A DNA stretch of 64,000 nucleotides from an uncultured bacterium (GCA_963732385.1 CAVSZB010000002.1:32001-96000), one strand, 5' to 3'; shown: positions 1 to 64,000, counted from the stretch's first letter. Made by a program: numbers and translations. The notes: generated by a model not told the origin, from the letters alone.

Positions 1-1686
1 AACCTCGACCTGCGCGTCATCGCCGACATTTCCAACCGTGACGAATCCTGTTGCGCGGCTGTCGCCTACAAGACCGGCCCGACCAGTGCATTGATCGGTC
101 TGCTCGGTGGCACCGTGATCAACCCCGCCCGCCCCTATGACCGGAAGATGTATGCCAACACCGACCGCGGCTACGATCAGGAAACCGATGAATGGGGCGT
201 GTCTGCCGAGCTGAACTGGGACATGGGCGACAGCATGACCCTCACCTCGATCACCGCATACCGCGACTGGGACGCCGATCGCTCCCAGGATATCGACTTC
301 ACGGATGCCGACATCCTGTACAGGGATCCGGGCACCTACGGCAACCAGTTCGAAACCCTGACCCAGGAGCTGCGGCTGGCGGGAACCTCCGGACCACTGG
401 ACTGGCTGGTCGGCCTGTATTACATGGATGAGCAGCTGGATGTGAACGATGCCGTGCGCACGGGCCCGGCGTATGAGGCCTTTGCCAACGGCCTGCTGCA
501 GGCGGGCGGCGCGCCGGCAAATTCCCTGAGCCTGTTTACGGGACTTGCGCCCGGTACGGTATTTACCGACGGTGATGGTGCGGTCAGCGATGCCTTCCGC
601 CAGGATACTGACGGCTGGGCGATCTTCACCCACAACATCTGGAACCTCGATGAAACATCGAGGATCACGCTCGGTCTGCGCTACACCTCCGAAGACAAGG
701 ACGTGAACGCCGCCATCGCCTCGGACAACGTGGCCTGCCCCCTGATTCTGGCCAACAACAATCCGCTGCTTGCACCGATAAAGCCGTCAGCCCTGTCGCT
801 CGGCTGTCTGCCACTCATCTCGCCGCTGGTCGATGGCAGCTACAGCGGCTCGCGTGAGGATGACGAGGTCACCGGCACACTTGGCTATGCCCATGACTTT
901 TCATTCGGCTGGCTCGGCTACGCCTCATACGGCCGCGGTTTCAAGGCCGGTGGTTTCAATCTCGACCGGGGTGGTCTGACTGCCGGTGCACCTGCCACCA
1001 GCCAGCTGGAGTTCGACCCGGAAACCGTGGATGCCTGGGAGATCGGCACCAAGGGCATGCTGCTCGACGCGGTCCAGCTGAACATCGCGCTGTTCTGGAG
1101 CGAGTTCGATGACTTCCAGCTGAACTCCTTCAACGGCCTCAACTTCGTCGTTGACAACATCGGCGGCGTCACCAGCAAGGGTGTGGAGATAGAAGCGCAG
1201 GCACGCCCCCTGGAGCAACTGACGCTGGCCGGTGGCGTGGTCTATGCCGACACCCGCTATGACGATGACGTTCTCTACGATGGTACGGCCGGCAACCCCG
1301 ACCTGCGCGACAAGCGGCTCACCAACGCACCGCTGTGGAGCACCACCGGTTCGGCCACCTGGGAACAGGCGGTCGGCAACGATCTCATGGGCTTCCTGCA
1401 CCTGGATTTCCGCTTCAACAGCGACATGAACACCGGCTCGAATCTCGACCCGAACAAGGAACAGCGCTCCTACATGGTCTGGAACGGCCGGATCGGCTTC
1501 GGCCCGGATGACAAGCGCTGGCAACTGGAGCTGTGGGGACGGAACCTGTTCGACCGTGAATACCTGCAGGTCGCCATCGACGGCCCCCTGCAAGGCAGTG
1601 GCTCGGGCGCCACCTCGACCCGAACCTACCTCGGATTCCTCGGCGATCCGCGCACCTGGGGCGCGACTTTCCGCTACAACTTCTGA
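1..1686 (+). CDS. TonB-dependent receptor, 5'-truncated by the window edge
   Basis: Frame is open from base 1 (NLDLRVIADISNRDESCC...). Beta-barrel motifs QELRL, GFKAGGFN, PETVDAWEIG, GRNLFD; C-terminal PRTWGATFRYNF ends in Phe. Confidence 0.93.
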   Translation, partial: NLDLRVIADISNRDESCCAAVAYKTGPTSALIGLLGGTVINPARPYDRKMYANTDRGYDQETDEWGVSAELNWDMGDSMTLTSITAYRDWDADRSQDIDFTDADILYRDPGTYGNQFETLTQELRLAGTSGPLDWLVGLYYMDEQLDVNDAVRTGPAYEAFANGLLQAGGAPANSLSLFTGLAPGTVFTDGDGAVSDAFRQDTDGWAIFTHNIWNLDETSRITLGLRYTSEDKDVNAAIASDNVACPLILANNNPLLAPIKPSALSLGCLPLISPLVDGSYSGSREDDEVTGTLGYAHDFSFGWLGYASYGRGFKAGGFNLDRGGLTAGAPATSQLEFDPETVDAWEIGTKGMLLDAVQLNIALFWSEFDDFQLNSFNGLNFVVDNIGGVTSKGVEIEAQARPLEQLTLAGGVVYADTRYDDDVLYDGTAGNPDLRDKRLTNAPLWSTTGSATWEQAVGNDLMGFLHLDFRFNSDMNTGSNLDPNKEQRSYMVWNGRIGFGPDDKRWQLELWGRNLFDREYLQVAIDGPLQGSGSGATSTRTYLGFLGDPRTWGATFRYNF

Positions 1687-1695
1687 AGCCGGGTC

Positions 1696-2040
1696 TCAGG
1701 ACAGCAGGCGGTCGACTTTTGCGGCACAGATGAAGTCGTTCTCGGTGAGTCCATCCACCGCATGCGTCGACCACTGCACGGTGCATTTGCCCCACACCAC
1801 CTCGAGGTCGGGGTGGTGATCCTCTGACTCGGCGATCCAGGCCACGGCGTTGACGAAACCCAGCGTGCGCGCATAGCCGTCAAAGGCAAATGCGCGCACC
1901 AGCCGCTTGCCATCAGCCGACAACGTCCAGTCCGGGTGCAGGGCGCGGCGCAACTCGGCCACGGCTGCCGGCCCCAGCGCGGGCACCCCACCTTCGCAGG
2001 GCTTGCAGCGCTTTTTCTCCAGTTTCTCGGCATCGCTCAC
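1696..2040 (-). CDS. phhB: Pterin-4-alpha-carbinolamine dehydratase
   Basis: CKPCEGG N-terminus, EDHHPD motif, WSTHAVDGLTENDFICAAK; 114 aa. Confidence 0.92.
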   Translation of the reverse strand: MSDAEKLEKKRCKPCEGGVPALGPAAVAELRRALHPDWTLSADGKRLVRAFAFDGYARTLGFVNAVAWIAESEDHHPDLEVVWGKCTVQWSTHAVDGLTENDFICAAKVDRLLS

Positions 2041-2061
2041 GACATCTCTCCCATCAGCTGT

Positions 2062-3045
2062 TCACAGGGTCGTCAGGGCCACGAAGCTCCCGTCATTGCG
2101 CTCGCACAGCGCGCGCATGAGGTTGGCAAAGCGCGTGCCGTTGCGGTCCTGGCCCCCGGCAAACTGGGTGGGGAACCCGACCGCGTGGATGCGCACCAGG
2201 CGCTGGCCATCCTTGCCGGCCGTGTTGATGCGGTCCACGTAGCGCGCCACCGCCTCCACCTGGCCCTGCGGGAAATCGTCGCCGTAGATATAGATGCTGA
2301 TCTTGCGCCCGGGTTCATAAAACGAGTTGATGGCCTCGACTATCCCCTCGACCGGACTCGAATCGCTGTAGGGATTCCAGTTGGCGAGACGGCTGATGAT
2401 GTTCTTGCGCACCCCGGGTGTATCCGGCATCCACTTCCCGGCGTAGCTGGGGAACATGTACTTGCCCTCGTCGTTCATCACCTGGATGCCGCGCAGCTTC
2501 GGATAGACGGCCAGCGTTTCGCTGATCTTGCGCAGCACCAGTTGCCAGGGCCCCTGGTACATGCTGCCGGAGGTATCGATCACGAAGATGATGTATTCGC
2601 TGTCGACCGGAATGCCGCCAACCGTGGTGTCCTTGGCCGGTGGCCGGTAATCCACCAGCATCCGGCGCATCTCCTCGGTGAGGCGCTGCCTGGCAGCCTT
2701 CAGCTCACCCTCCTCGGCCGTATCCGGCACCGGCGCCTTGGTCGGTTTGTACTGGCCGCGAATCCGCGTCAGTTCGGCCTGCAGTTCGGCAATCGTCTGC
2801 TGCTTGTCACCGCGCGGCCCGGCGAGCTGGCTGGCCAGGCTGAGCGTACGCGCCTGAATGTCGGCGAGCTGCTGCTGGAGACTCGCGATCAGCGCCTCCG
2901 CTTCCTTGCGCGTGGTCTGGATGGACTCCGGCTCAAACAGCATGGTGATGACGAGCAGCAGGATCACGGCACCAAAGCCGCAGGAGATCGCGTCGAGAAA
3001 CGACAGGTTCAGGTTGTCCACTGCCTCGCGCCGCCGCCGTCTCAT
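2062..3045 (-). CDS. vWA-domain protein with ExbD/TolR-like N-terminal TM helix
   Basis: LSFLDAISCGFGAVILLLVI TM with Asp, coiled coil, MIDAS IFVIDTSGSM. Confidence 0.8.
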   Translation of the reverse strand: MRRRRREAVDNLNLSFLDAISCGFGAVILLLVITMLFEPESIQTTRKEAEALIASLQQQLADIQARTLSLASQLAGPRGDKQQTIAELQAELTRIRGQYKPTKAPVPDTAEEGELKAARQRLTEEMRRMLVDYRPPAKDTTVGGIPVDSEYIIFVIDTSGSMYQGPWQLVLRKISETLAVYPKLRGIQVMNDEGKYMFPSYAGKWMPDTPGVRKNIISRLANWNPYSDSSPVEGIVEAINSFYEPGRKISIYIYGDDFPQGQVEAVARYVDRINTAGKDGQRLVRIHAVGFPTQFAGGQDRNGTRFANLMRALCERNDGSFVALTTL

Positions 3046-3055
3046 GGCCGGTTCC

Positions 3056-4129
3056 TCACGGCCAGTCCCGCGACGGTGTCAGAAAGGAGCCCCGGGTCGC
3101 GATGGCCAGCCGCCAGAAAAACCCGGCCGCGTCCGGATCGCCATCCATCGGATACAGCAGCACATTCACCGGCACGCGATCCGGCAGCTCGCGCACCGCC
3201 TGATTGAAGAAGCTGGCACGCTGGGCCGGCTTCACCTGTGTGACACTGCCAGGCGCCTGTTTACCCTGGGTGGGCAGTCCGTCGGTCAGCAAATAGATAT
3301 TGTCGGGTGCCGGCCTGAGCTCACGCAGCGCTGCGAAGGCATTGGCGAGGCTGGTGCCCTTGTCCGGCACCACCTTGCGCAGTTCCTTCACGGCCTGCTC
3401 CAGCGCACCCGCTTCCAGCCAGTCACCATCGCTGCCGGGAATCACACTCTGCGCCTGCTCGTTGAACACATAGACCTGGAAGCGCGCACCGGGCTCGATC
3501 TGCGTCGTCAGCCAGTCGACCGCGGCCACCACCTGCCGCCACTTCGGTGCCTTGCGCTTGCGGGCATCCGGCATGGCCCGGTAGCGGACCACGTTCACAT
3601 AGGTCCGTGCCAGCATGCTCGACGAGGCATCGACCAGGATCACCACCCGCTTGCCGCCCATCTGCATGCCGGTCAGATACTGGCGGTTGCCATCACCGGT
3701 GAAACTGCGCACGCGGGCACCCGAACCGGACTTCTGCTGACTGGCACTGAGGCGGCTCAGGCCCTCCTCCAGGCGCTGGACGTCGGCACGCAACTGCTCG
3801 GGGCTTTCTTTCTCCGCAACGCTGTCAGCGGGCTGCGCCGCCACTTTCGCGCGCATGTCGGCAATCTGCTGTCGCAGCTTCTCGATCTGTGCAGCAGCCT
3901 GTTCGGGGGAGGGAACCGGACTGGCCTGCAGGCGCGCCAGATTGCTGCGCGCATCCCGGACTTCCTGCTCCAGGCTGCCAGCTTCGGCGAGCAGCTCCGC
4001 ACTGGCCCGCTCGGCCTTCAGCCGCACCTGGGCACTGATGATCATCAGGAACAGGATCGTGGCACCCAGGCCGCAGGCCATCACGTCCAGGAAGGAGAGA
4101 CTGAAGACGTTGAAGGATCTACGCGCCAT
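3056..4129 (-). CDS. vWA-domain protein with ExbD/TolR-like N-terminal TM helix (paralog of the downstream gene)
   Basis: ATG at 4129 (MARRSFNVFSLSFLDVMACGLGA), coiled coil, MIDAS ILVDASSSM, GTSL, LLTDG. Confidence 0.82.
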   Translation of the reverse strand: MARRSFNVFSLSFLDVMACGLGATILFLMIISAQVRLKAERASAELLAEAGSLEQEVRDARSNLARLQASPVPSPEQAAAQIEKLRQQIADMRAKVAAQPADSVAEKESPEQLRADVQRLEEGLSRLSASQQKSGSGARVRSFTGDGNRQYLTGMQMGGKRVVILVDASSSMLARTYVNVVRYRAMPDARKRKAPKWRQVVAAVDWLTTQIEPGARFQVYVFNEQAQSVIPGSDGDWLEAGALEQAVKELRKVVPDKGTSLANAFAALRELRPAPDNIYLLTDGLPTQGKQAPGSVTQVKPAQRASFFNQAVRELPDRVPVNVLLYPMDGDPDAAGFFWRLAIATRGSFLTPSRDWP

Positions 4130-5516
4130 GGCCGGCAACTTCGGCGATCAGCCGCAGCTCGACCGGCGGCGTGCCCAGGCTGATCACATCGCCGGCCTTG
4201 AGCACCGCTGCCGTGTCCACGCGGTGCCCGTTCAGCAGCGTGCCGAAACGGCTGTGATCGAGGAGCATCTGCACACCGTTCTCGGTACGCACCGTGCAGT
4301 GATGCCGCGAAACGCCGCGCAACCCCGCCTCCAGCAGCACGCCGTGTTCCCCGGCTGTCACGCCGGTACCGATCGTCAAGGGTTCTGCGCCGAGACGCCA
4401 GGCGCGATGTCCGGCCAGCAGATGGGTTGCGGCACACTCGCTGCGTTCCGCCGGCGCCACTCCGGACGCGGCTCTTTCGACCGGCGGTCGATCCCAGGGC
4501 AGTTCGGTGCGCACCACGGGTACATCCACCCGCTCGGGCGTGAGCCGGGCAAGCGCACCGAATGCAGCGGCACCGGGTTCCAGCACATGGATTTCGCATT
4601 CCGGCAGCCGCATCAGGCTGTCGAGCACGCCGGGGAAATCGGTCAGCCGCTGCGGTACCTGCAGCACATGCGGACCCCGCATCACGATGCGCGAACGCAG
4701 CCGCTGCAGCAGCGGCTCGCAGGCTGCGGCCATGCGCTCCCGGAAATCCGCCGCGTCGATGGTGGCCCGGAACCGGTCCGTGCCGGACTTGAGTTCGAGC
4801 CGTGCATCGACATCGCGCGCCACCCGCCCCAGCCAGTCCGGCAAGCGGTCAAACAGGGCCTGCTCCATCTCCGCGCTGTGCAGCGGATCGAAGCGGCTGT
4901 GCTCGATGAAACGCCGCGCGATGAGTTCTGTCGCCAGCCGCTGCAGCGACTCCACACCCAGCGACGGGAAGAATTCGCGCTCGCCCACACGGGCCTGCCC
5001 ATCCTGGCGGATATGCGTCAGCGTCAGGGTATGCAGCCCGGCATCGATATGCAGCAATTCACGACCCGGGTACTCGTTGCGCACGGCGGCCACCGAGGCA
5101 TCCACCAGCCCGAGTATCGCCAGTTCGTATTCGCGGCTGATGTCGATCAGCGCACTGATCTGTTCGGGCGTCCACCAGGGCGGCGTGGCACAGACGAGAC
5201 CGCGCTGGCTGCTGGTGCCGTGTGTCAGCCACAGCCGGCGCAAATGCGCAGCGACGATCTCGGCGTTGGAGACAAAGGCACGCAGCGGCCGCTGCAGGGG
5301 TGCGGCCGTCAGGTCACGCCAGTAGCGCACACTGGTGAGGCGCGGCCAGCGCTTGAGCACCGGCAGAGCATCGGCACCAAAGCGCGCCGGCCCGTCCGCA
5401 ACCACCACATAGGCCGGCTCCACATGCAGCAGGCCGGTTTCGCTGACGACGGCTACGGCGGCATCATTGAGGTCGATGGCCAGCGGTGTGGTCAGGATGG
5501 GCTGGGTGCTGATCAC
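4119..5516 (-). CDS. Degenerate Hsp70/actin-like fold protein with C-terminal FHA domain
   Basis: LAIDLND, CATPPWW, GLVDASVAA and LHIDAG resemble Hsp70 NBD elements; C-terminal GVSRHHC...DHSRFGTLLNG...LKAGDVISLG is FHA-like. Confidence 0.7.
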   Translation of the reverse strand: MISTQPILTTPLAIDLNDAAVAVVSETGLLHVEPAYVVVADGPARFGADALPVLKRWPRLTSVRYWRDLTAAPLQRPLRAFVSNAEIVAAHLRRLWLTHGTSSQRGLVCATPPWWTPEQISALIDISREYELAILGLVDASVAAVRNEYPGRELLHIDAGLHTLTLTHIRQDGQARVGEREFFPSLGVESLQRLATELIARRFIEHSRFDPLHSAEMEQALFDRLPDWLGRVARDVDARLELKSGTDRFRATIDAADFRERMAAACEPLLQRLRSRIVMRGPHVLQVPQRLTDFPGVLDSLMRLPECEIHVLEPGAAAFGALARLTPERVDVPVVRTELPWDRPPVERAASGVAPAERSECAATHLLAGHRAWRLGAEPLTIGTGVTAGEHGVLLEAGLRGVSRHHCTVRTENGVQMLLDHSRFGTLLNGHRVDTAAVLKAGDVISLGTPPVELRLIAEVAGHGA

Positions 5517-5520
5517 GGCG

Positions 5521-6318
5521 TCAGTTGACCTGCAGATGCCGGATCAGGTGTTCATCGAGATAGCTTTCGGCCTCGAAGGACAGCCGCTCCTGCAGGAGTT
5601 GCAGCTGATGCACGAGAAACATCAGCAGGATGCTGATCAGCAGGGCAATCAGCGTGGAATTGAAGGCCACGCCCAGGCTCTCGGTGACACCACTGATATC
5701 GCCCGACACCGCCTTGTTGGCCACGCCGAGCGCATCGCCGATGCCGCGCACCGTGCCGATGAAGCCGATGGAGGGAATCGCCCAGAGGATATAGCGGATC
5801 ATGGACAGCTCGGCTTCCAGCCGCTCGCCGCCCGACATCACCACGGTGTGTGCGGACGACGACGCGTCCTGCACATTGTGCGTGGCGCCAAAGCGCTGCA
5901 GGGCATTGAGCAGCGCGCGCGGCAGCAGCAGAGCCTGGTCCGCTGCTGGCAGACCCTGGATCTGGCGGATGTAGTTGCGCGTGTCTTCGGGCAGGATCCG
6001 CATGCCCTCCGCGATCGGCACCAGCTCGCGATCAAGCATCTCCCGCTCGCGCGCCACATTGCGCGCCTTGTAGCCCATGATCGAGAGCGCCCACAGCCCC
6101 AGCACGAAGCAGGCCTCCTGCTCGTAGTCCTTGAGCACGATGTACCAGGAACGCTGCGGGGTGTAGCTCGCATCCTGCTTCACCATCTGCCGGTTCTGCT
6201 CGATCACCGCCTGCGCATTCGGCCAGACCAGCGTGACATACACCGCATGCACCAGCAGCACGGACAGCAGCAGCGAGAAGAGCTGATAGACAAACTCGGC
6301 GGAGAAGGTTCTTTGCAT
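5521..6318 (-). CDS. MotA/TolQ/ExbB proton channel family protein
   Basis: WAIPSIGFIGTVRGI and GVAFNSTLIAL TM motifs, plus two N-terminal TM segments. Confidence 0.9.
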   Translation of the reverse strand: MQRTFSAEFVYQLFSLLLSVLLVHAVYVTLVWPNAQAVIEQNRQMVKQDASYTPQRSWYIVLKDYEQEACFVLGLWALSIMGYKARNVAREREMLDRELVPIAEGMRILPEDTRNYIRQIQGLPAADQALLLPRALLNALQRFGATHNVQDASSSAHTVVMSGGERLEAELSMIRYILWAIPSIGFIGTVRGIGDALGVANKAVSGDISGVTESLGVAFNSTLIALLISILLMFLVHQLQLLQERLSFEAESYLDEHLIRHLQVN

Positions 6319-6343
6319 GGACTGATTCCCGGTCGGCAGAGGT

Positions 6344-6679
6344 TCAGATATCCGAAGGCAGCGAAACGCCGAGGTCGGCAGGCAGGGGCTTTTCAGCCAC
6401 CACCTCGCCCGGATCCGGACCGCCGCTGAGCACTTTCTCGACGTTCTTCAGCTCGGCCTCGATCTCGGCGGAGGACAGCTCTTCGACTGCTCCGGCAGCC
6501 GGCACCGCGGCCGGTTCGGCCGGGCGGCCCGCATCCAGCTGCAGCATCGACGGCGGATCGCGGCTGAAGGTGCTGCCGGCCGTCAAAGAATCGCGGCTGA
6601 AGCCGCTCCTACCGGCTGCCCAGGTCAGGCCCAGGCCCAGTCCGATCACCAGCAGGGTGCGCCAGATGTTCCCCAGCAT
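6344..6679 (-). CDS. Small membrane-anchored hypothetical protein
   Basis: ATG at 6679, 4 bp after the upstream stop; N-terminal hydrophobic helix (TLLVIGLGLGLTW); ends LPADLGVSLPSDI. Confidence 0.7.
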   Translation of the reverse strand: MLGNIWRTLLVIGLGLGLTWAAGRSGFSRDSLTAGSTFSRDPPSMLQLDAGRPAEPAAVPAAGAVEELSSAEIEAELKNVEKVLSGGPDPGEVVAEKPLPADLGVSLPSDI

Positions 6680-6683
6680 CGCC

Positions 6684-9092
6684 TCATCGCTCCTGGTCGT
6701 CGGCCGTGCGTGCGATCCGGAAACCCACATCGAGACGGCCGCTGTCACCGAAATCGCGGAAGGACAGGCGCAGCTCGCTGATGCCACTGTGGCGCCAGCT
6801 CGAACCGCGGATCACATGATACTGCCCGTCAGCCGGCCCGGTGGGATCGACCGCCAGCGGCACGCCGGAGGGGTAGACGGTGTAGCGGTCGCTGGCCCAC
6901 TCCGCCGCATTGCCACCCAGGTCAAACAGGCCGAGCGGACTGGCGCTGAAGCTGCCGACCGGTGCCGTCACCGCATGGCCATCGCTGTAGTCGGCCAGCA
7001 CATTGCTGACGATGCCCTGTGCCGTGCGATCCGCAAAGTTGCCGGCACCAGCCGGTGGCGGCATCGCATCACCCCAGGGGTATCGGCGACTGCCACCACC
7101 GCCGGTATGACGTGCGGTCCACTCCCACTCCGCCTCGGTGGGCAGGCGGTAGCCCGTGGTCGGCGGTGTCGCCAGCGCCAGCTGCCCGGCAACCTCCACA
7201 TAGGCGCGCGGAAGTTGCTCCTGGTCGCTCAGCCAGTTGCAGTAGGCCGCCGCATCCTGCCAGCCCAGCATCACCACCGGGTGGCTGCCCGCAGCCAGCT
7301 GCTGGAATTTCTCCGCGCCGGAAGTATGCCGGGGCTGGAAGGCGCGGTACTGGCTGTTCGTCACCTCGTGCCTGGCGATATAGAAGGCCCGCGTCAGGCG
7401 CACCTCGCGCTCGGTCTCGTTGGCCCGCCGACCCTGCTCGCGGCGCGGCGCACCCATGCGGAACTGGCCGGGCTGGATCAGCCGCAACTCCTGCCCCTGC
7501 GAAGTCGTCACGGTACGCGGTGTGGCTGCAATCACCGCCTGCTGCGGCGTCAGCAGCCTGGCCACGACCTCCTGCGGCTGGCCAGGCTGCGGCGTGACTT
7601 CAGTGCGGTAAGGCGCGAAGCCCGGCTTGCGGAATTCGAAGCGATGGGCGAAGGACGGCAGCGACAGTTCGCGCGGTCCGCTGCCCAGCGACTTGCCATC
7701 GACCAGCAGCTCGGCATCAGCTGGCTCACTGCGCACACGAACGACGCCGATGCGCGCCGCGAGTTCGACACGCAGCGTTGCGCCACGGCTGCTGCGGAGG
7801 TCCACGTCGCGGGTCAATGATTCATGGCCGGGCTTGCTCAGCGCGACCGGGTAGCTGCGTCCCGGCGGCAGGCCGATTTCCAGCGGCGTCACACCCCGGT
7901 AGCGACCCGCAACCGTCACCGTCGCGCCCGGCGGCTCGCTGATGATGCGCACCAGGCCGTCGGCCTGCTCCAGCTTGAGGTCGGCAATCTGCTGCGGCTG
8001 GTTGGCCACCGCGCTGACCCGGCGCGTGAGCGTCTTGAAACCGTCCTTCTCGAGACTGAGCATGCGTTCGCCGGCCAGCAGTTCCAGTTTGAGTGGCGTG
8101 GTGCCAGCCGGCACACCATCCACCAGCACGGCAGCACCCGCCGGCACGCTGCTGATGGTGACCTCGGCCCAGTCCGGCACGAGCCGGGCCTCGATGGCCT
8201 GCACCACACCGCCGCCCTCCACCGTCAGCGCGGTCTCCCAGGGCTGATAACGCGGTGCCACGATACGCAGCTGGTGGCTGCCGGCCTTGACCTCGATGGG
8301 TGGTGTCGGCGTGCGGCCGACGCTCAGGCCATCGATGCTCGCTTCAGCCGCAACGGCCGGCTGCGTGCTGAGCAGGAGCTGCCCCGGCAGGCGGTCCAGC
8401 CGCAGGCTGAAGTCCTGGCTGGGCGCATCCGTGACCTGGATGCCGAGCTCGCCGGGCACATGGCCCTCAGCGGTCGCGCGCACCGTGTAGCGGCCCGGCC
8501 GCAGCAGATAGCGGCCGGCAAAGCGCAGATCCGGCACACCCTGCATATCGACCACCGCGATCGCCGGATCCACAGTGACCAGCACGGCGCGCGAAGTCAG
8601 CAACCAGAAGGCGCACGCAGCCAGCACGAGCAGCGCCGCCCAGATCGCCGGTGCGCGCCAGCGCGGAGCGGCGCGGCGCCTGAAGGATGCCCGCGGCACC
8701 ATCGGTGGTGCCTGGGCCGTTGCGGCGGCAGCCTCGCGCGGCTCCGCTGCCGGTGGCAGCGTGTCGTAGTCCACAGCGCTGAAGCGCAGCCGGAACTCGA
8801 GCAGATCAGCGCCGAAAGCACAGCGGATCCGGGCGCTGCCGATACCGATCTCGTCACCATCCGCGAGCCAGCGCGTGCCGGTGAGCGGCACCTCGTTGAC
8901 GGTGACCTGCGTGCCGGTCGGCTGCAGGAAGGGCCGACCATCCAGCAGCCCCATCAGCGCGTGGCTCTGGTCCGCAACCGGACCCGGCAGACGGATCGCT
9001 GCGGCCGGCCCGGTGCCGATACGCAACGGCAGGTCGGCCTCGCCAAAGCGGCGCGTACCCGAAGCGTCATGCACGACGATGGCGGAACTCAA
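6684..9092 (-). CDS. FHA-like + TM + multiple PEGA + SUMF1/FGE-sulfatase domain protein
   Basis: Repeated PEGA units (SVPAGAAVLVDG..GTTP, SEPPGATVTV..GVTP); FGE motifs FRMG, HEVTN, HPVV, RLPTEAEWE, GLFDLGGNAAEW, RGSSW, VGFR. Confidence 0.88.
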   Translation of the reverse strand: MSSAIVVHDASGTRRFGEADLPLRIGTGPAAAIRLPGPVADQSHALMGLLDGRPFLQPTGTQVTVNEVPLTGTRWLADGDEIGIGSARIRCAFGADLLEFRLRFSAVDYDTLPPAAEPREAAAATAQAPPMVPRASFRRRAAPRWRAPAIWAALLVLAACAFWLLTSRAVLVTVDPAIAVVDMQGVPDLRFAGRYLLRPGRYTVRATAEGHVPGELGIQVTDAPSQDFSLRLDRLPGQLLLSTQPAVAAEASIDGLSVGRTPTPPIEVKAGSHQLRIVAPRYQPWETALTVEGGGVVQAIEARLVPDWAEVTISSVPAGAAVLVDGVPAGTTPLKLELLAGERMLSLEKDGFKTLTRRVSAVANQPQQIADLKLEQADGLVRIISEPPGATVTVAGRYRGVTPLEIGLPPGRSYPVALSKPGHESLTRDVDLRSSRGATLRVELAARIGVVRVRSEPADAELLVDGKSLGSGPRELSLPSFAHRFEFRKPGFAPYRTEVTPQPGQPQEVVARLLTPQQAVIAATPRTVTTSQGQELRLIQPGQFRMGAPRREQGRRANETEREVRLTRAFYIARHEVTNSQYRAFQPRHTSGAEKFQQLAAGSHPVVMLGWQDAAAYCNWLSDQEQLPRAYVEVAGQLALATPPTTGYRLPTEAEWEWTARHTGGGGSRRYPWGDAMPPPAGAGNFADRTAQGIVSNVLADYSDGHAVTAPVGSFSASPLGLFDLGGNAAEWASDRYTVYPSGVPLAVDPTGPADGQYHVIRGSSWRHSGISELRLSFRDFGDSGRLDVGFRIARTADDQER

Positions 9093-10960
9093 ATCGCTTC
9101 CTCGCAGCGGATCACCACGGGTGGCATGTTGCCCGCCGGATCGACACGGATGTTACGCCGGACATCGCGGTAGCCATCGCGCGTACCCACCACGACATAG
9201 GGTCCGGGCCGCAGCTCCAGGCTGCGGCTGCTGAAGGTGCCCAGATTACCCACCTTGTAGATCACGACAGTGGTCTGGTTGTCGGACTCGAATTGTACGG
9301 CCACCGGCTGTGCCGCCACGGCGAGTTGCGCCTTGAGCCTTTCGATCTGCCCGCGCAGCACCGGGCCGGGTGCCGGCACCGCAGCCGCCTCAGCCACGAG
9401 GCGCTGCGCGGGGCCGGCGATCGCATCGTCGTTGAAGCGCTCGGCACGCGCCAGCGCCTGCTCAAGCTGCTGATCGAGTTGTGCGCGGGCCTGTGCTGCG
9501 GCCAGGCCCTGCTGTACGCCCAGCACGTTCGCATCGATCGCCAGCACCGCCGCGTATCTGGCCACTGCTGCCGGCCACTGCTCGGCGGCGACCAGCTGCT
9601 GCGCTTCTGCCTGCAGTGTCGCAATGCTCGCGCGCCGCTCTTCGGCGTGCAGCTGGGCCAGCGCGTTCTGTACACCCGGATCCTGCGGACGCAGCGCAAC
9701 CGCGCGATCGATGGCCTGCCGGGCCTCGGCCAGTTGTCCGGCTGCGAGCGCGTTGAGGCCGCGCGACAGCGCCCGCTCGAATTCCTGCGCTGACTTGTCC
9801 GGCGGCGCTGGTTTTGGCGGGCTGGCAGCGATGCGCGGCGCGGGCGGCGGAGGCGGCGGTGGCAGCGCTTTCTCTGCGGGCGCGGCCGCTGCGGGTGGCG
9901 GTGATGGCTCCGGTGTTGCAGGCGGTGCGGGTGCCGCAGGTGTCGCGGCCACGGGCGGTGGCGGAAGAACCACCGGGCGTTCGCTGACCAGCTTCGGCAA
10001 CAGGAACAGCACAGCAGCCAGGCCCGCGAGCAGCAGGAGCGCGCCGGCATAGACCAGCCAGGCCGGCAAGCCGTCGCGGCGCTGACTGCGCAGCTTCTGC
10101 AGTACGGCTGGCGAGGCTTCGCTCAGTGCCGGGCTGTCGCCGCGCTTGCGCCGCGACCGACTGCCCTCGTCCTGCAGCAGCTCTTCGAGCACTGCCCGCA
10201 CCGCCGCCATGCCGACCGGCCGGCGTGCGGGCGACTTTTCCAGCAGCGCCGCCACGAGCTGGACCAGGGCCAGTGGCAGCGGCTGGCCCGCGCCATCGAC
10301 ACCGGGACGGGCCGGAATCTCGTTGCGGATCCGTTCCGGCGTGATGTCGGGGTGCAGTGGCGGCGCACCGGACAGCAGGTCGTACAGCAGCGCGCCCAAG
10401 GCGTAAACATCATCGCTGACCGTCGGTGAGGCACCGGCAAGCTGCTGCGGACTCACGTTCGACAGCGACACCGCACCACCGCTGCTGAATGCCGCCATCC
10501 GGAAATCGCAGAGTCGCCAGCGTCCGTCCGCATCGCCGAGCAGGTTGGCCACTTTCAGATCGCCATGCACCACACCCTGCGCATGCGCGTACTGCAGGGC
10601 CTCGACCACCTCGATCAGCGCGGCAACGATGCGCTGCCAGGCCGCACCGCGCAGCGCGGCGGACTCGGCACCGATCACCGCCTCCATCGAGATGCAGCAA
10701 CGCGCACCGTCGGCATGGACGCCATGGATACGCACGATGCCGGGATGCACGAGGCGCTGCAGGGGCTCGAGTTCGCCGCACAGGGTATCGGCAAGGCGAC
10801 TGGCGGCCGCCGGATCGGCAACGGTGATGATCTTCAGCGCGACGTCCACAGCCAGCGCCGTGTCGCTGGCCAGCCAGACCTCGGCGCTGCCGCCGCGACC
10901 GAGCAAACGGCGCAGACGAAAACGCTCCGCCAGCACCAGATCTGCTGCAAGCCCTGACAT
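9089..10960 (-). CDS. Membrane Ser/Thr protein kinase-like protein with Pro-rich linker and TPR-like/PEGA-like C-terminus
   Basis: LGRGGSAEVW, VALK, HGDLKVAN, DVYALG; TM WLVYAGALLLLAGLAAVLFLL; Pro-rich linker; helical repeats. Confidence 0.85.
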   Translation of the reverse strand: MSGLAADLVLAERFRLRRLLGRGGSAEVWLASDTALAVDVALKIITVADPAAASRLADTLCGELEPLQRLVHPGIVRIHGVHADGARCCISMEAVIGAESAALRGAAWQRIVAALIEVVEALQYAHAQGVVHGDLKVANLLGDADGRWRLCDFRMAAFSSGGAVSLSNVSPQQLAGASPTVSDDVYALGALLYDLLSGAPPLHPDITPERIRNEIPARPGVDGAGQPLPLALVQLVAALLEKSPARRPVGMAAVRAVLEELLQDEGSRSRRKRGDSPALSEASPAVLQKLRSQRRDGLPAWLVYAGALLLLAGLAAVLFLLPKLVSERPVVLPPPPVAATPAAPAPPATPEPSPPPAAAAPAEKALPPPPPPPAPRIAASPPKPAPPDKSAQEFERALSRGLNALAAGQLAEARQAIDRAVALRPQDPGVQNALAQLHAEERRASIATLQAEAQQLVAAEQWPAAVARYAAVLAIDANVLGVQQGLAAAQARAQLDQQLEQALARAERFNDDAIAGPAQRLVAEAAAVPAPGPVLRGQIERLKAQLAVAAQPVAVQFESDNQTTVVIYKVGNLGTFSSRSLELRPGPYVVVGTRDGYRDVRRNIRVDPAGNMPPVVIRCEEAI

Positions 10961-10972
10961 GTGGCGCGGGAG

Positions 10973-12208
10973 CTATCCGGCCGGCGGACTGATGACCGCG
11001 GCCTCGGCGGAATCGATACCGGGCGTGCCAGTTTCAGCGGAATAGATCTCGCGGAGCAGCCGGCGCCACTCCTGGTAGCGCTCTTCGGCTGTACCGGTCA
11101 GGCGCCGCGTCTGGCCCTCGATTTCCACCACCAGCGGTTCTGCCTCGGCATTGAAGGAGCCGCCGAGTTCCTTCAAGGACTCGCGACTGATGTTGGCCTC
11201 GGTGTTCTTGCCCAGACCGCTCTTGATGCCTTCGATGCCGCCCATCACGCCGGTCATGGTGATCGCACTGTTGTCGCCGCCAGCACCCTCGTAGAGGATC
11301 GCGGCGAGAATCGCCAACGCACCAGCTGCGCCGCGCACGTAAGCCGAGCGTTTCAGATCCTGGTAGCGGATCACTTCTTCGCGTGACATCTTGCGCCAGT
11401 CTTCATAGGGCTTGTTGATCTCGTAATAGAGATTGGCGTAGTACTCGTTCAGCGTATCGACGAGTGCATATTCGCGCTCGCGTACCGCCTGCATGCGACT
11501 GACCATCGGATCGTCTTCAGCTGGCAGCCGCCGCAATTTGTAGATGCCTGCGCGGTCCTGTTCCAGCAGCCCGGCGAAGGCTTCGGGCACCAGCTGTGCA
11601 CCGTAGCGGAGTTCGGCGACGTTGCGCAGCGTGCGCAACTCGGCGGCCGACAGCTTGCGGCGGGCCGCGAGCAGATCATTGGCGATCTGGTTGTAGAGCA
11701 CCTGGTAGGGATCCTGCCCGGGCTCGCGGTACTGCGAATAGGCCTTCTCCGGTATCCGCACCGTATAGCCCTTGTTCAGCCATTCGCGCCCGGTCGCGTC
11801 CCAGGCACCGATGTGCACGCCGACATCCAGTCCATTGGACAGGTCGATACGGCCGGTAACGGTCAGGTCCACCGCATCCGAGCGCTGCGGCACCACCCAC
11901 ACCGAACCCCAGTAGCCGCTGGACTCGAGCGTGGTCTTCAGTTGATAGGGCATGTAGCGCGCCTCGGCCTGACGCACTTCCGGGAAGATCAGCTTCTTCT
12001 CGTCAGCCAGGCTGTCGGCACTGGTACCCGGATCAAAGAGGATGATGCCCACGTCCAGACGTTCGATATCCGGCACCTCGGCCGCTGCACGGACCAGTTC
12101 CGCCTGCGGATAATCGATGGTGCGGGCGGTCGAACAGCCGCCAAGCAGCCAGGACAGGAGGACGAGCGCCGCAAGCAAAGCCGGCGATGTACGCAGCCCG
12201 CTACTCAT
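10973..12208 (-). CDS. Hypothetical lipoprotein
   Basis: Signal peptide with lipobox LLGGC; 411 aa; start overlaps the upstream stop (ATGA). Confidence 0.8.
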   Translation of the reverse strand: MSSGLRTSPALLAALVLLSWLLGGCSTARTIDYPQAELVRAAAEVPDIERLDVGIILFDPGTSADSLADEKKLIFPEVRQAEARYMPYQLKTTLESSGYWGSVWVVPQRSDAVDLTVTGRIDLSNGLDVGVHIGAWDATGREWLNKGYTVRIPEKAYSQYREPGQDPYQVLYNQIANDLLAARRKLSAAELRTLRNVAELRYGAQLVPEAFAGLLEQDRAGIYKLRRLPAEDDPMVSRMQAVREREYALVDTLNEYYANLYYEINKPYEDWRKMSREEVIRYQDLKRSAYVRGAAGALAILAAILYEGAGGDNSAITMTGVMGGIEGIKSGLGKNTEANISRESLKELGGSFNAEAEPLVVEIEGQTRRLTGTAEERYQEWRRLLREIYSAETGTPGIDSAEAAVISPPAG

Positions 12209-13092
12209 TTCGTTTTCATTCCCATCTGCTTGCGGTATTCGTTCCAGAGCGCATCGCGGATCTTTGGATCGGTTTCGGCTTCGGCCGCCGCGCGAATCTG
12301 CTTGGCGACCTGGTCTTCGGCTGAACCATCGACGGGAATGTCGTCGGGAATCTTTGCCACCTTGCCGGCCTCGGCCGACGGCGACTCGGCACCGCCGCCG
12401 GTACCCTGGTTCTTGCCGGCACCCGCCTCGCTGCCTTCCTCGGCACCAGCTGGTGTGCTGCCCGGGACACCGCCCTCCATGCCTTCACCATCAGCGCCAC
12501 CGCTGCTGGCACCCCGGCCCTGGACCGACGGTAGCTCTGCAGCGCTGCCCGGGCCATCCATACCCGTCCCGCGACTGGCCGACTTCACCGCGGAGGAATC
12601 GCCCGACTCGCGGCCCTCGGCGGCGCGGCCCGAGCCGGTGCCGGCCTTGGCCATTGCGGCACGTTCGCCGCCGATTTCGCCGTCAAAGTCGCCCAGTGAT
12701 TTCTCGAAGGCGATTTCAGCATCGCTGGTGCCTGACCCGGCACCGCTGCCGGCAGTCTTGTTGCTGCCGGTGCTGCCCGGCGTACCGGCCTGTGTACCTG
12801 CCTGTGTACCGGCCTGTGTACCTGCTTCTGAGCCTGCTTCTGAGCCCGACTCCGAGCCTTCTGCCTGTGCACCCGACTGTGAGCCAGCCGATGAACCTGC
12901 CTGCGAGCCGGATTGCGAGCCAGCCTGGGTACCAGCACCTGCACTCGATCCGGATTGGGATCCAGACTGCGAACCAGATTGCGATCCCGACGAGCTCTGT
13001 GTACTCCCGCTGTTGCCAGGCGGCGGCTGAACAGGCGGACTGCTGCAGGCAGCGAGCGCCAGTGCTGCAACAAGGACAGGCATCCGTGACAT
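12205..13092 (-). CDS. Hypothetical lipoprotein with long Ser/Gly/Gln low-complexity linker and C-terminal helical motif
   Basis: ATG 13092 after GGGGAG; lipobox ALAAC; GSQS/GTQA/GSEA repeats; C-terminus EDQVAKQIRAAAEAETDPKIRDALWNEYRK. Confidence 0.75.
   Translation of the reverse strand: MSRMPVLVAALALAACSSPPVQPPPGNSGSTQSSSGSQSGSQSGSQSGSSAGAGTQAGSQSGSQAGSSAGSQSGAQAEGSESGSEAGSEAGTQAGTQAGTQAGTPGSTGSNKTAGSGAGSGTSDAEIAFEKSLGDFDGEIGGERAAMAKAGTGSGRAAEGRESGDSSAVKSASRGTGMDGPGSAAELPSVQGRGASSGGADGEGMEGGVPGSTPAGAEEGSEAGAGKNQGTGGGAESPSAEAGKVAKIPDDIPVDGSAEDQVAKQIRAAAEAETDPKIRDALWNEYRKQMGMKTK
12780..12990 (-). repeat. Degenerate 12-bp coding tandem repeat (tetrapeptides GSQS, GSEA, GTQA)
   Basis: For example (cc)tgtgtacc(tg/gg) occurs three times and (c)tgagcc units recur on the plus strand; bounds approximate. 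Confidence 0.75.
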
Positions 13093-13264
13093 GGGCGACT
13101 CCCGGGGCGCGGGGTTTACAGGACTGAAGCTGAAGCCGGAACGATTATAGCCTGCCACTCCGGCACCACGGTTCCGCTGCCAGGGAGCACAGCCCCGCAA
13201 CGTCTGCTAGCATCTTTGCACTGCGTCAGTTGCCACGCCCCACCTGAACACGGAGTTAACGGAC

Positions 13265-13732
13265 ATGTCCCTCAACCAGGCACTCGCCGAGCTGCAGTCG
13301 AAAATCGGCCAGGAAATCCATACCAGCGACTGGCTCACCGTCGACCAGGCGATGATCGATGCCTTTGCCGGCGCGACCCGGGATAAACAGTGGATCCACA
13401 CCGATCCGGCGCGCGCCGCCACCGAGTCACCTTATGGCAAGACCATCGCACACGGCTACCTGACGTTGTCGCTCTATCCGCTGCTTCGCGGTCTCGTCGA
13501 TGAGGGCAAACCGCTCGCGCCGGGCGTGCAACGGGTGATCAATTACGGCATCAACAAGCTGCGTTTCCCCAACGCCGTGGTGGTTGGCAGCCGGATCCGC
13601 GCCCACTGCAAGCTGGTGTCGGTCGCAGAGGTCAAGGGCAGCCTGGAGCTCGTCGAGGAATATGCCGTCGAGATCGAGGGCCAGGACCGGCCGGCCTGCA
13701 TCGCCGAATGCGTGATGCGACTGTTCTTCTGA
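13265..13732 (+). CDS. MaoC family dehydratase
   Basis: FAGATRDKQWIHTDP, TIAHGYLTLSL, NYGINKLRFP. Confidence 0.92.
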   Translation: MSLNQALAELQSKIGQEIHTSDWLTVDQAMIDAFAGATRDKQWIHTDPARAATESPYGKTIAHGYLTLSLYPLLRGLVDEGKPLAPGVQRVINYGINKLRFPNAVVVGSRIRAHCKLVSVAEVKGSLELVEEYAVEIEGQDRPACIAECVMRLFF

Positions 13733-14512
13733 GTGCAGCCGGTGGCGGACGACATCCTGCTCACTGAACGCCGCGGCGACACGCTGCGCGTCATCATCAA
13801 CCGGCCCGACAAGCGCAATGCCCTGTCGCTGGAACTGCTGGACCTGATCGGCAGCGCCTTCGCGCAAAACGCTGCAGATGCGGCGCTGAAGTGCGCGGTG
13901 CTGACCGCCAGCGGTGATCGCTGCTTTGCTGCCGGCGGCGATCTGCGCGAACTCGAAGCGGTGCGCAGCGAGGCCGACACCCTGGCCATGTCGCGCCGCG
14001 CCCGCGCCGCGCTGGAACAGATACGCCAGTTTCCGGTACCGGTCATCGCCGCGCTCAACGGACATGCGCTGGGCGGCGGTGCCGAACTGGCGATGGCCTG
14101 CGACATGCGCATCGCCACGACGCACACCGAACTCGGATTTCTGCAGGCGCAGCTCAATGTCACCACCGCCTGGGGCGGGGGCATCGATCTGCTGGCCGCA
14201 CTCGGATCGGCGCGCGGACTGCAGATACTGCTGGAAGCGCGACGGATTCCGGCTGTCGAGGCTTTGCAGCTCGGACTGCTGCAGCGGGTCTGCGCTGCCG
14301 ATGAAACGCTGGCCGACTGCAGCGCTGCTTTCATTGCACCATTCGTGGAACGGCCCGCACAGGTCCTGCGTGCTTTCAAGGCGCTTGCCCTCGGGAACAG
14401 GCGCGCCCTGCACGAGCGGTTGGCGAGTCAGGAAGAACGCGGCTTCACCACCACCTGGATCCATGCCGACCACTGGACCGCCGCCGCGCGCGCCCTGGCA
14501 CCGCGGCCGTAG
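13733..14512 (+). CDS. Enoyl-CoA hydratase/isomerase family protein
   Basis: NRPDKRNAL, FAAGGDL, ALGGGAELAMACD. Confidence 0.9.
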   Translation: MQPVADDILLTERRGDTLRVIINRPDKRNALSLELLDLIGSAFAQNAADAALKCAVLTASGDRCFAAGGDLRELEAVRSEADTLAMSRRARAALEQIRQFPVPVIAALNGHALGGGAELAMACDMRIATTHTELGFLQAQLNVTTAWGGGIDLLAALGSARGLQILLEARRIPAVEALQLGLLQRVCAADETLADCSAAFIAPFVERPAQVLRAFKALALGNRRALHERLASQEERGFTTTWIHADHWTAAARALAPRP

Positions 14513-14622
14513 GAGCGGCCGTAGGAGCGCCTTCAGGCGCGATACACGCCTGGAATCGCGGCTGAAGCCGCTCCCACAGAAGCCGCTCCCACAGAAGCCG
14601 CTCCCACAGAAGCCGCTCCTAC
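14509..14622. repeat. GTAG-type REP cluster with 15-bp tandem expansion
   Basis: GTAGGAGCGCCTTCAGGCGCGAT (14521-14543) inverted to ATCGCGGCTGAAGCCGCTCCCAC; GAAGCCGCTCCCACA x3 plus GAAGCCGCTCCTAC (14564-14622). Confidence 0.9.
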
Positions 14623-16286
14623 GCAGAACGCAGTTCGCGGCGCAGGATCTTGCCGACGTTCGACTTCGGCAACGACGGTCGAAACTCGACGTGGCGCGGG
14701 ATCTTGTAGGGTGCGAGGCGCTCGCGCAGGAACTCACGCACTTCATCACGGTCCAGACGGGCGCCCGGCCGGAGAACGACAAACAGCTTCACCGCCTCGC
14801 CGGTGCGCTCGTCGGGAACACCGATGCAGGCTGCTTCCAGCACCGCCGGGTGATGGGTGATCTCGCCCTCGACTTCGTTGGGATAGACCTTGAGGCCCGC
14901 CACATCGATCATGTCTTTCTTGCGATCGACGATGTAGAAATAACCGCGCGCATCCATCTTCGCGATATCGCCGGTGCGGAAGAAACCGTCGCTGGTCATG
15001 GCCGATGCCGTCGCTTCCGGATCGTTCCAGTAACCGCGCATGAGCTGCGGACCCTGCATGCAGAGCTCGCCGGGTTCGCCGGCCGCAACCACCGCACCGT
15101 CATCATCGCGCAGACTGACCCGTGTACCGGGCAGCGGCAGGCCGATGCTGCCGTTGAACTCATGCTGCCGCGACGGATTGGAGCAGACCACCGGCGAAGT
15201 TTCCGACAGTCCATAACCTTCGTGGATGGTCGTGCCGGTGAGTTCGCGCCAGCATTTCGCCGTCGCCGGCATCACCGCCATGCCGCCGGCCGACACCAGC
15301 CGCACGGGCGAGAAATCCACGCTGGCAAAGTCCGGTTGCTGCAGCAAGGCCTGGTAGAGCGTATTCACCCCGGAAATCGCGGTGAATTTCCAGCGCCGCA
15401 GTTCGGCGATGAAGCGCTTCATGTCGCGCGGATCGGTGATCAGCACGTCGTGGCCGCCGATCTCCAGATAGGCGAGGCAGTTACAGGTGAGCGCATAGAC
15501 GTGATAGAGCGGCAGCGGCGTGATGACGATCTCCTCGCCCGGCACGTTCAGGTCGGCAAACCAGCTGTTGATCTGGCGCACGTTGGCCAGCAGGTTGCCG
15601 TGCGTGAGCATCGCACCGCGCGAGCGGCCAGTCGTGCCACCGGTGTACTGCAGGCAGGCCAGGTCATTACCAGCCAGCGCCGCCGGCGGGCGATGATCCG
15701 CCGGATTCCGCGCCATCACATCCGACCAGGCAGCTGCACCCGGTACGGAAGCGCCACCCATGCGCCGCAGATAACGCACCGCGAAGTTGATCAACGGACC
15801 ACGCAACGCGCCCAGCAGGTCACCGATGCCGGTAACCAGCACATGCTGTACCGGCGTACGCGCCGCGATTTCATTGTAGACAGCAGCACGCTGCCTCAGC
15901 ACCACCAGCACCCGGGCGCCGCTGTTGTTCAGCTGGTGCTCGAGCTCGTTGGCCGTATACAGCGGATTGACGTTGACGACGACCAGGCCCGCACGCCAGA
16001 CGCCGAACAGCGCCACCGGATACTGCAGCACATTCGGCAGCATGATGGCGACGCGCTCGCCGGGGACCACCCCCGGCAGGCTTTGCAGCCAGGCCGCAAA
16101 ACGGCGGGTCAGTGCATCGAACTCCGCATAGCCGAGCGTACGACCCATATTGCTGAACGCCGGCTTCTGCGCATGCCGGCTGCAGGCCCGATCGAGCATG
16201 CCCACGAGGGAATCGCGGGGGTCGAGATCGATTTCGGCCGGCACACCCGGCGGATACTCCTTCAGCCAGACCCTGTCCTCCGCCAT
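14619..16286 (-). CDS. fadD: Long-chain fatty acid-CoA ligase
   Basis: WLKEYPPGVP, LQYTGGTTGRSRG, EGYGLSETSP, FRTGD, PKSNVGKILRR. Confidence 0.88.
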   Translation of the reverse strand: MAEDRVWLKEYPPGVPAEIDLDPRDSLVGMLDRACSRHAQKPAFSNMGRTLGYAEFDALTRRFAAWLQSLPGVVPGERVAIMLPNVLQYPVALFGVWRAGLVVVNVNPLYTANELEHQLNNSGARVLVVLRQRAAVYNEIAARTPVQHVLVTGIGDLLGALRGPLINFAVRYLRRMGGASVPGAAAWSDVMARNPADHRPPAALAGNDLACLQYTGGTTGRSRGAMLTHGNLLANVRQINSWFADLNVPGEEIVITPLPLYHVYALTCNCLAYLEIGGHDVLITDPRDMKRFIAELRRWKFTAISGVNTLYQALLQQPDFASVDFSPVRLVSAGGMAVMPATAKCWRELTGTTIHEGYGLSETSPVVCSNPSRQHEFNGSIGLPLPGTRVSLRDDDGAVVAAGEPGELCMQGPQLMRGYWNDPEATASAMTSDGFFRTGDIAKMDARGYFYIVDRKKDMIDVAGLKVYPNEVEGEITHHPAVLEAACIGVPDERTGEAVKLFVVLRPGARLDRDEVREFLRERLAPYKIPRHVEFRPSLPKSNVGKILRRELRSA

Positions 16287-16475
16287 GCTGCCACCTGCCG
16301 CGAAAAATCCCGGGTCATGGTACCGCCCTCACCGGCTGCAGTGAAATGCAGCATGCCCGCCGGGACAGGCCCGAAACGTGGCGGTGCGCGGCCATTCCTG
16401 ATACGGTTGCCGCGCGCCACCAGCGGCAGCTGAAGCCCTGCGCAGCGCCTGTACACAGCCACCAAAGGGCGCCCC

Positions 16476-18731
16476 GTGACCCGATCCCGCATCCCGCATT
16501 TCTACAAGATGAGCGTCGCCGAACGCGTGCGCGCCGTACACGAGCGCGGCCTGCTCGACGATGCCGATTTCGACCGCCTGTCCAGCGGTCAGACAACTCT
16601 CGACCTGCAGGCTGCCGACAAGATGATCGAGAACGTCATCGGCGTACTCGGCATCCCCATCGGACTCGGCCTGAATTTCCTGATCAACGGCAAGGACTAC
16701 GTCGTGCCGATGGCGGTCGAAGAACCTTCGATCGTTGCCGCCATCAGCGCAACCGCCAAACTGGCCCGCGAATCCGGCGGCTTTGCCACCAGCTCCACCC
16801 CGCCGGTCCTGATCGGCCAGATCCAGGTACTCGATGTGCCTGACATGCCCGCAGCCCACGCTGCCCTCCTCGAACGCAAGCAGGAAATCCTCGACCTGGC
16901 CAACAGCCTCCATCCGCGCATGGTGGCGCGCGGCGGCGGTGCGGTGGACATGGAGGTGCGCTCCTACCCGCTGCGCTCGCTGCCCGGCGAGATGCTGGTG
17001 GTGCACCTGCTCGTGGATACGCGCGACGCGATGGGTGCCAACCTCGTCAACGGCATGTGTGAAGGCGTGGCCCCGCTGATCGAGCAGATCACCGAAGGCA
17101 CGGTCTTCCTGCGCATCCTGTCGAATCTCGCCGACCGCGCGCTCGCGCGCGCCGAGGTCGTGCTGCCGGTGGCCCAACTGGCCGGCAAGGGCTATGCCGG
17201 CGAACGGGTGCGCGACGGCATCATCATCGCGGCAGACTTTGCCCACGCCGATCCCTACCGGGCGGCGACGCACAACAAGGGTGTCATGAATGGCGTCGAT
17301 GCCGTGGCCCTGGCCACCGGCAACGACTGGCGCGCCATCGAGGCCGGCGCACATGCCTATGCAGCCCGGCATGGCCACTATGGTTCGCTCACGGAGTGGT
17401 GGCAGGACGACGCCGGCAACCTGTGCGGGCGCATCGAGATGCCCATGAAGGTCGGCATCGTCGGCGGCCCGCTGGAATCAAATCCCGGTGTCGCGATGAA
17501 CCTGCGTCTGCTCGGCGCCGAAACCGCCACCGAACTCGCCGAGGTGATGGCGGCCGTGGGCCTGGCCCAGAATTTCGCCGCGCTGCGGGCGCTGGCCACC
17601 GACGGCATCCAGACCGGCCACATGACGCTGCACGCACGCAGCGTGGTGAAGGCCGCGGGGACGCCACCCGAACTATTCAACGAAGTGCTGGAACGCGTGC
17701 TCCAGAGCGGCGAGATCAAGGTATGGAAAGCCGAGCAGATCCTCGCCGAGATCCGGCAGCCGCGACCCGCCGCGGCGATTGCCGGACGGCGTGACGCGGA
17801 AACCGGCGTCGGCATCGGTCATGGCAAGGTCATCCTGCTCGGCGAGCATGCCGTGGTGCATGGCCGCCACGCCATCGCGCTGCCGGTGCCGCTGACGATC
17901 CGTGCGGTCGTCGAGGATGGCGAGCGCGGCGTCGAGCTGCTGATCCCGCGCTGGGGCGTCGAATACCAGCTGGCCAAACCCGCTGATCAGCGCCGCTCCT
18001 TCGAACGCGCCGCCGGTGCGATTCTCGACAAGCTGGGTCTCGCCAACCGCAAGCTGCGCATCGAGGTATCACCCGATGTGCCGCGCGGCATGGGTCTCGG
18101 CGGCTCGGCCGCACTGGCAGTGGCCATCGTCCGTGCCCTGGACCTGCACTTCCGGCTGGGGCTGAGCGACACCGAGGTCAACGAGCTGGCATATCTGTCC
18201 GAGCAGATCGCCCATGGTCAGCCCAGCGGCATCGACAACACGATGGCCACCTACGGCACTCCGCTGGTCTACCGCCGCGGCTCGCCACCGCTGATCGAGA
18301 CACTCAACATCCCGGCGCCGCTCACCCTGGTCGTCGGCATGACGCACAACGAGGGGCTCACCGCCCGTACCGTGGCCAACGTCGCCGAAGCACGGCAACG
18401 CAACCCGCGACTCTATGAAAAGATCTTCGATGACATCGACGCGCTGGTACTGCAGGCTGTGTCGGCAATCCAGGACAACGACATCGCCACCCTCGGTGAC
18501 CTCATGAACATCAACCAGGGCCTGCTGAATGCACTGCAGGTTTCAAGCCCCGAACTCGAGCGCCTGATCGGCGTGGCGCGCAACGCCGGCGCCGCCGGCG
18601 CCAAGCTGACCGGTGGTGGTGGCGGCGGCGCCATGATCGCACTGTGCGCCGACAACAGCAGCGACATCCAGGCCGCCATCGAGCGCCAGGGATTCCGCAC
18701 CCTGGTCGTCAAGGCAGGCAACAGATCATGA
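16476..18731 (+). CDS. Class II HMG-CoA reductase fused to mevalonate kinase
   Basis: HMGR motifs ENVIG, VEEPSIVAA, DAMGAN, ATHNKG, GHMTLH; GHMP kinase motifs GKVILLGEHAVVHG, PRGMGLGGSAA, PSGID, KLTGGGGGG in one ORF. Confidence 0.92.
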   Translation: MTRSRIPHFYKMSVAERVRAVHERGLLDDADFDRLSSGQTTLDLQAADKMIENVIGVLGIPIGLGLNFLINGKDYVVPMAVEEPSIVAAISATAKLARESGGFATSSTPPVLIGQIQVLDVPDMPAAHAALLERKQEILDLANSLHPRMVARGGGAVDMEVRSYPLRSLPGEMLVVHLLVDTRDAMGANLVNGMCEGVAPLIEQITEGTVFLRILSNLADRALARAEVVLPVAQLAGKGYAGERVRDGIIIAADFAHADPYRAATHNKGVMNGVDAVALATGNDWRAIEAGAHAYAARHGHYGSLTEWWQDDAGNLCGRIEMPMKVGIVGGPLESNPGVAMNLRLLGAETATELAEVMAAVGLAQNFAALRALATDGIQTGHMTLHARSVVKAAGTPPELFNEVLERVLQSGEIKVWKAEQILAEIRQPRPAAAIAGRRDAETGVGIGHGKVILLGEHAVVHGRHAIALPVPLTIRAVVEDGERGVELLIPRWGVEYQLAKPADQRRSFERAAGAILDKLGLANRKLRIEVSPDVPRGMGLGGSAALAVAIVRALDLHFRLGLSDTEVNELAYLSEQIAHGQPSGIDNTMATYGTPLVYRRGSPPLIETLNIPAPLTLVVGMTHNEGLTARTVANVAEARQRNPRLYEKIFDDIDALVLQAVSAIQDNDIATLGDLMNINQGLLNALQVSSPELERLIGVARNAGAAGAKLTGGGGGGAMIALCADNSSDIQAAIERQGFRTLVVKAGNRS

Positions 18732-19315
18732 GCGGACTGGCCCGGGCTGCCGTGAGCGAGGATCTGCTGATCCTGGTCGACGAGGCCGATCGCGAGATCG
18801 GCACCTTGCCGAAAACCGAATGTCATCTGGGCGGCGGCACACTGCATCGTGCCTTCTCGGTGTTCCTGTTCGATGCCGACGGCAGGGTACTGATACAGGA
18901 GCGCGCGGCCGGCAAGATGCTGTGGCCGGGTTACTGGTCCAACAGCTGCTGCAGCCATCCGCGACCCGGAGAAGCCACCGAGGCAGCGGCCAGGCGCCGC
19001 GTACGGGAAGAGCTGCAGCTCGATTGCCGCCTCGATTTTCTGTACAAGTTCCGCTATCAGGCTGCCTTCGGCAGCATCGGCTCCGAGCACGAGCTGTGCT
19101 ACGTCTATGCGGGCTACGCCACCGGCAAGATCAGCACCGACCCACTGGAAATCGCGGCGATACGCTGGCTGACACCCGACGAACTCGGTCGCGAGATTGC
19201 CGCCGAGCCGGCGCGCTTCAGTCCGTGGATGAAGCTCGAGTGGCAGCAGATCACCGCCAGCCATCTGGAGCAGATCCTCGATCGTTGCCGGAAGCCGGAC
19301 ACATGGCGAACGTAG
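18728..19315 (+). CDS. idi: Isopentenyl-diphosphate delta-isomerase type 1
   Basis: LHRAFSVFLF, WSNSCCSHP, EHELC, FSPW; ATGA overlap with the upstream stop. Confidence 0.93.
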   Translation: MSGLARAAVSEDLLILVDEADREIGTLPKTECHLGGGTLHRAFSVFLFDADGRVLIQERAAGKMLWPGYWSNSCCSHPRPGEATEAAARRRVREELQLDCRLDFLYKFRYQAAFGSIGSEHELCYVYAGYATGKISTDPLEIAAIRWLTPDELGREIAAEPARFSPWMKLEWQQITASHLEQILDRCRKPDTWRT

Positions 19316-20112
19316 TCATCACCGGCAGCACGCGCGGCATTGGCCGCGGTCTGGCCGTTGAATTTCTGAAACGCGGGCACAACGTCGTGGTGTCCAGCCG
19401 CAGGCAGGCCGATGTCGACAAGGCCGTCGGCGAACTCGCCGCCACCGGCCCAGCCAAGGTTGCCGGCACCAGCTGCGACGTCACCCGCAAGACCGATGTG
19501 CAGGCGCTGTGGGATTTTGCCGTAGCGGCTTTCGGCCGCGTCGACTTCTGGATCAACAACGCCGGGCGCGCCACCTCGCGCTACGAAGTGCATGAACTGC
19601 CCGAGGAGATGGTGCACACGCTGGTCGACGGCAACTTCAAGGGCAGCGTGTTCGGCTCGCAGGTGGCGATCAGCGGCTTTCGCCGGCAGGGCTCCGGTGC
19701 GCTCTACAACATGCTGGGCGGCAGCTTCGACGGCAAACGCCTGACACCGAACATGGGCGTGTACAGCGCCACCAAGGCAGCCGACTGGCTGCTGACGAAG
19801 TACCTGGTGCTGGAGAACAAGAACCCCGCCATCATCATCGGCGCAATCAGTCCCGGCATGCTCATCACCGAGAACTGGTTCGAGGAACAGAAGCAGATCG
19901 ACCCGGCCGAGTGGCAGAAGATCCGCCCGATACTCAACATCCTCTGCGACTACGTCGAGACCTCCACGCCCTGGCTGGTCGAACAGATGCTCGCCAACCG
20001 GCAGAGCGGCCGGCGCATCGCCTGGATGACGACCGGCAAACTACTCGGCCGCTTCCTCAAGGCCCGCCTGCCCGGACCGAAACGCGATCTGTTTGCGCGC
20101 TTCGGCCTCTGA
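19303..20112 (+). CDS. SDR oxidoreductase, NOL/NYC1 (chlorophyll b reductase)-like subfamily
   Basis: TGSTRGIG, WINNAG, YNMLGGSFDG, YSATK, SPGML. SDR call is firm; subfamily assignment is from recalled motif similarity. Confidence 0.85.
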   Translation: MANVVITGSTRGIGRGLAVEFLKRGHNVVVSSRRQADVDKAVGELAATGPAKVAGTSCDVTRKTDVQALWDFAVAAFGRVDFWINNAGRATSRYEVHELPEEMVHTLVDGNFKGSVFGSQVAISGFRRQGSGALYNMLGGSFDGKRLTPNMGVYSATKAADWLLTKYLVLENKNPAIIIGAISPGMLITENWFEEQKQIDPAEWQKIRPILNILCDYVETSTPWLVEQMLANRQSGRRIAWMTTGKLLGRFLKARLPGPKRDLFARFGL

Positions 20113-21076
20113 GCCGCAGCACACCGTGCCAGCAGCGCTCAGCACCGAAGCCCTGGTGGTCGTGCAGTCAGCGGTGCGCCGCTTCGGCAGCCGTGCGGCA
20201 CTCTCCGGTGCGAGCCTGAGTGCCTGTCGCGGCGAGATCCTCGTCCTGCTGGGGCCAAACGGGGCCGGCAAGAGCACCCTGCTGCGCGCACTCTGCGGCC
20301 GCACCCGGCTGGACAGTGGCAGCATCCGCATCGCCGGCGGCGATCCGGCCGAGCGGGCCGTCCGGCGCCGGATCGGTTTCGTGCCGCAGTCGATCGCGCT
20401 CTGGACCCAGCTCAGCGTGCGCCACAACCTCGAACTGTTTGGCCGGCTGGCCGGCCTCAAGCGCGCGCAACTGGCGACGGCCGTGGCCGACACCCTCGAC
20501 TGGACGGGTCTCGCCGCCCGCGCCAACGACCCGGTTGCCTCCCTGTCCGGCGGCATGCAGCGACGCATCAACATCGCTGCCGGCACCCTGCACCGGCCCG
20601 AGCTGCTGCTGCTCGACGAACCGACCGTCGGCCTCGATCCGGTCGCGCGCAGCGAGGTGCACCAGGTACTCGACCGCCTGCGCAGATCCGGCATGAGCCT
20701 GATCATGACCACCCACGACCTGGTCGAAGCGGAGGCGCTCGCCGATCGCGTGGCACTGATGTCGGCTGGCGCGATCCGTGCCCAGGACAGTCTTGCGCAA
20801 CTCATCGGCCGGCTGTTCGGCAGCGACCAGGAAGTCGTGCTGATGCTGGCTGCCGAACCGGCGCCGGCGATCCGCGACGCGCTGCGTGCCGCCCGGTTGT
20901 CGCCGACCAACGAGGCCCAGGTCTGGATCGGCCGACTGGGCAGCGGACTTGAACAACTGCCGGAACTGCGCACCCAGCTCATCAGCGCCGGGGCGGATAT
21001 CGCCGAACTGCGCATCCGGCAACCGGGGCTGCACGGCGTCTACATCGAACTCACCGGACAGGTACCGCAGGAATGA
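20093..21076 (+). CDS. ABC-2 type transporter ATP-binding protein (start uncertain)
   Basis: Walker A GPNGAGKST, signature LSGGMQRR, Walker B LLLDEPT. Confidence 0.9.
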   Translation: MRASASEPQHTVPAALSTEALVVVQSAVRRFGSRAALSGASLSACRGEILVLLGPNGAGKSTLLRALCGRTRLDSGSIRIAGGDPAERAVRRRIGFVPQSIALWTQLSVRHNLELFGRLAGLKRAQLATAVADTLDWTGLAARANDPVASLSGGMQRRINIAAGTLHRPELLLLDEPTVGLDPVARSEVHQVLDRLRRSGMSLIMTTHDLVEAEALADRVALMSAGAIRAQDSLAQLIGRLFGSDQEVVLMLAAEPAPAIRDALRAARLSPTNEAQVWIGRLGSGLEQLPELRTQLISAGADIAELRIRQPGLHGVYIELTGQVPQE

Positions 21077-22302
21077 CCCTCGCCATGTTCCGGGCTGCCC
21101 TGCTCCAGCTGCTGCACGACCGCGGCGCGCTGCTGCTCAGCCTGTTCGTGCCGGCAGTGTTCTTCCTGATTTTCGCCGAGATCTTCGCCACTGCAGCCAG
21201 CGACGAAGTGCAGGTGCATGTGGCACTCGTCGACGAAGTGCGCAGCGCCGACTCGATCAGCCTGCTCGCCGCGCTCCAGCGCGAAGCGACCGTAACCATC
21301 GTTCCCGGCGTCACCGACCGCGCAACGGCACTCGACCTGGTACGCCGGGGCACCGCCGATGTGGCGCTGATCGTGCGCGCCGATGGCGAGGCGCTGGCGG
21401 ATGCCGCGGGACTCGCGGCACCGCCGCTGCTGATCCTCGTCGATCCTTCGCGCAGTGTCGCAGCCACCGTACTGAGCGGACAGTTGCAGCGCGCATACTT
21501 TTCGGCGCTGCCGGATCTCGCCGTCGGCCGGGTGGCGGAACTGATCGGCACGGAGTTCACCGAGTTCTCGGCCGAGCAGCAGGCAGAGATCGACAGCGGG
21601 CTGGCCGGACTGCGCGATTCGGCAGGCGCGGGACAGCGCGGCGGCTGGTCCTTCGAGGAACTGCTGGATCGCGAGAATGTGGTCGGACAGACCGCCGCAC
21701 TCAATCACATCGCCTACTACGCCGGTGCCGTCGCCTTCATGTTCCTGATGTTTGCCAGCGCACAGAATGCCGTGGGCATCCTCGACGACCAGGCCGCCGG
21801 CATCCTCGACCGCATCGCCGCCGGGCCAGGGGGCATCATCGTCGTGCTGAATGGCCGGTTCATGTTCCTGGTCCTGCAGGGCATGGTGCAGAACACCGTG
21901 ATCTTCTGCGTCGCCTGGCTGCTCTACGGTGTCGATGTGCCGGGGAACTTCGGCGCGTGGCTGCTGATTTCATTCTGTGCGGCAGTGCTTGCCGCCGGGC
22001 TCGGCCTGCTGCTCGTCACGGCCTGTCGCACGCGCGCCCAGGCGCAGATCCTGCCCACCGTCGTGATCCTCATCATGTCGGCCATCGGCGGCAGCATGGT
22101 GCCGCGCTTCTTCATGCCGGAGTGGCTGCAGACAGTCGGCTGGATCACGCCCAACACCTGGGTACTCGAAGCCTACAGCGGACTGTTCTGGCGTGGCGAG
22201 ACGCTGCAGGCCCTGCTGCCCGGTTGCGCCGGCCTGTTCCTCACCGGAATGCTGGCGCTGGCGATCAGTTACCTGCTCGCCCGGCGTCTCGTGCAGCGCT
22301 GA
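21073..22302 (+). CDS. ABC-2 type transporter permease
   Basis: N-terminal TM, periplasmic loop, several C-terminal TMs, GGSMVPRFFMPEW. Confidence 0.88.
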   Translation: MTLAMFRAALLQLLHDRGALLLSLFVPAVFFLIFAEIFATAASDEVQVHVALVDEVRSADSISLLAALQREATVTIVPGVTDRATALDLVRRGTADVALIVRADGEALADAAGLAAPPLLILVDPSRSVAATVLSGQLQRAYFSALPDLAVGRVAELIGTEFTEFSAEQQAEIDSGLAGLRDSAGAGQRGGWSFEELLDRENVVGQTAALNHIAYYAGAVAFMFLMFASAQNAVGILDDQAAGILDRIAAGPGGIIVVLNGRFMFLVLQGMVQNTVIFCVAWLLYGVDVPGNFGAWLLISFCAAVLAAGLGLLLVTACRTRAQAQILPTVVILIMSAIGGSMVPRFFMPEWLQTVGWITPNTWVLEAYSGLFWRGETLQALLPGCAGLFLTGMLALAISYLLARRLVQR

Positions 22303-22320
22303 GGTTTGTTAAATGTCGCT

Positions 22321-22662
22321 CTACGGCGCAAACATCGCTTGCAGCAGGTTCAGGCAACGACTCACCACTGGCTCAGGCAGCCGGCCGAGACGACGGACCA
22401 GCCGGGCACGGTCAATGGCGCGAACCTGGTCGAGCACCACGTGAGCCCGTTTGCCGCGAAAGCGGCAGGCGACACGAAAAGGATAGGGATGGCTGCCCGT
22501 GGTGAGCGGCACGACGATCAGCGTACGCAGATGGGCGTTGAGTTCGTCCGGGGAAACCACCAGGCAGGGCCGCATCTTGCGCATCTCGTTGCCAACGGCC
22601 GGACCGGTATCGATCAGGTGCACGTCGCCTCGCTCGATAGGTGCTGCGGTCACCACTGCCAC
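22321..22662 (-). CDS. mazF: PemK/MazF family toxin
   Basis: GNEMRKMRPCLVVSPDELN, VVPLTT, LDQVRAID. Confidence 0.9.
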   Translation of the reverse strand: MAVVTAAPIERGDVHLIDTGPAVGNEMRKMRPCLVVSPDELNAHLRTLIVVPLTTGSHPYPFRVACRFRGKRAHVVLDQVRAIDRARLVRRLGRLPEPVVSRCLNLLQAMFAP

Positions 22663-22898
22663 TCGGTCTCATCGAAACGCGTGGCTGCTTCCGGATCGAG
22701 CAACCGGTCGGCCCCTTCGGCCTGCATGGCCTGAGCCGCCTCCGCCCAGCCGGCCCGGGCATGCGCAGCACTGCGGATCAGCACCGCACCATCGCGCACA
22801 CTGACCTCGACTTCGTCAGTCAGTTGCGCCTGCTCGATCACCGGCTTTGGCAGGCGCACCCCGCGGGAATTGCCGATGCGCACCAGTTTCGCCTTCAT
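22650..22898 (-). CDS. mazE: AbrB/MazE family antitoxin
   Basis: MKAKLVRIGNSRGVRLPK...FDETEWQW; GGAGG RBS; overlaps the toxin gene. Confidence 0.9.
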   Translation of the reverse strand: MKAKLVRIGNSRGVRLPKPVIEQAQLTDEVEVSVRDGAVLIRSAAHARAGWAEAAQAMQAEGADRLLDPEAATRFDETEWQW

Positions 22899-22910
22899 GG
22901 TCCGCCTCCT

Positions 22911-22931
22911 CGTAATCACATCGTAATTACG
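22911..22931. promoter_or_regulatory. Putative MazE/AbrB autoregulatory operator
   Basis: AT-rich inverted repeat CGTAAT-N9-ATTACG directly upstream of the antitoxin RBS. Confidence 0.6.
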
Positions 22932-23220
22932 ACGGAGAGCACCAGTCAAGGTCATGGGGCGGTGAACATGCGACATGGCTGACAGCATGCCCGGGTCTGG
23001 CTCGGGGGTTCAGCCCGTCAATCGCGTGTGATCGACGAGAAACGTCAGTCCAGCGCCTGCCGTGATTGGGGGACCAGGATTATCCACATCGTCGCCAGCC
23101 AGATCGCACCACCCCCTGCCATGACCCAAATCAACCTCCACCCGCAGCGATGAAAGGATCATGCGGCCAGCACCGGAACATCACCGGCGGTCACACAGCA
23201 TTGCAGGAGACACAGCGACC

Positions 23221-23523
23221 ATGAGCAGCATCGATGGGAAGTGGGATTGCATCAGCCAGACGCCGATGGGCGACCAGCCTTCGGTGATGGAACTCAGGAG
23301 CAACGGCAATGTCGTGACCGGCACCAACACCAACATGCTCGGCACCATCGAGATCAGCAATGGCAAGCTGGATGGCAATGTCTTCACCTGGCAGATGGAA
23401 ATGACCTCGCCGTTTCCGATGAAGATGACGGGCGAAGTCGTGATCGACGGCGACTCGCTGGAAGGCAAGGTTGCGGCGGGCTTCTTCGGCAAGTCCGGGA
23501 TCGTCGGGAAGCGCCAGTCCTGA
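23221..23523 (+). CDS. Small hypothetical beta-strand-rich protein
   Basis: CAGGAG upstream; MSSIDGKWDCISQTPMG...; host-like codon usage; 100 aa. Confidence 0.75.
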   Translation: MSSIDGKWDCISQTPMGDQPSVMELRSNGNVVTGTNTNMLGTIEISNGKLDGNVFTWQMEMTSPFPMKMTGEVVIDGDSLEGKVAAGFFGKSGIVGKRQS

Positions 23524-23725
23524 AACGCGCGACTCATTTCGGCTGCGGCTGCCGCCACATCGAATCCATTCGCGCCCGGGGTCGGCCTCCTTAATCCCGT
23601 CCACTTCATGGCGTACAGCCCCGCAGTTTCCGTTGAGTTCCGCCGGAAACAGCGGAAGACCAGTTCCTGGCACGGCGTCACAATAGCCGCCGGTTTACTG
23701 GACGGAGCGGCTGGCCTCGCCTAGG

Positions 23726-23742
23726 CTGTACAGTCTGTACGG
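23726..23742. promoter_or_regulatory. Putative Phd/YefM operator
   Basis: CTGTACAG-T-CTGTACGG tandem palindromes; a TGTAC(A) core is typical of phd/yefM operators. Confidence 0.65.
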
Positions 23743-23760
23743 TTTGGGGAGAGCCACCCG

Positions 23761-24015
23761 ATGAGCAAGTTGCAGCACAGGGGGTCTGAAGACGCGCGCC
23801 GGGAATTGCCGGCACTGATTGCCGATGCCGAGGGTGGCACGACCACCATCATCAGCCGGCATGGCAAACCGGTGGCGGCTCTGGTACCCCTGTCGGCATG
23901 GGAGGCCAGGGGGCGACAGCAGTCCCTCCTGCCGCTGGAAGGGTCGGGCCGCCGGATGTGGGGCCGGGACAGCCGGGTCACTCTCCGCAAGCTGCGTGAC
24001 GAATGGACCCGCTAG
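23761..24015 (+). CDS. Phd/YefM family antitoxin
   Basis: EDARRELPALI..AEGG.TTIISRHGKPVAALVP. Confidence 0.85.
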   Translation: MSKLQHRGSEDARRELPALIADAEGGTTTIISRHGKPVAALVPLSAWEARGRQQSLLPLEGSGRRMWGRDSRVTLRKLRDEWTR

Positions 24016-24428
24016 ACACCAGCGGCCTGCCGGAGGGTGCCCTGCTGCTGGTGGATTCGGCACCCATCGTCTATTTCCTGGAGCACCACCCTCGGCTGGC
24101 AGCACGCTTCAGGCCCCTGTTTGCCGGTCACGCAGCCGGCAGGTTCCGGCTGGCCGTTACCACGACAGCTCTACTGGAGGTCCTGACTGGCCCGCTGCGA
24201 GTGGGTGATGAGGCATTGGCGGAGCGCTATCGGGCCATACTTGAGTCGTGGAATGTCGTTGAACTGACGGTGGATATTGCTGCCACTGCCGCGCGGTTGC
24301 GCGCATCCCTGGCCCTCAAGCTGCCGGATGCCGTGCAGGCAGCGAGTGCCATTGCCATCAATGCAGATGCACTGGTTACCCACGACCGAGATTTCTCACG
24401 TCTTCGAGCGGTACGGGTATTGATGTGA
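24003..24428 (+). CDS. vapC: PIN domain VapC toxin
   Basis: LVDSAPIVY, LEVL, LKLPDAVQAASA, VTHDRDF acidic PIN residues. Confidence 0.88.
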   Translation: MDPLDTSGLPEGALLLVDSAPIVYFLEHHPRLAARFRPLFAGHAAGRFRLAVTTTALLEVLTGPLRVGDEALAERYRAILESWNVVELTVDIAATAARLRASLALKLPDAVQAASAIAINADALVTHDRDFSRLRAVRVLM

Positions 24429-24527
24429 GCGTCACGGCCCCGGTCCTGGCTCGCGCCTGAGTCAACCCGGCCTCCCTCGCCAGGTGCGGTCATGGCACGG
24501 TAAGCGATATAGTCACCCGCGAGCGTG

Positions 24528-25244
24528 ATGAAAAAACACAAATTCCTGAGCTACGAGTGGGACGCGATCGCCGGCGTGCTGGCAGCCGTGATCGCCATCA
24601 TCCTGCACCTGCTGCATATCGTCGACGAAGCGGTGGTGCTGCCGATCCTGCTGGCCTTGCTCGGCCTGCTGTTCATCAACTTCATGCGCCATACGCGCAG
24701 CAACGAGCTGACGGCCGAGCGCGTCGAGCAGATCGGCCAGTCGCTCGCACACCTGGAGTCCGGCATCCAGCCTCCGGAAGTGCTGCTCATCGGCCCCCGG
24801 CGCCTGCGGACCGCCAACGAGCGCTTCCTTGCCGAGATGCAGGGCGAGACGATCTGGTACAACGTGTGCCTGTCGATGTACGCACCGGCCCTGCTGTTCG
24901 ATGCGCTGCTGCGGCCGGCGATCGAAAATCCGCAGGTCACCTCGATCCGGTTCGTGCTTGACGAGAGCCAGCGGCAGGCCTGGGAACAGCAGGTCCGGCC
25001 GCAGATCGATACCTGCATCAGCCGCGCCAAGGTCGCTGAACCGTGCTGGCAGGCGCTCGAGCGGAATGTTTCCTTCATCCTCGCCGACAGCCGGCACAGC
25101 GGGCGTGCCGAGGCGTTGCTGAGCTTCTGGGGCGAACCGTTCATGGCGCAGTCCACCGATCGCAACCTGCCGCGCTACATGTTCCACGTTCAGCCGCACT
25201 CGGAACTGCTTCCGCACCTGGTCGAACTGCAGCGCCGTCGCTGA
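24528..25244 (+). CDS. Hypothetical protein with two N-terminal TM helices
   Basis: Clean ORF with host codon bias; two hydrophobic segments followed by a soluble domain. Confidence 0.75.
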   Translation: MKKHKFLSYEWDAIAGVLAAVIAIILHLLHIVDEAVVLPILLALLGLLFINFMRHTRSNELTAERVEQIGQSLAHLESGIQPPEVLLIGPRRLRTANERFLAEMQGETIWYNVCLSMYAPALLFDALLRPAIENPQVTSIRFVLDESQRQAWEQQVRPQIDTCISRAKVAEPCWQALERNVSFILADSRHSGRAEALLSFWGEPFMAQSTDRNLPRYMFHVQPHSELLPHLVELQRRR

Positions 25245-25351
25245 CGGGAACAGGCCGGCCTGACTTTCCGTGCAAGTACAGGATTTTCGCCGATTTTGCT
25301 CCGTGGCGGCGATGGCTATGATTTCGTCATGATCATTGCCGAGCCTGACAC

Positions 25352-25392
25352 TTGACCAACTCCGGGACCCCATACATCATGGACATACATCA
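25352..25392 (+). promoter_or_regulatory. Putative promoter/operator of the CopG-VapC operon
   Basis: TTGACC (25352-25357)-N17-CATCAT; direct repeat CATACATCA at 25371 and 25384. Confidence 0.5.
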
Positions 25393-25405
25393 GCAGACGT
25401 TGGCC

Positions 25406-25654
25406 ATGGTCAGAACCCAGATTTACCTCACCGAAAGCGAGCAGGCAGCCCTGCGCATGCTGGCCCGTCGCACCGGGCGCAGCCAGAGCGAACTGATCCG
25501 CGATGCCGTCGACCGGTTTATCGAGCAGGCACTGCCGGGCGATCGTGCGCGGGCACTGGAAGAGGCAGCGGGTTTGTGGCGCGATGCATCGGGCCGGCCG
25601 GCATTCGGCGCGCTGCGCAAGGAAGCCGACCGCATTCCGTCGCGCAGGCGCTGA
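25406..25654 (+). CDS. CopG/ribbon-helix-helix antitoxin
   Basis: MVRTQIYLTE...SQSELIRDAVD...AAGLWRD. Confidence 0.85.
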   Translation: MVRTQIYLTESEQAALRMLARRTGRSQSELIRDAVDRFIEQALPGDRARALEEAAGLWRDASGRPAFGALRKEADRIPSRRR

Positions 25655-25660
25655 CACCTG

Positions 25661-26044
25661 ATGGCCGGCCCCCTGCTGATCGATACGGATGTCCTGATCG
25701 ACTACCTGCGCGGGCAGGCCGGCGCCGTTGCCTTTCTGAGGAAGACGAAACGAGCATTGCGCGTGTCGTCCGCCACCGTCGCAGAACTGTACGTCGGCGT
25801 GCGCGAAGGCACCGAGGAAGAAGTGCTGGAACGCTTCCTGGGATTGCTGGAAATCGTCGAGATCACATCCGGAATTGCACGACGTGCGGGCCTGTGGCGC
25901 AGGGATTTCGGCAAGAGCCATGGCACTGGACTCATGGATGCCCTGATCGCTGCCAGCGCCGAGTCAAGCGGCAGCACACTCGTCACGCTCAACGACAAGC
26001 ACTACCCCATGCTCGAGTCTGTGCTGGTCCCTTACCGAAAGTAG
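25661..26044 (+). CDS. vapC: PIN domain VapC toxin
   Basis: LIDTDVLIDYLRG, AELY.G, DALIAASA, TLNDKHYP. Confidence 0.9.
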   Translation: MAGPLLIDTDVLIDYLRGQAGAVAFLRKTKRALRVSSATVAELYVGVREGTEEEVLERFLGLLEIVEITSGIARRAGLWRRDFGKSHGTGLMDALIAASAESSGSTLVTLNDKHYPMLESVLVPYRK

Positions 26045-26082
26045 GGCCGGCGAGGCAGCAGCGGCAATCCCGTACACCAGGA

Positions 26083-27831
26083 TCAGGGCCGCGTGTAGAT
26101 CGTCCTGCCGTCCTTGATCGTCTCCACCACCTTGATGTCCTTGATGGCCATGGGCTCGACCTTGAGGGGGTTCTGGTCGAGGATCACGAGATCGGCACGT
26201 TTGCCCGCCTCGAGCGAGCCCTTGGAGGCCTGCTCCCCATACTGCTCGGCGGCCCAGATCGTCATGGACTTCAGGCCCTCCATGGGCGTGACCCGCTGGT
26301 CGGGGCCAATCTCGGCGCCGGCACGCGAGATCCGGTTGACGGCCGACCAGAGCATGAACATCTGGTCGAGCGGCGCGACCACGAAGTCCGTGTGGTTGGT
26401 CGGGTGGAGCCCCGCGTCGATCGCGTCGCGCATCGGGCTGATGTACATCGCCTGCTCCCGACCGCGCTGGGCGATGTGCGCCTCGGCGAAATAGTAGGTG
26501 TGCAGGGTGTAGAACGACGGTCGCATCCTGTACTGGACGTACTTCGGAATGTGATCCTTCCGCGTGAACTGCGCATGGATGATGGTGACGTTCCGGTCCT
26601 TCGTCAGCTCATCGGCAGCCGCGAACTCATGGGCCTTGATCAGCGCGTCGATGGCACCGTCGCCGTTGGCATGGAAAGTCACCGGGACGCCGAGGTCATA
26701 GACGGCCTTCAGCCCCTTGTTGATGACCTCCTGCGGGGCGGTCAACTCGCCCCGCCAGTTCTCCTCGCCGCCGGGGCCGCCGGTGAGATAGGGCGTGGTG
26801 AAGAAAGCGGTCCTGCCCTGGGGCGAACCGTCGATGGTGATCTTCACGCCCCCGATCTTGAAGCCCTTGTTGTACTTGCCCCAGGTCGCAACGGGCGCCT
26901 CTTTCAGGACCTTTTCCAGATCGGTAATGAACGGGAATGCCACCACGTCGATGATGTTGGCGCCGGCCTCGGTGGCGCGCTGCATGGTCTGGAACGGCGC
27001 GATGTGCGTGGCCCCTTCGTGGGCCGTCGTCACGCCGGCCTCGGCGTACAGCATCTGGCCGGCCCGGCTCCACTCGATCTCCTGCGCCGGGGTCATCGGC
27101 TCCGACTTGCCGAACACGGGCAGGAAGGCGGTTTCCATGATCAGCCCGTAGGGCTCGTTGGTGCCCGGCTTGCGCACGATCACGCCGCCCGGTGGCGTCG
27201 CGGTGGCGGCGCTGATGCCGTAGTACTCCTGGGCACGGCTGTTCAGCACACCCCCGTGCATGGAGACATGGTCGACACGCACCGGATTGTCCGGAAAGGC
27301 CTTGTCGAGGTCGTCGCGGTTCAAATGACGCCCGCCCGGCATGACGGTTTCGTCGTAGCCGTAGGCCATGATCATCTGGCCCCTGGGAATCCTGCGTTCC
27401 GCCGCGAAGGCCTGCAGCGCGGCGATGATGCTGTCGACGTCCTTGCCAGGGCCGGCAGGCGGCGCATACAGCTTCGCCTGGTTGGCCACCAGCAACGAGT
27501 TGATGTAGTGACCGTGGGCGTCGATGAATCCCGGCAGCAGGGTCTTGCCGCCAAGATCGACCCTGCGCGTGGCGGCCCCCTTGTGGGCCTTTTCGATATC
27601 CGCCCGTGGCCCCACGGCGAGGATCCGGCCATCCTTGACGGCCAGCGCCTCCACACCCGGCTGGGCATCATTGACCGTCACGATGTCGCCACCGGCGTAA
27701 ATGGTGTCGGCGGCCGTGACGGTTTCGGGGCCGGCTGCCGCCGGCGCGGGGGCCCCGGTTTTGCGGCCGCAGCCGGCCAGCGCGAGTCCCGCAACAACCA
27801 CCATCGTCGCCGCCTGGAAACTGGTTCGCAT
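26083..27831 (-). CDS. Amidohydrolase family 3 (YtcJ-like) lipoprotein
   Basis: Lipobox LAGC; PGFIDAHGH, DGSPQGRTA, HANGD, GSLEAGKRADLVILD. Confidence 0.88.
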   Translation of the reverse strand: MRTSFQAATMVVVAGLALAGCGRKTGAPAPAAAGPETVTAADTIYAGGDIVTVNDAQPGVEALAVKDGRILAVGPRADIEKAHKGAATRRVDLGGKTLLPGFIDAHGHYINSLLVANQAKLYAPPAGPGKDVDSIIAALQAFAAERRIPRGQMIMAYGYDETVMPGGRHLNRDDLDKAFPDNPVRVDHVSMHGGVLNSRAQEYYGISAATATPPGGVIVRKPGTNEPYGLIMETAFLPVFGKSEPMTPAQEIEWSRAGQMLYAEAGVTTAHEGATHIAPFQTMQRATEAGANIIDVVAFPFITDLEKVLKEAPVATWGKYNKGFKIGGVKITIDGSPQGRTAFFTTPYLTGGPGGEENWRGELTAPQEVINKGLKAVYDLGVPVTFHANGDGAIDALIKAHEFAAADELTKDRNVTIIHAQFTRKDHIPKYVQYRMRPSFYTLHTYYFAEAHIAQRGREQAMYISPMRDAIDAGLHPTNHTDFVVAPLDQMFMLWSAVNRISRAGAEIGPDQRVTPMEGLKSMTIWAAEQYGEQASKGSLEAGKRADLVILDQNPLKVEPMAIKDIKVVETIKDGRTIYTRP

Positions 27832-27901
27832 GTCGCCCTCCAATCAGAAACGGCCGCTGCAACCCGCTACGACCTGAAGTTTGCCCTGCCCCCTGAGCGC
27901 T

Positions 27902-28774
27902 TCAGAGGCTCTCGTAGGGAACGTCGAATGTGTCCCCATCGTCGATCCGGCCACTCTGCAGGCCGCTATTGAACCAGCGCATGCGCTGTGCCGACGTGCC
28001 GTGCGTAAACGCGTGCGGAGTCACCTGGCCCTGGGTGCGGGACTGGATCGCGTCATCGCCAATCTGGTTGGCAGCACGCATTGCTTCCTCGATGTCGCCA
28101 CGGTCCAGGTAGCGCTGGTTGTGCTTCGCCCAGACACCTGCCAGGTAGTCTGCCTGCAGTTCGAGCCGCACTGAATACTGGTTGAAATCCGGCCGGCCAC
28201 GCATGGCCGCCACCTGATCCGATATGCCGAGAAGTTTCTGCACGTGGTGCCCGACCTCGTGCGCGATGACGTAGGCCTGCGCAAAGTCACCCGGCGCATC
28301 AAACTCCTGCTCAAGCGCGGTATAGAAGCCCAGGTCGATGTAGATTTTCTGATCCGCCGGACAATAGAAGGGGCCCATGCGTGCGTCGCCGATGCCGCAG
28401 GCCGTCGGATACTGCCCGCGAAAAACCGTCAGTTCCGGCGGCTTGTACTGCCGTCCGAGTCGCTGAAACTCGTCGGACCAGATGTCCTCGGTGCTGGCGA
28501 GCACCACGCTGACGAAGTTGAACTGCGCCTGCTCCTCCGCGGACGGCTGATACTCCACTTCCCTCAGCTGGCCGCCTCCCATGAGCGCCGCCGGATCCAG
28601 CAGGCCGAGTTGCCAGCCGAGCAGGCCGAGACCGGCCACCACCAGAAGGCCCTTGATGCCCCATCGCTGCCCGACGAAACGCACCAGAAGGCCGAGCGCC
28701 CCGGCCCCCGCAACCATCTTGCGACCGCGGGCATCTTCGACGTTGGTGCTTTGCCTGCGGCCTTTCGTTTCCAT
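27902..28774 (-). CDS. ypfJ: Neutral zinc metallopeptidase (YpfJ family)
   Basis: RRQSTNVEDAR, GPFYCPAD, AHEVGHHVQ, ELQAD, FTHGTSAQR. Confidence 0.9.
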   Translation of the reverse strand: METKGRRQSTNVEDARGRKMVAGAGALGLLVRFVGQRWGIKGLLVVAGLGLLGWQLGLLDPAALMGGGQLREVEYQPSAEEQAQFNFVSVVLASTEDIWSDEFQRLGRQYKPPELTVFRGQYPTACGIGDARMGPFYCPADQKIYIDLGFYTALEQEFDAPGDFAQAYVIAHEVGHHVQKLLGISDQVAAMRGRPDFNQYSVRLELQADYLAGVWAKHNQRYLDRGDIEEAMRAANQIGDDAIQSRTQGQVTPHAFTHGTSAQRMRWFNSGLQSGRIDDGDTFDVPYESL

Positions 28775-28874
28775 TGGGATTGATGTCCTCACGTGGGAGA
28801 CCATGCCGGGCTGATCTCATCCTAGAACTTCGCTGGTCAGGGCGCAAAAGTACCGGCCTGGATCCAGGCCACCC

Positions 28875-30095
28875 CTACTCCTCTTCCGGCTTCAGCGCCT
28901 TGAAGCTGCGATAGAGCGCCAGGTCGTAGATGATCTTCAGGCCGCCGGCGAGCAGGAACGGCGCGTGCATCGACAGGGCCAGCAGGCCACCGCTGAGCGC
29001 GGGCGACAGCGCAGCCCCCAGCGAACGCGCGATCGTCGTTACCCCTGACGCCGCCGAGCGTTCGTCCGGATCGACCACCGCCATGGTGTAGGACTGGCGC
29101 GTCGGCACGTCCATCTGCGAGATCGTGAAGCGCACCAGCAACACGGCCAGCGCCGACGGCAGGCTCGGCATGAAGGGCACCAGGCACAGCAGGATGTTCG
29201 AGGGCAGGTGCGTGAAGACCATCGTGTTGATCAGGCCAAAGCGCGCTGCCAGCCGGCTCGCCAGCAGCGCGGAAGCACCTGCCAGCAGGTTCGCCACGAA
29301 AAACACGCTGCCGAGCACGGCCTCGCTGATGCCGAAGCGCAGATAAAACCAGTAGGCCAGCAGGCTCTGGATCACGAAACCGCCGGCAAAAGCATCGACG
29401 GCAAACAGCGCACTGAGCCGCGCGACCACACCGCGCGAACGGTGCAGGCCCAGCCGTCGTTGCGGCACATCCGGCAACTGCTGGAGTTCAACCCGTGCCG
29501 AGAGACGCAGGAACAGCAGCACCAGCACACCGCCGAGCAGCGCGTAAGTCGCCAGCACGCCCTGGTAGGCGGCCAGTGCGCTCAAGCCCGCATCCTGCAG
29601 ACCGAAGGCCAGCCAGCCGCCGGCCAGCGAACCGCATGCCGTCGCCAGCGATCCCGCCAGGTGATACCAGGCAAACAGCCGCGTGCGGTTCTGGCCCGGC
29701 ACCAGCCCGGTCAGCGCCGCCTGCTCGACAGACAGAAACGGACCGATCTCGTAGCCGCTCGGACTGATCACACCGATGATCGCCGCCAGCGCCAGCAGCA
29801 GCGGCTGATCGGTGAGCACGAAGACCGTGCCCGCCAGCACCATCAGCCCGGCACCCAGCAGCAGTGTGCGGCGTCGGCCAAAGCGGTCGGCGATGGTGGT
29901 CAGCCAGAGCGTGATCGCCGCATCACCCAACAGCGTGGCCGACAGCAGCAGACCGATGCCCCAGTCGCTGAGTCCGCGCGCGGCGAGATAGAGCGCCAGC
30001 ACCACCGACACGAAACCATAGGCGAACAACCGGACGATCCGCGCAGCAAACAGCAACCGGACATCGCCGGACAGGATCGGCAGTCCGGCAGTCAT
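28875..30095 (-). CDS. MFS transporter
   Basis: ADRFGRRR motif A, about 12 TMs, SQMDVPTRQSY. Confidence 0.9.
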   Translation of the reverse strand: MTAGLPILSGDVRLLFAARIVRLFAYGFVSVVLALYLAARGLSDWGIGLLLSATLLGDAAITLWLTTIADRFGRRRTLLLGAGLMVLAGTVFVLTDQPLLLALAAIIGVISPSGYEIGPFLSVEQAALTGLVPGQNRTRLFAWYHLAGSLATACGSLAGGWLAFGLQDAGLSALAAYQGVLATYALLGGVLVLLFLRLSARVELQQLPDVPQRRLGLHRSRGVVARLSALFAVDAFAGGFVIQSLLAYWFYLRFGISEAVLGSVFFVANLLAGASALLASRLAARFGLINTMVFTHLPSNILLCLVPFMPSLPSALAVLLVRFTISQMDVPTRQSYTMAVVDPDERSAASGVTTIARSLGAALSPALSGGLLALSMHAPFLLAGGLKIIYDLALYRSFKALKPEEE

Positions 30096-31058
30096 TCAGG
30101 GTTCCGGAATGGTCCAGAGGTCGCGGGAACGCGGCAGTCGGGTGAGCCAGCGGTCGAACAGCCTGGCGCGCAGCGCCGACCACGCACCGATCACCAGTTC
30201 GCCGAGTTTGCGCGGCGTGCTGACCACGACGCGACGATCCCAGGCCTGCGGTCCGCGCTGCAACACCAGCCGGCCGATCGCCCGGTAGATGCCGAGCGCA
30301 GCAGACACCGCCCAGGCCGACCTGAATGGCAAGGCCTGCAGGCCGCAATCAGCGGACTGGTAGTAGCGCTCGGCCTGCTCCAGCAGGCGGGCGGTGACGC
30401 GGGCAACGGCGGCACGATTGGCCGGCTCCACCAGTGTCGCGGCCGACAGGCCGACCTCGGCAAGCCATGTGGCTGGGAGGTAGCAACGCCCGTTGCCGGC
30501 GTCATCGAGTACATCGCGGGCGATGTTGGTCAACTGGAAGGCGATGCCCAGATCTGCAGCACGCTGCAAGGTGGGCACATCGCGTGCGCCCATGATCTGC
30601 GCCATCATCACGCCGACTACACCGGCAACCCGATAGCAGTAGAGCAGCGTGTCGTCGAAGCTGCGATAGACGTGGTTGCGGACGTCCATCTCGAATCCGG
30701 CCAGCAGCTCCAGCGCATGCCGCTCGGGGATTCCGCACTCCCGGCTCACCCGCTGCAGACCGATGAAGACCGGCTCGCTGAGACTCTCGCCGGCAAAGGC
30801 CCGGTGGGTCTCGTTGCGCAGCCTCTCAAGCCTGGCGGCCGGACTGTCTGCCGAGCCCTGCTCTTCGCGCACCGGCTGCGCCCGGCCGGGCTGCATGCCG
30901 AGATTCTGCCCGTCGATCTGGTCGTCGCAATGGCGGCACCAGGCATAGAGCATCCAGGCATGGTGGCGCGTATCGGCGTCGAAGAGCTTCGCCGCAAGCG
31001 CGAAGCTGCGCGAACCGAGCCGGATCATTTCCCTGCTGTTGGCGACGACTGCGTCCAT
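30096..31058 (-). CDS. crtB: Phytoene synthase
   Basis: GSRSFALAA, YAWCRHCDDQID, YCYRVAGVVG, FQLTNIARDVLDD. Confidence 0.95.
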   Translation of the reverse strand: MDAVVANSREMIRLGSRSFALAAKLFDADTRHHAWMLYAWCRHCDDQIDGQNLGMQPGRAQPVREEQGSADSPAARLERLRNETHRAFAGESLSEPVFIGLQRVSRECGIPERHALELLAGFEMDVRNHVYRSFDDTLLYCYRVAGVVGVMMAQIMGARDVPTLQRAADLGIAFQLTNIARDVLDDAGNGRCYLPATWLAEVGLSAATLVEPANRAAVARVTARLLEQAERYYQSADCGLQALPFRSAWAVSAALGIYRAIGRLVLQRGPQAWDRRVVVSTPRKLGELVIGAWSALRARLFDRWLTRLPRSRDLWTIPEP

Positions 31059-31059
31059 G

Positions 31060-32553
31060 TCAGCGCACTCCCAGATCAGCGAGCATCAGTCCTGCCGTCG
31101 CTTTCGCCGAGCCCACCACACCGGGAATACCGGCGCCCGGATGCGTGCCGGCACCGACGAAATAGAGGTTGCCGATCCGGTCATCGCGATTGTGCACGCG
31201 AAACCAGGCACTCTGCGTGAGCACCGGTTCAAGCGAGAAGGCCGAACCCAGGTGGGCGTTGAGCTCGCTGTGGAAATCCGCCGGCGTGAAGATCCGCGAC
31301 GTCACCAGGTTCTCGCGCAGGCCGGGCATCAACTGCTTCTCGAGTGCCGCCAGGATCCGGTCACGGTAGACGGGACCCATCGTGCTCCAGTCGATCGCCG
31401 CCTTGCCGAGGTTCGGCACCGGCGCCAGCGCATAGAAACCAGCCTGTCCCGGCGGTGCAAGCGAGGGATCGGTGACCGACGGATTGTGCAGGTACAGGGA
31501 GAAGTCGTCGGCCAGCACGCCACGCTCGAAGATATCTGCCAGCAATTCACGATAGCGCGGACCGAACAGCACCGTGTGGTGGGCGAGCTGCGGATACTGC
31601 CGCTTCAGGCCAAAGTGCACGACAAACAGTGAACTGCTGTAGCGGCCGCGCTTCAGCCGGGCGGCCATGGCACGACCGCGATCGGTACCCGCCAGCAGGC
31701 GCGCGTAGGTATGCACCACATCCGCGTTGCTGGCAACGGCATCGGCCATCAGGCTGCTTCCTCCGGACAAGGCCACCCCGGTCACGACACCGTGGCTGAC
31801 CTGTATCTCTTCGACCGGGCAGTTCAGGCGGATTTCACCGCCCAGGTCCTGGAACAGCCGGGCCAGCGCCGCGACCAGCGCGCCGGTGCCACCGCGCGGA
31901 AAGAACACACCCCAGCGGCGCTCCAGCGCATGGATCAGCGCGTAGATCGACGGCACATGAAAGGGATTGCCACCGATCAGCAGCGAATGAAAACTGAAGG
32001 CCTGGCGCAGGTGCGGGTCGCGCATGTAATCCGACACCACCGAATGCACCGAGCGGTGGCTCTTGAGGCGGATAAGCTGTGGTGCGACGCGCAGCATGCT
32101 CCAGATATCCTGGAAAGGCACGGTGCCCAGTTTCAGGTAGCCCTCACGGAACACCTCTTCGGAAAAATCCAGGAAGCGCCGGTAACCATCGGCATCAGCC
32201 GGACTGATGCGTGCGATGGCCGCACTCACCGCATCGACGTCGGCGTTGTATTCGAGGCTGACACCGTCCGGCCAGACCAGGCGATAAAAGGGATCGACCG
32301 GCAGCATGTCGACGTAGTCGCCGATGGCGCGCCCGCTCAGCGCAAACAGCTCCTCGATCGCATTGGGGGCCGTCACGACCGTCGGGCCGGCATCGAAGCG
32401 AAAGCCATCCTGCTCGTAGACATAGGCGCGACCGCCGGGCCGGTCGCGCTGCTCGAGCAGGATCGTGCGCACGCCGGCCGACTGCAGCCGGATGGCCAGC
32501 GCCAGCCCGCCAAAACCGGCACCGATCACTACCACGCGCGGCGGCTGCATCAT
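31060..32553 (-). CDS. crtI: Phytoene desaturase
   Basis: GAGFGGLALAIRLQ, FDAGPTV, GAGTHPGAGIPGVVGSAKATA; ATGA overlap with crtY. Confidence 0.95.
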   Translation of the reverse strand: MMQPPRVVVIGAGFGGLALAIRLQSAGVRTILLEQRDRPGGRAYVYEQDGFRFDAGPTVVTAPNAIEELFALSGRAIGDYVDMLPVDPFYRLVWPDGVSLEYNADVDAVSAAIARISPADADGYRRFLDFSEEVFREGYLKLGTVPFQDIWSMLRVAPQLIRLKSHRSVHSVVSDYMRDPHLRQAFSFHSLLIGGNPFHVPSIYALIHALERRWGVFFPRGGTGALVAALARLFQDLGGEIRLNCPVEEIQVSHGVVTGVALSGGSSLMADAVASNADVVHTYARLLAGTDRGRAMAARLKRGRYSSSLFVVHFGLKRQYPQLAHHTVLFGPRYRELLADIFERGVLADDFSLYLHNPSVTDPSLAPPGQAGFYALAPVPNLGKAAIDWSTMGPVYRDRILAALEKQLMPGLRENLVTSRIFTPADFHSELNAHLGSAFSLEPVLTQSAWFRVHNRDDRIGNLYFVGAGTHPGAGIPGVVGSAKATAGLMLADLGVR

Positions 32554-33725
32554 GCAGCGCCGATCCGGCTGGCCGAAGGCGGCAGGCAACGCAGGGCGCG
32601 CAGCACCGGCACCGGCGGCCTGCCGCTGAGGATCTGCCGCGCGTCATTGAGGCTGATCCGGCCCGCATAGAAACGCTCGATCACCGGCTGGGGCAGGCGA
32701 TAGAAGTGCTGCAACACCCGGTAGCGCTCTGCAGGCGCGGCGGCCAGGAACAGCATGCGGTTCAGCATGCGGAACAGGCGCTGGGCCTGCCAGCGGCGCT
32801 GCGCACGGTCACGGATCCACGGACCGACATGTGCACTGGACAGATCAGCAACGCCGGCCAGATCATCGGCGAGCGCGGCAGCCTCCGGCAGCGAGTAGCC
32901 GGTGGTGTGATGAAACAGCCCGGCGCGCAGACCCGAACGCGGCAATCCGGCATCGGCCAGCGGCCAGAAGCTGTCGAAATCGGCATCGAGAACGATCGGC
33001 AATACACCACGCTCCTCCCGGATAATTTCGCGCGCGCCCCAGCCGCGTGTGGACACATAGCTCTGGATATTAGACCGGAGCGATGCTGCGTCCAGATCCG
33101 GCGTATCGCTGTAGTAGGTGTCTTCGACCAGCAGCCGGTCAGGCCCGAAGGGTAGCAGGTAGACGAAGCGATAGCCGTCCTGCTGCGCCACCGTCGCGTC
33201 CATGAGCAGCGGACCGGTCAGTCCGTGTGGCGCAATGAGCCGCAGCTCCTGGCCGAGAAATTTCTGGTAGCGGAGCACCAGGCCGGCACTCTCGTTGGCG
33301 CCGCGCCCGTCGATCACCAGCCGCGCGCCGAGCGTCTGGCCGTCGGCCAGCTGTACGGTCTGTGGCCCGGTGTGCAGCGCCGGCATTTCGCACCGGATCT
33401 CGACGCCCGGCAAAGCCGACACCGCCTGCGCCAGCTTCGTCGAGCTCAGCGTGTAGTAGCGGCCATCGATGCGCCGCTGCCGCTCGGGGAAGCAAACCTC
33501 GTAGTGCGACCAGCCGTGGTCGGCAAGCGGCAGCAGCCACTCGCGTTCGGCGGGTCGCAGATCGCTGCCATGAAAAGACCAGGTGTGATTGCCGCCGGGT
33601 GCCGGGCCCGCTTCAAGCAGCGTGAGCTTCAGTTCCGGGCGCAGCGCATGCAGCCGCAGGGCAATCAGGCAGTTGGCGAGCCCGCCACCGACCAGCAAGA
33701 CATCGCTGTCGGATCTGCCGCTCAT
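32550..33725 (-). CDS. crtY: Lycopene beta-cyclase
   Basis: GGGLANCLIA, GGNHTWSFH, YQKFLG, MDATVAQQDGYRF, LNRMLF. Confidence 0.95.
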   Translation of the reverse strand: MSGRSDSDVLLVGGGLANCLIALRLHALRPELKLTLLEAGPAPGGNHTWSFHGSDLRPAEREWLLPLADHGWSHYEVCFPERQRRIDGRYYTLSSTKLAQAVSALPGVEIRCEMPALHTGPQTVQLADGQTLGARLVIDGRGANESAGLVLRYQKFLGQELRLIAPHGLTGPLLMDATVAQQDGYRFVYLLPFGPDRLLVEDTYYSDTPDLDAASLRSNIQSYVSTRGWGAREIIREERGVLPIVLDADFDSFWPLADAGLPRSGLRAGLFHHTTGYSLPEAAALADDLAGVADLSSAHVGPWIRDRAQRRWQAQRLFRMLNRMLFLAAAPAERYRVLQHFYRLPQPVIERFYAGRISLNDARQILSGRPPVPVLRALRCLPPSASRIGAA

Positions 33726-34261
33726 TGCGCAAGCAGCTTTTCAATGACCGGCGTGATGCTGGCCTCACGCTCGGCGCTGAAGCGGCCGCGCAGGCGGGTC
33801 ACAAGCGTGCCAGCCTGGTCAAATACCAGCAGGTTCGGTGCCGTCGTATCCAGGCCGTAAGCGCTAGCCCAGCGACGTTCGACATCGATGAGCACCGGCA
33901 CATTGGCAGGCACCCTTTTCTGCAAGGTTGCGCTCACCCGGGCCATGTCGACCGGTCCTCCGGCCGGCAACTGCGCGATGTTCAGAAAGCGCAGCTGGGG
34001 ATAGCGCCCTCCCAGCGCCTCGCCCCAGCGCTGGATGGTCGACAGGCGCCGCACATCGACCACGATCGCCACGACGACCGCACCCCGGTGCGCCGCCAGC
34101 GAACCGGTATTGCCGAACTGGTCGGGCAACGACGCCTCGATGCCTGCCTCCGCAGCCATGCAGCGCACAGCGCACAACACCAGCAGCAGCGTCCCGGCGA
34201 CATGGCGCATGGATGGCAGCGGTGCAACGGGCATGGAGGCACAACGCTCTCGGCGCGCCAC
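33722..34261 (-). CDS. Hypothetical exported protein, possible thioredoxin-like fold without CxxC (start uncertain, possibly 34210)
   Basis: Signal-like segment, LPDQFG...VPVLID...W..YG...LLVFDQAG; ATGA overlap with crtY. Confidence 0.65.
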   Translation of the reverse strand: MARRERCASMPVAPLPSMRHVAGTLLLVLCAVRCMAAEAGIEASLPDQFGNTGSLAAHRGAVVVAIVVDVRRLSTIQRWGEALGGRYPQLRFLNIAQLPAGGPVDMARVSATLQKRVPANVPVLIDVERRWASAYGLDTTAPNLLVFDQAGTLVTRLRGRFSAEREASITPVIEKLLAQ

Positions 34262-34350
34262 GGACGGACGCGATCAGCACATTGTACCGGTGCTGCGCTT
34301 GCTGATGCGCTCAGCGCAGAATATTCAGTACCGGCAAACCCGGCGGTGGC

Positions 34351-34635
34351 TCAGAACTGGAAACGCCAGCCGACATAGACTTCTTCGGAATCGGGATCGA
34401 TGTTGAACTGCAAACCCGGCTGCGGCTCTTCGGGGAGAAATGATTCGCCGACTCGCCGGACGGTCGCCGTGCCCTGCTCCAGCAAGGTCCCCAACAGGTG
34501 CCGGATCTCGAGTTCCCGGGTGCTCATCGTCAAGGCTTCGTCCGGAGCACCCGAAGCCGACTGCAGGTTGTCGGCCATCACGGCTCCCGGCTGCACCAGC
34601 AGTACCGCCACGAACATCGCGCGCAGAACGTTCAT
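34351..34635 (-). CDS. Small exported hypothetical protein ending in a beta-signal-like motif
   Basis: MNVLRAMFVAVLLVQPGAVMA signal; C-terminus EEVYVGWRFQF. Confidence 0.6.
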   Translation of the reverse strand: MNVLRAMFVAVLLVQPGAVMADNLQSASGAPDEALTMSTRELEIRHLLGTLLEQGTATVRRVGESFLPEEPQPGLQFNIDPDSEEVYVGWRFQF

Positions 34636-34810
34636 CAGACACCACCCGATACGGAACCGCGGCCCATTGCGATTCCTCACCCGGCAGCAACCTTAGTCGG
34701 GTGACGGACAGCGAACGCCGACCGCGTTCACTGTTCAGGCGTACATCGGCACGCAAAAACGGATTCGGTAAAACCACGCCCGCATAAGTCAAACGAGCAA
34801 TGCAGCAATG

Positions 34811-34836
34811 AAAAAAGGGAGCTCTCGCTCCCTTTT
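34811..34836 (-). terminator. Rho-independent terminator of hsp20
   Basis: AAAAAAGGGAGC-TCTC-GCTCCCTTTT hairpin with T-tracts on both strands, next to the stop codon. Confidence 0.85.
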
Positions 34837-34839
34837 CTT

Positions 34840-35283
34840 TCAGCGCACCTGGACCTCGATGGGTCTGGGCTTTTTCGCTTCGGTCTTCGGCATGCGCACG
34901 GTCAGCACACCGTCTTTGGCGTCGGCCTGGATCCTCGCCTCATCGACATCCGCCGGCAGACTGAAGCTGCGGGCAAAGCTGCCATAAAAAGACTCGATCC
35001 GGTGATGCTTCTCCTTGTCTTCGCGGGTTTCCAGCCGACGCTCACCGCGAATGGTGATCACGCCTTCGTGCACGGAGACATCGATGTCCTTCTTGTCGAC
35101 CTCGGGCAACTCGGCCTTGATCAGATAGGCCTCCGGCGTTTCCGAGATGTTCGCCACCGGCCGCCATTCAACACTGCTGTCGCCTGCCTCGGCCGCAGGC
35201 CGCGCCGAGCGGCCCAGCACCCGGCTGTACTGGTTGAAAAGGTCGTCCAGTTCGCGCAAGGGGCTCCAACTTACCAGCGTCAT
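34840..35283 (-). CDS. Hsp20/alpha-crystallin small heat shock protein
   Basis: WRPVANISE, AELPEV, YGSFARSFSLP, DGVL. Confidence 0.95.
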   Translation of the reverse strand: MTLVSWSPLRELDDLFNQYSRVLGRSARPAAEAGDSSVEWRPVANISETPEAYLIKAELPEVDKKDIDVSVHEGVITIRGERRLETREDKEKHHRIESFYGSFARSFSLPADVDEARIQADAKDGVLTVRMPKTEAKKPRPIEVQVR

Positions 35284-35339
35284 ACTGCATCCTCCTCATG
35301 GGTTGTCGCGCAACGTAACGCACGTCGCGCATAGGCCAG

Positions 35340-35367
35340 ATGTAGGGGCAATGCCGGTATTTTCAAG
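35340..35367 (-). promoter_or_regulatory. Putative sigma-32 (RpoH) promoter of hsp20
   Basis: Minus strand CTTGAAA-N12-CCCCTACAT resembles the CTTGAA...CCCCATNT consensus. Confidence 0.7.
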
Positions 35368-35376
35368 CCCCGCCGG

Positions 35377-36561
35377 TCAATCCCCCAGCGCGTTGCGCAG
35401 TGCGTCGATCAGGTCATCGGCATCTTCCAGGCCGACCGACAAGCGCACGAGGCCATCGGTGATCCCGACCCGCTGCCGCTCGGCTGCTTCCACATCGGCA
35501 TGGGTCATGGTCACCGGATGGGTGATCAGTGACTCGACGGAACCGAGGTTCTCGGCCAGCGTCCACAGCTTGATGCGATCCATCAGGGCCTTGCCGGCCG
35601 CCACACCGCCCTTGACCTCAAACCAGATCATCGCGCCAAAGCCGGAGGCCTGGCGTTTGGCCAGTTCATGTTGCGGGAAGTTTTCCAGGCCCGGGTAGCT
35701 GACCTGCGCAACCTTCGGATGGGTAGCAAGAAAGCGTGCGATCGCCATGGCATTGGCAGCCTGCCGGTCCATGCGCACGGACAGCGTCTTGCAACCCTGC
35801 AGCGTCAGCCAGGCAACCTGCGGCGACATGATCATGCCGGTGGCGTTCATGATGAAACGCACCGCGCTGCCCTGTGCCTCGTTGCTGACGACGATGGCAC
35901 CGCCGACCGTGGCGTTGTGACCGTCGAAATACTTGGTGGTGCTGTGCACGACCATGTCCGCACCCAGTTCCAGCGGCCGCTGGTAGTACGGCGTCAGAAA
36001 GGTGTTGTCCACCGCATGCGGAATGCCATGTGCACGCGCCAGTGCCGAAACCGCCGCGAGATCGGTGAGCTTGAGCGTGGGATTGGCCGGCGTCTCGGTG
36101 AGGATCAGCTTCGTGTTGCTGCGGATCGCCTTGCGCACGCTGTCGGCATCGGAGGTATCGACGAAGGAAAACTCCACGCCGAAACGCGAATAGATCTTCG
36201 TGCTCAGGCGATAGGTGCCGCCGTAGACCACATCCGAAACGATCGCGTGATCGCCGGCACTCAGGAAGGCGAGGAACAGGCCATTGATGGCCGCCATGCC
36301 GGTACCAAAGCAGATGCAGTCGCTGCCGCCCTCGAGGTCGGTCAGTTTCTGCTCCAGCGCTCGCACGGTCGGATTGGCGGAGCGCGAATAGGAATATCCC
36401 TTTGCCAGGTAACGATCCACCGACTCCTGGACGTAGGTCGTGGTCTGGTAGATCGGCGTGAGAATGGCGCCGGTCAACGGATCCGGCACGACGCCGGCAT
36501 GCACCTGGCGCGTGGTAAATCCGGGCTTGGCCGGTCCGGCGGGACGCTGGTCACTGCTCAT
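35377..36561 (-). CDS. Cys/Met metabolism PLP-dependent enzyme (cystathionine gamma-synthase/lyase family)
   Basis: YSRSANPT, YGGT, ETPANP, DNTF, HSTTKYFDGH, RLSVGLED. Confidence 0.92.
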   Translation of the reverse strand: MSSDQRPAGPAKPGFTTRQVHAGVVPDPLTGAILTPIYQTTTYVQESVDRYLAKGYSYSRSANPTVRALEQKLTDLEGGSDCICFGTGMAAINGLFLAFLSAGDHAIVSDVVYGGTYRLSTKIYSRFGVEFSFVDTSDADSVRKAIRSNTKLILTETPANPTLKLTDLAAVSALARAHGIPHAVDNTFLTPYYQRPLELGADMVVHSTTKYFDGHNATVGGAIVVSNEAQGSAVRFIMNATGMIMSPQVAWLTLQGCKTLSVRMDRQAANAMAIARFLATHPKVAQVSYPGLENFPQHELAKRQASGFGAMIWFEVKGGVAAGKALMDRIKLWTLAENLGSVESLITHPVTMTHADVEAAERQRVGITDGLVRLSVGLEDADDLIDALRNALGD

Positions 36562-36700
36562 GGTCTGGAACTCCTGGCCACCCTGCCCTGCGGCATCCGG
36601 GTGCTTCACGTGGCTTTGGGGCCGCATAGTTTATACGGGAAGCCGCTTGCCCGAGGCCCCTGCTTTGGCCGATCATGAATGCTCTGATGCGGAGGGACAC

Positions 36701-37045
36701 ATGAGCGACAGTGCCTGGCAAGTCTTCAAGGTCGACGAACTGGCCGCGCGGGTTGCCGGGAACGAGCCCCGATTCCTGGAGTTTCTGCGCGTCCCGACGC
36801 TGTCCTGTGCGGTCTACCGGCTGCCCGCCGGGGCACGCGACATGCAGGCCCCGCACCTGGAAGACGAGGTCTATTTCGTGGTCAGCGGCCGGGCCAGGTT
36901 ACGGGTGGCCGGGCAGGACCACGAAGCCGTGCCGGGCAGCATCCTCTACGTCAAAGCCACCTCCGAGCACTCGTTCTTCGATATCGAGGAAGATTTGACG
37001 CTGATCGTGGTCTTCGGGCAAACCAAACCGCTCTGGCAAAGCTAG
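36701..37045 (+). CDS. Cupin domain protein
   Basis: GGAGG RBS; QAPHLEDEVYFV.SG, EHSF. Confidence 0.85.
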   Translation: MSDSAWQVFKVDELAARVAGNEPRFLEFLRVPTLSCAVYRLPAGARDMQAPHLEDEVYFVVSGRARLRVAGQDHEAVPGSILYVKATSEHSFFDIEEDLTLIVVFGQTKPLWQS

Positions 37046-37102
37046 CCGGGTCGTACCGCGCTGGGGACACTGGCAGGATGCGCGCTCGCGTGCTTCCCGC
37101 GA

Positions 37103-39145
37103 TCAGAGAGTTTCCATCGCACCGATATCGGCCTGGGCCTCCGGGTTGCGTGTCACGCCAAGCTGATCGGCTGCAAGTCGCGAGATGGTCGGGCCACGCT
37201 CGAGCCACACGATCGTGCGCAGCAACGGGTTCTCGACGAGCGGGCCGGTCGCGAAAAGCGAAGCCCAGGCCTCATCACCCAGCCCTTCCTGCCCCATGCC
37301 GGGAATCGCCGCCTGAGCCAGCGCGGCATCGAGCCGATGCCAGAACTCGATGTAAGGATGGTTGTACAACTCACGCGGCCAGGTCTGTGCCGGGCCAAAA
37401 AACTGCGTCGCGGCGAGCGTCAGGATCGGATTGCCACCCGTGTCCCGGTAGGGCTGCAGTCCCGGCGTGCCGGTATCGATATCGACGGCTTGCAGGAAGG
37501 CCTCGAATTCAGCCTGGAAGGCTGACGCAAAGCCCGTGAGTCCATACTGCTGCTCGACCCTGCCGAGCACGATCGACAGGAAGTTGTCCTGCGCGCCGCT
37601 GGACACCTCGTATTCAGCCAGCACATCGTCCAGCCGGTAGCTGCTGGCCGGCACCTGGTCCAGCGCTGTTCCTGACGGCCGGTAGTGCAATGGTACAGCC
37701 TCACCGCTGGCCACGCCGACGGACGGAATGACGGGATCAGTCGTGATACCCGTAGCGAGGTCAATCACGTCGGCCAGGGCGATGCCGGTCTGGTCGCCCA
37801 CCTTCGGGTAGTGCCGCCGGCTCAGGGATTCCCAGCTGCGCTCGCCGACCGGGACCAGGATCTGTCCGAAGTCGAGCTGGCCGAAGCGGTTGTAACCGGC
37901 GCTGTGGAAGTGCAGCAGCGAACCGGTGAACAGGTCGTGTGCATAGGTCGCGCCGCCGATCTCGGTGACCGTGTTGCCGGCAACGATGGAGTGGCCGATC
38001 GTCATTCTCTCCACCGCATGTGCGTTGCCGACCGTCGCGGCGATACCACCCGCAAGGTTGCGGCGGCCGAGACTGTCGGTCCGTGCACGACCACGCACCG
38101 AGTTCTCGACGACCGTGACGCTCTGCAGTTCCATGTAACCGTTCGACATGTACAGGCCAGCGCCACGCCAGTACCCCATGTTGAGCAGGAATGGCGGCAG
38201 GCCGGCGGACGGCTCCGCCAGGTTGCGCGCCACCGTCGTGTTGGTGACCCGCAGCGTGTTGGCCTTGCCGATGCCGCCGCCATCCGAATAGATGCCGGCA
38301 CCGTAGACGAACAGGCCGCGGATGGCGTTGCCGCTCACTGCTGACGAATCGATCGTAGACAGCGTCCGCGTGCTGCCTGCCCCGCCGACCGAATAGATGC
38401 CACCGCCAGCCGCACCGGCACCGAGGGCCGAGTTGCCACTCACCACGCAGCGCTGCATGTCGACGATGTCGGCGTAAACCGCACCGCCGAACGCACCCCG
38501 ATCACGCGACGAGTCGAAATCGCCTTCCACGTGGTTGTCGAACAGGCGGCAATCGCGCAGGCGGGCAACACCCCAGACGGCAACCGCACCACCGCGCGCC
38601 AGCGTCCAGGGCTGGTCGCCGGGATTCGCGACCGCGAGCGGTTCCGCCACGCTGTGACCACCGGTGACGCCGACGTTGACCAGGCTCAGATTGCCCTCGA
38701 CTGCCAGCACCCGGGCCGGTGTACCGCCTGCCCAGGCCAGCGTGATGCCCGCCGGGAGATCTGCGGCGTCAATGGTCACGTTTTTGCGTGCGACGAGTGC
38801 GGATCGCCCGTAGTCCCGATCGAACCAGCCGACCAGGTAGGACACAGGTCCGCCCGGTTCATCACGCATGCCCATCACTTCGCCCTTGAGGCGGGTATGT
38901 TCATCGGCCACGATCGACAAGGCGATCGTGCCGCCGTCGAGACTGGGGTCGAAACGGATCACTTGCCCGGAAGCCGCCGCTGCGAGAGCAGAGCGCAGCG
39001 TCACCGTGCCTGACGGAGGGTCGGAATCGTCGAAAAGGCTGTTGACGACGACGGTGCTGTCAAACGTCGAGGACGAGCCACCGCCACCGCAGGCGGCGAG
39101 CAGCGCAAGGCTCACGAAGACAACAAACCGGAAGAGGATTCGCAC
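37103..39145 (-). CDS. Large lipoprotein with beta-helix-like repeats (choice-of-anchor Q/CSLREA-like)
   Basis: GTG 39145, lipobox LAAC; TLRSAL, GGAV/GGGIY/GAGIY repeats; C-terminal DQLGVTR...DIGAME. Confidence 0.7.
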   Translation of the reverse strand: MRILFRFVVFVSLALLAACGGGGSSSTFDSTVVVNSLFDDSDPPSGTVTLRSALAAAASGQVIRFDPSLDGGTIALSIVADEHTRLKGEVMGMRDEPGGPVSYLVGWFDRDYGRSALVARKNVTIDAADLPAGITLAWAGGTPARVLAVEGNLSLVNVGVTGGHSVAEPLAVANPGDQPWTLARGGAVAVWGVARLRDCRLFDNHVEGDFDSSRDRGAFGGAVYADIVDMQRCVVSGNSALGAGAAGGGIYSVGGAGSTRTLSTIDSSAVSGNAIRGLFVYGAGIYSDGGGIGKANTLRVTNTTVARNLAEPSAGLPPFLLNMGYWRGAGLYMSNGYMELQSVTVVENSVRGRARTDSLGRRNLAGGIAATVGNAHAVERMTIGHSIVAGNTVTEIGGATYAHDLFTGSLLHFHSAGYNRFGQLDFGQILVPVGERSWESLSRRHYPKVGDQTGIALADVIDLATGITTDPVIPSVGVASGEAVPLHYRPSGTALDQVPASSYRLDDVLAEYEVSSGAQDNFLSIVLGRVEQQYGLTGFASAFQAEFEAFLQAVDIDTGTPGLQPYRDTGGNPILTLAATQFFGPAQTWPRELYNHPYIEFWHRLDAALAQAAIPGMGQEGLGDEAWASLFATGPLVENPLLRTIVWLERGPTISRLAADQLGVTRNPEAQADIGAMETL

Positions 39146-39151
39146 AACCCT

Positions 39152-39191
39152 AACCAAGCCAAATAAGCCAACTAAGCCAAATAAGCCAAAC
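39152..39191. repeat. AT-rich 9-bp tandem repeat (four copies plus a partial)
   Basis: AACCAAGCC AAATAAGCC AACTAAGCC AAATAAGCC AAAC fills the intergenic gap. Confidence 0.9.
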
Positions 39192-39197
39192 CCGGCA

Positions 39198-40988
39198 CTA
39201 GAAGGCCGAGTCGGGGAACGCCACCAGCGCATCGGCGCCCGCTTCGATCGCACGCAGATACGCTGTCGCCAGCGGCGAGAACTGTCCGGCATAAAAGTCC
39301 GCTGTGATCAGTTTTGCCGCCAGGAACTCCCGCTCGGCCTCGCTCGCCGCTGCGCTGGCAGCCAGCTTTTCGCTGGCTATGACTGCCGCGCGTGCCAGCT
39401 GCCAGCCACCCGTGACGGTGCCGAGCAGCATCAGCATGCTGTTTGCGACCGCGCCCGGCACCGCCGGATGCTGCGCGTAATTCGCGGCCAGCCAGCGACC
39501 TGCAGCCTCGACGCTGGCACAGCCCTCGGCATGCGCCTTGCGCACCGCGGCCAGCGCCGGGTGGCGGGCGAGATCAGCGTCGGTCGCCTGCATATCAGCC
39601 AGCAGAGCCACCAGCGAAGCCCCGCCGTCGCGCAGGATCTTGCGCGCAACCAGATCGTTGGCCTGGATGCCGGTGGTGCCCTCGTAGATCGTCGTTATGC
39701 GCGCATCGCGCAGATACTGTGCGGCACCAGTTTCTTCCGCATAACCCATGCCGCCGTGTATCTGCACGCCCAGCGAGGTCAGCAGCTGGCCGATCTCGGT
39801 ACACCAGCCCTTGACCACCGGCGTCATCAGTTCGACCCGCGCCTGGTGATGCGCGCGCGTCGCCGCATCGACATGCCGCATGCTGATATCGAGATCGGCT
39901 GCGGTGACATAGGCGATGCTGCGCATCGCCTCTATATATGACTTCATTGTCAGCAGCATGCGCCGCACATCGGCGTGCTGGATGATGGCGGCACGTCCCT
40001 GCTGCCCGGGCACCTTGCCCTGCACGCGCTCGCGCGCATAGCTGCGCGCCTTCTGGTACGCACGCTCGGCCACCGCCACGCCTTCGAGGCCGACACCGAG
40101 GCGCGCGTGATTCATCATGGTAAACATCGCGGCAAGACCGTTGTTCAGCTCGCCGACCAGGTAGCCGACGGCATTCTCGAAAGCCATCACGCAGGTCGGG
40201 CTGCCATGGATGCCGAGCTTGTGCTCCACCGACACCGGCCGCACGCCATTGCGCTCGCCGGGCGTGCCATCGGCCTTCAGCAGGAATTTCGGTGCCAGAA
40301 ACAGCGAAATGCCGCGCACGCCCGGCGGCGCGTCCGGCAACCGGGCGAGCACCAGGTGCACGACGTTCTCCGTCATGTCGTGATCGCCCCAGGTGATGAA
40401 GATCTTCTGCCCGGTGATCCGGTAGTGATCGCCTTCAGGCACCGCCTGGGTGCGCAGGGCGGCGAGATCGGAGCCGGCCTGCGGCTCGGTCAGGTTCATG
40501 GTGCCGGTCCACTCGCCCGCCACCATCTTCGGCAGATAGGCCTTGCGCAGCCCTTCCGAGGCATGGGCTTCGATCGCCCGGGCGGCGCCTTCGGTGAGCA
40601 GCGGACACAGCGACCAGGCGAGGTTCGCCGAACACCACATTTCCTCGACTGCCACACCGAGCAGGAAGGGCAAGCCCTGGCCGCCGTACTCGGCAGGCGC
40701 GGTAACGCCCGCCCAGCCACCGGACTGATACTCGCGATAGGCCGCCTTGAATTCGCCTGGAACAATGACGCCACCATGCTCGACCCGGCTGCCCTGCCGG
40801 TCACCGATCACATTGGTGGGGGCAATCACGCCACCGGCCAGCTCGGCGGCCTGTTCCAGGATGGCTTCCGCCAGATCCGGCGTGGCTTCCTCGCCGCCCG
40901 GCAAGGCCGCGACCCGATCGAGGCCGGCGAGTTCGCGGATCACAAACAGCATTTCGCGGACGGGACCGTGATATTCAGGCATCGTCAT
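39198..40988 (-). CDS. Acyl-CoA dehydrogenase
   Basis: GTMNLTEPQAGSDL, KIFITWGDHD, EHKLGIHGSPT, HGGMGY, IYEGTTGIQANDL. Confidence 0.95.
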   Translation of the reverse strand: MTMPEYHGPVREMLFVIRELAGLDRVAALPGGEEATPDLAEAILEQAAELAGGVIAPTNVIGDRQGSRVEHGGVIVPGEFKAAYREYQSGGWAGVTAPAEYGGQGLPFLLGVAVEEMWCSANLAWSLCPLLTEGAARAIEAHASEGLRKAYLPKMVAGEWTGTMNLTEPQAGSDLAALRTQAVPEGDHYRITGQKIFITWGDHDMTENVVHLVLARLPDAPPGVRGISLFLAPKFLLKADGTPGERNGVRPVSVEHKLGIHGSPTCVMAFENAVGYLVGELNNGLAAMFTMMNHARLGVGLEGVAVAERAYQKARSYARERVQGKVPGQQGRAAIIQHADVRRMLLTMKSYIEAMRSIAYVTAADLDISMRHVDAATRAHHQARVELMTPVVKGWCTEIGQLLTSLGVQIHGGMGYAEETGAAQYLRDARITTIYEGTTGIQANDLVARKILRDGGASLVALLADMQATDADLARHPALAAVRKAHAEGCASVEAAGRWLAANYAQHPAVPGAVANSMLMLLGTVTGGWQLARAAVIASEKLAASAAASEAEREFLAAKLITADFYAGQFSPLATAYLRAIEAGADALVAFPDSAF

Positions 40989-41030
40989 CTGGCTCTATCT
41001 GGTGCGTCCTGGCGGCGGCGATGGCGGCCC

Positions 41031-42869
41031 TCAGGCGCGTTGACGGGATTCCCGGCGGCGATCTGTTTCCAGCAATAATTTCTTGCGCAAACGGATACTT
41101 GCCGGCGTTACTTCGACGAGTTCATCGTCATCGATGAACTCCAGTGCCTGCTCCAGGGAGAAGCGTATCGGCGGCGTCAGCAACAGGTCTTCATCCGTGC
41201 CGGCGGCGCGGATATTGGTCAGCTGCTTGGCCTTGGTCGGATTGATGACCAGGTCGCTGCCCCGGCTGTGTATGCCGCAGATCATGCCTTCGTACACCGG
41301 CTCGCCATGGCCGATGAACAAACGACCGCGCTCCTGCAGGTTGAACAGCGCATAAGCCAGCGCCTTGCCGGCCACCATGGAAATCAGCACGCCATTGTTG
41401 CGCTGGCCGATCGAGGCCGGAATGCGGCGATCGTATTTTTCGAACACGTGATAAATCAGCCCGGTGCCCGAGGTGCAGGTCAGATACTCGGTACGGAAGC
41501 CGATCAGGCCACGCGCCGGCATCCGGTACTCCAGACGCAGACGACCCGTGCCATCCGGGGTCATGGTCAGCAGCTCGCCCTTGCGCTCGGCGAGGCGGCT
41601 CATCACGGCACCCTGGAACTGCTCTTCGAAATCGACCGTGAGCTGCTCCCAGGGTTCGCAGACGACGCCGTCGATCTCCTGCTCGATCACCTCGGGCCGG
41701 GAAACTGCCAGCTCATAGCCTTCGCGACGCATGTTCTCGATGAGGATCGACAGGTGCAGTTCACCGCGGCCGGAAACCTTGAACTTGTCTGGATCCTCGG
41801 TCGGCTCCACGCGCAAGGCCACGTTGTGCTTCAGTTCGCGTTCAAGGCGTTCCTTGATGTGCCGGCTGGTCAGGAACTTGCCTTCCTTGCCGGCAAACGG
41901 CGACTTGTTCACGCAGAAAGTCATGCTGATGGTCGGCTCATCCACCTTGAGCGGCGGCAGGCCCTCGGGTACTTCGCGGTCGCAGACGGTGTCGGAGATG
42001 AAGAGTTCCTCGATGCCGCTGAACACCACGATATCGCCGGCGCTGGCCGACTCGACCTTGTAACGGTTGAGACCGAGGAAGCCGTACAGCTCGCCCAGCC
42101 GCCCGCTGCGCACCTTGCCGTTCGCACCGACGATGCTCACGGTGGATCCGGCCACGGCCCTGCCGCGCGTGATGCGGCCGATGCCGAGCATGCCCACATA
42201 GGAGTCGTAATCGAGACTGGAAACCTGCAGCTGCAGCGGACCGTTGGGATCCACTTTCGGTGGTGCCACGTGCTTGACGATGGCCTCGAAGAGCGGCGTC
42301 ATGTCGCCGGAACGCACGCTGGACTCGAGCCCGGCGTAGCCGTTCAGCGCCGAGGCGTAGATGACCGGGAAATCGAGCTGGGCATTGGTCGCACCCAGCC
42401 GGTCAAACAGCTCGAAGGTTGCATCCAGCGCCCAACCCGGGCGGGCACCATCACGGTCGATCTTGTTGATCACGACGATCGGCGTGAAACCGAAGGCAAA
42501 GGCCTTCTGGGTCACGAAGCGGGTCTGCGGCATCGGACCGTCGACGGCATCGACCAGCAACAGCACGCAATCCGCCATCGACAGCACGCGCTCGACCTCA
42601 CCACCGAAGTCGGCATGTCCGGGCGTGTCGATGATGTTGATGAAGTAGTCACCCCAGGTGATCGCGGTATTCTTGGCCAGGATGGTGATGCCGCGCTCCT
42701 TCTCGAGGTCATTCGAGTCCATGGCCCGCTCGGGCAGCTGGAAGCGCACATCAAGGGTGCCGGACTGGCGCAGCAGCTTGTCGACCAGCGTGGTTTTGCC
42801 ATGGTCGACGTGCGCGATGATGGCGATATTGCGCAGCTTGTCGGTCGGTTTGGTGACAGAGTTGTTCAT
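41031..42869 (-). CDS. typA: Translational GTPase TypA/BipA
   Basis: [43 protein letters not shown]. Confidence 0.97.
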
Positions 42870-43023
42870 CGGGGGTGCCGGGGATACGAAAGGTCGCGAA
42901 TTATAGGGGAGAAATCCGGGTCAGACTGCGTTTTCATGGCCCGGGGCGCACTTATGTGATCTCCGCGGGCGCAGTACAGTAGGGTCAGCCGTAGAGTATC
43001 GGTGCCGGATCGGGAGGGACCGG

Positions 43024-43627
43024 ATGGGTTCAGGCCAGGCCAATCACCAGGATCAGCGCCCGTCGCAGCACGCCGTCTTGTCGGCCTGCAGCGCTGGCTG
43101 CCTGTGCTGCCCTGCTCTTCCTGGCCGGGTGTGCCGCACCCCCGCAGGCGCCGGATCCGGCGGCCCGGACCCCGGTCCCGGCCAGCCCGCTGCCCCCTCC
43201 ACTGCTCGACCCCCTGCGCACACAGGTCATATTCACGGCCATGCAGATGGTCGGCGTGCCCTATCTCTGGGGCGGCAGCACACCCGCCGGCTTCGACTGC
43301 AGCGGCCTGGTGCAATACGCCTATTCGAATGCGGGCCTGCAGGTACCGCGTACCGCGGCCGCGCAGTTTGCCGCAGCGACGCCCCTCACGCTGGAGGATG
43401 CAGTTGCCGGCGACCTGCTGTTTTTCGACGATCACAGTCGCACCTCGCACGTCGCCATCTATCTGGGTGAAGGGCGTTTCGTGCATGCCCCGAATGGCGG
43501 CAACCAGGTGTCGCTCGATGACTTGAGCACCTCGTACTGGCGCACGCACTTCAGCGGCGCCGGACGCATCATCCAGTCGGACGAGTTCAGATCGTGCCCA
43601 GATACCACTCGTAGTCGAGATTGCTGA
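43024..43627 (+). CDS. NlpC/P60 (C40) peptidase lipoprotein; the RBS-linked ATG is out of frame (possible frameshift)
   Basis: GVPYLWGG, GFDCSGL, HVAIY, FVHAP. Lipobox FLAGC (Cys 43130) is in frame with the domain, but the GGAGG-ATG at 43024 is one base off. Confidence 0.8.
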
Positions 43628-44969
43628 CCTGCGCGTGGAAGGCCTCCGCCTCATGCCTGCGCGCGAGGCTGAACACGCGGCAAAACTCCGCGCCCAGATA
43701 GCCTGGCAGCAGCCGGCCGGCATCGAAGGCATCCAGCGCAGTCTCCCAGCGCGGTGACAGGCTGATCGCTTCCTTCATCACCTCGCCCTCGGCAATCATG
43801 CGCGGGGGCTCGATCTGCTGCGTGAGCCCGGCATGCACGCCGGAAAGAATTGCGGCCATCGCGAGATAGGGATTGCAGTCGGCACCCGCCACCCGATGCT
43901 CGATGCGCAGGTTGCGGTCATCCGACATGGGGATGCGCACAGCGACGTGGCGATGATTCACGCCCCAGTTCGGAGCGATCGGTGCAAAACAGCCCGGCCG
44001 GATCCGGCGGTAGGAGTTTGCGTTGGGTGCAAAGATGGCCAGCGATTCGGGCATTGCTGCGAGCAGGCCACCGACAGCATGGCGGAGAGTGTGCCCGTAT
44101 CCGCCCGCCGCCTGCCCTGGCGACGGCTGGGCAAACACGTTGCGGCCATCCCGATCGACGAGGCTGAGATGCACGTGCATGCCGGAACCGTCGATCTCGG
44201 CAAAGGGCTTGGCCATGAAGGTCGCCGCGAGGGCGTGTTTCCGGGCCACGCCGCGGATCAGTCGACGCAGCAGTATGGCGTGATCACAGGCGGCGACCGC
44301 ATCGGCAACGTGGTGGAGGTTGACCTCGAACTGGCCGGCACCGTACTCCGAGACGATGCTGCCGGCCGGAATACGCTGCGCTTCGCAGGCCGCGGTGATT
44401 TCAGCGAATAGCGGATCGAGGTCGTGCAGATCCTCGAGACTGTAGACGCGTGGCCCGGACTGCCGGCGCTGCGTGCCGGGGACGCGGCCCCGCCTGGCGC
44501 GCGGCACCTCGCCGGAGGTGTCATCCAGCAGGTAGAACTCGAACTCGACGGCGACGACAGGGGTCAGGCCGAGTTCGGCAAACCGGCTTACGACCCCGGC
44601 CAGCACGTGCCGGCAATCGGCGAAAAACGGCCGGCCATCCCGGTGCTCCAGCGCAACCAGGCACTGACCGGGGTGAGTCGCGGCCCACGGCACCGGTACC
44701 AGTGAGCCCGGCACCGGCCGGCAGACATGATCAGGATCACCATCGTCCGAGCCATAGCTGAGCCCGTCGATGAGCGCACCGCGACTGTCGAGCAGGATGC
44801 CGGTGGCCGGAAAGGTGATGCCATCACGCCAGAGTGACTGCAGTTCACGGCGGCCGATGCGCTTGCCGCGCAGAATGCCGTTGAGGTCCGGCAGCAACAG
44901 TTCGACCGCCCGGGCATCCGGCCAGGCGGCAAGAAAGTTGCGGGCCTCGTCGACGGGTCTGTCGTTCAT
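43587..44969 (-). CDS. Glutamine synthetase family protein (gamma-glutamyl-amine ligase, PuuA-like)
   Basis: DLNGILRGK, EYGAGQFE, FMAKP, GSGMHVH, RIEHRVAGADCNPYL. Confidence 0.9.
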   Translation of the reverse strand: MNDRPVDEARNFLAAWPDARAVELLLPDLNGILRGKRIGRRELQSLWRDGITFPATGILLDSRGALIDGLSYGSDDGDPDHVCRPVPGSLVPVPWAATHPGQCLVALEHRDGRPFFADCRHVLAGVVSRFAELGLTPVVAVEFEFYLLDDTSGEVPRARRGRVPGTQRRQSGPRVYSLEDLHDLDPLFAEITAACEAQRIPAGSIVSEYGAGQFEVNLHHVADAVAACDHAILLRRLIRGVARKHALAATFMAKPFAEIDGSGMHVHLSLVDRDGRNVFAQPSPGQAAGGYGHTLRHAVGGLLAAMPESLAIFAPNANSYRRIRPGCFAPIAPNWGVNHRHVAVRIPMSDDRNLRIEHRVAGADCNPYLAMAAILSGVHAGLTQQIEPPRMIAEGEVMKEAISLSPRWETALDAFDAGRLLPGYLGAEFCRVFSLARRHEAEAFHAQVSNLDYEWYLGTI

Positions 44970-45060
44970 GGCGGTGATCCTGTTTATGGCCGGATTCTGA
45001 CCAATCCCGGCAGCCACGTCGATCCTGCTACCATTTCCTCACGCGGACAAAGAGCATGAC

Positions 45061-45924
45061 ATGAACAATCCGGCACCTTCGTACATTCTGACGGTAGTCT
45101 GCCCCGACAAGGTCGGCATCGTGGCCGCAGTCGCCGGCTACCTGACCTCGCGGAACTGGTTCATCGAAGAATCCTCGCACTTCGGCGACCGCGACACCGG
45201 CACCTTCTTCATGCGCACCCGCTTCACGGTCGCCGAGGAGGGCTTCTCCCGGACCAGCTTTGCCAGCGGCTTCGAGGATATCGCCCGGAAGTTCACCATC
45301 GAATGGCAGGTACACGACACCGCTGTCCTGCCGCGCGTGCTGATCATGGTGTCGCGCTACGACCACTGCCTCAACGACCTGCTGTATCGCTACCGCACCG
45401 GGGCACTGAAGATGGCGATTCCCGCGATCATCTCCAACCACATGGACCTGGCCGGGCTGGCCAGCTGGCACAAGGTGCCCTACTTCCACCTACCGGTGTC
45501 CGCGGCAACCCGGCAGGACGCCGAGGCACGACTGATGGATATCGCTGGCGACACGCAGGCCGAACTGATCGTGCTGGCCCGCTACATGCAGATCCTGTCG
45601 CCATCGATGTGCACGCAGTACGCGGGACGCATCATCAACATCCACCACTCCTTCCTGCCCGGCTTCAAGGGCGCCAAGCCCTACCACGAGGCACACCGGC
45701 GCGGCGTCAAGCTGATCGGCGCCACGGCGCACTATGTGACGGCAGACCTCGATGAAGGGCCGATCATTGAACAGACGGTCGAGCGGGCCGACCACACCAT
45801 GTCACCGGATGATCTCGCCGCGATCGGCCGCGACGTGGAATCAATCACCCTGGCACGGGCGGTCAAACTGCATATCGAGCATCGCGTCTTCGTCAACGGC
45901 AGCAAGACGGTGGTACTGCGCTGA
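45061..45924 (+). CDS. purU: Formyltetrahydrofolate deformylase
   Basis: ACT domain CPDKVGIVAA, HCLNDLLYR, LARYMQIL, NIHHSFLP, DEGPII. Confidence 0.96.
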   Translation: MNNPAPSYILTVVCPDKVGIVAAVAGYLTSRNWFIEESSHFGDRDTGTFFMRTRFTVAEEGFSRTSFASGFEDIARKFTIEWQVHDTAVLPRVLIMVSRYDHCLNDLLYRYRTGALKMAIPAIISNHMDLAGLASWHKVPYFHLPVSAATRQDAEARLMDIAGDTQAELIVLARYMQILSPSMCTQYAGRIINIHHSFLPGFKGAKPYHEAHRRGVKLIGATAHYVTADLDEGPIIEQTVERADHTMSPDDLAAIGRDVESITLARAVKLHIEHRVFVNGSKTVVLR

Positions 45925-45928
45925 GCCT

Positions 45929-47002
45929 TCAGGCGCTCTTGCGTGCCTGCACCACCGGACGCAACAGCACAGCCAGTTCGCGCAGCGTTTTTTCGGTACT
46001 CGTCCAGTCGATGCAGCCATCCGTCACCGACACCCCGTAGCGGAGCTTGCTGCGGTCCGCGGGGATATCCTGGTTGCCCGCCTCGAGATTGCTTTCCAGC
46101 ATGAGGCCGATGATCGACCTGTTGCCGTTGACCACCTGTTCGATGCAGTCACGGGCCACGAGAGGCTGCAGCGACGGATCCTTGTTGGAATTGCCATGGC
46201 TGCAATCGATCACGATGCGATCCGGCAGCCCCGCCTTCTGCAGGGCCTGCTCGCACAGCGCGACGCTGACTGAATCGTAGTTGGTGCGGCCGGCACCGCC
46301 GCGCAATACCACATGACCGTAGTTGTTGCCGCGCGTCTGCATGACGGCCGAGCGGCCGTCCTCGTTGATGCCGAGAAAATGATGCGGCTGGCGCGCCGAC
46401 TTGAGCGCATTGATCGCGACCACCAGCGAACCATCGGTGCCGTTCTTGAAACCCACCGGCGTGGAGAGACCGCTGGCCATTTCACGATGGGTCTGCGATT
46501 CGGTGGTGCGCGCACCGATGGCATTCCAGGTGATCAGGTCGCCGAGGTACTGCGGCATGATCGGGTCCAGCGCCTCGGTGGCCGTGGGCAGGCCGAGTTC
46601 CGCCAGATCGAGCAGCAGCCTGCGTGCGATGCCGATGCCCTTCTCGATGTGAAAGGAATCGTCCATGTCCGGGTCGTTGATCAGGCCCTTCCAGCCCACC
46701 GTGGTGCGCGGCTTCTCGAAATAGACGCGCATGACCAGCACCAGCGTGTCGCTGAGCGCATCGGCCAGCGGCTTGAGCCGCCGCGCATACTCCATCGCCG
46801 CCGGAACGTCGTGAACCGAGCAGGGCCCGACCACCACGAACAGCCGCGGATCGCGGGCATCGATGATGTTCTGCAGGACCCGCCGGTTGCGCAGCACAAA
46901 ACCCTCGAGCGCCGGGGTCAGCGGATACTGCGCCTTGACCTCTGCGGGGGTGGGCAGAACGGTACGGGCGACGACGTTGACGTTGTAAATCTGGCTTTCC
47001 AT
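45929..47002 (-). CDS. Class I 3-deoxy-7-phosphoheptulonate (DAHP) synthase, AroF/G/H family
   Basis: GPCSVHD, RVYFEKPRT, IGARTTESQTHRE, GFKNGTDG, DCSHGNS, YGVSVTDGC. Confidence 0.95.
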   Translation of the reverse strand: MESQIYNVNVVARTVLPTPAEVKAQYPLTPALEGFVLRNRRVLQNIIDARDPRLFVVVGPCSVHDVPAAMEYARRLKPLADALSDTLVLVMRVYFEKPRTTVGWKGLINDPDMDDSFHIEKGIGIARRLLLDLAELGLPTATEALDPIMPQYLGDLITWNAIGARTTESQTHREMASGLSTPVGFKNGTDGSLVVAINALKSARQPHHFLGINEDGRSAVMQTRGNNYGHVVLRGGAGRTNYDSVSVALCEQALQKAGLPDRIVIDCSHGNSNKDPSLQPLVARDCIEQVVNGNRSIIGLMLESNLEAGNQDIPADRSKLRYGVSVTDGCIDWTSTEKTLRELAVLLRPVVQARKSA

Positions 47003-47081
47003 GCGCGAAGCATAGTGTGCTGGCCACGTAACGGGCAACCCGGCCGGCGGCTTGACGAATGCTGATGGCCACCGAATCCGC

Positions 47082-47109
47082 CCTGTAGAATGCCGGGTCT
47101 GTCTACAGG
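47082..47109. promoter_or_regulatory. Putative operator overlapping a -10 element
   Basis: CCTGTAGA-N12-TCTACAGG inverted repeat overlapping TAGAAT (47086-47091). Confidence 0.45.
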
Positions 47110-47123
47110 TCCGGAGTACACCC

Positions 47124-48074
47124 ATGGCTAACGTATCCACCATCAAGCCCTTCGCCAAGGGCGACATCCTCGTCGGCGTCACCCTTCTCAACCGCGCCGA
47201 CGACGACCATGCCGGCGATGGCCGGATCATCCAGTACGACAGCGATCTCAACGAAAAAGGCGTGCTGTGGACCAGCGGGACCAGCCACCTGATCGCCGGC
47301 CTGCGCTTCGGACCGGACAAGACCCTGTGGGCCTTCGACTGCAACGCGCATGCTGTCCTGCGCTATGGGCCGGACGGCAAGGAACTGCCGCGGATCAAAT
47401 TCGCCGACCGCTCCTTTTCCAACATCAATTTCACGGCGGACGGCAATGTGCTGTTCGGCGAGCACCTGGTCGGCAACACCATCAAGCTGCCGCCGGAACG
47501 CCCGCTTGGCACCACGCTGGCGAAGATGCCGGGCAGCGATCGCTTCGGTGACGGCCACGTCTTCAAGTTCACGCCGGATGGCAAGTTGCTCAAGGAGTAT
47601 GCGACCGAGACACACGGCGGCATGGCCGGCTTTCTCGGCGCCACCACCGCGAGCCTTGCGCCGGACAACCGGACGCTGGTGTATTGCTCGGAAACCGGCA
47701 CGCGCGTGTTCCAGTACGACATCGTCGCCGACAAACAGCTGCCCGACCTGATCACCCTGCAGCCCGGCGCCGGCGAGATGGCCCTGCTGGCGCAGCATCT
47801 GCCGGACGGCACGCTGCTGTACCTGAAGGCCAACTTCAAGACCGGCTTCAAGCTCGATCACCTGCAGGCGAACGGGGAACTCATCAAGAGCTGGGATCTG
47901 CCGGGACCAGGCTGGGCGACCGTCATCCCGCTGCAGGAACCCGGCATACTGCTGCTCGGCAATTTCTTCACCGGCACGGTGGCCAAGTTCGACATGCAGA
48001 CGGGCGCCCTCGGCGCAAAGGCCGAAACCGGCGTCAAGCGCTCACTCGCCGGTCTCGCTCAATATCCCGGCTGA
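47124..48074 (+). CDS. Hypothetical beta-propeller protein (NHL/SMP-30-like)
   Basis: GGAG RBS; repeats GLRFGPD, NFTADG, KFTPDG, LAPDN, LPDG. Confidence 0.7.
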   Translation: MANVSTIKPFAKGDILVGVTLLNRADDDHAGDGRIIQYDSDLNEKGVLWTSGTSHLIAGLRFGPDKTLWAFDCNAHAVLRYGPDGKELPRIKFADRSFSNINFTADGNVLFGEHLVGNTIKLPPERPLGTTLAKMPGSDRFGDGHVFKFTPDGKLLKEYATETHGGMAGFLGATTASLAPDNRTLVYCSETGTRVFQYDIVADKQLPDLITLQPGAGEMALLAQHLPDGTLLYLKANFKTGFKLDHLQANGELIKSWDLPGPGWATVIPLQEPGILLLGNFFTGTVAKFDMQTGALGAKAETGVKRSLAGLAQYPG

Positions 48075-48081
48075 AACGGCT

Positions 48082-48155
48082 GTAGGAGCGCCTTCAGGCG
48101 CGATCTGGTTTTCAAACCGTGATCGCGGCTGAAGCCGCTCCTACGCCGCTCCTAC
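48082..48155. repeat. GTAG-type REP doublet
   Basis: GTAGGAGCGCCTTCAGGCGCGAT (48082-48104) inverted to ATCGCGGCTGAAGCCGCTCCTAC (48122-48144), plus an extra GCCGCTCCTAC. Confidence 0.9.
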
Positions 48156-48949
48156 CAGGGCAGGACGCTGCCGTCGAAGGTCCAGAAGGTTCCGCTGTTT
48201 TCGAGGCTGAGCTGATCGGTGATGCGGATCAGGTCGCTGCCGGCCGTTTCCACCGGGCGCAGCATCTTCTTCGGCAGCATGCTCATCATGTCCGTGTCCA
48301 CCGGACCCGGATCGATCAGGGCCACGGCAACACCCTTGCTCTTCAGCTGGATCGCCAGGTTGCGCATTTCCATGTTCAGCGCCGCCTTGCTGGGCCGGTA
48401 GAAGTACAGCATGCCGTTGTTCATGCTGCCGATCGAACCCTGGCTGCTGGACACGTTGCTGATCTTCTTCTGCTGGCTGGCAAGTATGTGGGGCAGAAAG
48501 GCCTCCGCCATCTTCAAGGGCCCGATGACATTGGTACGCAGTACCAGCTCGTAAACCGGCCAGTCCATCTTTTTGGCGAACAGCTGGTTGTTGCCGCCAC
48601 CGGTAATCCCGGCATTGTTGAACAGCACATCGACAGGCTGCCCCTGATACTTCGCGGCCAGCGCATCGATCGCGGCAAGATCGGTGACATCCAGCGTCTC
48701 GATGTTCACCCGGCCCTCACTCTTTGCGGCAAGCGCGCCGAGTTCAGTCGCTTCGGCCGGCTTGCGCGCCGTGGCAATCACCTTCCAGCCCCGGGCGGCA
48801 TACTGCCGCGTCAGTTCCAGGCCGATACCCCGGTTGGCACCGGTAACCAGCACCGTCGGCACGTAGTCGTCGGCACGCGCCAGCGTGCCTGCGAACAGGG
48901 TTAGAGTGGCGAACAGCGCGAGGCTGCGGCTGAATATCCGGATCATCAT
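48152..48949 (-). CDS. SDR oxidoreductase (C-factor/carbonyl reductase-like) with Sec-type signal peptide
   Basis: Signal ending ARA|DD; TGANRGIG, NNAG, YRPSK, PGPVDTDM. Confidence 0.88.
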   Translation of the reverse strand: MMIRIFSRSLALFATLTLFAGTLARADDYVPTVLVTGANRGIGLELTRQYAARGWKVIATARKPAEATELGALAAKSEGRVNIETLDVTDLAAIDALAAKYQGQPVDVLFNNAGITGGGNNQLFAKKMDWPVYELVLRTNVIGPLKMAEAFLPHILASQQKKISNVSSSQGSIGSMNNGMLYFYRPSKAALNMEMRNLAIQLKSKGVAVALIDPGPVDTDMMSMLPKKMLRPVETAGSDLIRITDQLSLENSGTFWTFDGSVLPW

Positions 48950-48974
48950 TGCTCTCCTGAGAAAGTTCCGGCAG

Positions 48975-49799
48975 CTACCAGGGCAGGATCTGTCCCTTTG
49001 TATCCAGGAACTGCCCGGTCATGGACAGGTCGAAACGGTCGATCTCGCGCACCATGTCGGTCACCGCATCGGCAACCGGGCGCAGCATCTTCTTTGGCAG
49101 GCCTTTCATGAAGTCGGTGTCGGTCGCACCCGGCGTCACCAGTCCGACGATGATGCCGCGACTTTTCAGCTGGAAAGCCAGATTGACCATCAGCATGTTC
49201 AGCGCCGACTTGCTGGACCGGTACCAGTAGAGACGCGCTGCATCGACACTGCCGATGGACCCCTGGCTGCTGGACACGGTCATCATCTTGCGCAGGCGAC
49301 TGGCCTCGACGTGTTTTACGAAGGCCTCGCAGACCTTCATCGGGCCGATCGCGTTGACCGCCATCACCTCGTTGAAGGTCGCATAGTTCAGCCGGCCGAA
49401 CAGCTGGTTTTCCATGCCGCCGCCGATGCCGGCATTGTTCAGCAGGATATCGATCGGCTGTGTTGCATAACGGGCTGCGAGCGCGTCGATGCCGGCGTGA
49501 TCCAGCACATCCAGCGGCTCAACCACGAGATTGGCATGCTTTTTCGCCAGCGCCTGCAGCGCCTCGGCCCTGCCCGGATCACGGCAGGTGGCGAGCACCC
49601 GCCAGTCGCGCGCTGCATAACGCTGCGCAAATTCCAGGCCGATGCCGCGGCTGGCACCGGTGATCAGCACTGTGGTCTGCTGATCGGCCGGCGTCGGTGT
49701 CGGCAGCGGCTCGCCTTCAGCCGCTGCCGCAATCCGGCCAGCGAGAGTACCCATGGTCGCCAGAGCCGCAGTGCTGCGGATCAGTTCGCGCCGATCCAT
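48975..49799 (-). CDS. SDR oxidoreductase (paralog of the downstream gene) with Tat-type signal peptide
   Basis: MDRRELI...AAA|AE; TGASRGIG, NNAG, YRSSK, PGATDTDF. Confidence 0.88.
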   Translation of the reverse strand: MDRRELIRSTAALATMGTLAGRIAAAAEGEPLPTPTPADQQTTVLITGASRGIGLEFAQRYAARDWRVLATCRDPGRAEALQALAKKHANLVVEPLDVLDHAGIDALAARYATQPIDILLNNAGIGGGMENQLFGRLNYATFNEVMAVNAIGPMKVCEAFVKHVEASRLRKMMTVSSSQGSIGSVDAARLYWYRSSKSALNMLMVNLAFQLKSRGIIVGLVTPGATDTDFMKGLPKKMLRPVADAVTDMVREIDRFDLSMTGQFLDTKGQILPW

Positions 49800-49804
49800 C
49801 CCGC

Positions 49805-50953
49805 TCAGACCACGGCCTTGATGTCGTCGCGCTGCTCGGCATATCTGGCCGGATCGACCAGCGGAATCGCGTCGAGCACCCAGCCCTTCTGGCGACGACG
49901 CGCCGGGCTGGGGATCGCATAGGCGGCCCGCTCGCCACTCGCGGCAACAGCCAGCATGTCGATTTTCCAGCCTTTGGCCGCCCATTCCTTCTGCTTGGCC
50001 CGGTAGTCGAGGATGCACTGGTCAGAGGGGACCATGTACTCCTTGTTGTTCTTTTCCGGCGTAACCATCGGGTGCAGGGCTTCGATGATCTTCACGTCCT
50101 GGTTGGCCACGTACATGTTGCGCTCCATGACGTAGGCATCGGTCTTCTCTTCCAGCGAGAAATTGCGCGCACAGACCAGGTACAGATGCGTGTTCTTCTC
50201 GTCGATCGGGCGCTCGTAAAGGTACTGGTGGATGAAGAAGTTCGGGCCCGGGTGAATGTAGGTCCAGACGTGATTGGTACCGTGATACCCGGTGCCGGCC
50301 TCCAGAGAACCCTCGCCGGCGCGATATTTCTTCAGGTCGCCCTGCAGGGGCGGCGCCTGGAAGGTGTGCCAGAAACCGCGGCCCCACGGCGCATTTTCTT
50401 CCACGCGCATGTCACCGATCTTGTATTCCTCTTCGCGCTCGCCGCTGAAGCCGTGGGTATCGTGCACATACTCGTTGTGGGCGGGATCGATGCCGTTCTC
50501 TATCGACCGCTCGTAGTAGCCATTGAGATGGAAGTCCTGCACGGTGGTGCGCCAGCCCTCCTGTCCCCATTCCTTGACCGCGAGGATCGGCGGCCGTTCA
50601 GCCTCGGGGAGATCACCGAGGAACGCGAATACCAGCCCGTAGCGCTCGTCGACCGGATACGCATCGATGCGCGTGCGCCCGGGGATGCTGGCTTTGGAGC
50701 CCAGCGACGGAATCTTCTGGCACTCGCCCTCGCCGTTGAACTGCCAGCCGTGATACGGACACTGGATGCAGTCACCCTTGATCTTGCCATTGGCCAGCGA
50801 GCCGCCGCGGTGTGTGCAGGTATTGGCCAGACAACGGGCCTGACCCTGAGAATCGCGGAAGACCACGAAATCCTGGCCGAGCGCCCGCACCTTCCGCGGC
50901 TGGTCGGTGAGTTCTGCGGTGGTCGCCATGGGGTACCAGAAATTGATGTACAT
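49805..50953 (-). CDS. Rieske non-heme iron oxygenase alpha subunit (VanA/PAO-like group)
   Basis: CTHRG...CPYHGW Rieske motif; ENGIDPAHNEYVH mononuclear iron motif. Confidence 0.92.
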   Translation of the reverse strand: MYINFWYPMATTAELTDQPRKVRALGQDFVVFRDSQGQARCLANTCTHRGGSLANGKIKGDCIQCPYHGWQFNGEGECQKIPSLGSKASIPGRTRIDAYPVDERYGLVFAFLGDLPEAERPPILAVKEWGQEGWRTTVQDFHLNGYYERSIENGIDPAHNEYVHDTHGFSGEREEEYKIGDMRVEENAPWGRGFWHTFQAPPLQGDLKKYRAGEGSLEAGTGYHGTNHVWTYIHPGPNFFIHQYLYERPIDEKNTHLYLVCARNFSLEEKTDAYVMERNMYVANQDVKIIEALHPMVTPEKNNKEYMVPSDQCILDYRAKQKEWAAKGWKIDMLAVAASGERAAYAIPSPARRRQKGWVLDAIPLVDPARYAEQRDDIKAVV

Positions 50954-51065
50954 ACAAAGACTTCCTCGAACTGGATGGTTAGCGTCTGCCGGGTCGGCGC
51001 GGCAAGCCACACCTTGGTGCCCGGAATATATGCGCTTCGCTGGTCGCGGCCAAGCGGATTAGCTG

Positions 51066-52244
51066 TCAGCGACTATTTGCGGTCCTTGCAACGATGCCGA
51101 GCAGAATGCCGATGCAGGGCAACAGGATCAGCGCTGCCGTGTAAAGCGGGATGTTCACGCCGAGGGCATCGAAAAGCAGGCCGGTCAGCGGCGGCCCCAA
51201 CGCACGGCCGGCCCAACTCCCGGAGTTGTAGGTACCGAGCACGAGCCCCCGCTCGGACTCTCCCGCCTGCTGGGAAACCAGGCTGGTGACAGTCGTCATG
51301 TACAGGGCACTGCCGGCCGTTGTAAACGTGATACCGAAGACCATCATCTGCCAGGCCGGTGCCTGGGTCATGATCAGCAGGCCGAAGATATAACAAAGCA
51401 ACCCGGCGATCAGCAGCCGGCCTTCCCCGAAGATCGGCACCAGTCGGCCGACCAGCACGCCCTGAATGATGGCAACGATGGCCCCAAGATAGGTGAAGCT
51501 CAGGCCGATCTGGCGCGGCCCCCAGTCGAAGCGGGCGCCGGCCCAGAAGGGGAAGATGGATTCGAAAAGCGCCATGGCCAGATAAACCATGAAGCCGACG
51601 AGCACGATTCTGGCCAGCAGCGGCCGGGCCATGACCATGCGCAGGGCTGCCAGGCCACCCGGTCCTTTTGCTGCCCCCGCCTTGGCGCGTTTTTCCGGCG
51701 GCAGGCTTTCCTTGAGGAAAAAAATCGCACCGACCAGCATGACGGCACTGACGAATACCGCCGCAAGTCCGGGCCACAACAGGGTCGCACTGGCAGCGTC
51801 CCTGCCACCGAGCAGGCCACCGAGCATCGGTCCGACGATGAATCCCATGCTCAGCGAACCGCCCACGTAACCCATCGACTTCGCACGCTGCTCGGGCGGC
51901 GTCAGATCGGAAACATAGGCCATGGCCAATGCGAGACTGCCACCCATCAGGCCGGTGAGCAGCCGCCCGAGACCGAGCAGCCACAGATTCGATGCGAAGG
52001 CGAGAATGAGATAGCTGACCAGCCCGCCGGCAATGCTGATCACCAGCAGTGGCTTGCGCCCATAGCGGTCGGAAAGGCGCCCCCAGACGGGCGTAGACAG
52101 CACCTGGCCTACGGCGTAGAGGCCGAGGATCGTGGTTGCCACTGCCGATGAGGCGCCGAGCTTCGTCGCCACGAAAGGAAAACCGGGCAGGATCAGACCG
52201 AAGCCCATCCCGGAAAGAAGGATGGTCAGAAACAGTATCGGCAT
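51066..52244 (-). CDS. MFS transporter (TetA/DHA1-like)
   Basis: WGRLSDRYGRKP, GFIVGPMLGG, LKESLP; about 12 TMs. Confidence 0.9.
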   Translation of the reverse strand: MPILFLTILLSGMGFGLILPGFPFVATKLGASSAVATTILGLYAVGQVLSTPVWGRLSDRYGRKPLLVISIAGGLVSYLILAFASNLWLLGLGRLLTGLMGGSLALAMAYVSDLTPPEQRAKSMGYVGGSLSMGFIVGPMLGGLLGGRDAASATLLWPGLAAVFVSAVMLVGAIFFLKESLPPEKRAKAGAAKGPGGLAALRMVMARPLLARIVLVGFMVYLAMALFESIFPFWAGARFDWGPRQIGLSFTYLGAIVAIIQGVLVGRLVPIFGEGRLLIAGLLCYIFGLLIMTQAPAWQMMVFGITFTTAGSALYMTTVTSLVSQQAGESERGLVLGTYNSGSWAGRALGPPLTGLLFDALGVNIPLYTAALILLPCIGILLGIVARTANSR

Positions 52245-52276
52245 GGGGATCCCTGGCGACCTGAAAGACTTTTCCC

Positions 52277-52383
52277 GCAGGAGCGCCTTCTGTGTGGGAG
52301 CGCCTTCAGGCGCGATTCCCGTACGCAGGCGCGGCTTCAGCTCCTGCGTACGGGTTTGGGATCGCGGCTGAAGCCGCTCCTAC
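52277..52383. repeat. REP doublet with internal palindrome
   Basis: GTGGGAGCGCCTTCAGGCGCGAT (52294-52316) and ATCGCGGCTGAAGCCGCTCCTAC (52361-52383) flank CCCGTACGCAGG...CCTGCGTACGGG. Confidence 0.88.
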
Positions 52384-53333
52384 CGCCGCCGCTTCTTGCC
52401 GACGTGGCCACCAACCGGCTTGTCATGCAGCAGGCGCACCTGCGTGTCGTTCTGGTAGTCCGGGTTCTCGAAGTCGGGCGGACCATGCGGATGGTTGTGG
52501 CCATCCGAGTTCACCCACTGGTACAGCGCCGGACGCTTGCGATAGAGATTGGCCGCAGCACGCAGCTTGTTCTCGTCCGGATTCGTCCACGGGTTGAAGT
52601 GGAAATAGTTGAACAGCACCGAATCGGTACGGCCAAAGGCAATGGTGCCGTACTTGCAACGGAAGGAGCCGTGGTTGATGTACGGCGGCCGCCAGAAGTA
52701 GCCACCGGTCGGCAGTTCACCGAACTGCATCATCCAGGAGCTGCCCCAGATGTGATACGACTCTTCGGCACTGTCGTGATAGCTGATGTTGTCCTGGGCA
52801 AACTGCGGGGTCATGCAGTAGAGGAAGCTCAGCGCCTCGGTCATCACGTCATAGTGCAGCACCTTGATCAGGCAGCCTGAAGCCACCGACGGGTTGACGA
52901 GATTGCCGGGCGCCCAGGGGCGATCCTCATAGCTGTTCACCGAGGAAAACGCATCGGTGAGCGCCAGACGATGATGCTGGTCGGTCTCCGCGAAGCTCGG
53001 CTCGCTGTCGTTGAACATCAACAGCACTTCGGCGCCCTGCGGCACCTCGATGGCGCCGATGGCCATGCCGGCCGGAATGAAAGCGTAGTGGCCCTCGATC
53101 CAGACCTGCTTGCCAACCTTGATCTGGCCGTTCAGGACGAAGATTTCTGCATCCGAGTAACTGAGGCCGGGCTTGCGCCTGAAGCCGCCATCGAAGCGGA
53201 CTTTCAGCGTGCAGGCACCGGTGTCCTTGTCCAGGGACAGGACCTTGTAGTGACTGCCCTTGAAGCCGGTCAGGTCGAATTTCTTGAAGGGATGATCGAG
53301 CTCGACGTACGGCTCTATATGCGGTCGTGCCAC
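52380..53333 (-). CDS. Double cupin protein (DUF4437/ChrR-like)
   Basis: LSLDKDTGACT, EIFVLNG, YHDSAEESY, GGYFWRPPYINHG; GGAG RBS before GTG. Confidence 0.72.
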   Translation of the reverse strand: MARPHIEPYVELDHPFKKFDLTGFKGSHYKVLSLDKDTGACTLKVRFDGGFRRKPGLSYSDAEIFVLNGQIKVGKQVWIEGHYAFIPAGMAIGAIEVPQGAEVLLMFNDSEPSFAETDQHHRLALTDAFSSVNSYEDRPWAPGNLVNPSVASGCLIKVLHYDVMTEALSFLYCMTPQFAQDNISYHDSAEESYHIWGSSWMMQFGELPTGGYFWRPPYINHGSFRCKYGTIAFGRTDSVLFNYFHFNPWTNPDENKLRAAANLYRKRPALYQWVNSDGHNHPHGPPDFENPDYQNDTQVRLLHDKPVGGHVGKKRRR

Positions 53334-53345
53334 GGGGATTACTCC

Positions 53346-53612
53346 TTAAAAAACTACCTGGTGCTTGCCTTTCGGCTTCTTGGCGATCTCGCTCGGTTTG
53401 ACGATGCGTTTCATGTCGCCGCTGACGTTGAAGCCCCGGGTCTGGATGATCTGCAGGAACTGTTCAACCCACTTTTCACGCTGGGGTCCGAGTTCGTCCT
53501 GTTCCTTGACGATCGCTGCGTAGCGCTTTTTCTGCTCCGCAAGGTTTTCCCTGATCCACTGCAGCGCTTCAGCCTTGCGCGCCGGCTTGGTGTCTTGAAC
53601 TCGTTTGGCCAT
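53346..53612 (-). CDS. Small basic hypothetical protein (88 aa)
   Basis: AGGAG RBS; in-operon position; FLQIIQTRGFNVSGD. Confidence 0.75.
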   Translation of the reverse strand: MAKRVQDTKPARKAEALQWIRENLAEQKKRYAAIVKEQDELGPQREKWVEQFLQIIQTRGFNVSGDMKRIVKPSEIAKKPKGKHQVVF

Positions 53613-53623
53613 TTTCTACTCCT

Positions 53624-53759
53624 GTTGGAGCGGCTTCAGCCGCGATCCATTATTGTAGCGATCGCGCCTCTGCAGGCGCGATCCATCGTAGGAGCGCCTT
53701 CAGCGCGATCCATCGTTGTTCGGTATCGCGCCTGAAGCCGCTCCTACGGGCGCTCCTAC
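53624..53759. repeat. REP cluster (four to five units)
   Basis: GTTGGAGCGGCTTCAGCCGCGAT, GTAGGAGCGCCTTCAGCGCGAT, ATCGCGCCTGAAGCCGCTCCTAC, GCGCTCCTAC. Confidence 0.88.
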
Positions 53760-54649
53760 TTGCGATACCAGTCGTTGACCTCGTCGCCGGTCGTCAGCCA
53801 CACGTCCTTGTGACTGGCGATATGCGCAAAAGCCCGCTTGAGGTGCTTGAACTTGTTTGGCTGACCGACCCAGAAAGTATGCAGGCAGATCGGCATGCAG
53901 CGGGCGTTGTCAGCTCCCTCACTGTATAGCACATCAAACTGGTCGACAATCATATCGCCAAACGCCTCTGAACTGACGCCGACATTGGCAAAAGCCGGGA
54001 TGTCATTCAGTTCGACGGTATACGGCACCGAAATCAGGCTGCCCTTCTTCACATTGAACGGGAAGGGATGATCATCGGCGGTGTAGTCGCACAGGTACTC
54101 GACGCCCATGTCGGCAAGGATGCTCGGCGTGTTGTTGGTATGCGTCAGGAAGGGCGAGAGCCAGCCTTTGGTCTTGCGGCCAATGGCCTTCTCCATTGCC
54201 TTCAGCACGCCGCCGATGATCTCGCGCTCCTTCTTCTCGTCGATGCCGGACAGGAAATTGGCCGGGGCGTTGTTGATGCCATGGCCGATGAATGCCCACT
54301 TGCGCTTGTTGGTTTCCTCGATGATGCGCGGATACTCGCGGATGATCTCGGAGTTGAGACAGACCGTGCCGCGCATGCCGATCTGGTCCATGAGTTCGAT
54401 CATTCTCCACAGCCCGACCCGGTTGCCGTAGTCGCGCCAGCCGTAGTTCAGCGGATCCGGGTTGAACTGCTGCGTGCCGGGGATGATCGCGGTACCGGGA
54501 ATATTGTGCGGAAAGTGCTCGATGTTGATGTACGGGATGACGGCAACGCGGGCGCCCTTCGGCAGCTTGAACTTCGGCCGGTCGATGATCGGCACGTAGT
54601 CATAGTGCGGGCTCTGCGTCAGCTTGCTGCGATCAACTTTGGTGGCCAT
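53756..54649 (-). CDS. Polysaccharide deacetylase family (CE4, PuuE-like) hydrolase
   Basis: NIEH, GWRDYGNRVGLWR, GHG, GWLSP, YTVELND, LHTFWVGQP. Confidence 0.88.
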   Translation of the reverse strand: MATKVDRSKLTQSPHYDYVPIIDRPKFKLPKGARVAVIPYINIEHFPHNIPGTAIIPGTQQFNPDPLNYGWRDYGNRVGLWRMIELMDQIGMRGTVCLNSEIIREYPRIIEETNKRKWAFIGHGINNAPANFLSGIDEKKEREIIGGVLKAMEKAIGRKTKGWLSPFLTHTNNTPSILADMGVEYLCDYTADDHPFPFNVKKGSLISVPYTVELNDIPAFANVGVSSEAFGDMIVDQFDVLYSEGADNARCMPICLHTFWVGQPNKFKHLKRAFAHIASHKDVWLTTGDEVNDWYRK

Positions 54650-54672
54650 GGCTTTTCCTTTTGCAGTTGTTG

Positions 54673-55326
54673 TCAACGTGCCTTCTTGACGGCCTTGAGG
54701 CTCCGGATGTACTTGAGTGCCTCGGTCTTGCTGATGACATCGCCATACTTGGCATTGATGTCGAAGAGATTGGCTTCGTGCGGACCATCGTGCCGGTCAC
54801 CAACGCATTCGCGGACCACGATCGGGCGAAAACCGTTCTGCACCGCATCCACCGCCGATGCGCGGACGCACCCGGAGGTGGTGCAGCCGGTGATCATCAG
54901 CGTGTCGATGCCCGCAGCAGTCAAGGTGGCCGCCAGCGAGGTGCCGAAGAAAACACTCGCGTAGTTCTTGACGATGACCAGTTCGCCCTTGCCCGGCTCC
55001 ACGCCCTTGCAGAACTGGGCATACTTGTTGCCCGGCACCAGGCTCTTCAGGACCGGCGCCTTTTTGATCCAGACTCCGCCGTCGATGAAATCCGACGGGT
55101 TGTAGAACACCCGGGTGTGGATGACCGGCATTTTCTTCTGCCGGGCCAGCTTCAGCAGCTCCGGCATCTCCTTGACGGCCTTGACCACGCCCGGCGCGAA
55201 CAATGGCGCACCTTTCAGCGTGTAGCCCTGCAGCAGGTCGATCACGATCAGAGCGGTCTTGCGGCCGAAGCCCAGCCGGTTGTCCCAGACGCCTGCGTAA
55301 TTGCTGGCTGCCGTAGTCTGCGCCAT
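54673..55326 (-). CDS. Isochorismatase family amidase (maleamate amidohydrolase/N-carbamoylsarcosine amidase-like)
   Basis: LGFGRKTALIVID, KNYASVFFGT, GCTTSGCVRASAVDA (D-K-C triad), HEANLFDINAKYGDV. Confidence 0.9.
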   Translation of the reverse strand: MAQTTAASNYAGVWDNRLGFGRKTALIVIDLLQGYTLKGAPLFAPGVVKAVKEMPELLKLARQKKMPVIHTRVFYNPSDFIDGGVWIKKAPVLKSLVPGNKYAQFCKGVEPGKGELVIVKNYASVFFGTSLAATLTAAGIDTLMITGCTTSGCVRASAVDAVQNGFRPIVVRECVGDRHDGPHEANLFDINAKYGDVISKTEALKYIRSLKAVKKAR

Positions 55327-55474
55327 GGTTGTTTCCCTTGATGATTGCGAAGCGCATAGTTCCACCGAACGGCGCGCCCCGCAAGCCGCCGTTCACACGG
55401 TGGCCACGCATCAAACGCAGGCGAATGAAGCACCGCGACACGGACCAGAATGCAGGTCTACAGGAGGATCCGCC

Positions 55475-56086
55475 ATGAACACCACATCTGCCAACGCACC
55501 GATCATTGCCGAAGTTCCCCCGCATGCACCCAAGGCGGCCGCCGGGGCCGCAAACCAGTACAAGACCCTCAGCGGCTTCGAAGGTCATGAAGAGGAACTC
55601 GGCCGCTCGATGTCGATTCTGCTGAAGATGCTCGGCAATCACACCGGCTACGCGCACGAGATGAATGACCCGCTGGTCAAGGCGCACCTGCTGGCCATCC
55701 AGTTTGCCAAGAACCAGGGCAAGCTCGCCGAGTACATCGCCCACGACATCAAGACCATGGCACCGATCAACCTGCGCATGAAGCAGATCATCGAAAAGAC
55801 CGGCCATCCGGAAATCGCCCTGGTGGCGCTGTTCGACCGCACCGCCTGCCACTACGCGCTGGCGCTGACCAGCACTGGCGATGGTGACAGCCGCACCTGG
55901 AAAGATCCCTTCGGCTGGGTGCTGACCCAGTGCCACAAGATCGGCCAGTTCGACCTGACTTCGCAGGAGATCCACGAGACCTGGACCACGCCCCGCCTGC
56001 TCGGCTATGGCGAGGCGATGGGGGTGAAACTGAAGGTCACCCCGTGGCAGGAAGACGGGATGATCACCTGCTCGCTGGTCCGCTGA
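55475..56086 (+). CDS. Hypothetical cytoplasmic protein
   Basis: AGGAGG RBS; strong host codon bias; 203 aa; no family recognised. Confidence 0.78.
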   Translation: MNTTSANAPIIAEVPPHAPKAAAGAANQYKTLSGFEGHEEELGRSMSILLKMLGNHTGYAHEMNDPLVKAHLLAIQFAKNQGKLAEYIAHDIKTMAPINLRMKQIIEKTGHPEIALVALFDRTACHYALALTSTGDGDSRTWKDPFGWVLTQCHKIGQFDLTSQEIHETWTTPRLLGYGEAMGVKLKVTPWQEDGMITCSLVR

Positions 56087-56148
56087 CTGGCTGGCATGCT
56101 CCGGTTATGGTATTTGTCTGTGGACTTCAATTCAGGGGGGACGCCTGC

Positions 56149-58386
56149 ATGAACCAACGCCAGCCGATGACCACGAGACTGGGCCAGATTGCCCTGGGGG
56201 CCGCGCTTGCTGCCGGCTCCCTGCCCGCCCAGGCCGCAATCGACGAAATCCTCGTTACCGCCCAGCGGCGTGAACAGAACCTGCAGGTCGTACCGCTGGC
56301 AGTCAGCGCCTTCGACATCAACCAGATCAGAACCCGGCAGATCGACACCGTAAAGGATATCGGCCGGAACGTCCCGAACCTGCAGACCTATACGGTGACG
56401 GCCGGCGCACAGGCCATACAGGTGCACTCGCGCGGTGCCAGCGTGCAGAACCCGGGCTTCAATCTTTCCGAATCGCCGGTCGGCATCTACATCGATGACG
56501 TTTATTTCGGTCGACTCGCAAGCGTGAACCTCGACCTGTCGGATGTGGAACGCATCGAGGTACTGCGCGGTCCACAGGGCACGTTGTACGGTCGCAACAC
56601 GATCGCCGGTGCCGTCAAGATCATCACGCGCACGCCGGGCGACGAGAGCTGGGCAACCGGATCAGTGGGCATCGGCAACTATGAAACCACCAAGATTGCC
56701 GGCTCCTTCGGCGGTCCGATCGAGGAAGGCGCCTTGGCTGCCTCGATCTCCGCAGTCTACGACAATCGCGATGAAGGCTGGCAGAACAACCCGATCACCG
56801 GTGCTGATCCCGGCGAGTACAAGAACAAGGCAGCGCGTGCAAAATTGCACTGGTATGGCACCCGGAATTTCGATGCGGTGCTGACCGCATGGGTTGTCGA
56901 CCTCGAGAACGATGGTTACAACGGCGTTCCCTATGCACCCTTTGCCAATGCAGGCACGAACGCCAATTTCGATCCGGCTCCTCCAGGCGGACCATTGGAC
57001 GGCTTTTATGCCAACTTCGATCCACCAGGTGTGAACTACGGCAGTTCGGATCAGGCCGGGACCAACCTCGCGCTGAGCTTCGAGTTTGGCGGCGTCACCC
57101 TGAAGTCCATCACGGGCTACGCAAACATCGATGACCAGTTCGGCTTTGATCTGGCCGGTGGCGGCAACCAGGGCGTGGCCGGCGCCACCGGCCTGCTGAT
57201 CACCTCCGACTCGACCCTCGACCAGTTCAGCCAGGAGTTCCAGCTGCTGGGACGGCTCGGCGACAGTTTCGACTGGCAGCTCGGCCTGTTCTACCTGAAC
57301 GAGGATGGCTCACAGTCATTTGCGGGTGACGCCGGTGCCTTTGTCGGCAATTTTGCCGAGCAGATCGAGAACGAGACAGACAGCTACGCGGTGTTTGCCG
57401 AGGGCACATACAAGTTCACCGATGCGCTCTCGCTTACCGGCGGCCTGCGCTGGACCCAGGACGAAAAAGAGTACAGTGACACCTGCCTGAGCACGCCGTC
57501 GGTGCTGAACCTGCTGGCCTGCCAGCCGGCCAGCGGCGCCACGGTGGATCTGGACGATGACTGGGACGAACTCACCGGCAAGCTGTCCCTCAACTACCAG
57601 CTCAACGACGACCAGCTGGTCTACCTGGGTTTCTCCCAGGGCTACCAGTCGGGCGGATACCGCACGCTGTGCTTCGGCAACCTCACCGCGGCCTGTGGTG
57701 GCACGCCGTTCGACCCGCAGACTGTCGACAGCATCGAGGCCGGCTGGAAGGCCGAGCTTTTCGACAACCGTCTGCGCCTCAACGCGGTGGCGTTCTACGC
57801 CATGTATGAAGATATCCAGCAGGTCGTCACGAACTTTGCCGGCGGTTTTCCGATCGACAACATCGGTGATGTGGATGTCTATGGCCTTGAACTCGAGATC
57901 CTCTGGGCGCCGATCGATGACCTGAACGTCTACGCCAACCTCGGCATCCAGGAAAGCGACTTCGGTTCGGTGAGCCCGCTGTCACCGCCGGGTGGCCTGG
58001 GTGACTCCTGCGTGGACGACCCGACGCCCCCCTGCGCAACACCGACCGACGAACTGCCCTCCAACCCGAAATGGCAGGGCAAGATCGGCTTTGACTACAC
58101 CATTCCGCTGGAGAACAGCCTCGCCTTCTTCTACGGCCTGGACATCTACCATTCAGACGACTACTACAGCGAGGCCCGCAACCTCATCGAGATCGAAAGC
58201 TATACGCGGCTGAATGGCTTCATCGGCTTTGGTGCCGACGACCAGCACTGGCAGGTCATCCTGAGTGGCAAGAACATCACCGACGAAGAAGACAACGTGT
58301 CGGGCATCTTCGCCAACAACTTCACCAATATCCGTACGCCGCTGCCACCGGCCGAGTACATGCTGAGCTTCAAGGTCAACTACTGA
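56149..58386 (+). CDS. TonB-dependent receptor
   Basis: Signal peptide, DEILVTAQRREQ, IEVLRGPQGTLYGRNTIAG, C-terminal SFKVNY. Confidence 0.95.
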   Translation: MNQRQPMTTRLGQIALGAALAAGSLPAQAAIDEILVTAQRREQNLQVVPLAVSAFDINQIRTRQIDTVKDIGRNVPNLQTYTVTAGAQAIQVHSRGASVQNPGFNLSESPVGIYIDDVYFGRLASVNLDLSDVERIEVLRGPQGTLYGRNTIAGAVKIITRTPGDESWATGSVGIGNYETTKIAGSFGGPIEEGALAASISAVYDNRDEGWQNNPITGADPGEYKNKAARAKLHWYGTRNFDAVLTAWVVDLENDGYNGVPYAPFANAGTNANFDPAPPGGPLDGFYANFDPPGVNYGSSDQAGTNLALSFEFGGVTLKSITGYANIDDQFGFDLAGGGNQGVAGATGLLITSDSTLDQFSQEFQLLGRLGDSFDWQLGLFYLNEDGSQSFAGDAGAFVGNFAEQIENETDSYAVFAEGTYKFTDALSLTGGLRWTQDEKEYSDTCLSTPSVLNLLACQPASGATVDLDDDWDELTGKLSLNYQLNDDQLVYLGFSQGYQSGGYRTLCFGNLTAACGGTPFDPQTVDSIEAGWKAELFDNRLRLNAVAFYAMYEDIQQVVTNFAGGFPIDNIGDVDVYGLELEILWAPIDDLNVYANLGIQESDFGSVSPLSPPGGLGDSCVDDPTPPCATPTDELPSNPKWQGKIGFDYTIPLENSLAFFYGLDIYHSDDYYSEARNLIEIESYTRLNGFIGFGADDQHWQVILSGKNITDEEDNVSGIFANNFTNIRTPLPPAEYMLSFKVNY

Positions 58387-58431
58387 GATTTAGCACGGCG
58401 ACGGCTGTCACCGGCCGGAAATGAAAGGGTG

Positions 58432-58468
58432 AAAGGGGTCAGAGCCACAGGCTCTGGCCCCTTTTTTT
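58432..58468 (+). terminator. Rho-independent terminator
   Basis: AAAGGGGTCAGAGCC-ACA-GGCTCTGGCCCCTTTTTTT. Confidence 0.88.
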
Positions 58469-58554
58469 CAGCGCAGTTTCGGCAGCACCTGCTCGGCCCT
58501 GCCGCCAATGGCTGGCTGTTCTGGGATCTGGCACGGCCGGTGCAGTAAGCCGGT

Positions 58555-59622
58555 TCAGAACCGTCCGCTCGCTCCGCCACCACCGAACTCGCCGCCCTGC
58601 CCCTGAACCCCGACTGGTGGCGGCGTGCTCGGCGCCGGCGCGAGATGCGCCGTGCCAACCACCTGCACCAAATCCAGCCCGGCGGGCTCCTCGATGGCCG
58701 CCGACGTGATGCCCTGCGTTCGCCGGTGCAGCTGACGGTCCAGCACGATCGCCGCTGCGAGCAACACCGCTCCGCCCGCTACCATTTGCCAGTGCGTGGG
58801 CCAGGGCAGCAGGCGGTGCAGCGAATACGCCGCGCAGACCATGTTGCCCAGCGCGCCGATCAGCGGCGCATGCTGGCGGCGTATCACGCCCACGGTGATG
58901 TTGGCGGCGAGAAAACCCAGCGCCACGGCCAGCGCGATGCCGTGCGTGATGGCGGTTCCGCTGCCGCTGTACTCCACCAGCCAGCCATAGCCGAGCCATG
59001 GCATCACGATCACGAACCCGTCGAGCATGCGGTCATGGAAGGGACGCTGGTACTCACGGCTGCCTGCTGCCAGTGCCGCGATCGCGAGCAAGGCGCAGGC
59101 CACTCCGGCCCAGAGGGTGTTCATGTTGACGCCGACCAGGCGGCCATCGACGAAGGCGATGGCCAGCGAGAAACCGATCGCAGCGAGCGTGGTCAGCAGC
59201 GGATTGAGCAACCGCCATCCCGCAAGCAGCACAGCCGTGGAAATGAGCGCAGCCCCGATCCACTCGTTGCCGCCACGGGAGTTCCAGATGAGCACCTGCA
59301 CGACAATGGCGATGGCGCCGCAGAGATACAGGGCTTCCTCCACGCCGGAGCGAAGTACGCGGCGCTGTGCCACCATCCATTCGGCCGCCACCACCAGCAT
59401 CACGCCACCCACCAGCCATGGCGCTGGCGCCTGTGACAGCACGCCGGCGAACATGGCCGTACCCACGATGCCCAGCACGAACCCGAGGCAGCGCGCCAGC
59501 CATGTGCCGGTCTTCCATCCGCCACCATTGCCGGACTGGGCCACCGCCCCATGCAGGGCAGCGTATCGATCAGCCAGCACCAGCCAGCGTTCCTCACTGA
59601 TGGTGGGACGGGCAAACATCAT
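58555..59622 (-). CDS. Multi-pass membrane protein
   Basis: Many TMs; SGVEEAL; C-terminal GQGGEFGGGGASGRF; ATGA overlap with the upstream gene. Confidence 0.8.
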   Translation of the reverse strand: MMFARPTISEERWLVLADRYAALHGAVAQSGNGGGWKTGTWLARCLGFVLGIVGTAMFAGVLSQAPAPWLVGGVMLVVAAEWMVAQRRVLRSGVEEALYLCGAIAIVVQVLIWNSRGGNEWIGAALISTAVLLAGWRLLNPLLTTLAAIGFSLAIAFVDGRLVGVNMNTLWAGVACALLAIAALAAGSREYQRPFHDRMLDGFVIVMPWLGYGWLVEYSGSGTAITHGIALAVALGFLAANITVGVIRRQHAPLIGALGNMVCAAYSLHRLLPWPTHWQMVAGGAVLLAAAIVLDRQLHRRTQGITSAAIEEPAGLDLVQVVGTAHLAPAPSTPPPVGVQGQGGEFGGGGASGRF

Positions 59623-60569
59623 GCTGCCGACTCCTTGAGTCGTGCGCGCAGATTCAGGAGCAACGCCATTGCACCGGCCACCGTGAACAGGCCCAGCCAC
59701 GAGACCAGCACCGAGTCGCGCACCACCAGCACCTCCAGCCAGATCAACCCGATGGTGCTGTAGCCCACGGCATAGAGCAGAAAGCTCTGGCGTCTCTCAC
59801 GCAGGCCAAATCGCCCGACGATCGCCGCAAGGGCCAACAGCAGCAGCGCACCGATCCAGCGCGTGGCGTCGTCACCACCCAGCGCCAGGGCGCCCCAGAA
59901 GCCGAAGTTGGCGGCAAACTGCAGGTAGACGTCGCGAAAACCACCGCCCGCTTCCTGACCCTCGACCGGGTGGTACCGACTACCGAGAAAGAACACCAGC
60001 GCGCAGAACAGGCTGCGCGGGCCTGCGCCGAAGTAGGGATACAACGGATCCACCACCGTACCGAGTCGCGTCTCCACGCCAACCCACGCCGCGAAGGCCG
60101 TCAGCGCAACCGACAACACCAGGCGCGAGAGGAAATAGTAGGCCGTGGCGACATGCCACACGGCTAGCAGCAGCAGATGCCGCGACCAGCTGGCGCCAAA
60201 TACATGGAACTGCACTTCGACGTAAACCACGCTGACACTGAACAGCAGCGCGCCGAGCAGCAGAACGTAGTCCTCACCCAGCGAACGCTCCCGGCCCGCC
60301 ATCCGGGCACGCAGCGCAACGGCGTAACACAGGGCCGATGCCACGAGGATGCCGGTGAGCAGGGCCATCGGACCAATTCGATCGAGGTTGGCCTTGACCA
60401 GCAGGCCAACACCGCCGACCAACGTGGCCACGCCCAAGTACAGCGCGACCAGCAGTTCGCGTCGCACCGAAAACACCTCACGCTGCTCGAGCCGCAACGC
60501 GGTGGCACGCGCGTCATCCGCAACGGCGTCCGCTGGAAGCGCACTAACCTCGGCAGAGAGATCGTGCAT
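59619..60569 (-). CDS. DUF2157-like multi-pass membrane protein
   Basis: FSVRRELLVALYLGV, DYVLLLGALL, YFLSRLVLS; many TMs. Confidence 0.78.
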   Translation of the reverse strand: MHDLSAEVSALPADAVADDARATALRLEQREVFSVRRELLVALYLGVATLVGGVGLLVKANLDRIGPMALLTGILVASALCYAVALRARMAGRERSLGEDYVLLLGALLFSVSVVYVEVQFHVFGASWSRHLLLLAVWHVATAYYFLSRLVLSVALTAFAAWVGVETRLGTVVDPLYPYFGAGPRSLFCALVFFLGSRYHPVEGQEAGGGFRDVYLQFAANFGFWGALALGGDDATRWIGALLLLALAAIVGRFGLRERRQSFLLYAVGYSTIGLIWLEVLVVRDSVLVSWLGLFTVAGAMALLLNLRARLKESAA

Positions 60570-60603
60570 CAGGAACGCTCCGCCGTCGCCTTGCGCCAGT
60601 ACT

Positions 60604-61878
60604 TCAATCGAACCGCCGAGTCCGTCGAGATCGCCGCCATAATGGTATGAACGCGCTCGCCAGCAACACGAGAGTCCAAGGATCAACGCCACCACCACCA
60701 CCGCCGCCACCACTGCCGGCACTCGCCTGTGAGACCGTATATGGGATTCGAACGATAACTTCCTCGTCCCCGTCCAGGAGCACCTTTACGGTGACCACGT
60801 TGTTCGAGATTCCTGAGGGCCCCAGGTAAATTCCGCGGACTCGGCGGCCATTGATCTGAGTTGCAGTATTCATGACCTCCTGTCGCTGGTCGCCAGATTG
60901 AACATACAGTCCCGAGTACCCCACAAATGCCAGATCGCCGTCCTCCGAGACGGCCACGGAGGCAAAGTCGTCAAAAGGTCGTGCTCCGCCACTGCCCCTC
61001 TCCGTTCCCTCGACAACGAGACGAATCTGCCCGCTTTTCCAGACATACAGGGAGTCGGGCAGGCCGACAGGTTTGCCGATAAAGGCCACGTCTCCTCCCC
61101 CGCCGTGGCTGTGAATCCGGTTGGGGGTTAGCTCTTCTAGTTGGCCATTGGGAAGTGGCGTTCCCGGGGTTGCAATGACGGAGAGCGCTCCAGCGTCGCT
61201 CACGACCAGGCTTGTGGTCGAACTGCCGGGAAGGCCCATACTTGTAATAAAGCTGACCTCAGTTCCGTCGGTGGATGCACGATGGAATCCACCGATAGTC
61301 CCGCCGCCCGGTGCCGGATCACCACGTAAAGCAATGGCGCCTGATGGTACCGGTGTGAGCCGTACAATGTATCCTTCGTCGATGCTCTGAACAAATAGTC
61401 CACTTCCTCTTGCCGCCACATAGCTGAGCGGCAAAATCTCCGCAAGCTCAGGCAAGGGAGCAGAGCTGTCGACCACTGTCGTCAGGTTTCCGCCGCTAAA
61501 CCGATAGACACCCGAGAATTGCGAGGTGCCGGCAAGGCTTGCGGGGAACAGAACAGCACCGTTGGCTACAACTGGAAGTCCGAAATCGGCAAAGTTCGAG
61601 TTACTACCCGGTGCTGGATCGGTATCGTCAGCGACGGCCTGGAGGTTTCCGGACTCCCAGAGATAGACACCTCTGTCGAAGGCGTTATTGCTTCCAACGA
61701 ACGCAATGGTCCCATTTTCTATGGACGGTTCGGTGAGGTAGCGGAACGTTCCCATCCCACCAGGGATGGCAGTGCTGGCACCAACGATGCCTTCAACCGT
61801 GGCGGTGATCGCAGCGCCCGCTGCCCCCCATGAAAGACTGAGTCCAAGAACAGCAGCTACTCGTCCGAAGTTCGCCAT
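60604..61878 (-). CDS. Secreted repeat (beta-propeller-like) protein with GlyGly-CTERM sorting signal
   Basis: Signal peptide; GxxAF-type repeats (NGTIAF, GDVAF, GDLAF); C-terminal GGGGGGGG-VDPWTLVLLASAFIPLW-RRSRR. Confidence 0.75.
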   Translation of the reverse strand: MANFGRVAAVLGLSLSWGAAGAAITATVEGIVGASTAIPGGMGTFRYLTEPSIENGTIAFVGSNNAFDRGVYLWESGNLQAVADDTDPAPGSNSNFADFGLPVVANGAVLFPASLAGTSQFSGVYRFSGGNLTTVVDSSAPLPELAEILPLSYVAARGSGLFVQSIDEGYIVRLTPVPSGAIALRGDPAPGGGTIGGFHRASTDGTEVSFITSMGLPGSSTTSLVVSDAGALSVIATPGTPLPNGQLEELTPNRIHSHGGGGDVAFIGKPVGLPDSLYVWKSGQIRLVVEGTERGSGGARPFDDFASVAVSEDGDLAFVGYSGLYVQSGDQRQEVMNTATQINGRRVRGIYLGPSGISNNVVTVKVLLDGDEEVIVRIPYTVSQASAGSGGGGGGGGVDPWTLVLLASAFIPLWRRSRRTRRFD

Positions 61879-62030
61879 GCTCCTTTCCTTCACATACCTG
61901 TCGCGGAAGATATGCAGGGAGTTTATAGCATCCGGGGAGAGGCGCTCGGCGCGAGTAAGTCCTGCGCACGCAGGCGCTGACGAACTGCTGGTCAGCGAAT
62001 CTCCCCGCTACGCCAACGAGAAAATAGATC

Positions 62031-63107
62031 TCAGCGCAACTTCGGCAGCACCTGCTCCGCAAACACCCGCGCCTGTGCCACCAACCCGGCCTGGCGCTCG
62101 CCATGCGGTGCGGCCACGGGCGATCCGCCCAGCACGTTGACGTGATCCAGCCCGAGGGCGATCAGCTGCTGCAGGCGCTCCAGGCACTTGGAAGCCGGAC
62201 CGCAGATGGAAAACCAGTCGACAAAGGCATCGTCGACCATGCCGAGGTGTTTGCCGTCGTGCTGCGCGTGGCGGGCCATGTCGTAACCGGACTTCATCTG
62301 TTCGGCCAGCCCCTTGAGTTGTGGCGGCAGGTGTTCGGTCGGTGAATTCCGCATGCCGGCGAAATGCGCGACCATGCCGGAAATCATCCGGCCCAGGTCG
62401 ATCGCGCGCTGCTCGTCCGGATCGCAGACCAGGTTGACGAAAGCACCCACGCTCAACGACGCGCGGTCGCGTCCGGTCTCGGCCAGACGCGCCTGCAGGA
62501 TGTCCAGTGCCCAGCTGATGCGCTCGGGCGCACTGCCCACGGCAAAGCTCACGCGGTCGGCGATATCTGCGGCCATGCGGATGGTGGCCGGTCCGGTGCA
62601 GGCAAGATCGATCGGCACCGTGGGGAAGTCGCCAGGCTGTATCCAGCGCATGCGTGAACTGGTCTCGCCGCGCATCACCTCGTCACCGCGCAGATAGCCG
62701 CGCAGCTGCTCGATATAGCTGCGCAGTTCTGCCGTCGTGGCATTGCGTCGGCCGATATGCGCGGCCGAGGAATCGCCCCGGCCGATGCCACAGCGTGCCC
62801 GGCCACCCGACTCGATCTGCAGGGTCGCCAGCGCACCGGCAGTGACCGATGAATCACGCGTCAGGGGGTTGGTCACCCCGGTGCCCAGGAACAGCCGCGT
62901 GGTGCGCGCCGCTGCCAGGCTGAGCTGACCATAGGGATCAGGGCTGAGGCACTGCGTATCGGGGCACAGCAGCGCATCGAAGCCCATCGCTTCGATCTCG
63001 GCGGCGAGTCTCGCGGTGTAGCCCGCCGAGGGCTCCATCACCATACCGACTTCAAGCGGCCTCATTGGCTGCAGTCCGTCAATGCGGCTTGACTCATCCG
63101 TTGCCAC
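62031..63107 (-). CDS. LLM class flavin-dependent oxidoreductase (start 63107 or 63065)
   Basis: PDTQ, LGTGVTNPLTR, SGGR..CGIGRGDS, ACTGP. Confidence 0.88.
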   Translation of the reverse strand: MATDESSRIDGLQPMRPLEVGMVMEPSAGYTARLAAEIEAMGFDALLCPDTQCLSPDPYGQLSLAAARTTRLFLGTGVTNPLTRDSSVTAGALATLQIESGGRARCGIGRGDSSAAHIGRRNATTAELRSYIEQLRGYLRGDEVMRGETSSRMRWIQPGDFPTVPIDLACTGPATIRMAADIADRVSFAVGSAPERISWALDILQARLAETGRDRASLSVGAFVNLVCDPDEQRAIDLGRMISGMVAHFAGMRNSPTEHLPPQLKGLAEQMKSGYDMARHAQHDGKHLGMVDDAFVDWFSICGPASKCLERLQQLIALGLDHVNVLGGSPVAAPHGERQAGLVAQARVFAEQVLPKLR

Positions 63108-64000
63108 CGGGTCGCGGACCGGTGCTGCCGATCACGTTCTTGGCCAGCGCCACCATCGAGGCCAGGTCACTGAGGTTGGCAGGCACCACCAGCGTATTGC
63201 CGGCCTTGGCGAGATTGCCGAACTGGAGCAGATAGCTCTCCGCAACCCGCAACTGCATGGCTTCGGCACCACCCGGTTCACGCAGACTGATGGCCACCTG
63301 GCGCAGACCTTCGGCAGTTGCCGTTGCCACGGCGAGAATCGCCGCTGCCTCGCCATCGGCCTCGTTGATCTGCCGTTGCTTGGCCGCCTCGGAGGCCTTG
63401 ATCACGCGCTGCTTGTCGCCCTCGGCCTCGTTGATCTTCGCATCGCGCTCGCCTTCGGAGGTCAGCACCACGGCGCGCTTTTCGCGCTCGGCGCGCATCT
63501 GCTTTTCCATCGCCGAGAGAACGTCACGCGGCGGATTGATGTTCTTGATCTCGTAGCGCATCACCTTGACGCCCCAGGGCTCCGAGGCCTTGTCGAGCTC
63601 GGCAACCACGTTGGCGTTGATGGCCGCCCGCACCTCGAAGGTCCGATCCAGGTCGATCTTGCCGATCTCGCTGCGCAGTGCGGTCTGCGCCAGCTGGATG
63701 ATGGCGAAGATGTAATCCGTGATGCCGTAGGAGGTGAGCTGTGGATCAAGCACCCGCAGATACAGCACACCGTCGATGCCCACCTGCACGTTGTCGCGCG
63801 TGATGCAGGTCTGCTCCGGGATATCGATGGCCTGTTCCTTCAGCGAATGCCGGTAAGCAACGACCTCGACGAAAGGCACCAGGATATGGAACCCGGCCGA
63901 CAGCGTGCGGCTGTACTTGCCGAGATACTCGACCACATAGGCGCTCTGCTGTGGTACCACGACGGCGGTCTTGAGCAAAACGACGATCGCCAGAATGGCG
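63094..64000 (-). CDS. SPFH/band 7 (paraslipin-like) protein, 5'-truncated by the window edge
   Basis: VPQQSAYVVE, CITRDNV, LRSEIGK, WGVKVMRYEIKNI, MEKQMRAEREKRA. Confidence 0.93.
   Translation of the reverse strand, partial: AILAIVVLLKTAVVVPQQSAYVVEYLGKYSRTLSAGFHILVPFVEVVAYRHSLKEQAIDIPEQTCITRDNVQVGIDGVLYLRVLDPQLTSYGITDYIFAIIQLAQTALRSEIGKIDLDRTFEVRAAINANVVAELDKASEPWGVKVMRYEIKNINPPRDVLSAMEKQMRAEREKRAVVLTSEGERDAKINEAEGDKQRVIKASEAAKQRQINEADGEAAAILAVATATAEGLRQVAISLREPGGAEAMQLRVAESYLLQFGNLAKAGNTLVVPANLSDLASMVALAKNVIGSTGPRPGGNG

What the first reader, a model, noticed from the sequence alone, without database searches (positions are those of the whole stretch)
47124..58386. Uncharacterised uptake and catabolism cluster, possibly for tetrapyrrole/bilin or another N-heterocycle
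Seen: a TonB receptor and a hypothetical gene divergent from an isochorismatase-family amidase, PuuE-like hydrolase, 88-aa protein, bicupin, MFS, Rieske oxygenase and two SDRs, with a convergent beta-propeller gene. Established: PuuE-type CE4 enzymes open cyclic amides; NicF-type enzymes hydrolyse maleamate; PAO/CAO-type Rieske enzymes act on chlorins; maleimides are tetrapyrrole breakdown products; TonB uptake implies a large or scarce substrate. Inference: oxygenation, then imide ring opening, then deamidation of a pyrrole-derived substrate. No Rieske reductase or ferredoxin is in the cluster.
Basis: inference. Interest (0 to 1): 0.7.

Follow-up and report, generated by a model that had tools for sequence, protein, structure and literature searches.

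The report
Probable bacterial tetrapyrrole-pigment breakdown genes
This is a real, conserved but undescribed set of uptake and breakdown genes that travels with a relative of the plant enzyme that detoxifies opened chlorophyll, so it probably lets non-photosynthetic bacteria feed on chlorophyll- or haem-type pigments, although no substrate has been tested.

Summary
All eleven genes are present as described. The contig is gammaproteobacterial and foreign to its bin, so I tested the cluster in 201 genomes of its true order. A red-chlorophyll-catabolite-reductase-like gene (RCCR, PF06405) occurs in 64. All 64 carry the cluster's Rieske subfamily and a bicupin homologue, and 60 carry its V4R-fold protein. 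None of 109 bicupin-free genomes has RCCR. The RCCR-plus-bicupin state needs 6-9 changes on a TypA tree. In ten genomes RCCR lies 9-15 kb from the bicupin; in two it sits head-to-head with a same-subfamily Rieske gene. A [2Fe-2S] ferredoxin near RCCR may be the missing electron donor. A second LeuC-like hydratase tracks the bicupin (84 of 85). The 88-aa protein is predicted to bind the bicupin (0.89; best control 0.13). Best reading: uptake and oxidative breakdown of tetrapyrrole pigments through imides and substituted maleates (about 0.65). Against: no substrate data; the Rieske lacks the PaO domain; RCCR was not found on this contig; 21 of 82 genomes with the bicupin orthologue lack RCCR. 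Ten literature searches found no such bacterial pathway.

The parts
47124..48074 (+). Beta-propeller protein (SGL/NHL-like), possible lactonase-type hydrolase; conserved member of the module
   Evidence: Pfam SGL E 2.4e-4, below cut-off; Atlas nearest clusters SGL-like, score 0.98-0.99; in 12 of 80 loci and beside SDR-Rieske-HYP in five loci of streamlined genomes
48077..48148 (.). REP-like palindromic repeat pair between convergent genes; same family at 52293-52388 and 53621-53759
   Evidence: the repeat finder D2, D4, I2-I9
48152..48949 (-). SDR 1 with a Sec-type signal-like N-terminus (exported, inferred); TGxxxGxG at 36, YxxxK at 184
   Evidence: Pfam adh_short; motifs and N-terminal extensions in homologues
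48975..49799 (-). SDR 2 with a twin-arginine signal-like N-terminus (exported, inferred); TGxxxGxG at 47, YxxxK at 193
   Evidence: 54% identical to SDR 1
49805..50953 (-). Rieske non-haem iron oxygenase of an expanded subfamily; candidate ring- or bridge-cleaving enzyme
   Evidence: Rieske + VanA_C; C46/H48/C65/H68 and E152-D156-H159-H164; subfamily in 75 of 201 genomes, including all 64 with RCCR; a 36%-identical homologue is head-to-head with RCCR in G195 and G287
51066..52244 (-). MFS transporter of the TetA-like (DHA1) efflux type; direction and substrate unknown
   Evidence: NF012174 203 bits vs cut-off 475; in 20 of 80 loci
52380..53333 (-). DUF4437 bicupin, large subunit of a predicted two-subunit metalloenzyme; invariant H186, E190, E191, H221 and C-terminal GHNHP
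   Evidence: closest solved relative 2qdr, uncharacterised, E 2.2e-13; complex score 0.89 vs best control 0.13
53346..53612 (-). 88-aa protein of no known family, predicted small subunit of the bicupin
   Evidence: directly upstream of the bicupin in 69 of 80 loci; invariant W19, Q27, R30, R45, F52, G60, G65, D66
53756..54649 (-). CE4/PuuE-like hydrolase, candidate cyclic-imide opener; E44, H123-GINN, H257
   Evidence: TIGR03212 119.5 bits vs cut-off 424.6; PDB 3cl6 E 1.3e-21; close orthologue (E<1e-150) in 51 of 201 genomes, all RCCR-positive
54673..55326 (-). Isochorismatase-fold cysteine amidase (CSHase/NicF-like), candidate maleamate-type deamidase; D30-K120-C153
   Evidence: best PDB hits 26st, 1nba, 4l07, 3ot4, E 4.5e-50 to 5.2e-38; triad
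55327..55474 (.). 148-bp divergent intergenic region, presumed promoter region for both arms; not scanned for promoters
   Evidence: gene spacing
55475..56086 (+). Hypothetical protein with a V4R/H-NOX/Bet3-like fold and invariant H61, H71, C125, H167; candidate pigment-binding sensor or carrier
   Evidence: model pLDDT 76; VIA hits TRAPP Bet3 Z 6.3 (rmsd 4.4, 130 aligned), PoxR Z 5.4, H-NOX Z 5.1, all middling; in 63 of 201 genomes, 60 shared with RCCR; tandem pair in 6 of 80 loci
56149..58386 (+). TonB-dependent outer-membrane receptor, candidate entry point
   Evidence: Plug + barrel; below every NCBIfam siderophore, haem and B12 cut-off; TBDR family in 32 of 80 loci

Best explanation
The cluster is part of a dispersed, aerobic pathway by which heterotrophic Gammaproteobacteria take up and break down tetrapyrrole pigments (chlorophyll-derived chlorins or their ring-opened catabolites, possibly also bilins) for carbon and nitrogen. 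Proposed order: (1) The TonB receptor imports the pigment, and exported SDRs act on it in the periplasm (export signals shown in sequence; role inferred). (2) Rieske oxygenases of this expanded subfamily cut methine bridges, using a free [2Fe-2S] ferredoxin encoded near RCCR (cofactor motifs and the ferredoxin gene shown; reaction inferred by analogy with plant PAO). (3) An RCCR-like reductase encoded elsewhere reduces the opened tetrapyrrole (gene shown in sister genomes, not on this contig). (4) The 88-aa/bicupin metalloenzyme acts on a smaller shared intermediate, since it tracks the lower pathway more closely than it tracks RCCR (complex predicted; reaction unknown). (5) The PuuE-like enzyme opens substituted maleimides, and the cysteine amidase releases ammonia to give substituted maleates (catalytic residues shown; substrates inferred). 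(6) A second LeuCD-like hydratase, a family III CoA-transferase and an HMG-CoA-lyase-like enzyme finish the carbon (genes shown in related genomes; reactions inferred). The V4R-fold protein binds or senses the pigment, and the TetA-like MFS moves or expels reactive intermediates (both inferred).
For: In 201 genomes of the contig's true order: RCCR family 64, bicupin 92, Rieske subfamily 75, PuuE-like orthologue 51, V4R-fold protein 63. The sets nest: 51 in 64 in 75 in 92. 0 of 109 bicupin-negative and 0 of 126 Rieske-negative genomes have RCCR; 60 of 63 V4R-positive genomes have it. On a TypA tree of 90 of these genomes the RCCR-plus-bicupin state needs 9 changes (6 forced by supported branches), and the 9 other genomes in the window's own supported clade are all RCCR-positive. 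RCCR is 9.4-14.5 kb from the bicupin on one contig in ten genomes, eight of them 1.4-1.5 Mb. RCCR is head-to-head with a same-subfamily Rieske gene, next to a hydrolase with a weak chlorophyllase hit (E 1.4e-4, below cut-off), in G195 and G287, and next to ferrochelatase in G160 and G220. The RCCR-like profile finds Arabidopsis RCCR first (E 5e-14), then bilin reductases. An exported coproporphyrinogen-oxidase-like protein lies next to a same-subfamily Rieske gene in L037/L038 and occurs in 22 of 50 bicupin genomes; CPOX shares its fold with FDBR and RCCR (PMC10151467, passage). A hydrolase above the Pfam chlorophyllase cut-off (one representative scanned) is in 5 of 80 loci. A second LeuC-like gene is in 85 of 201 genomes, 84 of them bicupin-positive, separate from the leucine-operon copy in 5 of 5 checked. 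Five RCCR-positive genomes show no haem oxygenase and no reaction-centre gene, with controls ringing. Maleimides and haematinic acid are reported chlorophyll and haem breakdown products (PMC7318184, PMC9840898, passages).
Against: No substrate, induction or activity data. RCCR was not found on this contig or in the bin; this is weak either way, because the bin holds only a small part of this organism. The Rieske has VanA_C, not the PaO domain, and PF08417 is absent from 5 of 5 genomes tested. 21 of 82 genomes with the bicupin orthologue, and 11 of 11 named Alphaproteobacteria among the 50 tested, have no RCCR match. 3 of 5 such Alphaproteobacteria also lack the Rieske subfamily. So the bicupin pair and the hydratase are not specific to RCCR. 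In the streamlined genomes unrelated genes (two-component pair, beta-oxidation genes) lie between RCCR and the bicupin, and most RCCR loci near the window's clade sit among housekeeping genes. The bacterial RCCR-like proteins seem to lack the equivalent of RCCR Glu154 (my reading; residue roles recalled). PAO-family Rieske enzymes can act on non-tetrapyrroles such as flavones (PMC9306834, passage). Genomes are related and incomplete, so the counts overstate independence. Fold matches for the V4R-like protein and DUF1838 are middling.
Confidence: 0.65

Rival explanations
1. The window's genes serve only the lower, small-molecule part. They scavenge mono- and dipyrrolic products (maleimides, propentdyopents, BOX-type lactams) formed abiotically or by other cells, and the Rieske enzyme attacks these rather than an intact macrocycle.
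For: Plasmids pJE1 and pTomTYG65b carry a distant bicupin, the amidase, two PuuE-like genes, two LeuCD pairs, CoA-transferase, HMG-CoA lyase and an ICL/PEP-mutase-family lyase, with no Rieske or RCCR annotated in the stretches shown (pJE1 amidase 38% and PuuE-like 36% identical to the window's). The bicupin tracks the hydratase (78 of 82) better than RCCR (61 of 82).
Against: The window's own PuuE-like orthologue, Rieske subfamily and V4R-fold protein are tied to RCCR, and RCCR-family enzymes act on linear tetrapyrroles (PMC9306834, passage). A TonB receptor suits a large substrate (established knowledge).
Confidence: 0.14
2. A pathway for a non-tetrapyrrole N-heterocycle (a pyridine, indole, quinoline or alkaloid) that ends in a maleamate-type route as in nicotinate catabolism; the RCCR-like gene has another substrate or merely shares a lifestyle.
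For: NicF-like amidase; a molybdenum hydroxylase large subunit in 12 and an arylmalonate-decarboxylase/maleate-isomerase-like gene in 3 of 80 loci; best PDB Rieske hits act on phthalate, steroids, saxitoxin precursors and methylxanthines.
Against: RCCR never appears without these genes (0 of 109) across 6-9 tree changes; CPOX-like, chlorophyllase-like and ferrochelatase neighbours. No nicotinate-pathway gene was recognised by Pfam in the neighbour families scanned, though NicX was not searched for directly.
Confidence: 0.12
3. Detoxification or pigment modification rather than feeding: the cell opens and reduces phototoxic porphyrinoids and exports them, or makes a bilin-like ligand for the V4R-fold protein.
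For: Efflux-type MFS; GST neighbours; V4R pairs occur in bilin biosynthesis clusters of heterotrophs (PMC10151467, passages), and the V4R-fold gene is a tandem pair in 6 of 80 loci.
Against: A TonB importer, two amide hydrolases and a linked hydratase/CoA-transferase/lyase set point to assimilation. The set is kept in 1.3-1.5 Mb genomes. Globin (BBAG) neighbours were not seen among the families scanned.
Confidence: 0.06
4. Purine (allantoin) or lignin-aromatic catabolism: PuuE allantoinase with a ureidoglycine-hydrolase-like bicupin, or a VanA-type O-demethylase.
For: PuuE is the closest solved relative of the CE4 enzyme; VanA_C domain in the Rieske; an allantoinase/hydantoinase-like gene in 4 of 80 loci.
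Against: TIGR03212 score 119.5 vs 424.6; no uricase, OHCU decarboxylase or allantoicase among the 75 neighbour representatives scanned; amide hydrolases have no role in O-demethylation; neither reading explains RCCR.
Confidence: 0.03

Closest known systems
Plant PAO/phyllobilin pathway (pheophorbide a oxygenase + red chlorophyll catabolite reductase; PMC9306834, passages read)
   Same: A Rieske non-haem iron oxygenase paired with an RCCR-family reductase (pairing seen in G195 and G287, co-occurrence in 64 of 64); no dedicated reductase gene in the cluster; ferredoxin nearby.
   Different: Found in non-photosynthetic bacteria. The Rieske lacks the PaO domain and has several paralogues per genome (up to the 9 the tool scores). 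It adds TonB uptake, exported enzymes and ring-opening/deamidating hydrolases, which suggests breakdown past the linear-tetrapyrrole stage where plants stop.
Maleamate route of nicotinate/nicotine catabolism (NicF amidase, maleate isomerase) and the 2,3-dimethylmaleate hydratase/lyase steps of nicotinate fermentation (recalled)
   Same: Cysteine amidase with Asp-Lys-Cys triad; LeuCD-like hydratase, ICL/PEP-mutase-family lyase and racemase/isomerase-like genes in related clusters.
   Different: A PuuE-like enzyme, a two-subunit bicupin and a Rieske oxygenase stand upstream instead of the Nic enzymes; tied to RCCR.
Pre-PcyA bilin reductase clusters of heterotrophic bacteria (Rockwell et al. 2023, PMC10151467; parts 1-2 of 9 and passages read)
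   Same: FDBR/RCCR-fold reductase and paired V4R proteins in non-photosynthetic bacteria.
   Different: Those clusters hold haem oxygenase, globins and an Fe-S protein and make bilins. Here the reductase is closer to RCCR than to FDBRs, no haem oxygenase was found in 5 of 5 genomes, and the neighbours are catabolic.
PuuE allantoinase (PDB 3cl6) and purine catabolism
   Same: CE4 fold with the second metal-binding His replaced (H123-x3-N127).
   Different: Far below the equivalog cut-off; no purine-pathway neighbours seen.
DUF4437 bicupin 2qdr (uncharacterised structure)
   Same: Only clear solved relative of the bicupin (E 2.2e-13).
   Different: The aligned 2qdr stretch lacks the HDxxEESY metal motif; no small subunit is known for it from my calls.

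Membership tests
Pheophorbide a oxygenase (PAO) family | Rieske [2Fe-2S] motif CxH-x16-CxxH | tested here: met
   C46, H48, C65, H68
Pheophorbide a oxygenase (PAO) family | Mononuclear iron motif D/E-x3-D-x2-H-x4-H | tested here: met
   E152, D156, H159, H164
Pheophorbide a oxygenase (PAO) family | PaO domain (Pfam PF08417) | tested here: not met
   No hit at E<=0.05; VanA_C instead; 0 of 5 RCCR-positive genomes, control rang
Pheophorbide a oxygenase (PAO) family | Opens pheophorbide a to RCC | not testable with these tools
   needs an assay
RCC reductase (gene of sister genomes, not in the window) | Pfam PF06405 above cut-off; RCCR as best solved relative | tested here: met
   64 of 201 genomes over cut-off; profile hits Arabidopsis RCCR at E 5e-14, bilin reductases at 0.012 or weaker
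RCC reductase (gene of sister genomes, not in the window) | Acidic catalytic pair (Glu154, Asp291 of the Arabidopsis enzyme; recalled) | tested here: inconclusive
   Asp equivalent invariant (D236); the Glu position reads as Ile in a gapped stretch; numbering inferred by offset
RCC reductase (gene of sister genomes, not in the window) | Encoded by the window's own organism | tested here: inconclusive
   Not in the bin, but the contig is foreign to the bin; 9 of 9 other genomes in its supported TypA clade have it
PuuE allantoinase | NCBIfam TIGR03212 above cut-off | tested here: not met
   119.5 vs 424.6 bits
PuuE allantoinase | Purine-catabolic gene neighbourhood | tested here: not met
   None among 75 neighbour representatives scanned, apart from an allantoinase/hydantoinase-like gene below cut-off in 4 of 80 loci
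NicF maleamate amidohydrolase / nicotinate cluster | Asp-Lys-Cys triad in an isochorismatase fold | tested here: met
   D30, K120, C153; shared with CSHase, so not diagnostic
NicF maleamate amidohydrolase / nicotinate cluster | Neighbouring nicA/B/C/X/D/E genes | tested here: inconclusive
   Mo-hydroxylase in 12 and isomerase-like gene in 3 of 80 loci; none in the window; NicX not searched
NicF maleamate amidohydrolase / nicotinate cluster | Hydrolyses maleamate | not testable with these tools
   needs an assay
Known TonB receptors for haem, siderophores or B12 | NCBIfam model above cut-off | tested here: not met
   best 129.7 vs 223.5 (siderophore), 55 vs 316.85 (haem), 71.4 vs 599.7 (B12)
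Tet efflux pumps | NCBIfam Tet model above cut-off | tested here: not met
   203 vs 475 bits
V4R / H-NOX ligand-binding domains | Fold likeness | tested here: inconclusive
   VIA Z 5.1-6.3 to Bet3, PoxR and H-NOX, rmsd 4.0-4.8, 98-148 aligned; no Pfam hit
Bilin lyases (for the linked DUF1838 proteins) | Calycin barrel like CpeS/CpcT | tested here: inconclusive
   BFA1 Z 8.7, CpeS Z 7.5 (rmsd 4.2, 148 aligned), nitrobindin Z 7.3, but outer-membrane barrels score 7.9

The most novel reading that the evidence does not exclude
This is the missing microbial sink for chlorophyll: a complete heterotrophic pathway, kept even in 1.4-Mb streamlined genomes. In it an expanded, non-PAO family of Rieske oxygenases cuts the macrocycle bridge by bridge, RCCR-like and exported CPOX-like proteins process the bilins, a new two-subunit cupin metalloenzyme releases single pyrroles, and PuuE- and NicF-like hydrolases with a LeuCD-type hydratase feed the rings into central metabolism.
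Probability: 0.4. Interest if true: 0.92.

Novelty: new variant of a known kind. Interest (0 to 1): 0.77.

Why it matters
Chlorophyll is made and degraded on a 10^12 kg per year scale (PMC7318184, passage). Plants stop at linear phyllobilins, and my ten searches found no described bacterial route that takes tetrapyrroles down to central metabolites. If the reading holds, this gene set names the enzymes, predicts the intermediates (substituted maleimides, maleamates, maleates) and gives marker genes for pigment-consuming bacteria, including streamlined ones. It would also give a function to several orphan families (DUF4437 with its small subunit, the V4R-like protein, DUF1838, bacterial RCCR-like and exported CPOX-like proteins) and bear on the origin of plant RCCR. 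Each step can be assayed with expressed proteins and commercial or easily prepared pigments.

Tried and rejected
(1) I first used G000's 60 listed relatives as controls (bicupin 1 weak of 60, CPOX-like 0, RCCR 0). I dropped them once TypA showed the contig is foreign to the bin, so these zeros are not evidence. Likewise the absence of RCCR, CPOX-like, hydratase and CoA-transferase orthologues from the bin says little. (2) A recalled link to a cyanobacterial RCCR/DUF1838 cluster in Nostoc could not be tested: papers confirmed only that All5022 is listed as an aldehyde dehydrogenase and Alr5027 as HutZ-like, and the one Calothrix plasmid hit was isolated. (3) A single RCCR-like sequence found no PDB relative at E<=0.1; only the profile did. 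(4) The beta-propeller found only generic WD-repeat structures. (5) No RNA run holds this stretch; two bioreactor metatranscriptomes of one study carry short pieces, mostly diverged, of several genes; not used as evidence of expression. (6) DUF1838 co-occurrence across genomes was not obtained; CpeT (PF06206), FDBR (PF05996) and chlorophyllase (PF07224) families were not searched genome-wide. (7) Literature searches for DUF4437/cupin, DUF1838 (29), bacterial bilirubin/maleimide catabolism (32), RCCR in heterotrophs, cyanobacterial locus tags (44), pJE1 (63), tetrapyrrole catabolism (99), dimethylmaleate/maleamate (125) and bacterial PAO homologues (130) gave no description of this gene set; the library lacks most subscription papers, and I read no supplements. 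(8) PDB entry 26st, the best amidase hit, carries only a family name, so its substrate is unknown to me. (9) My gene caller missed the bicupin in 2 of 80 loci, and its SDR, MFS and TBDR clusters are single-linkage and may include unrelated paralogues. (10) Two DUF1838 plasmid loci had unrelated contexts, so DUF1838 is not confined to this system.

Full report
Observation. All eleven genes are present with the stated order and strands. Eight genes run on the minus strand from the amidase to SDR 1 with gaps of 5-143 bp. The hypothetical gene and the TonB receptor diverge from them across 148 bp, and the beta-propeller converges on them. No gene reaches the cut-off of a named equivalog. Catalytic or cofactor residues are intact in the Rieske, both SDRs, the amidase, the PuuE-like enzyme and the bicupin. 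Both SDRs carry export-signal-like N-termini that most close homologues keep (judged by eye, no predictor run). The MFS is closest to TetA-type efflux models. REP-like palindromes fill three intergenic gaps.

Conservation. The bicupin has 619 relatives among 997 candidates, the best 120 at 64-97% identity and unnamed beyond DUF4437. In the best 80 of 212 genome loci, the 88-aa gene is directly upstream in 69. The run amidase>PuuE-like>88-aa>bicupin is contiguous in 27. Receptor, SDR, Rieske, hypothetical, MFS and propeller families appear in 32, 28, 25, 22, 20 and 12 loci. Many contigs are short, so these are lower bounds.

The 88-aa protein and the bicupin are predicted to form a complex: score 0.89, best of three controls 0.13, at least 85% of contacts shared between runs, partner pLDDT at least 84. 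The mark was reached by 116 of 157 solved and 2 of 215 mismatched pairs, and holds only roughly with my own alignments. I know of no like solved complex from my calls. This supports binding; it does not show it.

The contig is foreign to its bin. The window's TypA is 97% and 94% identical to G077 and G061, which carry the same cluster in the same flanks. It is only 50% and 49% identical to a same-genus and a same-family genome of G000. The bin holds a second TypA on C3, and most of C2 between 20 and 160 kb is closer in tetranucleotide make-up to the gammaproteobacterial loci than to C7. Earlier notes call the bin Krumholzibacteriota-like (unchecked). I therefore discarded G000's relatives as controls and used 201 genomes drawn from the order of G077.

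The link to tetrapyrroles. An RCCR-family gene (PF06405, over cut-off) is in 64 of the 201 genomes. The bicupin profile hits 92, of which 82 are close orthologues. The window's Rieske subfamily hits 75, often with several paralogues. A close PuuE-like orthologue is in 51, and the hypothetical protein in 63. The sets nest: all 51 lie within the 64, all 64 within the 75, and all 75 within the 92. None of the 109 bicupin-negative genomes has RCCR. The hypothetical protein and RCCR share 60 genomes, with 3 and 4 exceptions. Relatedness inflates such counts, so I built a TypA tree for 90 of the 151 genomes with a TypA match (the 30 closest plus 60 I chose to span the range). The RCCR-plus-bicupin state needs 9 changes, 6 forced by supported branches, and the window sits in a supported clade whose 9 other members are all RCCR-positive (FastTree, one gene).

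Physical linkage agrees. RCCR is 9.4-14.5 kb from the bicupin in ten genomes, with a [2Fe-2S] ferredoxin gene between them in the loci examined. The same ferredoxin lies near RCCR in the window's closest relatives L131 and L132. Low-GC 1.4-1.5 Mb genomes keep the window's genes as three modules: RCCR-ferredoxin...88-aa-bicupin-CoA-transferase; receptor-UbiD-propeller-SDR-Rieske-hypothetical; and amidase-PuuE-like. In G195 and G287 a Rieske 36% identical to the window's is head-to-head with RCCR, in a cluster with a second RCCR and a third, more distant RCCR-like gene. In G160 and G220 RCCR adjoins ferrochelatase. The RCCR-like profile finds Arabidopsis RCCR first (E 5e-14). An exported coproporphyrinogen-oxidase-like protein neighbours a same-subfamily Rieske in L037 and L038 and is in 22 of 50 bicupin genomes (50 of the 80 loci). 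Five RCCR-positive genomes show neither haem oxygenase nor a reaction centre, so the pigment would come from outside and be opened by another route.

The lower pathway. Neighbours of the bicupin pair in Emcibacter, Kordiimonas and other loci include LeuC/LeuD-like genes, family III CoA-transferases, an HMG-CoA-lyase-like gene, a nitrilase, amidohydrolases and hydantoinase/oxoprolinase. Plasmids pJE1 and pTomTYG65b gather a distant bicupin, the amidase, two PuuE-like genes, two LeuCD pairs, CoA-transferase, HMG-CoA lyase, an ICL/PEP-mutase-family lyase and a racemase-family gene. In the 201 genomes a second LeuC-like gene is in 85; 84 of these have a bicupin, and 59 of 64 RCCR-positive genomes have it. 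It is separate from the leucine-operon copy in 5 of 5 checked. LeuCD-type enzymes hydrate alkyl-substituted maleates (established knowledge; the dimethylmaleate precedent is recalled), and these are what the deamidation of pigment-derived maleimides would give. Maleimides and haematinic acid are reported products of chlorophyll and haem decay (PMC7318184 and PMC9840898, passages).

Against. Nothing here shows a substrate. The Rieske is not a PAO-family member by Pfam, and even PAO-family enzymes can take other substrates (PMC9306834, passage). 21 of 82 genomes with the bicupin orthologue and 11 of 11 named Alphaproteobacteria tested lack an RCCR match, so the cupin pair and hydratase serve a wider or purely downstream role. 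RCCR loci in the window's clade are not adjacent to the cluster. One of the two recalled catalytic acids of RCCR seems absent. The V4R-like fold of the hypothetical protein and the calycin-like fold of DUF1838 (three copies on this contig) fit pigment binding but score no better than common folds. V4R pairs do occur in bilin clusters of heterotrophs (PMC10151467, passages).

Mechanism and odds. Shown: the genes, their motifs, their linkage and co-occurrence, and a predicted two-subunit cupin. Inferred: TonB uptake of a pigment, periplasmic SDR steps, Rieske cleavage of methine bridges with a free ferredoxin, RCCR-like reduction, release of single rings, imide opening, deamidation, hydration and cleavage. 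I give 0.65 to catabolism of tetrapyrroles (about 0.4 chlorophyll-derived, 0.25 haem- or phycobilin-derived or mixed), 0.14 to scavenging of small pyrrolic products only, 0.12 to another N-heterocycle, 0.06 to detoxification or ligand synthesis, and 0.03 to purines or lignin.

Comparison and novelty. It works like the plant PAO/RCCR pair joined to a maleamate-type lower route, but it fails membership of PAO, PuuE, Tet pumps and named TonB receptors. Ten searches found no description of this gene set or of a bacterial tetrapyrrole-mineralising pathway. The library omits most subscription papers, and I read no supplements; the RCCR outgroup tree in the supplement of PMC10151467 may hold these sequences. 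Papers seen: PMC10151467 (parts 1-2 of 9 and passages); PMC9306834, PMC7318184, PMC9840898, PMC12362246 and PMC2242806 (passages); all others as search listings only. Two earlier notes of this scan describe RCCR/Rieske islands in actinobacteria; they agree but are unchecked and are not independent evidence. Verdict: a real, conserved, undescribed catabolic module, most likely for tetrapyrrole pigments, with directly testable enzymes. Interest 0.77.

Noticed in passing
window 41031-42869 (typA) and contig G000:C2: Contig C2 is gammaproteobacterial and misbinned: its TypA is 94-97% identical to G061/G077, 49-50% to G000's listed kin, and the bin has a second TypA on C3. C2 beyond about 160 kb has a very deviant tetranucleotide make-up and may be chimeric or low-complexity.
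   Followed up: partly
G000:C2 28.6-33.6 kb (window 1-1686 is the receptor's end), 103-106 kb, 115-118 kb, 121-128 kb, 129-132.5 kb: Satellite genes of the same set on this contig: aldehyde dehydrogenase + DUF1838 + TonB receptor; DUF1838 + flavin amine oxidase; TetR + second Rieske (34% to the window's) + SDR; nitrilase + molybdopterin oxidoreductase + MFS; TonB receptor + DUF1838.
   Followed up: partly
L038:5406-6365 and L093-L107: A family of coproporphyrinogen-III-oxidase-like proteins with export-signal-like N-termini, in 22 of 50 bicupin genomes; no function known from my calls.
   Followed up: partly
L108 (pJE1, record 89-44799) and L113 (pTomTYG65b): A near-identical module of about 45 kb on sphingomonad plasmids with two LeuCD pairs, two PuuE-like genes, amidase, CoA-transferase, two lyases, hydantoinase A/B and a HapK/RedY-like gene; cultured hosts for testing the lower pathway.
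   Followed up: partly
L035:6849-7565 and 14 other loci (family f15): A His-rich membrane protein, recalled as nickel-transporter-like (no Pfam hit at 1e-5), lies close to the 88-aa/bicupin pair in 15 of 80 loci; it may hint at a nickel cofactor.
   Followed up: no
window 62031-63107 (-): Luciferase-like monooxygenase that lies directly next to the TonB receptor in L006 and L068, but is separated here by a DUF2157 pair and a DUF7453 gene; may belong to the set.
   Followed up: no
window 16476-19315 and 30096-33725: An HMG-CoA reductase fused to a GHMP kinase with a NUDIX gene, and carotenoid genes (phytoene synthase, desaturase-like, lycopene cyclase).
   Followed up: no
window 22321-26044: Cluster of small toxin-antitoxin-type genes (PemK/MazF, two PIN domains, RHH).
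   Followed up: no
window 48077-48148, 52293-52388, 53621-53759: A REP-like palindromic repeat family in three intergenic gaps; relatives in other runs vary or skip them.
   Followed up: partly
L177:5183-17044 and L178:5667-16572 (G195, G287): A compact cluster with Rieske, two RCCR genes, a third distant RCCR-like gene, a weakly chlorophyllase-like hydrolase, flavin reductase and SDRs; the best single target for assays.
   Followed up: partly
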